Origin: Caldicellulosiruptor acetigenus
GTDB lineage: Bacteria; Bacillota; Thermoanaerobacteria; Caldicellulosiruptorales; Caldicellulosiruptoraceae
Assembly: GCF_026914305.1 (NCBI RefSeq)
Contig: NZ_CP113866.1
Span: 666,183 to 690,182, forward strand
Direction: 5' to 3'
DNA length: 24,000 nt
Positions 1 through 24,000 of this stretch are shown here, in pieces (position 1 is the first letter of the stretch; the number at the start of each line of letters is the position of its first letter). Under the pieces are notes generated by a model. The model was not told the origin of the DNA. It worked only from the letters and a program-made list of their open reading frames with translations, and did no database searches. Both the position numbers and the translations under genes were made by a program.

Positions 1-342
1 TTAAAAGGAAGAAAGGTTAAAAAAGGGCTCAGATGTATCATATTCCCCGCAACACAGAATATATACAAACAGGCATTAAAAGAGGGGCTCATTGAGATAT
101 TTATTGACGCTGGATGTGTTGTTTCAACACCCACTTGCGGTCCATGTCTTGGCGGACACATGGGAATTTTGGCAGATGGTGAGAAGGCTCTTGCTACAAC
201 AAATAGAAACTTTGTTGGCAGGATGGGTCATCCAAATAGTGAGGTTTATCTGTCATCGCCTGCAATTGCAGCAGCATCAGCAGTTTTAGGCTACATTGGC
301 TCACCTGAAGAGCTTGGTATGAAGGGAGATGAAGAACAATGA
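1..342 (+). CDS. leuC: 3-isopropylmalate dehydratase large subunit, C-terminal part (5' end outside window)
   Basis: Frame 1 is open from nt 1. The translation ...[82 protein letters not shown]... carries the aconitase-family CGPCLG cluster-ligand motif and NRNFxGRMG. The stop overlaps the leuD start (ATGA at 339-342). Confidence 0.9.
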
Positions 343-839
343 TTTTCAAAGGAAAAGCTCACAAGTATTATGATAACATTGACACAGACGTTATTATTCC
401 TGCAAGATATCTTAACACATCTGACCCGGCTGAACTTGCAAAACACTGTTTGGAGGATTTAGACAAAGAGTTTGTGAACAAGGTTCAAAAAGGTGACATT
501 TTGGTTGCAGGTAAGAACTTTGGCTGTGGTTCGTCAAGAGAGCATGCGCCAATTGCAATAAAAGCATGTGGAGTATCTTGTGTTATTGCAAAGTCGTTTG
601 CAAGGATATTTTACAGAAATGCTATAAACATTGGTCTTCCAATTGTTGAGTGCGAAGAGGCAGTAGATGGAATAGAAGCTGGTGATGAGGTTGAAGTTGA
701 CCTTGTAACAGGTAGCATAAAAAATCTTACAAAGAACAAAGAGTTCAAGGCAAAGCCGTTTCCTGAGTTCATGCAAAATATCATGAAAGCAGGCGGGCTT
801 ATAGAGTTTGTAAAAGGAGAGTTGAAAAAAGATGCATAG
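339..839 (+). CDS. leuD: 3-isopropylmalate dehydratase small subunit
   Basis: 166 aa, with the swivel-domain motif [14 protein letters not shown]. It is translationally coupled to leuC (ATGA overlap) and overlaps the leuB start by 8 nt. Confidence 0.9.
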
Positions 840-1899
840 GATAGCTGTAATTCCTGGTGATGGAATAGGTCCTGAGGTAATCGAGCAAGCACTACTTGTT
901 CTTGACAAGGTATCTTCAAAGTTTGGAGTTAAATTTGAGTATATCTTCATTGACGCTGGCGGATGTGCAATTGACAAGTATGGTGTGCCAATTAAAGATG
1001 AAGATTTGGAACTGGTAAAAAAATGTGAGGCAACACTCTTGGGTGCTGTTGGAGGACCAAAATGGGATGGTCTCCCAGGGAATTTACGACCTGAACAGGC
1101 TCTTTTAAAACTCAGAGGGGGACTAAAAGTTTATGCAAACCTGCGACCTGCTGTGCTGTATGATGAGTTAAAAGATTCATCCCCTCTCAAAAAAGAGATT
1201 GTATCAAGAGGCATTGATATTCTGGTTGTCAGAGAGCTAATTGGTGGCATGTACTTTGGTCCAAAGGGAAGAGAAGTAAAAAATGGCGATGAAGTGGCTT
1301 ATGACACAGAGGTGTATTCAAAAAGTGAAGTTAGAAGAATTGCAAAGGTTGCGTTTGAAGCTGCCAGAAAGAGAAGGAAAAAGGTAACCTCTGTTGACAA
1401 GGCAAACATCTTGGAGTCTTCAAGGCTCTGGAGAGAAACTGTTGAAGAGGTTGCAAAAGATTATCCTGATGTTGCGCTAAATCACATGTATGTTGACAAT
1501 GCATCAATGCAGCTTGTAAAAGACCCATCGCAGTTTGATGTTATACTTACTTCCAACATGTTCGGTGACATTTTGTCTGATGAGGCATCAATGATTGTAG
1601 GGTCGATTGGGATGCTTGCCTCTGCCTCACTTGGCGACAACAAGGTGGGGCTTTACGAGCCAATTCACGGCACAGCACCGGACATTGCAGGACAAGATTT
1701 GGCAAATCCGATTGCAACAATTTTGTCTTCTGCGATGATGCTGCGTTACAGCTTTGACATGGAAGATGCTGCAAAGGCTATAGAAAATGCTGTGAAGATT
1801 GCTCTCAAAGAAGGGTATAGAACAAGAGATATCTACACAGAAAATTGCAAACTTGTTGGAACAAAGCAGATGGGAAAAATTATTTGTGAAAATATCTAA
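832..1899 (+). CDS. leuB: 3-isopropylmalate dehydrogenase
   Basis: 355 aa. N-terminal [13 protein letters not shown] and the isocitrate/isopropylmalate dehydrogenase signature [21 protein letters not shown]. Sits in leuC-leuD-leuB gene order. Confidence 0.92.
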
Positions 1900-1900
1900 A

Positions 1901-1929
1901 AGCTGCAGAGAATTTTCTGCAGCTTTTTT
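1901..1929 (+). terminator. Rho-independent terminator after leuB
   Basis: A 9-bp perfect stem, AGCTGCAGA (1901-1909) with TCTGCAGCT (1916-1924), has a 6-nt loop and runs into TTTTTT. It starts 2 nt after the leuB stop. Confidence 0.85.
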
Positions 1930-2011
1930 GTGTTTATAATCTCTCTTAAATAAGGTAAAATATTAACATAACACATTTTTAAATAAACCATACACTGGAG
2001 GGGTTTTTGAA

Positions 2012-3142
2012 ATGAAGTACAGACCCTTTGGGAAAACAGGCTTTATGGTATCTGCTCTTGGATTTGGTGCAATGAGGTTACCAATCTTGGATGGTGACTA
2101 TTCGAAGATTGATGAAGAAAAAGCAACCCAAATGCTGCATTTTGCAATCGACAATGGAATCAATTACATTGACACAGCGTATGTGTACCATGGTGGCAAC
2201 AGCGAGGTTGTTGTTGGTAAAGCTTTGAAAGGGGGATATAGAGAAAAGGTTAAGATTGCAACAAAACTTCCTGTTTGGCAGGTAAATAATTTTGATGATG
2301 CTGACAGAATTTTGGATGAGCAGCTAAAAAGACTTGATACAAGCTATATTGACTTTTATCTTTTGCATGCTCTCAACAAAGACCACTGGAAGAAGCTAAA
2401 AGGGATGAACATCTTCAAGTGGATTGAAAAGGTGCTTCTTGAGGGTAAAATAAAATATATTGGGTTTTCGTTCCATGACGATGTAGGTACATTCAAAGAG
2501 ATTGTTGACAGCTACCCCTGGACGTTCTGCCAGATACAGTACAACATCCTCAACCGAAACTATCAGGCAGGAGAAGAGGGTCTCAAATATGCAGCTGCAA
2601 AAGGATTGGCAGTTGTCATTATGGAACCGCTTTTGGGTGGAAGGCTTGCAAAAGAGCCGCCTCAAGAGATAAGACAGCTTTGGGAGAAGGCAACGGTTAA
2701 AAGAACACCTGTTGAGTGGGCACTTTCGTGGCTCTGGAACCAAAAAGAGGTATCAGTTGTGCTAAGCGGTATGAGCACTCTTGATCAGGTAAAAGAAAAT
2801 ATTGAATATGCAAGCAAATATGAAGTGGGAAGTTTAACTGATGAGGAACTTGAGCTTATTGAAAAGGTTGCGCAAAAGTATAATGAACTGAGAAAAGTCA
2901 ACTGTACAGAGTGCAAATACTGTATGCCATGTCCACAGGGTGTTAATATCCCATGGAATTTTAGCATTTACAATCAGGCAAGCATGTATAACATGTATCA
3001 GGAGATGAAAAATGATTATGCAAAGAAAGAAAAAGAAAGAGCAGAAAATTGTGTTGAGTGTGGTGTTTGCGAGACAAAATGTCCACAGAACCTTCCAATA
3101 AGAGAGATCCTAAAAGAGGTTCACGCATATTTTTCAAAATAA
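2012..3142 (+). CDS. Aldo/keto reductase with C-terminal Fe-S cluster domain
   Basis: 376 aa. The N-terminal two-thirds has AKR-type sequence (GFGAMRLP, NYIDTAYVYHGGNSE, IDFYLLHAL). The C-terminus has two Cys clusters, CTECKYCMPCP and CVECGVCETKCP. RBS GGAGGGG lies upstream of the ATG. Confidence 0.8.
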   Translation: MKYRPFGKTGFMVSALGFGAMRLPILDGDYSKIDEEKATQMLHFAIDNGINYIDTAYVYHGGNSEVVVGKALKGGYREKVKIATKLPVWQVNNFDDADRILDEQLKRLDTSYIDFYLLHALNKDHWKKLKGMNIFKWIEKVLLEGKIKYIGFSFHDDVGTFKEIVDSYPWTFCQIQYNILNRNYQAGEEGLKYAAAKGLAVVIMEPLLGGRLAKEPPQEIRQLWEKATVKRTPVEWALSWLWNQKEVSVVLSGMSTLDQVKENIEYASKYEVGSLTDEELELIEKVAQKYNELRKVNCTECKYCMPCPQGVNIPWNFSIYNQASMYNMYQEMKNDYAKKEKERAENCVECGVCETKCPQNLPIREILKEVHAYFSK

Positions 3143-3152
3143 AAATAGGTTA

Positions 3153-3182
3153 TTTACTTTAAAGTGCATTTTATGATAAAAT
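3153..3182 (+). promoter_or_regulatory. Putative sigma-A promoter of the rpsF-ssb-rpsR operon
   Basis: TTTACT/TTACTT (-35, 3153-3159) is followed 17-18 nt later by an extended -10, TGaTAAAAT (3174-3182). Confidence 0.4.
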
Positions 3183-3194
3183 ACTGCATGTTGT

Positions 3195-3242
3195 GGGAAG
3201 ATAAAAATTCTTTCTTCCCTTGCTCCCAAAAGGTGATTTGGG
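3195..3242 (+). promoter_or_regulatory. Structured 5' leader of rpsF (two hairpins)
   Basis: Hairpin 1 is GGGAAGA (3195-3201) with TCTTCCC (3213-3219). Hairpin 2 is CCCAAA (3225-3230) with TTTGGG (3237-3242). Both lie just upstream of the rpsF RBS. Confidence 0.3.
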
Positions 3243-3272
3243 GGCCATATGTCTATAAGGGAGGTGAAAGCT

Positions 3273-3563
3273 GTGGTTGAGAGAAAGTATGAAACAGTAT
3301 TTATTATAAGCCCCACACTTGACGATGAGGCAAGAAATAGCCTTATCGAAAAGTTCAAAAACCTTATCTCAAGCAATGGCCAGCTTCTTACAGTTGAAGA
3401 GTGGGGGAAAAGAAGGCTTGCATACAAGATAGACAAGCACGCAGAAGGTTATTATGTGCTGATGCAATTTATAAGCAAGCCTGAGTTCCCACGCGAGCTT
3501 GAGAGGGTTTACAGAATTACAGACGGGGTTATTAGGTTCTTGATTGTAAAGCTTGAAAAATAA
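3273..3563 (+). CDS. rpsF: 30S ribosomal protein S6
   Basis: The translation ...ERKYETVFIISPTLDDEARNSLIEKFKNLISSNGQLLTVEEWGKRRLAYKIDKHAEGYYVLMQF... is typical of S6. The longest ORF starts at ATG 3249, but GTG 3273 sits 5 nt after a strong AAGGGAGGTG RBS (3258-3267) and gives the usual ~96 aa length. Confidence 0.88.
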   Translation: MVERKYETVFIISPTLDDEARNSLIEKFKNLISSNGQLLTVEEWGKRRLAYKIDKHAEGYYVLMQFISKPEFPRELERVYRITDGVIRFLIVKLEK

Positions 3564-3578
3564 GAGGGGGCGGCTTTT

Positions 3579-4067
3579 TTGAATAAGGTTATTTTAATGG
3601 GTCGCCTCACGCGCGACCCAGAGTTTAGGCTTACTGCCAACAATACCCCCGTTGCAAACTTCACGCTTGCTGTCAACAGACGTTTTAAACGCGAAAATGA
3701 CCAGGATGCCGATTTTATTCCCATTGTTGCGTGGAGCAGGCTTGCCGAGTTCTCAAAAAACTATCTAAAAAAAGGAAGGCAAGTTGTGGTAATAGGAAGG
3801 CTTCAGCTTCGCACGTGGGATGATGAGGCAAATAGGCGTCACTACATCACCGAGGTTGTGGCGGAAGAGATTTACTTTGCAGAACCAAAACCTAAGGATG
3901 TGCCGGTTGACAGCGAAGCAGAGGTAAAAGAAGACATTATTTTGCCTGACTTAGATGAAGAGACAATTGATGATAGTGAACTTGAAAAGTTTTTTGAAGA
4001 GGATGTAAAAATTCCATCAAAAAACAATGATGTTGATGAGGGTATAGAAGACGACCTGCCATTTTAG
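3579..4067 (+). CDS. ssb: Single-stranded DNA-binding protein
   Basis: 162 aa with a TTG start. It has an OB-fold N-terminus (MNKVILMGRLTRDPEFRLTANNTPVANFTLAVNR), a long acidic linker and the canonical C-terminal tip DDLPF. It lies between rpsF and rpsR as in many Firmicutes. Confidence 0.92.
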   Translation: MNKVILMGRLTRDPEFRLTANNTPVANFTLAVNRRFKRENDQDADFIPIVAWSRLAEFSKNYLKKGRQVVVIGRLQLRTWDDEANRRHYITEVVAEEIYFAEPKPKDVPVDSEAEVKEDIILPDLDEETIDDSELEKFFEEDVKIPSKNNDVDEGIEDDLPF

Positions 4068-4103
4068 ATAAAGTGGAAATTTAAGAAAAAGGAGGGAAAA
4101 GGT

Positions 4104-4382
4104 TTGAACAACAATCAAAATCAGCAGCAAGCTCAAGCTACTCAAACAGTGGAAAGAGTTAGCTCGAGACAGAAAAAGAAAAAGAGAGTTTGTTCATTCT
4201 GTGTTGAGAGAATATATGAGATAGATTACAAGGATGTGAACAGGCTCAAGAAATTCCTCACAGAAAGAGGCAAAATAATGCCAAGAAGAACAACTGGCAA
4301 CTGCGCAAGACATCAAAGACAGCTAACACGAGCTATCAAGCGCGCAAGAATCTTGGCGCTCTTGCCGTTTATAGTTGAATAA
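4104..4382 (+). CDS. rpsR: 30S ribosomal protein S18 (with N/Q-rich N-terminal extension)
   Basis: The core [60 protein letters not shown] is typical S18. The TTG start at 4104 lies 7 nt after AGGAGGG. Confidence 0.9.
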
Positions 4383-4418
4383 GATCCTTTTATAAAATGG
4401 CTCTTTGTCAAGAGTTGG

Positions 4419-4452
4419 GGTGGGTGTTCTGAATGCCCACCTTTCAATTTTA
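4419..4452 (+). terminator. Probable terminator after rpsR
   Basis: GGTGGG (4419-4424) pairs with CCCACC (4436-4441) around an 11-nt loop and is followed by TTTCAATTTTATT. The stem is short and the T-tract is interrupted. Confidence 0.5.
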
Positions 4453-4571
4453 TTGAGTATGTATTTAATTACAACAATAGCAATTATAACTATTTGATTA
4501 CAAAAATTCATCAACACCTTCTATCCCCTATTAAAAAGGGGAACTCTTAAATATTTGCTTCTCCAATATTC

Positions 4572-4940
4572 TTAATGTGTACAACTATACAGTATCCTCT
4601 TCCTAAACCTCTCGAAATTCCTAAATCCATATGCTTTCCTCTTTAATACCTTTATCTTGTTGTTAAATCCTTCTGTCAAACTATTTGTATATGGTACCTC
4701 AAATGATTCCACTATTTCTGAAAACCAATTCCTAAATACCTGCACACACCTTTGGAATTCTTCTACATTACTTGATTCTGCCATCTCTATCCATTTCTTG
4801 AGCTTCTCTTTTGCTTCATCAGATGTCTTACTTTCTAATACTTTGTTAAATTCCTCTTTCAACCTGTGAGCTATCCTTAATTCCGGTGCATATAAAAACA
4901 TTACTTCCAATTCTTCTCTCTGCTGAGCTTTAAGTTTCTC
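4572..4940 (-). pseudogene. ISL3-family transposase, C-terminal fragment only
   Basis: The minus-strand translation is EKLKAQQREELEVMFLYAPELRIAHRLKEEF...SFEVPYTNSLTEGFNNKIKVLKRKAYGFRNFERFRKRILYSC. The TN(S/G)xxEGxNNKIKxxKRxxYGFRNFxxFRxRIL block is the hallmark ISL3 C-terminus. The reading frame runs open up to nt 4940, where the left end of the IS256-family element begins, so the N-terminal ~3/4 is missing. Confidence 0.8.
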
Positions 4941-6250
4941 GGGAGTTAAAATAAAATTGTGTCCACTGTATAATTAGCATTGAAATAATCAACAAAGGGG
5001 GTTCACGATTATGGAGAAAAAAGAAATTTTTGAGACTGCTAAAAATATGGCTATAGAACAAGTGTTAAATATGTATTGTTCCAAGGACGACCCCACTCGT
5101 CCAGCTCTAAAACAACTTTTAGAAAACTTACTTTAATGCATCATGCTCTCAGAAAGATCAGTTTATCTTGCAAAAAACCAAAATGACAAAGGCAATGGCT
5201 TTTATGAGAGAAAACTTGCAACTTCTGTTGGCAACCTTGAGCTCTCCGTTCCTCGCACACGCTCAGCTTCTTTTAGACCTTCCATCCTCCCTGAGCCATA
5301 CAAAAGAGTCGACAGCTCTTATACCAACCTCCTTATGTTCTTGGTTGCCAACGGCTATTCTGAAAGTTCTTTAATCCAAACTCTTAAAAGCATGAATTTG
5401 CCTTATTCTGAAGAGGAAATTACAAAAATCAAAAACGACCTCAAAAATGAACTTCAACTCTTTAAAGAAAAAGAACTTCGATGGCTGTGCTCTTGCCCTC
5501 ATTATTGACGGCTATCACTGCGAAATTAAAGATAACTCCAAAGTTAAACAAGCTACCTGTTATATTGTACTTGGCATTGATTTAGAGGGCAAAAAAGACA
5601 TCTTTGAGCTCTACACTTTCTTCGGCAAAGAAAACAAAGCCGATTGGATGAAAGTGTTCGATGATTTAATTACAAGAGGACTCAAAAAAGTCTTAATAGT
5701 TGTAAGCGATGATTTCCCTGGAATCATTGACGCTGTTAAACTCGCTTACCCCTATGCTGATCATCAGCTGTGTTTTGTTCACCTTCAGCGTAACGTCAAA
5801 AAGCATATGGCAAAAGAGGATGCATCTGGATTTAACAAAGAATTAGATAAAATAAGAGTTTCCTCTTCTGATTTTGACGAAGCTGTTTCAAAGTTCAAAC
5901 TCCTTTGTAATCAGTATTCCTCAAAATATCCCCGTTTTATAAAGGGAATTTATGAAAAAGCGGAGTTTTATCTTGCACATATGAAGTATCCAGAAGATTT
6001 AAGAAAGCATATCTATACTACCAATGCAGTAGAAAGTGTTAACAGTATAATTGAAAAAATAAGAATAAACTCAGGGGGTTATTTTCAGTCTGTAGAAGTT
6101 TTAGAAATAAACATCTATTTACAAAGAGAAAACTTGCGTCGGGGCAAGTGGAAAAACGGAGTACCTATTCTTAAAAATGTAGTTACAATATATTGCAGCT
6201 TTACAATAGGGTCTGTAAATAATTTTGTGTATTTAAATTAAACCAACCTT
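4941..6250 (+). mobile_element. IS256-family insertion sequence, copy 1 (decayed)
   Basis: The left end (C)GGGAGTTAAAATAAAATTGTGTCCACTGTATAATTAG is identical to nt 7101-7138. The length is ~1.3 kb, as expected for IS256-family elements. The right boundary is uncertain (+/- 30 nt) because the last ~70 nt are rearranged relative to copy 2. Confidence 0.65.
5011..6241 (+). pseudogene. IS256-family (mutator-type) transposase, copy 1, disrupted
   Basis: ATG 5011 gives MEKKEIFETAKNMAIEQVLNMYCSKDDPTRPALKQLLENLL, followed by an in-frame TAA at 5134-5136. The same frame resumes (CIMLSERSVYLAKNQNDKGNGFYERKLATSVGNLELSVPRTRSASFRPSILPEPYKR...), and a +1 shift near 5470-5480 leads into the 264-aa ORF. That ORF carries the DDE-domain region (ALIIDGYHCEIKD...LIVVSDDFPGIIDAVKLAYPYADHQLCFVHLQRN...YTTNAVESVNSIIEK). 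Confidence 0.85.
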
Positions 6251-6391
6251 CTTGGTAAGAAATCATTCAAGGATAAGCTTGTCTACCTTCTATTTTTTAG
6301 TATTACCATTTTAAAAATTTTTATGCATAAATTTTTAAAATCCTGGACAAAATTTAATACTGGGTTATAATACTCTGTTTTTTATTTGTTG

Positions 6392-6423
6392 TTTTAAACT
6401 GCTTCCATGGAAGCAGTTTAAAA
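6392..6423. repeat. Perfect 32-nt palindrome
   Basis: TTTTAAACTGCTTCCATGGAAGCAGTTTAAAA is its own reverse complement. It lies 20 nt beyond the stop (6444-6446, minus strand) of the second IS256-family transposase relic. Confidence 0.9.
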
Positions 6424-6443
6424 TGCGAACTGGTAATCGCTAT

Positions 6444-7101
6444 CTACTTTATATACTCTCTCAAACGCTCAGGATACATTATCAAAAGCTGATTTAATAT
6501 TATATCCCAATTTCTGTACCTCTGTGTCCACTTTCTTACAACATTTTTTGTTGCAAGATAAAGCATCTTCTCTAATGCTATATCATTTGGAAACACTGAT
6601 TTTGTCTTTGTCACTTTCCTAAACTGTCTGTGAATTCCTTCTATGATGTTTGTGGTATAAATTATCTTCCTTATTCTGCGGGGGAAACTTAAAAAACGAT
6701 GTTAGTAGCTCCCAGTTGTTTTCCCAGCTTCTGAACGCATAAGGATACTGTTTCCCACACTTTTCTCTTACCTGATAAAAATTCTCCAGCGCTTCTTCTT
6801 CATTAGTTGCCTGATACACTTTCTTAAAATCCTTTGAAAATTCTTTTATATGCTTGTATGAAACATACTTGAATTAATTTCTTAGTTGATGAATAATACA
6901 CCTTTGAACATCGCTTTTAGGGAACACTGCTTCTATTGCTTCCTTTAAACCTGTCAAGCCGTCAACACAAAACAGTAGTACCTCTTCTACTCCTCTTGTT
7001 TTTAAGTCATTTAAAACACCCAACCAAAACTTGGAGCTTTCACTCTCTCCAATCCATATCCCTAAAACATCCTTATATCCTTCAATGTTAATACCTAAAA
7101 C
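6444..7101 (-). pseudogene. Second, distinct IS256-family transposase: C-terminal half only, with nonsense and frameshift lesions
   Basis: The minus-strand translation is VLGINIEGYKDVLGIWIGESESSKFWLGVLNDLKTRGVEEVLLFCVDGLTGLKEAIEAVFPKSDVQRCIIHQLRN, then a stop (TAA at 6874-6876), then FKYVSYKHIKEFSKDFKKVYQATNEEEALENFYQVREKCGKQYPYAFRSWENNWELLTSFFKFP. After a 1-nt shift at the G5/C5 run (6680-6684) it continues RIRKIIYTTNIIEGIHRQFRKVTKTKSVFPNDIALEKMLYLATKNVVRKWTQRYRNWDIILNQLLIMYPERLREYIK. The N-terminal half is cut off exactly at the left end of IS copy 2. Confidence 0.85.
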
Positions 7102-8415
7102 GGGAGTTAAAATAAAATTGTGTCCACTGTATAATTAGTATTGAAATAATCATCAAAGGGGGTCACTGAGAATGAATAAAAACGAAATTTACGAAACTGC
7201 TAAAAACATGGCTGTAGAGCAAGTATTAAATATGTATTGCTCCAAAGATGACCCTAACCGCACAGCTCTAAAGCAACTGAAAGTAAAACTTGCTCGATTG
7301 CTTTATGTTATCGGAAAGATCAGTGTACCTTGCTAAAAATGACAATGACAAAGGCAATGGTTTTTATTGAAGTAAAACTTGCAACACCTGCCTAACGTCT
7401 CGAAATCTCTGTCCCTCGCACACGTACTGGTAATTTCCGACCTTCTATCCTCCCTGACCGCTACAAAAGAGTTGATAGTTCGTACACCGACCTTCTTATG
7501 TCGCAAGTATGTCAATGGTTATTCTTGAGCATTCCCTTGTTCAAACTTTGAAAAACTTAAATCTTCCTTATTCCGAAAACGAAATCCTAAAAATCAAAGA
7601 AGACCTCAAAAATGAACTTCAATTATTCAAACAAAGAGAATTGCCTACAAGTGCTTTTGCTCTTATCATCGACGGTTATTCAGAAGTGAAGTTAAGGACA
7701 ATTCTAAAGTTAAACAAGCTACTTGCTATGCCAGCCTTGGTATCGACTTAGAAGGTAAAAAAGACATTTTCGGTGTCTACACTTTCTTCGGCAAAGAAAA
7801 CAAGGCTGATTGGATGAAAGTTTTTGACGACTTAATTATAAGAGGTCTTAAAGAAGTTTTAATTGTTATAAGCGATGACTTTCCTGGTATTATAGATGCT
7901 GTCAAACTTTCTTACCCTCTTGCTGACCTTTAGCTTGCTTTTGTCCACCTCCAACGTAATGTCAGAAAACATATGACAAAAGATGATGCTTCAGCTTTTA
8001 ACAAGAGTTTGGACAAAATCAAAATCTCTTCTTCTGATTTTGATGAAGCTGTATTGAAATTTAAAGAACTTTGTGATGAATACTTTGCAAAATATCCTCG
8101 ATTTATTAAAGCAATATCAGAAAAAGCAGAGTTTTATCTTGCCCATATGAAATACCCCGAGGAATTAAGAAAGCATATTCTTATCACAAACGCCGTTGAA
8201 AGTGTAAACAGCATGATTGAAAAGATTAGAGTAAATTCAGGTGGATACTTTCAGTCTGTTGAAGTCTTAGAAATTAATATTTACTTACAGCGAGAGAACT
8301 TACGCCGTACAAAATGGAAAAATGGAGTTCCCAGTATTAGAAAATGCATTGATAACATAACCCAACTTTACAACTTACGTTATAAATTGGAAATACAAAA
8401 TTCTTGACAAGTCTC
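7102..8415 (+). mobile_element. IS256-family insertion sequence, copy 2 (heavily decayed)
   Basis: It has the same left end as copy 1. The reverse complement of the right end (GAGACTTGTCAAGAATTTTGTATTTCCAATTTATAA) aligns imperfectly with the left end (GGGAGTTAAAATAAAATTGTGTCCACTGTATAA), which gives a ~1.31-kb element. Confidence 0.65.
7172..8407 (+). pseudogene. IS256-family transposase, copy 2, multiple frameshifts and stops
   Basis: It is homologous to copy 1 throughout, at roughly 80% nt identity by eye. Lesions include frameshifts near 7300, 7370-7500 and 7690 and an in-frame TAG at 7931-7933 (copy 1 reads HQ there). The longest intact pieces are 80 aa and 144 aa. Confidence 0.85.
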
Positions 8416-8444
8416 TTTTTTACAAAGTACAACTTGCCTCATTA

Positions 8445-8474
8445 TTGAAAAGAGTAAAGACAAGATGGTAAAAT
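8445..8474 (+). promoter_or_regulatory. Putative promoter of the LacI-family regulator gene
   Basis: TTGAAA (8445-8450), an 18-nt spacer, then an extended -10 TGgTAAAAT (8466-8474). It lies 40 nt upstream of the GTG start. Confidence 0.45.
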
Positions 8475-8514
8475 AAACAATAAAGAATATGGCCGAAAAT
8501 TCAGTACGAGAGGG

Positions 8515-9528
8515 GTGGTTAAGATTCCAGCTACAATAAAAGATATAGCAAGGTATACAGGACTTTCAATAGCAACTATATCAAAGTATCTCAATGGTGG
8601 TAATGTGTTAGAAAAAAATAGGATTCTTATTGAAGAGGCAATAAAAGCGTTGGATTTTGAAGTGAATGAAATTGCAAGAGGACTCAGAACTAACAAGACA
8701 ATGACAATTGGAGTTTTGATTCCTGTTTTTGAAGTTTTCTTTAATACAATTGTATCTTCGTTAGAAAATGTCTTGCTTGAAACTGGTTATAGTGTTGTTG
8801 TATGTGATTACAGAGATGATAAAAAGTTAGAAAAGGAAAGGTTAGATTTTCTTTATAAAAAAAGAGTTGATGCATTAGTGGTTGTTCCCACATATTTGAA
8901 AGGAAGCGATATTAAAAAGATTATAAAAAGGGACATTCCAATTGTAGCAGTGGACAGACCAATTGAAGACTTTGAGTGTGATACAATACTTGTGAACAAT
9001 TTTGAAGTTTCATATCAAGCAGTTGAAAAGTTGATTTTAATGGGGCACAAAAAAATTGGAATAATATGTGGGCCGCAGAATATCTATACTGCTCAAGAAA
9101 GGTTGAATGGCTATGTGCAAGCTCATACTAATTTTAACATACCTCTAAATGAAGAATATATAAAGTTTGGAGAATTTCATAATATGGAATCAGGTTATAA
9201 AAAAATGATTGAATTACTTGAAATCCAAAATCCTCCTTCTGCTGTTTTTGTTACAAATTATGAGATGACTCTTGGTGCTATTATTGCTATAAATGAAAAA
9301 GATATAAAAGTCCCTGATGAGCTGTCAGTTATAGGCTTTGATAATTTAGAAATGGCAAGGATAGTAAAGCCATCATTATCTCTTGTGGTCCAGCCAATGG
9401 AAGAGATAGGAGAGTCTGTTGCAAGATTGCTATTGAAGAGATTAAAAGGGGATAAAAGTGATTTTCCTTTGCAAAAAAAGTTGAATGCACAAGTTTTGAT
9501 AAAGAATTCAATCAAAAAAATAGGCTAA
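8515..9528 (+). CDS. LacI-family transcriptional regulator
   Basis: 337 aa with a GTG start after GAGAGGGG. N-terminal HTH ATIKDIARYTGLSIATISKYLNGG...EEAIKALDFEVNEIARGLRT, followed by a periplasmic-binding-protein-like sugar-binding core (IGVLIP...VDRP...IGFDN). Confidence 0.9.
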   Translation: MVKIPATIKDIARYTGLSIATISKYLNGGNVLEKNRILIEEAIKALDFEVNEIARGLRTNKTMTIGVLIPVFEVFFNTIVSSLENVLLETGYSVVVCDYRDDKKLEKERLDFLYKKRVDALVVVPTYLKGSDIKKIIKRDIPIVAVDRPIEDFECDTILVNNFEVSYQAVEKLILMGHKKIGIICGPQNIYTAQERLNGYVQAHTNFNIPLNEEYIKFGEFHNMESGYKKMIELLEIQNPPSAVFVTNYEMTLGAIIAINEKDIKVPDELSVIGFDNLEMARIVKPSLSLVVQPMEEIGESVARLLLKRLKGDKSDFPLQKKLNAQVLIKNSIKKIG

Positions 9529-9590
9529 TAATTCTGTTCCTTTTGGATTTAATCAAATGAGGCTGGTTTTTTTAAAATCCTTTTTGGGTA

Positions 9591-9620
9591 TTGACAGATA
9601 TATTTGTTTAATGTTATTCT
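9591..9620 (+). promoter_or_regulatory. Promoter of the five-gene sugar operon
   Basis: Consensus -35 TTGACA (9591-9596), an 18-nt spacer, then an extended -10 TGtTATTCT (9612-9620). Confidence 0.55.
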
Positions 9621-9628
9621 AATATAAA

Positions 9629-9642
9629 GCTAAACGTTTATC
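9629..9642. promoter_or_regulatory. LacI-type operator O1 (gcTAAACGTTTAtc)
   Basis: 10-bp perfect palindrome TAAACGTTTA centred at 9635/9636, immediately downstream of the predicted -10/TSS. The CG-centred AT-rich palindrome is typical of LacI/CcpA-family sites. Confidence 0.6.
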
Positions 9643-9660
9643 GTTTTGTATTTATTAAAA

Positions 9661-9674
9661 GTAAAACGTTTAGT
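9661..9674. promoter_or_regulatory. LacI-type operator O2 (gtAAAACGTTTAgt)
   Basis: Same AAACGTTT core, centred at 9667/9668. That is 32 bp (about 3 helical turns) from O1 and 36 nt upstream of the aldolase start. Confidence 0.55.
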
Positions 9675-9709
9675 TATTGATTATTCATTAAAAAAGGAAG
9701 TGAAAAGAA

Positions 9710-10546
9710 GTGGCTATTATCTCTTTGAAAGATGCTTTTGACTATGGTTTTGTAAAAACAGCAATTTGTTCTTTCAACTTTGTAAATGTCGAACAATTGT
9801 ATGGAATTGTAGCTGCTGCTGATGAGCTTCAAACTCCTGTTGTTTTAATGATTTCTCAAAAAACTGCTTTAAAATATGGACTTGAGGTAATGTTCAACTT
9901 AGCAAAATCAAAAGCTGAAAAGCTGCATACTCCGTTTGTCATTCATTTAGACCATGCAAAGAATATTGAGCTTGTTGAAAAAGCAATTAATTTAGGTTTT
10001 TCTTCAGTAATGTTTGATGGTTCATCACTCTCTTTTGATGAAAATATTAAGAAAACTTACGAAGTTGTAAAAAAAGCTCACAGATATGGGATTACAGTTG
10101 AGGGCGAAATAAATGCTATATATGGGAAGGAAGAAGATGGCCCCACAAGTGCTATTGTATACACAAAAGTAGAGGATGCCAAGAAGTTTTCAGAAGAGAC
10201 TGAGGTTGATTTTTTAGCGGTTAGTGTTGGGACAAAGCATGGACTTTATGAGGGAACGCCCTCCTTAAGGTATGATCTTATCAATGAAATTTCTAATTCA
10301 ATTAAATCAAAACTTGTTATGCATGGTTGCAGCGGGCTTACAGCTGAACAGTTAAGGAAGTCTATTCAAAGTGGAATTAAAAAGTTGAATTTTGGCACAG
10401 AAGTAATGCTAACACAGATAAATGCAATAAAAAAATCATTAGAAAATTTATCTAAACCAGATATAAGGCCAATTATGGACAGTTCAATTGATGAGATAAA
10501 GGCATATGTAAAGAACACAATTAATAGTATTAGTATTTCACAATAA
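9710..10546 (+). CDS. Class II ketose-bisphosphate aldolase (FBP/tagatose-1,6-bisphosphate aldolase family, GatY/KbaY/FbaA-like)
   Basis: 278 aa with a GTG start after AAGGAAGTGA. Family motifs present: FNFVNVEQL, HLDHAKN (Zn His), MFDGS, VEGEI, VSVGTKHGLY, VMHGCSG. The length matches the ~280-aa class IIB aldolases. Confidence 0.8.
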   Translation: MAIISLKDAFDYGFVKTAICSFNFVNVEQLYGIVAAADELQTPVVLMISQKTALKYGLEVMFNLAKSKAEKLHTPFVIHLDHAKNIELVEKAINLGFSSVMFDGSSLSFDENIKKTYEVVKKAHRYGITVEGEINAIYGKEEDGPTSAIVYTKVEDAKKFSEETEVDFLAVSVGTKHGLYEGTPSLRYDLINEISNSIKSKLVMHGCSGLTAEQLRKSIQSGIKKLNFGTEVMLTQINAIKKSLENLSKPDIRPIMDSSIDEIKAYVKNTINSISISQ

Positions 10547-10588
10547 AATTTATGAAAAAGTCAACAAAAAGGAGCGAATGTTTTAAAA

Positions 10589-11632
10589 ATGAAAGCGGCA
10601 GTTTTACACGCAAAAGGTGATATCAGATATGAAGAGGTTGAAGTTCCTAAAATAACTGAGGATGAGGTTCTTGTAAAAGTGAGGGCAAGTGGCATATGTG
10701 GGTCTGACATTCCAAGAGTATTGGGTGATGCGGCACATTTTTATCCTATCATATTAGGACATGAATTTTCTGGTGAAATTGTAGAGGTTGGCAAAAACGT
10801 TAAAAATCTTAAAATTGGCGACAGAGTGGTGGGTGCTCCGTTATTGCCATGTTTTAAGTGCAGTGATTGTCAAAAGGGTTGGTATTCGCAATGCAAAAAC
10901 TACAGTTTTATTGGATCAAGAAGGCAAGGGAGTTTTGCCGAATACATAGCGATTCCTGCAAGAAATGCTATAAAATTTGATGAAAGTATCCCTTTTGAAC
11001 AGGCTGTCTTTTTTGAACCATCAACTGTAGCTTTACATGGACTTAGGTGTGTTGATTTTAAAGGTGGCGAAGATGTTTTAGTTTTAGGTGCTGGAACAAT
11101 TGGGATTTTTACGTTACAGTGGGCAAGAATAATGGGAGCAAGACGCATCTGTGTTGTTGATATCAAAGATGAAAGATTAAAACTTGCAGAAGAGTTTGGA
11201 GCAGATTTTGTGGTAAATGCAACTGAAGAAAAGTTTACAGAAAAGATAAGTGAACTCACAAAAGGCAGAGGTTTTGGATATGTATTTGAAACAGCAGGTA
11301 GTACTGAGACAATAAAATTCTCTTTCGAATTTGTTTCAAATAAAGGTTGTGTTTGTCTTATTGGTACACCTACAAAGGATGTTGTTTTCTCACCTCATCT
11401 ATTTGAAAAAATTAATAGAAAAGAGTTTCATCTTACAGGTTCTTGGATGTCATATAGTGCCCCTTTTCCAGGCATTGAATGGGAGTTGACCTCACAGTAT
11501 TTTTCAGATAAACGCTTGAAGTTCAGCAATAAGTTGATATACAAAACCTTTCATCTAAAAGATATCAAAGAAGCATTTGAGTTATTTAAAAGTCCGGAGA
11601 ATGTGAAAGGCAAAGTAATTATTTTAAGTTAA
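10589..11632 (+). CDS. Zn-dependent polyol(-phosphate) dehydrogenase, galactitol-1-phosphate 5-dehydrogenase (GatD)-like
   Basis: 347 aa. Long motif matches to E. coli GatD as I remember it: ASGICGSDIPRVLGDAAHFYPIILGHEFSG; LLPCFKCSDCQKGWYSQCKNYSFIGSRRQGSFAEY; GAGTIG; GSWMSYSAPFPGIEWE. Confidence 0.75.
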   Translation: MKAAVLHAKGDIRYEEVEVPKITEDEVLVKVRASGICGSDIPRVLGDAAHFYPIILGHEFSGEIVEVGKNVKNLKIGDRVVGAPLLPCFKCSDCQKGWYSQCKNYSFIGSRRQGSFAEYIAIPARNAIKFDESIPFEQAVFFEPSTVALHGLRCVDFKGGEDVLVLGAGTIGIFTLQWARIMGARRICVVDIKDERLKLAEEFGADFVVNATEEKFTEKISELTKGRGFGYVFETAGSTETIKFSFEFVSNKGCVCLIGTPTKDVVFSPHLFEKINRKEFHLTGSWMSYSAPFPGIEWELTSQYFSDKRLKFSNKLIYKTFHLKDIKEAFELFKSPENVKGKVIILS

Positions 11633-11666
11633 TATATTCAAAAAATTATATAAGGAGGAATATAAA

Positions 11667-12836
11667 ATGATCAAAAGTTTTAATTACTATCAGCCCACCA
11701 GAATAATATTTGGAGTGGGCAGACGAAAAGAGCTTGGTATTTGGGCGAAACGTTTTGGGAAAAAGGTTTTAGTTGTTGTTGATCCGAATGTAGAAAAGTT
11801 TTTGTCTCAGCAGTGTCAAGAGATGTTAGATAGCCTTCATTCCGAATGTATTGAAACCATTGTATTTGATCATGTTATTCCAAATCCCACGCTTGACTCA
11901 ATCCAAGAAGGTGCAGAGGTTGCAAAAAAAGAGAAAGTTGATTTTGTAATAGGCATTGGTGGGGGAAGTGCAATTGACACAGCAAAAGCAATAGCAGTTG
12001 CAGCAACCCATGAAGGAACTGCATGGGATTATCTTTATTTTAAAAAAGAACCTACAGAAAAAACACTGCCTATAATTGGAGTTCCAACAACAGCAGGAAC
12101 AGGCACGCAAACATCAAGAGTCTCTGTGTTGACAAACACAGAAGAAAAATGCAAATCAGCAATTGCAAGTGACAATATAATATGCAAGGTTGCAATTGTA
12201 GATCCAGAGCTTACTTTAACTGTTCCTCCTGCTGTCACTGCATCAACAGGGTTTGATGTGTTTACACATTGCTTTGAGTCATACATAAATGTAAATAATC
12301 AGCCATATGTAGATATGTTGGCACTTGAGGCAATTGAAATTGTTATTAAATATTTGAAAAAAGCTTATGACAATCCAGGTGACCTTGTGGCAAGAACAAA
12401 GATGGCCTGGGCAGATACTTTAGCAGGATGTTGTTTGGCAAATGTTGGGACGACAATTCCACATGCCTTAGGTCAGGCAATTGGCGGTCATTTCCCGCAT
12501 GTAAGTCATGGTCAGAGCTTGGCAGTGGTTTACCCTGCATTTTTAGATTATACAGTGGACTGGGCTATAGAAAGGTTTGCAAAAGTGGCAAGAATTTTTA
12601 ATCCTGAGCTTGAGAAAGTATCTGACAAAGAAGCAGCCTATGCTTTGAAACAGGAAATTGTTTCATTTTTAAAATCAATCAACCTGTATTACACAATGGA
12701 GGATTTTGGAATAAAGAAAGAAGACGTTAAGGATTTGGTAAAACATGCAATAGAATTTCCTGATAACAGGGTAAATCCAAGAATTCCTGACGAAAAGGAT
12801 CTTGAAGAGCTTTATTTAAAATCGTTTAGAGACTAA
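11667..12836 (+). CDS. Iron-containing alcohol dehydrogenase family protein
   Basis: 389 aa, with RBS AAGGAGG. It has the Fe-ADH nucleotide-binding motif IGIGGGSAIDTAKAIA, GVPTTAGTGTQ and His-rich metal-site regions (FDVFTHCFESY, HALGQAIGGHFPHVSHG). Confidence 0.8.
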   Translation: MIKSFNYYQPTRIIFGVGRRKELGIWAKRFGKKVLVVVDPNVEKFLSQQCQEMLDSLHSECIETIVFDHVIPNPTLDSIQEGAEVAKKEKVDFVIGIGGGSAIDTAKAIAVAATHEGTAWDYLYFKKEPTEKTLPIIGVPTTAGTGTQTSRVSVLTNTEEKCKSAIASDNIICKVAIVDPELTLTVPPAVTASTGFDVFTHCFESYINVNNQPYVDMLALEAIEIVIKYLKKAYDNPGDLVARTKMAWADTLAGCCLANVGTTIPHALGQAIGGHFPHVSHGQSLAVVYPAFLDYTVDWAIERFAKVARIFNPELEKVSDKEAAYALKQEIVSFLKSINLYYTMEDFGIKKEDVKDLVKHAIEFPDNRVNPRIPDEKDLEELYLKSFRD

Positions 12837-12852
12837 AAAGGAGTAAGTGGGT

Positions 12853-14358
12853 ATGAGAGAATTGCTTTTGGGTATAGATATTGGAACCTCTGCCTGCAAA
12901 CTAAGCGTATTTGATAGAGAAGGGAATGTCATTTTTGATACTTCAAAACCATATAATATTTACTTTCCTCAAGAAGGGTTTGTAGAACAAGATCCCAATG
13001 AGTGGTGGGATGCTGTTGTCAACGCAATTAATGAGATGTTTGCAAAAAGTAATATCAGACCAGATGAAATAAAATCAATAGGAATTGCAGGGCAGAGTTG
13101 GTCCTGCATTCCTGTTGACAAAAATGGGAATGTCTTATCTAATACACCAATTTGGATGGACACTCGTTCTTCTTATATTTTGGAAAAAATTCGAGAAAAA
13201 ATTGATGAGAAATACATTTTTGATGTGAGCAAAAATCCTCTCAATCCCACATATTCAACACTCAAGATTTTATGGTTCAAAGAAAACAAACCTGATGTTT
13301 ATAAAAATACCTATAAGTTTTTACAGAGCAACAGCTTTATTGTTTTTAAACTTACAGATTCTTTTTCTCAGGACTTATCGCAAGGGTATGGATATCATTT
13401 CTTCAATATGGAAAAAGGCTGCTATGATGAAAAAGCTGCTGATATGTTTAGCATTGACCTTGAACTTTTACCACAAATCTATCCATGTCACCAGGTAGTA
13501 GGGTATGTATCAAAAGAAGCTGCAGAGATAACAGGTTTAAAGGAAGGCACACCTGTTGTTGCAGGAGGGTTAGATGCAGCTTGCTGCACCTTAGGTGCTG
13601 GTGTTGTTGAAGTGGGGCAAACGCAAGAACAAGGTGGGCAAGCAGGTGGCATGAGTATATGTCTTGACAGACCAGTTTCAAATCCAAAGCTTATCTTATC
13701 ATACCATGTTGTACCGGGAAGATGGCTTTTGCAAGGTGGAACTGTTGGTGGTGGAAGCTTAAGATGGTTTTATGAGCAGTTTGGTTATGAAGAAACAGAA
13801 ACTGCGAAAAGAGAAAATAAAAGTCCATTTGCTATCATGGATGAAAAAGCAGAACGGATTCCTTGTGGAGCAGAAGGCCTTATATTCTTGCCATATATGG
13901 CAGGGGAGAGGTCTCCTATCTGGGACAGAAACGCAAAGGGTATTTTCTATGGAGTGAGTTATAAAAAAACGAAGGCTCATTTTGTAAGGTCCATTATGGA
14001 AGGGTGTGCATATGCGCTGAGACATAATTTAGAAGTTGCAGAAGAGAGTGGCGTTAAAATTAATAGGCTTTATGCTGTTGGAGGAGCAGCAAATAGCAAA
14101 CTGTGGTGTCAGATAAAATCTGATGTAACTGGCAAAATCATTGAGGTGCCAATATCGGATAATGCAACAACACTCGGTGCAGCAGTATTAGCAGGATACG
14201 GTATAGGAATATTTAAAGATATCTTTAAGACTATAAAAGAAATAGTGAAGTCAAAGGCAATTTATTCACCATCCTTTGATAATTATAAGCTTTATTCGAG
14301 ATATTATGAGCAATATTTAGAAATCTATGAAAGATTAAAAGAAGTGATGAATAGATAA
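12853..14358 (+). CDS. FGGY-family carbohydrate kinase (xylulokinase-like)
   Basis: Motifs GIDIGTSACK, EQDPNEWW, IAGQ, PIWMDTRS, VGGGSLRW, GERSPIWD and VGGAANSKLW. The ORF track starts at GTG 12847, but ATG 12853 is 9 nt from GGAG (12840-12843), so I prefer it. Confidence 0.85.
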   Translation: MRELLLGIDIGTSACKLSVFDREGNVIFDTSKPYNIYFPQEGFVEQDPNEWWDAVVNAINEMFAKSNIRPDEIKSIGIAGQSWSCIPVDKNGNVLSNTPIWMDTRSSYILEKIREKIDEKYIFDVSKNPLNPTYSTLKILWFKENKPDVYKNTYKFLQSNSFIVFKLTDSFSQDLSQGYGYHFFNMEKGCYDEKAADMFSIDLELLPQIYPCHQVVGYVSKEAAEITGLKEGTPVVAGGLDAACCTLGAGVVEVGQTQEQGGQAGGMSICLDRPVSNPKLILSYHVVPGRWLLQGGTVGGGSLRWFYEQFGYEETETAKRENKSPFAIMDEKAERIPCGAEGLIFLPYMAGERSPIWDRNAKGIFYGVSYKKTKAHFVRSIMEGCAYALRHNLEVAEESGVKINRLYAVGGAANSKLWCQIKSDVTGKIIEVPISDNATTLGAAVLAGYGIGIFKDIFKTIKEIVKSKAIYSPSFDNYKLYSRYYEQYLEIYERLKEVMNR

Positions 14359-14376
14359 AAAAGAGGCGAATTTTAG

Positions 14377-15666
14377 ATGAGTCCTCAAAATCTATTGTTA
14401 GATTTATTTAAAAATAGGGAAAAAGGATTTAAGGGTATTATTTCAGTTTGTTCTTCAAATGAAATAGTCTTAGAAGCAGTTTTGAAAAGAATGAAGGATA
14501 CAAATCTACCAATTATTATTGAGTCTACCGCAAACCAGGTAAATCAATTTGGTGGATATTCTGGGCTTACACCATCTCAGTTTAAAAAAAAGGTTATCAA
14601 AATTGCTCAAAAAGTTGATTTTCCACCTGACAGAATAATTCTTGGTGGGGACCATCTTGGACCATTTGTGTGGCGTGACCAGGAACCAGAAATTGCAATG
14701 GAGTATGCTAAGCAAATGATAAAAGAATACATAAAAGCAGGTTTTACCAAAATTCACATTGACACAAGTATGCCTTTAAAAGGTGAAAACAGCATAGATG
14801 ATGAAATAATTGCTAAAAGAACTGCTGTGCTCTGCAGGATTGCGGAGGAGTGTTTTGAGAAGATTTCTATAAACAATACTCATATTACAAGACCTGTTTA
14901 TGTGATAGGAGCTGATGTACCACCTCCCGGCGGAGAGTCTTCTATCTGTCAAACAATTACTACTAAAGAGGAATTAGAAAGAAGTTTAGAATATTTCAAA
15001 GAAGCATTTAAAAAGGAAGGAATTGAACATATATTCGATTATGTAGTTGCCGTTGTTGCAAATTTTGGAGTCGAATTTGGGAGCGATGAAATTGTTGATT
15101 TTGATATGGAAAAAGTAAGGCCGCTAAAAGAGCTTTTGGGAAAGTACAATATAGTATTTGAAGGGCATTCTACAGATTATCAGACAAAGGAAAACTTAAA
15201 AAGAATGGTCGAATGTGGTATTGTAATTTTAAAGGTTGGTCCTGCTCTAACATTTGCGTTGCGTGAGGCATTAGTAGCCCTTAGTCATATTGAAGAAGAA
15301 ATTTATTGCAATGAAAAGGAGAAACTGTCAAGGTTTAGAGAAGTTTTATTGAATACTATGCTAACATGCAAAGATCACTGGAGTAAATATTTTGATGAAA
15401 ATGATAAATTAATTAAGTTAAAGCTTCTATATAGCTATCTTGACAGATGGAGATACTATTTTGAAAACGAGAGTGTGAAAAGTGCTGTTTATTCTCTTAT
15501 TGGAAATTTAGAGAATGTTAAAATTCCACCTTGGCTTATTAGTCAGTATTTTCCCTATCAGTACCAAAAGATGAGAAAAAAAGATTTAAAAAATGGTGCG
15601 ACCGAGCTAATATTAGATAAAATAGGGGAAGTCATAGACAGTTATGTTTATGCTGTAAAAAAATAA
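14377..15666 (+). CDS. GatZ/KbaZ/AgaZ-family protein (tagatose-bisphosphate aldolase accessory subunit / tagatose-6-phosphate 4-epimerase family)
   Basis: 429 aa. [17 protein letters not shown]...[24 protein letters not shown]...[11 protein letters not shown]...[10 protein letters not shown] parallels E. coli GatZ (GICSVCSAHP...[23 protein letters not shown]...[11 protein letters not shown]...FSKIHLDASM) as I recall it. Confidence 0.85.
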   Translation: [429 protein letters not shown]

Positions 15667-15830
15667 AAGGCGTTTGAATTTTTTTGAATTTTATAATTTA
15701 AGCAATAATTCTCAACAATAAATTTTATGCTTTTGGGCAATTCATCAAAACAAAAGTTAATTATTTATATAAATAGCGTTATGACAAAACTGCAAGATAG
15801 AATTTTTTAATAACAAATTATAAAATATGC

Positions 15831-15859
15831 TTGACTTTTAAAAAATGATTGATTATAAT
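15831..15859 (+). promoter_or_regulatory. Near-consensus sigma-A promoter upstream of the fucI relic
   Basis: TTGACT (15831-15836), an exactly 17-nt spacer, then TATAAT (15854-15859). Confidence 0.65.
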
Positions 15860-15896
15860 TTTAAATAGAAAAACAAATGTTGTGTTTAAGTTAAAT

Positions 15897-15910
15897 ATAA
15901 AACGTTTCGT
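15897..15910. promoter_or_regulatory. LacI-type operator O3 (atAAAACGTTTCgt)
   Basis: Same AAACGTTT core as O1/O2, centred at 15903/15904, about 38 nt downstream of the predicted TSS. Confidence 0.5.
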
Positions 15911-16054
15911 GAGAGTGACACACATCTCGGGCAGTTAAAGAGAATGAGATTTAAAAAAAGTGGATCGAGAAAGATTTTTCATGTAGTTCCTTAGCAGCGC
16001 AAGCAAATCTAACATCAAATATCTCAAATACCTTATGAAAGAGGGTGTTATGAC

Positions 16055-16264
16055 TTGCAAAATAAAAATGATAAATACACAATTGACATTGGCGAAAAAC
16101 GTTTTGTTGAAGACTATCCCAAAGTTGGAATTAGTCCTACTATAGATGGCAGATATGGTGGTGTAAGAGAATCATTAGAGGAACAAACATGAAAATTAGC
16201 ACAGTCTGTGGCAGAGGTTATAGAAAACAATGTTTATTTACCAATCATGCTTAACAAGGTATGA
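16055..16264 (+). pseudogene. fucI: L-fucose isomerase, N-terminal relic (about 45-69 of ~590 codons)
   Basis: TTG 16055 lies 9 nt after GAAAGAGGG. The translation [45 protein letters not shown] is followed by TGA (16190-16192). The same frame continues KLAQSVAEVIENNVYLPIMLNKV to TGA at 16262-16264. [23 protein letters not shown] matches the FucI N-terminus (E. coli: [23 protein letters not shown]). This ORF is too short to appear in the supplied track. Confidence 0.75.
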
Positions 16265-16331
16265 CTATTAATAAAAACAGAATTAATCTATTTTCATGCT
16301 AACAATATTGCAAATGAAAGGAGATATAATT

Positions 16332-17282
16332 ATGGAATCTTCAATCTGGAATAGAAGAAAAATTAATTGGAAAAATATATGGGCTCAACGTTATATTATG
16401 ATATTAGTATTACCCGTAGTTTTATGGATGATAATTTTTAATTATTTACCAATGCTAGGTTTGATTATAGCTTTTAAAGAATATGATCCTTTTTTAGGCC
16501 CTTTAAAAGGATTTTTAGAAAGTAAGTGGGTAGGAATAGATAATTTTAAAGAAATGTTTACAGACAAATATTTTTGGCAAGCATTGTGGAATACAATTTA
16601 TTATAGTGTATTAAATTTAATAGTTGGTTTTCCTTTTGCAATTTTATTTGCTATTTTATTAAATGAAATACCAAATATGTGGTATAAAAGATTTGTGCAG
16701 ACGGTTAGTTATTTGCCATACTTTATTTCTTGGGTTTTTGTTATTGGTTACATTTATATTATCTTGGCGGATAATGGTATTGTAAATGATGTGTTGCTTA
16801 AACTTCATATAATTGATAAACCGATACCATTTCTTGTAACACCTGACTTTGTTCCACCTATAGTAGTGTTGAGTAATTTATGGAAGTCATTTGGTTGGAA
16901 TGCAATAATATTTATTGCAGCTATTACAAATATAGATCCAACATTGTTTGAAGCTGCAATAGTTGATGGGGCAGGTCGATTTGCCAGAATAAGGTATGTT
17001 ACTTTACCATCAATAAAACCTACCATTATTATATTACTAATATTTAATATTGCAGGAATAATGACTAATTATGGGATGTTTGAACAAATGTATCTTTTAT
17101 CGAATGGAGCAATTCAAGATGCTACTGAGATTATTGACACTTATACATTTAAGATAGGTATTGTTTTATCTAGATTTTCATATGCTACAGCAGTAGGGTT
17201 GTTTAGATCAGTGGCTGCAGTTGTTTTATTAGTTTGGGCTAATTCAATATCTAAAAAGCTTACGGGCGAAAGTTTATATTAA
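16332..17282 (+). CDS. Carbohydrate ABC transporter permease (CUT1, LplB/YteP-type)
   Basis: Multi-TM protein with the binding-protein-dependent permease EAA-loop region (EAAIVDGAGRFARIRYVTLPSIKP). The track ORF starts at 16296, but ATG 16332 lies 8 nt after AAAGGAG (16317-16323). Confidence 0.85.
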   Translation: MESSIWNRRKINWKNIWAQRYIMILVLPVVLWMIIFNYLPMLGLIIAFKEYDPFLGPLKGFLESKWVGIDNFKEMFTDKYFWQALWNTIYYSVLNLIVGFPFAILFAILLNEIPNMWYKRFVQTVSYLPYFISWVFVIGYIYIILADNGIVNDVLLKLHIIDKPIPFLVTPDFVPPIVVLSNLWKSFGWNAIIFIAAITNIDPTLFEAAIVDGAGRFARIRYVTLPSIKPTIIILLIFNIAGIMTNYGMFEQMYLLSNGAIQDATEIIDTYTFKIGIVLSRFSYATAVGLFRSVAAVVLLVWANSISKKLTGESLY

Positions 17283-17306
17283 TAGATGCAGTAAGGAGGA
17301 GTAAAA

Positions 17307-18185
17307 GTGAGAATTAGAAGGAAAAGTACTGGCGATATTATTTTCGATGTTTTAAATAATTTGTTTATGTTTATAGTAGTAATAATTACATTATATCCGT
17401 TTTATTACATTATAATTTCTTCCTTTAATGATCCTATAGATTTATTAAAAGGCCCTGTATATCTATGGCCAAGAAAATTTTCAGTGGTTAATTACATATA
17501 TATTTTTCAAGAAAAAGCTATTTTAAATGCGGCGTTTATAACAGTTGCAAGAACAATAATAGGAAGCGCAGCTGCTGTTTTATTTACTGCTGCATTTGCA
17601 TATGGTATTTCAAGGAAATGGTTAATAGGAAGGAATTTATTTATAAAAATGGCGATAATAACAATGTACTTCAGTGGAGGATTAATCCCTACATATTTAC
17701 TTATAACGCGTTTTTTAAATTTAGCAGGCAACTTTCTTGTTTTTATTATTCCTAATTTGTTCAATGCTTATAATGCGTTTATTATGTATTCATTTTTTAA
17801 AGGAATACCTGTCGAAATAGAAGAGTCTGCCAAAATAGATGGGGCAAATGATATTATAATCTTTTTTAAATTGATTCTTCCTTTGAGTTTACCTATACTT
17901 GCTACAATTGCTTTGTTTAATGGTGTATGGCATTGGAATTCTTGGTTTGATGCGTTGTTATATGGAGAAGGAAAATTAGAAACATTACCATTATATTTAG
18001 TTAGGGCTATTCAGTCAGCTACTGCAAGTGCAGAAGCAGCGAGATTTGTTTCAACAACAGGTATAACATCCACGTCTATAAGACTGACTACTATGGTAGT
18101 TACTACATTTCCTATAACGATAGTGTATCCATTTCTTCAGAAGTATTTTGTTAAAGGCATAATGATAGGTGCTTTGAAGGATTAG
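17307..18185 (+). CDS. Carbohydrate ABC transporter permease (CUT1, LplC/MalG-type)
   Basis: 292 aa with a GTG start after AAGGAGGAG. It has six predicted hydrophobic segments and the EAA loop EESAKIDGANDIIIFFKLILPLSLP. Confidence 0.85.
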   Translation: MRIRRKSTGDIIFDVLNNLFMFIVVIITLYPFYYIIISSFNDPIDLLKGPVYLWPRKFSVVNYIYIFQEKAILNAAFITVARTIIGSAAAVLFTAAFAYGISRKWLIGRNLFIKMAIITMYFSGGLIPTYLLITRFLNLAGNFLVFIIPNLFNAYNAFIMYSFFKGIPVEIEESAKIDGANDIIIFFKLILPLSLPILATIALFNGVWHWNSWFDALLYGEGKLETLPLYLVRAIQSATASAEAARFVSTTGITSTSIRLTTMVVTTFPITIVYPFLQKYFVKGIMIGALKD

Positions 18186-18244
18186 ATTTACAGGTTCATT
18201 TTTTGATTGATAGTTTTGTTTGAGGAGGTGATTATAAATATGTG

Positions 18245-18291
18245 GCTAAACGATTCGTCTTAATTTGGTGGTTTATAATAAAACGCTTAAT
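18245..18291. promoter_or_regulatory. Pair of degenerate LacI-type operator-like sites upstream of the SBP gene
   Basis: gCTAAACGATTCgt (18245-18258) and atAAAACGCTTAat (18278-18291). Each is one core mismatch away from half-site combinations seen in O1-O3, and the centres are 33 bp apart, mirroring the 32-bp O1-O2 spacing. Confidence 0.35.
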
Positions 18292-18372
18292 GTTTGTTTT
18301 AGCGGAGTAGGAAAAGATTAAATAACATAATCTAAAAATTAACAATTTAAAGAAAAAGAAGGAGGAGGAAAA

Positions 18373-20058
18373 ATGAATAAAAGGTATTTCAAAGTAATTT
18401 CAATACTTATAGTTTTCGCTTTAATAGTTTCTTTAGTCTCCATTGGATATGTTTATAAAAATGAAGTTAAAGCAGCTTCATCTAGTAAAACTGCGACACA
18501 GGGTGCAAAAGTAAAGTATTCTTGGCAAAAAGATACATCGCCTTTTAAATTTGATTTGTATTTTTTCGGCGCATGGGGTTCATTTTATCGTTGGAATGGT
18601 GCTCTCGTAGAAAAGTGGATTACTGAGGCAACGGGAGTTACTCCAAATATTATTGTGCCTACAGGGGATGAAAAACAGTATCTTAACGTTATGATTGCTT
18701 CTAATAATTTACCTGATGCTATGGTACTTGAATGGTATGCTCCAGAAACAAAAAGACTTATTAAGGCAGGAAAAATATATTCGGTGAACGAATTGTGTCA
18801 AAAATATGCACCAGAATTTTGGGACATGATACCAAAAGAAGTAAAAGAATATCATAAATTTGATGACGGTAAGCTTTATTATATTCCATCATTTTTCACT
18901 ACCAAAGAAGAATACGAACAAGGTTTGGAAAAGCATAATGCAAGGCCATTGTTTATTCAAAGAGGAATATATAAAGCTTTAGGAAATCCAAAAATTAATT
19001 CACCAGATGATTTGATTAATTTGTTAAGGACAATAAAGAAAAAATATCCTAATTTAAAACCATTTGCAATAGAACCTCCAATTGATGTAAATCAGTGGGG
19101 ACTTACGGGTAGCTTAACTTTAGCATTTTTTGCAGGGATTTTTGCACCAGAGACATATGGAAGAGACGTTTATCTTGATGCAAAAGGAAATATAAAATTT
19201 ATTTTTGAAAATCAGAATTTTATTGAGGCTGTAAGATTTTTGAATAAAATTTATAGGGAAGGTTTAATCACATCATATGAATTGATGATGAAACATGAGA
19301 ATTATCAAGATTTAGTAGAATCAGCCAAATATGCCGTTATAGCCCGATTCCCAATAGATATTTGGAAGCAACATAATCCAAAAATTCTAAAACTTACTAA
19401 AGATGAAGGTAAGACATATATGCCATTACCTTATTTTAAATATAAAGGCAAGAATCCTCAATTTGCGGGCGGTAGAGGAGCAGGTTGGGTTGGTTCTATG
19501 GTAACGAAAAACGCCAAGAATCCAGGAAGAATAATTAGATATTTTGAATATAGTTGGTCTGATGAAGGACAACTAACAAATCTATTTGGCAAAAAAGACG
19601 TTACGTATTATATTGATAAAAATGGAATGCCAAGATATAAACCAGAAGTTTTGAAAGAATTACAGGATAATCCAGCAAGCTTAGATACTAAGTATGGATT
19701 TGAAAGAAGATTATTAATGTGGAGATCAAAATGGGCAGGATGGCAGAGAATAGCAATGGCACCTAAAGAATATGAAGATTACTTAAGATCAGTTGCACGT
19801 TATGGTGTAGATATTTGGAATCTAGGTCTTGATAATCTTGACCCAGATCCAACTACTAAAGAAGGAGTTTCTTATGCGAAAATCAAAAATATATGGAACA
19901 AATATCTTGTACAGATGGTATTAGCTAAAGATGATAATACCTTTAAGAAGGCTTATGAAAGTGCATTGAAAGAAATGAAGAATGCAGGTTTAGAGCAGGT
20001 AAGAAAAGTTATGTATCAGAACCATTTGAAAGATTTGGCAAAGAAAAAAGGTATGTAA
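18373..20058 (+). CDS. Extracellular solute-binding protein, large LplA-type (oligosaccharide-binding)
   Basis: 561 aa, with RBS AAGGAGGAGG. It has an N-terminal hydrophobic anchor (KVISILIVFALIVSLVSIGYVY). The size and gene order (permease-permease-SBP) are those of LplABC-type CUT1 systems. There is no lipobox Cys. Confidence 0.8.
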   Translation: MNKRYFKVISILIVFALIVSLVSIGYVYKNEVKAASSSKTATQGAKVKYSWQKDTSPFKFDLYFFGAWGSFYRWNGALVEKWITEATGVTPNIIVPTGDEKQYLNVMIASNNLPDAMVLEWYAPETKRLIKAGKIYSVNELCQKYAPEFWDMIPKEVKEYHKFDDGKLYYIPSFFTTKEEYEQGLEKHNARPLFIQRGIYKALGNPKINSPDDLINLLRTIKKKYPNLKPFAIEPPIDVNQWGLTGSLTLAFFAGIFAPETYGRDVYLDAKGNIKFIFENQNFIEAVRFLNKIYREGLITSYELMMKHENYQDLVESAKYAVIARFPIDIWKQHNPKILKLTKDEGKTYMPLPYFKYKGKNPQFAGGRGAGWVGSMVTKNAKNPGRIIRYFEYSWSDEGQLTNLFGKKDVTYYIDKNGMPRYKPEVLKELQDNPASLDTKYGFERRLLMWRSKWAGWQRIAMAPKEYEDYLRSVARYGVDIWNLGLDNLDPDPTTKEGVSYAKIKNIWNKYLVQMVLAKDDNTFKKAYESALKEMKNAGLEQVRKVMYQNHLKDLAKKKGM

Positions 20059-20062
20059 TTTT

Positions 20063-20100
20063 AAAATTAAGCAGGGGTTTAAAGCCCCTGCTTAATTTTA
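20063..20100 (+). terminator. Strong rho-independent terminator/attenuator after the SBP gene
   Basis: A 15-bp perfect stem, AAAATTAAGCAGGGG (20063-20077) with CCCCTGCTTAATTTT (20085-20099), has a 7-nt loop and a T-run within and after the 3' arm. Confidence 0.85.
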
Positions 20101-20126
20101 AAGAATATCGAGGAGGCATAGAAGAG

Positions 20127-22406
20127 ATGAAACAAAAAAATTCTTTTAAGTATGACATGTTAGATTTTGATTTACCTGAAGCCCAAAATGATATTTTATG
20201 GATTGCTGAAATGGCTGAAGAAGTATATGAGCAATGTGATGGTTCTGTGATTATAAAAATACCTTTTCAAGCTCAAAAGAAAGAAGTGTTTGTTCCAGAT
20301 GCAACAAAAGAAAAGAAATATTATTATATGGAAATTAAAGCGTATGGTGATGCTATTGTTAGATGTTCTATTTCTTTTAGTGGAAGGTTCATAGAAGATA
20401 GTAATAATCCCATGATAGAATGGGATCCATCGTTAAAGCAGGTAAAACTTTATGTAACAAAAAATAAGAATGGATGGGATATAATAGATGATAATAAAGT
20501 TGTAAGGATGAGAGTAAATAACGTTAAAAAACCAACAAGGAAATGGAGTAATTTGCATCCCGAACCACAATATTTTTTTGATGCTACTATTTTCCCTGAT
20601 GGAATAGTAGCAATACCTTTTATGGCTAATGATACATTTACACCCGGTATTGTGGAATCTGTGAGTTTAGGATATGTAGAACGTGATGGAAAAGCGGATA
20701 GGTGTGTTTTTGCGCTTCACTCAGAATATAATGAAAAATTTGCTGGAACAGGAGAAAGGTTTGCTCCTATGAATCTTTCCGGGAAAACAATAATTTTAGA
20801 GAATAACGATGCTTTAGGAGTTAATAATCGGAGAGCATATAAAAATGTTCCGTTTTATATATCGAGTAAAGGTTATGGGTTACTTATAATGACATCTGCT
20901 CACGTAAGACTTTCATTAGCTGATATATCAACAAGAGCAGTGCAAGCTTTAATAGAGGATGATGTGTTGGATTTATTTTTCATAGGTGGAGGAGAACCTG
21001 AAAGAATTATTTATAACTATAGAAGAATTACAGGTTTTCCTCGTAAGGTGCCTGTTTGGTCATATGGAATATGGATGAGTAGGATGTCTTATTTTTCTGC
21101 TGAAGAGACTTTTGATGTTGCCAAAAAATTAAGAGAAAATAAATTTCCTTGTGATGTAATTCATTTAGATACTGGATGGTTTAAAAAAGATTGGCAGTGT
21201 GATTGGGAGTTTGATGAAGAAAGATTTCCTAATCCCCAGGAGTATATCAGAAACATGCATGAAATGGGGTTCAAAATTTCAGTTTGGCAACTTCCTCATG
21301 TTGCGGCAGAAACAAAACATTATAATGTAGCAGTAGAAAATAAGTTTATTTCTAAATTAACTAATAAGCCTGAAGAAGGTACATCTAATTTTGGAGATGT
21401 AGAATACAGAGGAGTAATTGATTTTACAAATCCAAAAGCAGTGGAGTGGTATCAAAATTTGTTGAAAAACTTATTTGATTTAGGTGTAGATGTTATTAAA
21501 ACTGATTTTGGCGAAAACATAGATATGAATGCGGAATATTTTTCAATGGAACCAAAGAAGTTACATAATCTTTACTCTTTACTTTATCAAAAGGCAGCCT
21601 TTGAAATCACAGAAAAAGTTAAAGGGAAAGACCAAGCTATTATATGGGCAAGAGCAGGCTGGATAGGATGTCAACGATATCCAGTTCATTGGGGTGGTGA
21701 TAGTAGCAGTACATGGGACGGTTTGGCAGCCACAATTCGAGGTGGTTTACATCTTGGTGTATCAGGCTTTGGTTTTTGGAGTCATGATGTTCCTGGATTT
21801 CACGGCCTTCCAGATTTTATGAATAATTGGCCAGATGATGATATTTATGTTCGCTGGACTCAGGTTGCAGTATTTACTTCTCATATTCGATATCATGGGG
21901 CTTCACCACGAGAACCCTATAATTATCCTAATGTATCAGACATTGTTAGAGAATGGTGGAAATTACGTTATGCATTAATACCATATTTTGTTGAGCAGGG
22001 TGAAAAGGTTACAAAGACAGGTTATCCATTTATAAGAGCATTGTTTATTCATCATCCTGATGATGAATATTGTTGGTACATTGATGATGAATTTTATTGC
22101 GGTGATATTTTCTTAGTAGCTCCGATCATAAATTCTGCTGGTAAAAGAAACATTTATTTACCCAAAGGAAATTGGATAGATTTTTGGTCAGGAGAATTTA
22201 TTGAAGGTCCTGTTATGCTAAAAGATGTTTATTTTCCACTAGAAAAAATGCCTATATATTGTGTTGCCGGTTCTGAACTTAAAGTATATCCGTACATGGT
22301 ACAGCATACGGGTGAAATAGAATTTGATAAAGCAGTAACAATAATTTTTGATCATACGTACAAAGGCTTTTCTAAATCAATACTTGGGAGAATAATAAAA
22401 TTATAA
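20127..22406 (+). CDS. Glycoside hydrolase family 31, alpha-xylosidase (YicI/XylS)-like
   Basis: 759 aa, with RBS GAGGAGG. It has the catalytic-nucleophile motif VIKTDFGE, and the acid/base region YPVHWGGDSSSTWDGLAATIRGGLHLGVSGFGFWSHDVPGF closely parallels E. coli YicI (FPVHWGGDCYANYESMAESLRGGLSIGLSGFGFWSHDIGGF). Confidence 0.8.
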   Translation: MKQKNSFKYDMLDFDLPEAQNDILWIAEMAEEVYEQCDGSVIIKIPFQAQKKEVFVPDATKEKKYYYMEIKAYGDAIVRCSISFSGRFIEDSNNPMIEWDPSLKQVKLYVTKNKNGWDIIDDNKVVRMRVNNVKKPTRKWSNLHPEPQYFFDATIFPDGIVAIPFMANDTFTPGIVESVSLGYVERDGKADRCVFALHSEYNEKFAGTGERFAPMNLSGKTIILENNDALGVNNRRAYKNVPFYISSKGYGLLIMTSAHVRLSLADISTRAVQALIEDDVLDLFFIGGGEPERIIYNYRRITGFPRKVPVWSYGIWMSRMSYFSAEETFDVAKKLRENKFPCDVIHLDTGWFKKDWQCDWEFDEERFPNPQEYIRNMHEMGFKISVWQLPHVAAETKHYNVAVENKFISKLTNKPEEGTSNFGDVEYRGVIDFTNPKAVEWYQNLLKNLFDLGVDVIKTDFGENIDMNAEYFSMEPKKLHNLYSLLYQKAAFEITEKVKGKDQAIIWARAGWIGCQRYPVHWGGDSSSTWDGLAATIRGGLHLGVSGFGFWSHDVPGFHGLPDFMNNWPDDDIYVRWTQVAVFTSHIRYHGASPREPYNYPNVSDIVREWWKLRYALIPYFVEQGEKVTKTGYPFIRALFIHHPDDEYCWYIDDEFYCGDIFLVAPIINSAGKRNIYLPKGNWIDFWSGEFIEGPVMLKDVYFPLEKMPIYCVAGSELKVYPYMVQHTGEIEFDKAVTIIFDHTYKGFSKSILGRIIKL

Positions 22407-22435
22407 AAACTAAATAAAATGGGAGGGAAAAGCAA

Positions 22436-23884
22436 ATGATAATAACTATTTTTCCACAACATAAATTAGGAAAAATAAGTAAATTCTGGACAAAATGTGT
22501 AGGTAGCTGTCACGCTGCAACTGCGCTGAGGGAAGATTGGAGAAATCAGCTAAGAAAATGCAGGCAAGAGCTTGGTTTTGAGTATGTCAGATTTCATGGC
22601 TGGCTTAACGATGATATGAGTGTTTGTTTTAGAAATGATGAAGGCAAACTCTGGTTTTCATTTTTCAACATGGATTCTATAATTGACTTTTTACTGGATA
22701 TTGGAATGAAGCCTTTCATAGAACTGAGTTTTATGCCTGAGGCTTTAGCATCTGGTACAAAGACAGTTTTTCATTACAAAGGCAATATAACTCCACCAAA
22801 ATCATATGAAGAGTGGGGACAGCTTATTGAAGAGCTTGCAAGACATCTTGTAAAAAGGTATGGGAAGAATGAAGTAAGAGAATGGTTTTTTGAGGTATGG
22901 AATGAACCAAATTTGAAGGACTTTTTCTGGGCAGGGACAATGGAAGAGTATTTTGAGCTTTACAAACATGCGGCGTTTGCAATCAAGAAAGTGGATTCTG
23001 AGCTGAAAGTAGGAGGACCTGCATCAGCAATAGATGCATGGATTCCAGAGCTAAAAGAGTTTTGTACAAAGAACGGTGTACCGATAGATTTTATTTCAAC
23101 ACACCAGTATCCAACAGATTTAGCGTTCAGCACAAGTTCGAACATGGAAGAGGCTATGGCAAAGGCAAAGAGAGGAGAACTTGCTGACAGGGTAAAGAAG
23201 GCTTTGAGTGAAGCATATCCTTTGCCTGTTTATTATACTGAATGGAACAACTCGCCAAGTCCGCGTGATCCGTATCATGACATTCCATATGATGCAGCAT
23301 TTATTGTAAAGACCATAATAGATATTGTTGATTTGCCACTGGGCTGTTATTCATACTGGACGTTCACAGACATATTTGAGGAATGTGGTCAGAGTTCATT
23401 ACCTTTCCATGGAGGGTTTGGACTTTTGAATATTCACGGTATACCAAAACCGTCATACAGAGCGTTTCAAATCTTGAATAAATTGAATGGAGAAAGAGTG
23501 GAAATAAAAACGGATGAGGAGAGTGAAACTATTGATTGTGTTGCAGCAAATGATGGTGAAAAAATAGTGTTAATAGTTTCAAACCATAATGTTCCCTTAT
23601 CACCTATAAAAACTGAAAATATAAAAGTAATAGTTGAAGGTTTGAAAAATTGTCATACAGTAGTTATAGAAAGGATTGATGAATATAATGCAAATCCAAA
23701 GAGAAAGTGGGTTGAGATGGGCAGCCCCGAATATCTTACAAAAGAACAAATAGAAGAATTAATAAAAGTTTCAGAAATTAAAAAAGAACAAATTTCTTGT
23801 GAAAGAATAAGTGAAGAAGCAGTTAAATTTGAATTTGATATACTTCCACATTCAGTGGTGGCTATAACAATTAACTATAAGTAA
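22436..23884 (+). CDS. xynB: Glycoside hydrolase family 39 beta-xylosidase
   Basis: 482 aa. FEVWNEPNL (acid/base Glu), YYTEWN (nucleophile Glu), HGGFGLLNIHGIPKPSY and SYWTFTDIFEE are all colinear with Thermoanaerobacterium XynB as I recall it. The gene symbol is given by analogy only. Confidence 0.85.
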   Translation: MIITIFPQHKLGKISKFWTKCVGSCHAATALREDWRNQLRKCRQELGFEYVRFHGWLNDDMSVCFRNDEGKLWFSFFNMDSIIDFLLDIGMKPFIELSFMPEALASGTKTVFHYKGNITPPKSYEEWGQLIEELARHLVKRYGKNEVREWFFEVWNEPNLKDFFWAGTMEEYFELYKHAAFAIKKVDSELKVGGPASAIDAWIPELKEFCTKNGVPIDFISTHQYPTDLAFSTSSNMEEAMAKAKRGELADRVKKALSEAYPLPVYYTEWNNSPSPRDPYHDIPYDAAFIVKTIIDIVDLPLGCYSYWTFTDIFEECGQSSLPFHGGFGLLNIHGIPKPSYRAFQILNKLNGERVEIKTDEESETIDCVAANDGEKIVLIVSNHNVPLSPIKTENIKVIVEGLKNCHTVVIERIDEYNANPKRKWVEMGSPEYLTKEQIEELIKVSEIKKEQISCERISEEAVKFEFDILPHSVVAITINYK

Positions 23885-23929
23885 AAAATATACCGAATAG
23901 GTTCAAAAAATTTTTAAAGAGGTGTCATT

Positions 23930-24000
23930 ATGAATTCGCAAAGTTTAAAAATAATTTTCGATAAACCAGCAAGCTGTTGGGAAGAGGCACTTCCAATAGG
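23930..24000 (+). CDS. Probable GH95 alpha-L-fucosidase, first 23 codons (continues beyond window)
   Basis: MNSQSLKIIFDKPASCWEEALPIG resembles the GH95 N-terminal motif (...PA..WEEALPIGNGRLG...). RBS AAAGAGGTG lies 6 nt upstream. The fragment is very short. Confidence 0.5.
   Translation, partial: MNSQSLKIIFDKPASCWEEALPI

Follow-up and report, generated by a model that had tools for sequence, protein, structure and literature searches.

Several routes are known by which hexitols and L-sugars are brought to phosphorylated D-ketoses. A route for galactitol, D-altritol and D-tagatose that does without a phosphotransferase system (PTS) is said to have been described by Wichelecki in 2015, and the non-PTS routes of Agrobacterium, Sinorhizobium and E. 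coli Nissle employ SDR-type polyol dehydrogenases. For L-sorbose, Klebsiella and Lactobacillus casei have a pathway in which L-sorbose-1-P reductase, a member of the Zn-ADH family, and glucitol-6-P dehydrogenase act in succession to yield F6P. The fungal oxidoreductive pathways for L-arabinose and D-galactose use aldose reductase and polyol dehydrogenases in place of an isomerase. GatZ and KbaZ have been reported as C4 epimerases acting on F6P and tagatose-6-P (PMC11907403). In a supplementary table, Rodionov et al. 2021 (PMC8579813) assign "KbaY, GatD, AdhB, Kinase, GatZ" to FucR and call them "new fucose pathway enzymes" without giving a mechanism, and no chemistry for these enzymes was found in the literature that we searched. 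The original prediction for the locus studied here had called the pathway a candidate undescribed one; this holds for the chemistry, within that literature, but goes too far for the genes, which have been tabulated since 2021.

We analysed a stretch of 24,000 nucleotides of the thermophile Caldicellulosiruptor acetigenus (the window; contig NZ_CP113866.1, positions 666,183 to 690,182). We propose that its five-gene operon represents, in a form particular to its lineage, a widespread catabolic module. The best explanation, to which we give a probability of about one half, is an oxidoreductive end-flip route leading from an L-aldose through the alditol and alditol-1-P to D-tagatose-6-P, and from there to F6P or trioses.

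Gene content and regulatory elements of the window

The window holds five co-directional ORFs with intergenic gaps of 42, 34, 10-16 and 18 nt. By Pfam and NCBIfam they belong, in gene order, to the class II aldolase, GatD-like Zn-ADH, Fe-ADH, XylB-like FGGY kinase and GatZ families (Table 1). Both the tight spacing and the five product families had been predicted correctly. PTS genes and a PfkB kinase were absent among the family assignments of the window, also as predicted, and PF00596 FucA was not found among the scanned window ORFs. The claim that there is no transporter was wrong: two ABC permeases and a binding protein, named FaxABC in PMC8579813, follow the second promoter and its AAACGTTT box, and their arrangement is conserved in loci L001 and L003.

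Table 1. Positions of the features discussed, numbered from the first nucleotide of the window
Feature	Position	Strand	Basis or remark
LacI-family repressor, FucR orthologue	8515..9528	+	Pfam LacI and Peripla_BP domains
Sigma-70-type promoter of the five-gene operon	9591..9620	+	TTGACA-18-TATTCT with TG extension, 10/12; consensus match only
Two tandem predicted FucR operators	9628..9675	+	AAACGTTT cores 9632-9639 and 9664-9671, 32 bp apart
Class II (FBA/KbaY-type) ketose-bisphosphate aldolase	9710..10546	+	PF01116
GatD-subfamily Zn-dependent dehydrogenase (Zn-ADH)	10589..11632	+	Best NCBIfam model GatD
Fe-ADH	11667..12836	+	PF00465 and PF25137
XylB-like FGGY kinase	12847..14358	+	FGGY_N and FGGY_C; probable start ATG 12853
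GatZ/KbaZ-family protein	14377..15666	+	PF08013
Second promoter and FucR box	15831..15907	+	TTGACT-17-TATAAT, 11/12 consensus matches; box 15900-15907
fucI relic	16055..16243	+	Roughly the first 59 codons only, stop-interrupted
CUT1-type ABC transporter (two permeases and a 561-aa binding protein)	16296..20058	+	BPD_transp_1 twice
GH31 alpha-xylosidase-like enzyme	20127..22406	+	Pfam and NCBIfam
GH39 enzyme	22436..23884	+	Pfam and NCBIfam

The LacI regulator of the window is 93% identical to its counterpart at the same position in L001, and regulators 54-59% identical to it precede the FGGY-ZnADH-GatZ module in Clostridial loci, with the same AAACGTTT box. The fucR alignment in PMC8579813 (Fig. 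S1) contains C. acetigenus, and the same paper describes tandem FucR sites at fucI. The AAACGTTT core occurs five times in the window against 0.45 expected, a number reached in none of 100 shuffles. Two copies follow closely on the -10 element of the operon promoter, and others are found behind the second promoter (15900) and within the fucI relic (16097). The promoter, the two operators, the adjoining regulator and the operator motif in the relic had all been claimed from the letters and could be verified. In L001 and L005 the aldolase gene is preceded by paired boxes, and the box is also found upstream of the FGGY gene in about 20 Clostridial loci and upstream of LacI. We propose that the five genes form a single operon under FucR repression.

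The fucI relic is genuine: by tblastn, residues 9-59 of an intact FucI match 16091-16243 with 88% identity, and a 45-aa ORF (16055-16192) lies within the relic. The copy in L093 is more decayed and L001 has none, and the comparison of gene neighbourhoods that the original prediction had suggested found intact FucI genes downstream in relatives. The dN/dS values are 0.05-0.20 for all six genes compared, and this holds also against relatives without fucI at the same position. Such purifying selection suggests that the operon is still functional in C. acetigenus.

The enzymes and their recurrence in other genomes

The aldolase (PF01116, 262 bits; dN/dS 0.13-0.17) passes only the broad TIGR00167 cut-off of the ketose-bisphosphate aldolase subfamily (217.5 vs 215.6) and is below the cut-off of every FBA, GatY and KbaY model of NCBIfam; its best structure matches, 8q57 and 8q58, are KbaY-like. 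It retains HLDH, GTKHG, HGCSG and NFGTE, so its DHAP and Zn site looks intact. The MHGCSG motif, taken at first for an oddity, is ordinary variation, since H-G-x-S-G is kept and x alone varies among relatives (HGASG or HGATG). With an intact DHAP phosphate site the aldolase would fit only the tagatose-bisphosphate branch, although that branch requires a phosphofructokinase and none is encoded at the operon.

The Zn-ADH matches the E. coli GatD structure (4a2c) with 279 bits, the next structure scoring 167. Its best NCBIfam model is GatD (334 bits, under the 550 cut-off), and we propose that it is an alditol-1-phosphate dehydrogenase. The Fe-ADH is the most conserved protein of the operon (83-98% identity, dN/dS 0.05-0.08). 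It reaches no equivalog cut-off of NCBIfam (FucO 242 vs 523), and among structures it is closest to enzymes acting on short-chain alcohols and aldehydes. The closest homologue outside the clade (63%) is not in a module locus, most of the few homologues at 54-60% with readable surroundings are, and those at 46-51% occur in ROK-SSF-PfkB kinase-FeADH-ZnADH-GH95 clusters, in which no isomerase or aldolase homologues turned up. We propose an alditol-forming reductase, with acetol or lactaldehyde reductase as the alternative.

The FGGY kinase scores 358 against the XylB cut-off of 380 and 123 against the FucK cut-off of 471, and is a proposed alditol (or 1-deoxy-/D-tagatose) kinase. The GatZ/KbaZ-family protein (PF08013, 496 bits) differs from most of the homologues compared: only in the 10 closest of 120 homologues is the Glu metal ligand replaced by Asp, and these alone also show Asn-Phe for Gln-Pro and YSxLDRWRYY. 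Its Asn-Phe-Gly aligns opposite Lys-His-Gly of the aldolase (hhalign). These changes point to a remodelled metal and C1 pocket, and with Asp at the proposed Glu metal ligand the protein may not be an epimerase.

A LacI-FGGY-ZnADH-GatZ module recurs in 33 loci, with proteins 42-64% identical to those of the window. These loci were found via the GatZ-family protein, which is thus present in 33/33; Zn-ADH orthologues (55-64% identical) occur in all 33, FGGY orthologues (51-59%) in 30 and LacI in 23. An aldolase gene is present in 9 of the 33 and is missing from the operon of a Dictyoglomota relative (L003). AKR occurs in 22 of the 33, its best structural matches being aldose and aldehyde reductases (AKR1-type), and FucU in 17, where it passes the L-fucose mutarotase equivalog cut-off (155 vs 141; 202 in L096). 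L003 and L094 have GH95 within the operon, and in L001 and L039 it lies next to it. In Pleomorphomonas (L096) the same enzyme families adjoin FucI, a RhaB-like kinase and a FucA-family aldolase, and in an Acetivibrionales MAG (L088) the module has FucI and a RhaB-like kinase as neighbours, with no FucA-family aldolase within the stretch read. Identity to the proteins of the window is only 31% for the Pleomorphomonas FGGY and 40% for its ZnADH, and these alphaproteobacterial proteins may not be orthologues. The link to fucose-type sugars made in the original prediction is real, given the FucR operator, the relic and the presence of FucU, FucI and GH95 at related loci.

A proposed route and its alternatives

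Gene content, operators, conservation, purifying selection and gene neighbourhoods are observed; from these we infer as follows which sugars are used, whether the kinase acts before the dehydrogenase, and what the Fe-ADH does. The module would carry L-fucose-configured aldoses, freed from plant glycans by GH95 and GH29 enzymes, into glycolysis via a sugar alcohol and not via FucK and FucA. L-galactose (or L-fucose) would be reduced to galactitol (or L-fucitol), here by the Fe-ADH, directly or after FucI, and in Clostridia by an AKR1-type aldose reductase aided by the mutarotase FucU. Since FucI is usually present in the Fe-ADH clade (L003, L005, L096), a ketose may be the starting point. The XylB-like kinase would then phosphorylate the alditol at the former C1 of the L-sugar, and the GatD-like enzyme would oxidise the far end to D-tagatose-6-P, or to 1-deoxy-D-tagatose-6-P from L-fucose. 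C4 epimerisation by the GatZ-family protein would give F6P; alternatively, a phosphofructokinase and the KbaY-like aldolase would give DHAP and G3P.

L-galactose would close this route fully, with known family chemistry at each step except, in the window's clade, the Fe-ADH reduction, and the proposed product is a central metabolite; the L-fucose variant would need an unprecedented last cleavage to hydroxyacetone and G3P. Against the route count the GatD-like and XylB-like scores under curated cut-offs, the limits set above by the aldolase and by the Asp of the GatZ-like protein, the rarity of L-galactose and the fact that hexose reduction is unusual for Fe-ADHs. The outline given in the original prediction, a PTS-less, ATP-dependent path from polyol through polyol-phosphate and tagatose-6-P to F6P and/or trioses, is favoured by comparative genomics. 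If the route is true, L-galactose, and perhaps L-fucose, of plant cell walls would become ordinary D-sugar phosphates via a sugar alcohol. The regulon is named for fucose, a point against reading L-galactose as the input.

A route specific for L-fucose, through L-fucitol, L-fucitol-1-P and 1-deoxy-D-tagatose-6-P, is possible though rather unlikely. The GatZ-like protein with its remodelled pocket would cleave the last intermediate to hydroxyacetone and G3P, by itself or together with the aldolase, and the Fe-ADH would make the alditol or reduce hydroxyacetone to 1,2-propanediol. In favour, E. coli XylB phosphorylates 1-deoxy-D-xylulose, the clade-specific Phe of the GatZ-like protein aligns (hhalign) with the Zn-ligand His of the aldolase near the C1 pocket, and the aldolase and a small-aldehyde-type Fe-ADH were added together in the window's clade alone. 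The genes belong to the FucR regulon under their "new fucose pathway" label, C. acetigenus is scored as retaining fucosidases without FucI and a RhaB-type kinase (PMC8579813), and C. saccharolyticus produces 1,2-propanediol from fucose (PMC3637100). However, the retained DHAP phosphate site should prevent the aldolase from taking a hydroxyacetone unit, and the Clostridial and alphaproteobacterial versions, mostly without aldolase and with canonical GatZ, would end in 1-deoxy-F6P, a dead end. L-fucitol acts as a toxic analogue on the gat system of E. coli, and we know of no enzyme that cleaves a 1-deoxy-ketohexose-6-P; both count against this route. The original prediction had also considered a variant of the canonical fucose pathway, with the FGGY protein as fuculokinase, an FBA-II/GatZ-type aldolase replacing FucA on L-fuculose-1-P and the Fe-ADH as FucO. 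FucK and FucO do belong to these two families, and the relic here and intact FucI downstream in relatives agree with it, but it is quite improbable: the FucK and FucO scores are far under their cut-offs, L003 has no aldolase gene, a RhaB-like kinase stands beside the module with a FucA-family aldolase in L096 and with FucI in L088, and the GatD-like enzyme would have no role. PF01116 aldolases make or cleave 3S products and L-fuculose-1-P is 3R,4R, which also argues against the replacement of FucA.

The operon might instead serve plain PTS-less galactitol or D-tagatose use, the imported substrate being phosphorylated and processed gat-style. Fucoside and xyloside utilisation would then share no more than its regulation, and the Fe-ADH would be an accessory. 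The GatY-, GatD- and GatZ-like families occur together here, and Sinorhizobium, Agrobacterium and E. coli Nissle have non-PTS tagatose and galactitol routes that combine ABC uptake with a T6P epimerase (PMC9720028). We regard this as improbable, since the window has no polyol transporter, the linked one being of CUT1 oligosaccharide type near GH31 and GH39, and since the recurrent FucU, aldose reductase, FucI and GH95 and the shared FucR operator would be left unexplained. The least probable reading is a pentose or pentitol route, from D-arabinose through D-arabitol and D-arabitol-1-P to D-xylulose-5-P, or with the kinase as a xylulokinase paralogue. For it speak the kinase score just under the XylB cut-off, the configuration shared by L-fucose and D-arabinose, and the existence of Zn-ADH-type D-arabitol-phosphate dehydrogenases. 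C. saccharolyticus also ferments D-arabinose (PMC3637100). Such a route leaves no role for the GatZ-family protein (33/33 loci, on which the search was based) or the aldolase (9 loci), and the GH95 linkage suggests hexoses.

Comparison with known systems

The E. coli gat/aga system (GatABC PTS, GatD, PfkA, GatY/GatZ) has the same GatD-like, GatY/KbaY-like and GatZ-like families, and galactitol-1-P and D-tagatose-6-P in common with the proposed end-flip route. It differs in that here an ATP-dependent XylB-like FGGY kinase replaces the PTS, an Fe-ADH is added, a LacI-type FucR stands instead of GatR, all three shared-family proteins are under orthologue cut-offs, the GatZ-like metal ligand is altered and the context is fucoside and xyloside utilisation. 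The L-sorbose pathway follows the same logic, in that reduction of an L-sugar phosphate gives an alditol phosphate whose opposite end is then oxidised to yield a D-ketose-6-P, but with PTS entry, the glucitol and not the galactitol series, and no epimerase step. The fungal pathways also convert the L series to the D series via alditols before phosphorylation; they are eukaryotic, oxidise the free polyol before the kinase acts and have no GatD/GatZ-type enzymes.

The canonical FucI-FucK-FucA-FucO pathway handles the same sugars, belongs to the same FucR regulon in Caldicellulosiruptor and likewise involves FGGY and Fe-ADH families. In contrast, the kinase and ADH here are not FucK and FucO orthologues, and the window has only a fucI relic and no FucA among its scanned ORFs; the canonical genes coexist with the module in other genomes. 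The non-PTS galactitol, D-altritol and D-tagatose routes of Agrobacterium tumefaciens, Sinorhizobium meliloti and E. coli Nissle likewise use ABC uptake, a kinase and not a PTS, and a GatZ-family tagatose-6-P 4-epimerase leading to F6P (PMC9720028). Their PfkB-type tagatose kinase acts on the free ketose, whereas here the kinase is of the FGGY family, the dehydrogenase is GatD-like and the input would be an L-aldose and not a polyol.

Family assignments of the operon proteins

Five co-directional genes had been predicted to form an operon with one promoter and two operators beside a LacI-family regulator, and ORF calls, Pfam and NCBIfam searches and a motif count confirmed this arrangement. 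The genes are separated by gaps of 42, 34, 10-16 and 18 nt. The window belongs to the C. acetigenus chromosome, and its GatZ-like protein matches an NCBI entry of this species at 100% identity.

Features of the operon and its surroundings in the window
Feature	Position	Strand	Basis or remark
FucR, LacI-family regulator	8515-9528		
Operon promoter, predicted	9591-9620		
Class II FBA/KbaY-type aldolase	9710-10546	+	Pfam/NCBIfam
Zn-ADH, best NCBIfam model GatD	10589-11632	+	Pfam/NCBIfam
Fe-ADH	11667-12836	+	Pfam/NCBIfam
FGGY kinase, best model XylB	12847/12853-14358	+	Pfam/NCBIfam; 358 bits vs cut-off 380
PF08013 GatZ/KbaZ protein	14377-15666	+	Pfam; 496 bits vs cut-off 26.7
fucI relic	16091-16243		FucI residues 9-59 only, 88% identity
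ABC transporter	16296-20058		Behind second promoter with the same AAACGTTT box

None of the five proteins reached an equivalog (orthologue) cut-off in NCBIfam. The aldolase scored just above the cut-off of the broad ketose-bisphosphate aldolase subfamily (217.5 vs 215.6) and below those of the GatY, KbaY and FBA models, with the FBA models slightly higher; its catalytic motifs are kept. Its MHGCSG sequence, once taken as a possible deviation, is an ordinary variant, since H-G-x-S-G is intact and x is variable among relatives. The Zn-ADH scored 334.7 bits with the GatD model (cut-off 550), and among solved structures E. coli GatD was its best match (279 bits, next best 167). The Fe-ADH scored 242 with the FucO model TIGR02638 (cut-off 523), lower than with the ErcA, GbsB and SarD models, none of which reached its own cut-off. 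Orthology with FucO is supported neither by these scores nor by the neighbours of the protein; small aldehydes are possible substrates. The FGGY kinase gave 123 bits with the fuculokinase (FucK) model TIGR02628 (cut-off 471). No match to the FucA family PF00596 was found among the scanned ORFs of the window (all eleven from FucR to GH39 and nine upstream), and no PTS family was assigned to any of them, as the original prediction had stated.

GatZ and KbaZ have been reported to be C4 epimerases of F6P and T6P, and Cys20, Glu44, Asp87-His88, Glu171, His257 and Lys279 have been proposed as the catalytic set of E. coli GatZ (PMC11907403). The GatZ-like protein of the window keeps all of these except Glu171, which is replaced by Asp. 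Among the 120 best homologues, Asp occupies this position in the window protein and its nine next-closest homologues and Glu in the other 110. These ten, the GatZ proteins of the Caldicellulosiruptor/Dictyoglomota Fe-ADH clade, are also the only ones of the 120 to combine the Asp metal ligand with Asn-Phe in place of Gln-Pro and a YSxLDRWRYY motif. A profile alignment set the Asn-Phe-Gly of GatZ opposite the Lys-His-Gly of the aldolase (probability 47%), which holds the second Zn-ligand histidine and lies beside the C1 phosphate pocket. The clade-specific changes and this alignment therefore suggest that GatZ of the Fe-ADH clade may recognise a different C1 end, for example a methyl group, or may have lost epimerase activity.

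The dN/dS values of the operon genes were 0.05-0.20, including comparisons of the window with relatives in which fucI is decayed or gone at this position. On this basis the operon is maintained without an adjacent isomerase, and the idea of a decay of the operon after fucI loss is rejected. Divergence from the relative contig L093 is mosaic over 10589-15666. The Zn-ADH proteins are 100% identical (dS 0.014) and the kinase and GatZ genes have dS of 0.37-0.42, a pattern which suggests recombination within the operon.

FucR boxes, the fucI relic and the transporter

Counting the core AAACGTTT in the window gave five occurrences, where 0.45 would be expected. Two boxes lie just downstream of the -10 element of the operon, one behind a strong predicted second promoter (15831-15859) and one within the fucI fragment. 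The operon thus has the features of a predicted FucR regulon, that is, a LacI-family FucR and palindromic sites with this core positioned for repression. The published fucI operator has an identical core (PMC8579813). The fifth box (11748-11755) is inside the Fe-ADH gene, and the Fe-ADH gene of L001, a close-relative contig, also has one (7373).

The fucI fragment noted earlier proved to be genuine, and no intact L-fucose isomerase gene is present in the window. Within 15831-16295 most of fucI has been deleted. Its promoter, one FucR box and some 59 codons remain and lie immediately before the ABC transporter-GH31-GH39 genes, which appear from this layout to be driven now by the former fucI promoter. 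The transporter, with its box, corrects the earlier statement that the system has none.

On the other side, the stretch from rpsR to the FucR gene contains IS256/Mutator-family transposase fragments (5143-6241 and 7973-8407), one of them apparently split over two overlapping ORFs, and the GC skew reverses across 4000-8000. In L001 GH106 and a GFO-type oxidoreductase stand before the regulator instead, which shows that the sugar island has been rearranged at its left border. Further upstream (2012-3142), an aldo-keto reductase fused to a 4Fe-4S dicluster domain adjoins leuD/leuB-like genes and rpsF-ssb-rpsR; a connection with the operon is unlikely.

Relatives, prior description and the wider module

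The close relatives carrying the operon are metagenome or MAG contigs; the species-genome scan with alignment returned no Caldicellulosiruptor genome, and a genome scan with the single GatZ-like protein as query found no relative. L001 (84% GatZ identity) has the five genes with the same transporter, GH31, GH127 and GH95. The Dictyoglomota MAG locus L003 contains ZnADH-FeADH-FGGY-GatZ without an aldolase gene, with GH95 and GH127 and an intact FucI directly after it. In L005 all five genes are accompanied by a monosaccharide ABC transporter and an intact FucI.

In the supplement of Rodionov et al. 2021 (PMC8579813), 'KbaY, GatD, AdhB, Kinase, GatZ' are listed in the FucR regulon as 'new fucose pathway enzymes'. 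Only C. kronotskyensis, C. danielii and C. acetigenus are scored as having them. The downstream transporter is named FaxABC there, C. acetigenus is scored without FucI and without a RhaB-type kinase, and the main text proposes no mechanism. Our literature search covered alditol routes of L-fucose and L-galactose, fucitol kinases and this gene combination, and it found nothing beyond that supplementary label. The operon is therefore already flagged in print with its chemistry unexplained.

Species-representative genomes were scanned, and together with tblastn and clustering this gave 33 non-redundant loci in which LacI-FGGY-ZnADH-GatZ recurs. The three core genes keep a conserved order and co-occur with a reductase. 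The hosts include Ruminiclostridium cellobioparum, Anaerobacterium chartisolvens, Clostridium grantii, Acetivibrionales, Blautia, a spirochaete MAG and a contig binned as Bacteroides. Identities to the window proteins are 51-59% for FGGY, 54-64% for ZnADH, mostly 54-59% for LacI and 42-48% for GatZ, and the AAACGTTT box is found upstream of LacI and FGGY in about 20 of the 33. An AKR is present in 22 loci, FucU in 17, a PF01116 aldolase in nine and Fe-ADH in four, all of the window's clade, which has neither AKR nor FucU. The best structural matches of the AKR are AKR1-type aldehyde/aldose reductases, and the module FucU scores above the L-fucose mutarotase equivalog cut-off. In six loci FucU is followed by an MFS transporter, which was checked as a candidate FucP and had no NCBIfam match.

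Neighbours of the module include GH95, GH31, GH2 and GH43. A Thr/His residue of GH95 has been proposed as a marker of L-galactosidase versus L-fucosidase (Rogowski 2015). The module-linked GH95s have the Thr form, as in L-galactosidase, but so do the deposited alpha-L-fucosidase 8zbv, 7kmq and the uncharacterised 2rdy. In these proteins the residue does not separate the two sugars. In L088, an Acetivibrionales MAG, several URO-D/MtaA-like methyltransferase paralogues (1-3768 and 12852-13868; also in L049 and L071) flank RhaM, FucI, a RhaB-like kinase and the module. Their role might be the demethylation of O-methylated deoxy sugars, for example 2-O-methyl-fucose.

No operon protein is as conserved as the Fe-ADH, whose next homologues outside the clade are 57-63% identical and mostly alphaproteobacterial. 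L096-type loci (Pleomorphomonas) add module and Fe-ADH cases beyond the 33. The order in Pleomorphomonas koreensis is DeoR, RhaB-like kinase, FucA, FucI, XylB-like FGGY, GatD-like ZnADH, Fe-ADH, ABC transporter, GatZ, FucU, LacI. In a metagenome scan, Fe-ADH homologues at 46-51% identity were very often in ROK-SSF symporter-PfkB kinase-FeADH-ZnADH-GH95 clusters, which share Fe-ADH, Zn-ADH and a sugar kinase, with GH95 adjoining in several. In L151, L135, L157, L160, L161, L163 and about 20 more metagenome loci we saw a ROK regulator, Na+/solute symporter, PfkB kinase, Fe-ADH, Laminin_G_3-domain protein, Zn-ADH (not GatD-like) and GH95. These clusters yielded no homologue of an isomerase or aldolase, and they may provide a further uncharacterised way of using GH95 products.

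A candidate alditol-phosphate route

The simplest scheme for the module has four steps. An L-aldose would be reduced to the alditol, the kinase would form the alditol-1-phosphate, the GatD-like enzyme would oxidise the far end to a D-ketose-6-phosphate and the GatZ-family protein would carry out C4 epimerisation. We prefer it because of the closeness of the Zn-ADH to GatD, the epimerase reports for GatZ and KbaZ, and the linkage to an aldose reductase and a fucose mutarotase. In the window's clade the Fe-ADH would take the place of the AKR, on the aldose directly or on the FucI product. The original prediction of a path from polyol through tagatose-6-P to F6P or triose phosphates is supported by comparative genomics in outline.

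With L-galactose as the input, the route would run from galactitol through galactitol-1-P and D-tagatose-6-P to F6P, and the module would be self-sufficient. Each step would be known family chemistry, except the first reduction by Fe-ADH in this clade. A triose branch would be optional, with the KbaY-like aldolase and a phosphofructokinase encoded elsewhere. With L-fucose the same enzymes would yield 1-deoxy-D-tagatose-6-P, and its use would require cleavage to hydroxyacetone and G3P, a reaction that is not known for any enzyme. The aldolase is a poor candidate because its DHAP phosphate site is kept. It had also been suggested that an FBA-II/GatZ-type aldolase replaces FucA. This fails on gene content, as L003 has no aldolase and the P. 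koreensis module stands beside FucA, and the 3S stereochemistry of PF01116 aldolases counts against it as well. In P. koreensis the same enzyme families lie beside a complete canonical set, which speaks against FucK and FucA simply being replaced.

Mainly because of the clade-specific GatZ changes, we consider that the Caldicellulosiruptor/Dictyoglomota module could be a third, previously unknown phosphorylative L-fucose pathway, with a probability of about one in five. An Fe-ADH-family enzyme would convert L-fucose or L-fuculose to L-fucitol, the XylB-like kinase would form L-fucitol-1-P, the GatD-like enzyme would give 1-deoxy-D-tagatose-6-P, and the remodelled GatZ (Asp ligand, Asn-Phe pocket) would act as a retro-aldolase releasing hydroxyacetone and G3P. 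FucI, FucK and FucA would then all be bypassed, and the Fe-ADH, FGGY and GatZ families would gain new activities.

Plant xyloglucan, complex xylans and pectin carry L-fucose and L-galactose as capping sugars. Bacteria are known to use L-fucose by FucIKA and by oxidative non-phosphorylative pathways, and L-galactose via L-galactonate. A reductive alditol-phosphate route, if true, would be a further solution, one that exploits the near-symmetry of galactitol to convert an L-sugar to a D-sugar phosphate. The module is present in Clostridia, Dictyoglomota and a spirochaete MAG, with analogous gene sets in an alphaproteobacterium and many sediment metagenome contigs. Annotation pipelines label its genes xylulokinase, galactitol-1-P dehydrogenase and tagatose-bisphosphate aldolase subunit. 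The route would also account for any fucoside use by C. acetigenus without FucI or fuculokinase. It would define what a distinct Fe-ADH subfamily does, and likewise a GatZ clade of interest to biotechnology (C4 epimerases, tagatose production). The operon is best seen as a variant, widespread in its wider form, of known alditol-phosphate and tagatose-6-P chemistry. A similar logic is seen in the L-sorbose pathway, which runs from L-sorbose-1-P through glucitol-6-P to F6P, and in the oxidoreductive pathways of fungi.

Follow-up and report, generated by a model that had tools for sequence, protein, structure and literature searches.

The closest described counterpart of the locus reported here is the fucI-alfA/FucR regulon of Caldicellulosiruptor bescii, in which the LacI-family gene beside fucI is FucR (Athe_2074) and FucR sites with a AAACGTTT core have already been defined (Rodionov et al., 2021; PMC8579813). 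These C. bescii sites are predictions placed against mapped transcription start sites (TSS) and are found in tandem at fucI. The same study lists KbaY, GatD, AdhB, a kinase and GatZ in the FucR regulon for C.kro, C.dan and C.ace (Data Set S2) and proposes them as a 'new fucose pathway'. It also classifies a transporter as FaxABC within the FucR regulon of C. acetigenus and C. kronotskyensis, and scores FucI as absent in the former and as '#' in the latter. The fucI stub and the junction considered below are not described there.

In C. acetigenus DSM 7040, fucI survives as a decaying pseudogene that retains only the first tenth of the gene. Within the window (the whole 24-kb stretch of DNA analysed), a forward-strand frame of 45 codons runs from a TTG start at 16055 to an in-frame TGA at 16190-16192 (feature 16055..16192). 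Read across the TGA, residues 21-62 matched the Pfam family PF07881 (Fucose_iso_N1) with E=3e-11, and the 45 amino acids alone, without read-through, matched it with E=4e-6. D-arabinose and L-fucose isomerases in the PDB were matched with E=1.5e-11 to 3e-6, and in a tblastn search with C. bescii FucI as query, residues 3-61 corresponded to 16067-16243 at 80% identity. Alignments with C. bescii and Anaerocellum (Caldicellulosiruptor) danielii showed a further 17 fucI-derived codons on the forward strand (KLAQSVAEVIENNVYLP, 16193..16244), 80% identical in nucleotides to C. bescii fucI, between the stop and a deletion junction. The TGA codon reads TGG (Trp) in A. danielii and in a related lineage, L042.

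The match to PF07881 covers profile positions 1-42 of 169 only, and the Pfam scan found neither the second N-terminal domain (PF07882) nor the C-terminal catalytic domain (PF02952) of FucI in the stub. An uninterrupted FucI ORF of ~600 aa is absent, the frame giving 45 codons and then TGA. A tblastn search (E<=10) of the window and of ~17 kb of downstream DNA (L045, L002) recovered no other FucI fragment, nor was a 3' fucI remnant found at the far end of the transporter block within that distance. An intact FucI was not found for the C. acetigenus genome. As judged from its sequence, the stub is a pseudogene relic rather than an enzyme. The initial annotation had placed a FucI stub here, with likeness to FucI ending near 16245, and both points were borne out by the agreement of the Pfam, PDB and tblastn matches and by the end of the alignment with A. 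danielii at 16244/16245, codon 61-62 (junction TTACCAA/TCATG).

That relative, A. danielii Wai35.B1 (GCA_000955725.1, L049), supplies the intact gene through which the breakpoint could be placed. It shares with the window the promoter, the first predicted operator (box 1), the leader, the ribosome-binding site (RBS) and the N-terminal codons (MQNKRNEYTVNIGEKRF...EEHTWKLAQAVAEFIENNIYLP in both), carries a second operator (box 2) inside the coding sequence at codons 15-17, and has kbaY-gatD-adhB-kinase genes upstream. Unlike the window, it has a complete fucI (606 aa) followed by GH29 alfA, lacks the faxABC block and has a leader 30 nt shorter. Because the N-terminus, promoter, box and leader recur at the intact A. 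danielii gene, the promoter in the window is that of fucI itself, and codons 1-61 are what is left of a gene that has lost ~545 codons. This supports the original proposal that a fucI remnant with its own promoter, operator and RBS faces ABC-transporter genes. It had been considered that the promoter might not be fucI's own, the upstream DNA being unalignable with that of C. bescii apart from the boxes, but the A. danielii orthologue settled its fucI origin. In C. kronotskyensis 2002 (ADQ45463.1) a stub with 81% amino acid identity lies in the same place, before the same transporter, GH31 and GH39; unlike the window, it has an ATG start and TAA TAA after codon 43, has lost the 17 post-stop fucI codons and is followed by a shorter, diverged spacer. 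The junction of the window itself recurs in L042.

Taken together, the reading favoured here, with a probability of roughly 0.8, is that the stub remains from an A. danielii-type fucI whose FucR-controlled promoter would now serve the transporter/glycosidase operon. An ancestor common to at least C. acetigenus DSM 7040 and the L042 lineage would have lost fucI from codon 62 onwards, by a deletion that would have brought its 5' end up against the leader of a CUT1 transporter/glycosidase block (FaxABC, GH31, GH39, GH95, GH127 and others). The stub has since decayed neutrally, with different lesions gained in other lineages. What has been kept is the sigma-A promoter, along with the tandem AAACGTTT operators for FucR, the LacI-family repressor. 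Since neither a terminator nor another promoter lies in between, expression of the transporter/glycosidase operon is most likely driven from the retained promoter and regulated through the operators. The import and trimming of fucosylated oligosaccharides would thereby fall into one regulon with the upstream kbaY-gatD-adhB-kinase-gatZ genes. We infer this transcription, its repression by FucR and the order of events from the comparison of loci.

The regulator itself is encoded in the window by fucR (8515..9528, forward strand), a LacI-family gene with Pfam LacI and Peripla_BP domains whose product is 80% identical to that of the C. bescii LacI gene beside fucI, the first 60 amino acids (HTH) being identical. 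Five copies of AAACGTTT occur in the 24-kb window against 0.45 expected (11-fold), a count reached in none of 100 shuffles, and they are almost confined to the regulatory regions of FucR-linked loci. Two predicted FucR boxes (9629..9675; cores 9632-9639 and 9664-9671) precede the kbaY operon, and GCTAAACGTTT and GTAAAACGTTTAG of this region also occur upstream of C. bescii fucI, where they are labelled FucR-binding sites (Fig. S1 of PMC8579813). Box 1 of the fucI stub, AAAACGTTTCGT (15899..15910; core AAACGTTT at 15900-15907), lies at about +35 from the predicted TSS, as the first C. bescii box lies at about +35 from the mapped TSS. Its core is invariant in five lineages, including A. danielii, in which the box upstream of fucI reads GTAAAACGTTTCG. 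Box 2, AAAACGTTTTGT (16096..16107), was overlooked in the initial annotation; it matches box 1 at 11/12 positions, lies 197 nt from it within stub codons 14-17 (E-K-R-F), and is present in every stub lineage, within the coding sequence of A. danielii fucI and in lineage L038. With AAACGTTT-core sites between promoter and first gene and a cognate fucR in the locus, the operon is a predicted FucR target. The arrangement resembles that of C. bescii in its orthologous FucR, sigma-A promoter with a 17-nt spacer, site at about +35 and second site lower in a long leader. It differs in having a 61-codon fucI relic, a CUT1 transporter with GH31, GH39 and GH95 rather than fucI-alfA behind the promoter, and a second operator within former coding sequence rather than the 5' untranslated region (UTR), C. 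bescii fucI having AAAAGATTT at the point that corresponds to box 2.

The position of box 2 points to a tentative refinement, less probable than not, that is compatible with the capture of the fucI promoter, namely that the stub may have been kept as cis-regulatory DNA, tight repression requiring both box 1 and box 2 and working through a tandem roadblock or looping. Two boxes follow the promoter in every lineage, spaced at 194-197 nt in the window, C. kronotskyensis and L042, 165 nt in A. danielii, 166 nt in L038 and 215 nt in C. bescii (both in the 5' UTR), although these distances (165, 197 and 215 nt) have no consistent helical phase. Tandem FucR sites have also been described for C. bescii fucI (Rodionov et al., 2021; PMC8579813). 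Lineage L038, in which the stub is unrecognisable, keeps an exact AAACGTTT, flanked by TTG.TGAA, at the distance seen in A. danielii, and its inter-box DNA has no significant similarity to that of A. danielii; about 0.005 such 8-mers would be expected by chance per 240 nt. The arginine codon is CGT in the boxed genes and AGA in C. bescii fucI. Against this, eight invariant bases on a shallow tree are not significant alone, the local alignment between L038 and the window near box 2 is no better than that of shuffled sequences (48/500 reach the observed score), and the 140 nt of stub beyond box 2 in the window are left unexplained. Homology of the L038 leader to the stub likewise found no statistical support, given the shuffles and the dissimilar inter-box DNA.

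A bolder extension, which we regard as unlikely, would couple this operator to fucose metabolism. The fucI fragment would survive because its codons 14-17 (GAA AAA CGT TTT) serve as a required promoter-distal FucR operator, and the loss of fucI would be tolerated because the FucR-controlled kbaY-gatD-adhB-kinase-gatZ route may lead L-fucose to a phosphorylated ketose independently of the isomerase. The operon concerned (kbaY-gatD-adhB-FGGY kinase-gatZ, 'new fucose pathway enzymes', 9710..15666, forward strand) was recognised from Pfam and NCBIfam matches, among which only that of the aldolase reaches a curated NCBIfam threshold (subfamily model 'ketose-bisphosphate aldolase'). A possible form of such a route is a reduction-oxidation polyol bypass by an Fe-ADH and the GatD-like Zn-ADH. 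The earlier suggestion that the strain may be unable to isomerise fucose agrees with the failure to find an intact FucI; it has to be qualified by this FucR-regulated operon proposed as a 'new fucose pathway'.

The promoter on which the capture depends, TTGACT-17 nt-TATAAT (15831..15859, forward strand; -35 at 15831-15836, -10 at 15854-15859), matches the consensus at 11/12 positions and was the top site in a 1-kb scan. Together with box 1 it is invariant in all four transporter-bearing lineages, the -35 hexamer being identical in the window, C. kronotskyensis, L042 and L038. The homologous A. danielii fucI promoter is TTGACT-17-TATACT, differing in the -10, and the C. bescii fucI promoter, with its experimentally mapped TSS, has the same hexamer spacing and promoter-to-box distance. 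The fucI 5' leader of about 189 nt (15866..16054, forward strand) is homologous to that of A. danielii apart from the ~30 nt of extra length. Its 84% identity to C. kronotskyensis is below the 94% of neighbouring coding DNA, so the conservation of the leader as a whole is no evidence of function. A riboswitch, T-box or other structured leader was rejected, since an Rfam scan of the whole window returned nothing at the gathering score, the fold z-score is -0.47, there is a 30-nt indel relative to A. danielii and the L038 leader is different.

Behind the stub, the spacer (16245..16331, forward strand) carries the permease RBS GAAAGGAG (16316-16323) and an 8-bp hairpin (16245-16264) that is not followed by a U-tract. 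In C. kronotskyensis the conservation of the spacer is limited to its last 31 nt, and in L038 the spacer is missing. A direct repeat of 12/13 nt, TCATGCTTAACAA (16245-16257) and TCATGCTAACAA (16294-16305), had been noted as bracketing the junction. It is present in the sequence, but it brackets 36 nt of spacer rather than the inserted block, its second copy is changed to TCTTGTTTTAATAA in L042, the closest relative sharing the junction, and it is missing in the other lineages; it was set aside as an uninformative signature. Neither a mobile-element scar nor a fusion protein was seen at the junction.

It is also conceivable, if rather improbable, that the fucI promoter is silent or irrelevant and that the operon is read from a promoter of its own in the 87-nt spacer or by read-through from kbaY-gatZ. 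A-T-rich spacers always hold weak -10-like hexamers, and no terminator-like site was found after gatZ, so read-through from the upstream operon could add transcription. However, the scan detected no forward-strand promoter-like site from 15860 to 16367, and the spacer is poorly conserved in comparison with the invariant fucI promoter. In A. danielii the same promoter stands behind a different upstream gene, which indicates that it travels with fucI and not with gatZ. As the initial annotation had supposed, no terminator-like site was found between 15860 and the permease start (16332).

The lesions in the stub differ among lineages. The window has TGA at codon 46; L042 has TGG there and an earlier TAG at codon 34; C. 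kronotskyensis has its two stops after codon 43; and in L038 no tblastn match to FucI was obtained. Across these four lineages, the stub ORF therefore measures 45 codons in the window, 43 in C. kronotskyensis, 33 in L042 and 0 in L038. In the window, TTG has replaced the ATG start, codon 46 has gone from TGG to TGA, and the conserved GIRP motif carries Ser in place of Arg27. GIRP, which is invariant in FucI, has been altered independently to GISP, GVRS and GIKP. The pN/pS of the stub is 0.27-0.72 compared with 0.07-0.12 for intact fucI and 0.09-0.10 for the adjacent permease, the stub values being below 1 and based on just 3-11 substitutions per class. An intact orthologue with the same regulatory flank, independent lesions and relaxed constraint are the marks of a unitary pseudogene.

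According to a rival view, made very improbable by these data, the 45 codons form a real small gene or leader peptide that is conserved across the genus and influences operon expression by being translated. Gene callers do predict products of 45 aa in the window and 43 aa in C. kronotskyensis, a plausible RBS (GAAAGAGGG, 16037-16045) stands ahead of the stub, and the two stubs have 91% nucleotide identity. Conservation of the short ORF in relatives, which the initial annotation had named as grounds for doubt, is nevertheless superficial, coming from a 43-aa C. kronotskyensis product annotated as 'L-fucose isomerase 1 domain protein'. Length and stop position vary among the four lineages, one of which lacks the stub, the start is ATG or TTG by lineage, pN/pS is raised, residues invariant in FucI have been hit independently, and in-frame FucI homology runs beyond the stop in the window. 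A 718-aa high-GC protein (P0263) grouped with the 43-aa stub was a clustering artefact. That the truncation and stop are sequencing or assembly errors in a truly intact fucI may be dismissed as having negligible probability, because two contigs, one of them 2.74 Mb long, as fits a draft and a closed assembly, carry the same 45-aa ORF, the junction is repeated in the independent read sets of another lineage (L042-L044), and ~1.6 kb of fucI is missing, which is more than one base.

The block that follows begins with a faxABC-like CUT1 ABC transporter (16332..20058, forward strand), comprising permeases at 16332-17282 and 17307-18185 and a binding protein at 18373-20058. The first permease exceeds the Pfam BPD_transp_1 cut-off and the second falls just under it (23.7 vs 26.4 bits); the 561-aa binding protein has weak SBP_bac_8 and DUF3502 matches only. 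The assignment to CUT1 counts both as BPD_transp_1 permeases alongside an extracellular binding protein. Glycosidase genes of families GH31 (20127-22406), GH39 (22436-23884) and GH95 (from 23930) follow on the same strand (20127..24000), and GH127, GH51, GH4 and a second GH31 come next on the contig beyond the window. The GH95 gene first reported downstream is indeed there, though it starts at 23930 and runs off the window, the glycosidases within it being GH31 and GH39. At >=90% identity, faxABC is confined to a small Caldicellulosiruptor cluster. A scan of genome contigs with the first permease returned relatives of <=69% identity in other phyla, used as an outgroup only, with a two-component system/AraC regulator upstream and not fucI. 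A scan of metagenome contigs with a fucI DNA pattern gave 17 loci, all unrelated fucI genes sharing just a 20-mer, and none was a further stub locus.

Two histories could lead to this arrangement: the block may have arrived and replaced fucI, or fucI may have undergone an internal deletion within an older fucI-faxABC operon. Among the relatives compared, none had an intact fucI with faxABC immediately behind it, and the coincidence of the fucI deletion with arrival of the block, as first proposed, is plausible but unproven. The promoter capture proposed at the same time appears probable in the light of the comparative evidence, the invariant promoter and box 1, the lack of an intervening terminator or promoter and the placement of FaxABC in the FucR regulon (PMC8579813). 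The locus resembles other cases of promoter capture after deletion or insertion, in which a 5' gene fragment is kept with its promoter, operator and RBS and regulation is inherited downstream, and nothing about it is unusual in that company.

The finding is a real but ordinary case of operon remodelling, the regulatory outcome of which had already been predicted (PMC8579813). With respect to annotation, both the 45-aa 'gene' of C. acetigenus and the 43-aa protein of C. kronotskyensis ought to be labelled remnants of a fucI pseudogene. The capture also accounts for the way in which a transporter/glycosidase block of horizontally patchy distribution, whose apparent targets are fucosylated hemicellulose oligosaccharides, would have joined the control of the fucose repressor without bringing a regulator of its own. 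In at least two Caldicellulosiruptor species, fucosidases and the FucR regulon have been kept while FucI is absent, which turns the operon of the 'new fucose pathway' into a concrete candidate for a route that needs no isomerase. Current understanding is not overturned by these results; rather, the locus provides a clean and well-dated case of operon remodelling.

Between the gatZ stop and the ATG of the first permease gene lies an interval of 665 nt (15666 to 16332) which contains a promoter, TTGACT-17-TATAAT (15831-15859, + strand; 11/12 consensus positions and the top site of the scan), a leader of about 189 nt with the box AAACGTTT at 15900-15907, and a 45-codon frame with a TTG start and a TGA end (16055-16192, + strand). 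The initial annotation read this promoter, box and interrupted frame as the remains of the L-fucose isomerase gene fucI, and Pfam, structure and tblastn matches all agree. Read across its stop, after which it goes on in-frame as KLAQSVAEVIENNVYLP IMLNKV*, the stub matched the first N-terminal domain of FucI (PF07881, E=3e-11, profile positions 1-42/169) and resembled FucI and D-arabinose isomerases of solved structure (E=1.5e-11 to 3e-6), while residues 3-61 of C. bescii FucI aligned to 16067-16243 with 80% identity (tblastn). Judged by sequence, the frame is FucI-derived. The end of this alignment at 16243 fits the loss of similarity noted near 16245, and neither the rest of the window nor some 17 kb of contig downstream gave another tblastn match to C. 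bescii FucI. The window corresponds to contig ATXO01000020.1 of assembly GCA_000421725.1, from C. acetigenus DSM 7040 (PMC10019236). An identical 45-aa ORF is also recorded on a 2.74-Mb contig, of a size that fits the closed genome, which makes an assembly artefact unlikely. Directly after the gatZ stop, TTTGAATTTT is perfectly duplicated in tandem (two copies, 15673-15692); L042, a related locus with the same transporter synteny, has a single copy only.

Searching with a fragment of a close fucI relative recovered intact FucI proteins of 604-606 aa from several Caldicellulosiruptor and Anaerocellum species. A. danielii FucI opens with the sequence of the stub, down to its unusual N-terminus, and 243 nt upstream of its gene can be aligned with the window, with the promoter (TTGACT-17-TATACT in A. 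danielii), box GTAAAACGTTTCG, leader, RBS and start codon in common; the window therefore holds the authentic fucI promoter and leader. Compared with the A. danielii gene, the TGA at 16190 is one G-to-A change in a Trp codon, homology ends between ..TTACCAA and TCATG in the window versus between ..TTGCCTAA and TGGAG, and approximately 545 of 606 codons are missing, bearing out the proposed loss of about 90% of fucI. The A. danielii leader is 30 nt shorter than that of the window. A segment of about 30 nt (..GTGGATCGAGAAAGATTTTTCATGTAGTTCC..), at approximately 15950-15985, is present in the leaders of the window, L042 and C. kronotskyensis and missing from that of A. danielii fucI.

Gene order around fucI varies across the genus: in A. 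danielii the GH29 gene alfA comes next after fucI, whereas the order is fucR-fucI-alfA in C. bescii and fucR-fucI-CUT2 transporter-pfkB-alfA in C. hydrothermalis. In the C. hydrothermalis locus (L046, 4430-9494), two 338-aa LacI-family genes lie upstream of fucI, about 3 kb apart with no called genes between, and the CUT2 transporter after fucI is broken by an insertion sequence (DUF772), followed by pfkB and GH29. In L048, a locus from an unrelated assembly (GCA_964612975.1, CAZTGC010000003.1, 1-11812), LacI, GatD, AdhB, FGGY kinase, GatZ, GH95, GH127 and an intact fucI stand in one row, with no AAACGTTT box anywhere in the locus; 'new fucose pathway' genes, fucI and GH95 are thus linked outside Caldicellulosiruptor too, under a different operator.

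The short ORF could be taken for a conserved small gene, since in C. kronotskyensis an ORF of 43 aa, with the annotation 'L-fucose isomerase 1 domain protein', occupies the corresponding position ahead of the transporter, GH31 and GH39 genes that it shares with the window. This conservation is superficial, and two additional lineages of the same synteny (L042-L044 and L038-L041) were recovered. By alignment, L042 shares the 3' junction of the window, has TGG at the window's TGA and is interrupted sooner, at codon 34, by a TAT-to-TAG change, while the C. kronotskyensis stub closes with TAA TAA behind codon 43, its post-stop codons being gone; in L038 the interval at the stub position measures 467 nt, and tblastn detected no FucI in it. 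The FucI-invariant GIRP is altered differently in each lineage (GISP, GVRS, GIKP), and pN/pS, based on only 3-11 substitutions per class, is 0.27-0.72 for stub copies set against one another or against the A. danielii gene, compared with 0.07-0.12 for intact fucI pairs and 0.09-0.10 for the adjacent permease. A conserved small gene was rejected because stops and GIRP changes differ by lineage, L038 lacks FucI and pN/pS is raised; the independent decay marks the stub as a pseudogene. The 90%-identity cluster of the C. kronotskyensis stub also holds an unrelated 718-aa high-GC protein (P0263), which was dismissed as a clustering artefact in the protein collection.

The junction common to the window and L042 places the deletion before their split and the nonsense mutations later. 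Two histories fit alike, since neither a genome with intact fucI followed by the transporter genes faxABC nor a 3' fucI fragment was found: either the block arrived and replaced fucI, or an older fucI-faxABC operon underwent an internal deletion.

The -35 and -10 hexamers and box 1, in the leader, are invariant in all four transporter-bearing lineages; in A. danielii the -35 and box are unchanged and the -10 is TATACT. The window contains five copies of AAACGTTT, where 0.45 would be expected: two sites upstream of kbaY, one in the leader, one in the stub (box 2; 16097, codons E-K-R-F) and one in adhB. The two post-promoter boxes, separated by 197 nt, agree as a direct repeat at 11/12 positions. 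The window LacI gene (8515-9528) is 80% identical to the regulator adjoining C. bescii fucI, the first 60 residues being identical. That regulator was named FucR by Rodionov et al. (2021; PMC8579813), who mapped the C. bescii fucI-alfA TSS at -329, reported tandem FucR sites in the 5' UTR and drew the site as ..aaagctAAACGTTTcaca.. in their Fig. S1. With this TSS placed on the C. bescii locus (L017), box 1 lies at about +35, as it does in the window taking a TSS about 6 nt past the -10 hexamer. The assignment of the predicted sites to FucR is well founded, given the agreement with Fig. S1, the FucR ortholog and the matching position. The adhB box (11748-11755), again on K-R-F codons (..WAKRFGKK..) within the Fe-ADH gene, is kept in L038 (L038:5616) and A. 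danielii (L049:1314), whereas L042 lacks it; it may serve as an internal site for FucR or simply reflect chance codon use. L038 has one more AAACGTTT box (L038:11953), in the intergenic gap that separates the binding-protein gene from permease 2, and the window has none at the matching spot.

Two boxes past the promoter are kept in every lineage. Their spacing is 194-197 nt in the window, C. kronotskyensis and L042 versus 165 nt in A. danielii, because of the 30-nt leader segment. In L038 a perfect box with TTG.TGAA flanks lies 166 nt past box 1, nearly the 165 nt of A. danielii; between the boxes, L038 and A. danielii DNA show no significant similarity, and local alignment of L038 to the window around box 2 was no better than shuffles. 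Across species, spacings of 165, 197 and 215 nt are without consistent helical phase. A working operator in the former coding sequence is suggested, if tentatively, and may help explain the persistence of the stub.

Scanning of 15860-16367 found neither a terminator-like site nor a + strand promoter-like site, and the sole spacer hairpin (16245-16264) has no U-tract behind it. This agrees with the noted lack of a terminator ahead of the permeases, and the transporter genes are probably transcribed from the fucI promoter. Read-through from the gatZ operon could also reach the transporter, as there is no terminator behind gatZ. The spacer is poorly conserved, and L038 is without it, the permease RBS following directly after the leader. 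Permease 1 starts in the draft annotation at ATG 16296 (328 aa), with an alternative at ATG 16332 (316 aa); every lineage keeps the RBS GAAAGGAG and an N-terminus reading MESS..., which favours 16332. Relatives of the transporter outside the genus (≤69% identity) are accompanied by regulators of other kinds, a two-component system or an AraC protein. The regulatory conclusion is already in the literature: the transporter, as FaxABC, was assigned to the FucR regulon of C. acetigenus and C. kronotskyensis, 'KbaY, GatD, AdhB, kinase, GatZ: new fucose pathway enzymes' were placed under FucR for C.kro, C.dan and C.ace, and FucI was scored '#' in C.kro and '-' in C.ace (PMC8579813), where '#' appears, by analogy with the GanBC row, to mean truncated. 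The present analysis adds to this where the arrangement came from, the position of the junction and the way the stub has decayed.

Upstream of the stub, the LacI-family regulator is followed by a class-II ketose-bisphosphate aldolase, GatD-like Zn-ADH, Fe-ADH, FGGY kinase and GatZ; downstream are two CUT1 permeases and a 561-aa binding protein, then GH31 and GH39. The GH95 gene reported downstream is real, with only its beginning, from 23930, inside the window at its extreme end, the large in-window glycosidase being GH31; GH127, GH51, GH4 and a second GH31 lie beyond. Between rpsR and fucR there is about 4 kb of insertion-sequence debris (4450-8410), among it a minus-strand ISL3 transposase fragment (4572-4910), a Mutator-family transposase with a frameshift (5143-5508 and 5447-6241) and additional pieces of Mutator type (7509-8407). 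A GH106 gene takes its place in the L038 and L042 lineages and C. bescii, so the left flank has been rearranged in the C. acetigenus strain.

None of the 120 best FucI matches (at least 74% identity to a C. bescii-type fucI fragment query) lay on a contig that matches the chromosome of C. acetigenus or C. kronotskyensis in size. In agreement with the table of PMC8579813, these species seem to have lost the isomerase; the suggested inability to isomerise fucose is upheld to this extent, although the adjoining FucR-controlled 'new fucose pathway' operon may bypass the isomerase. Only the aldolase of this operon scored above a curated NCBIfam cut-off ('ketose-bisphosphate aldolase' subfamily model). 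The stub in the sister species and the regulon membership were already on record. The initial observation is confirmed and its interpretation essentially right: the stub is a clear, if ordinary, example of a pseudogene relic that has left its promoter and operators at the head of another operon.
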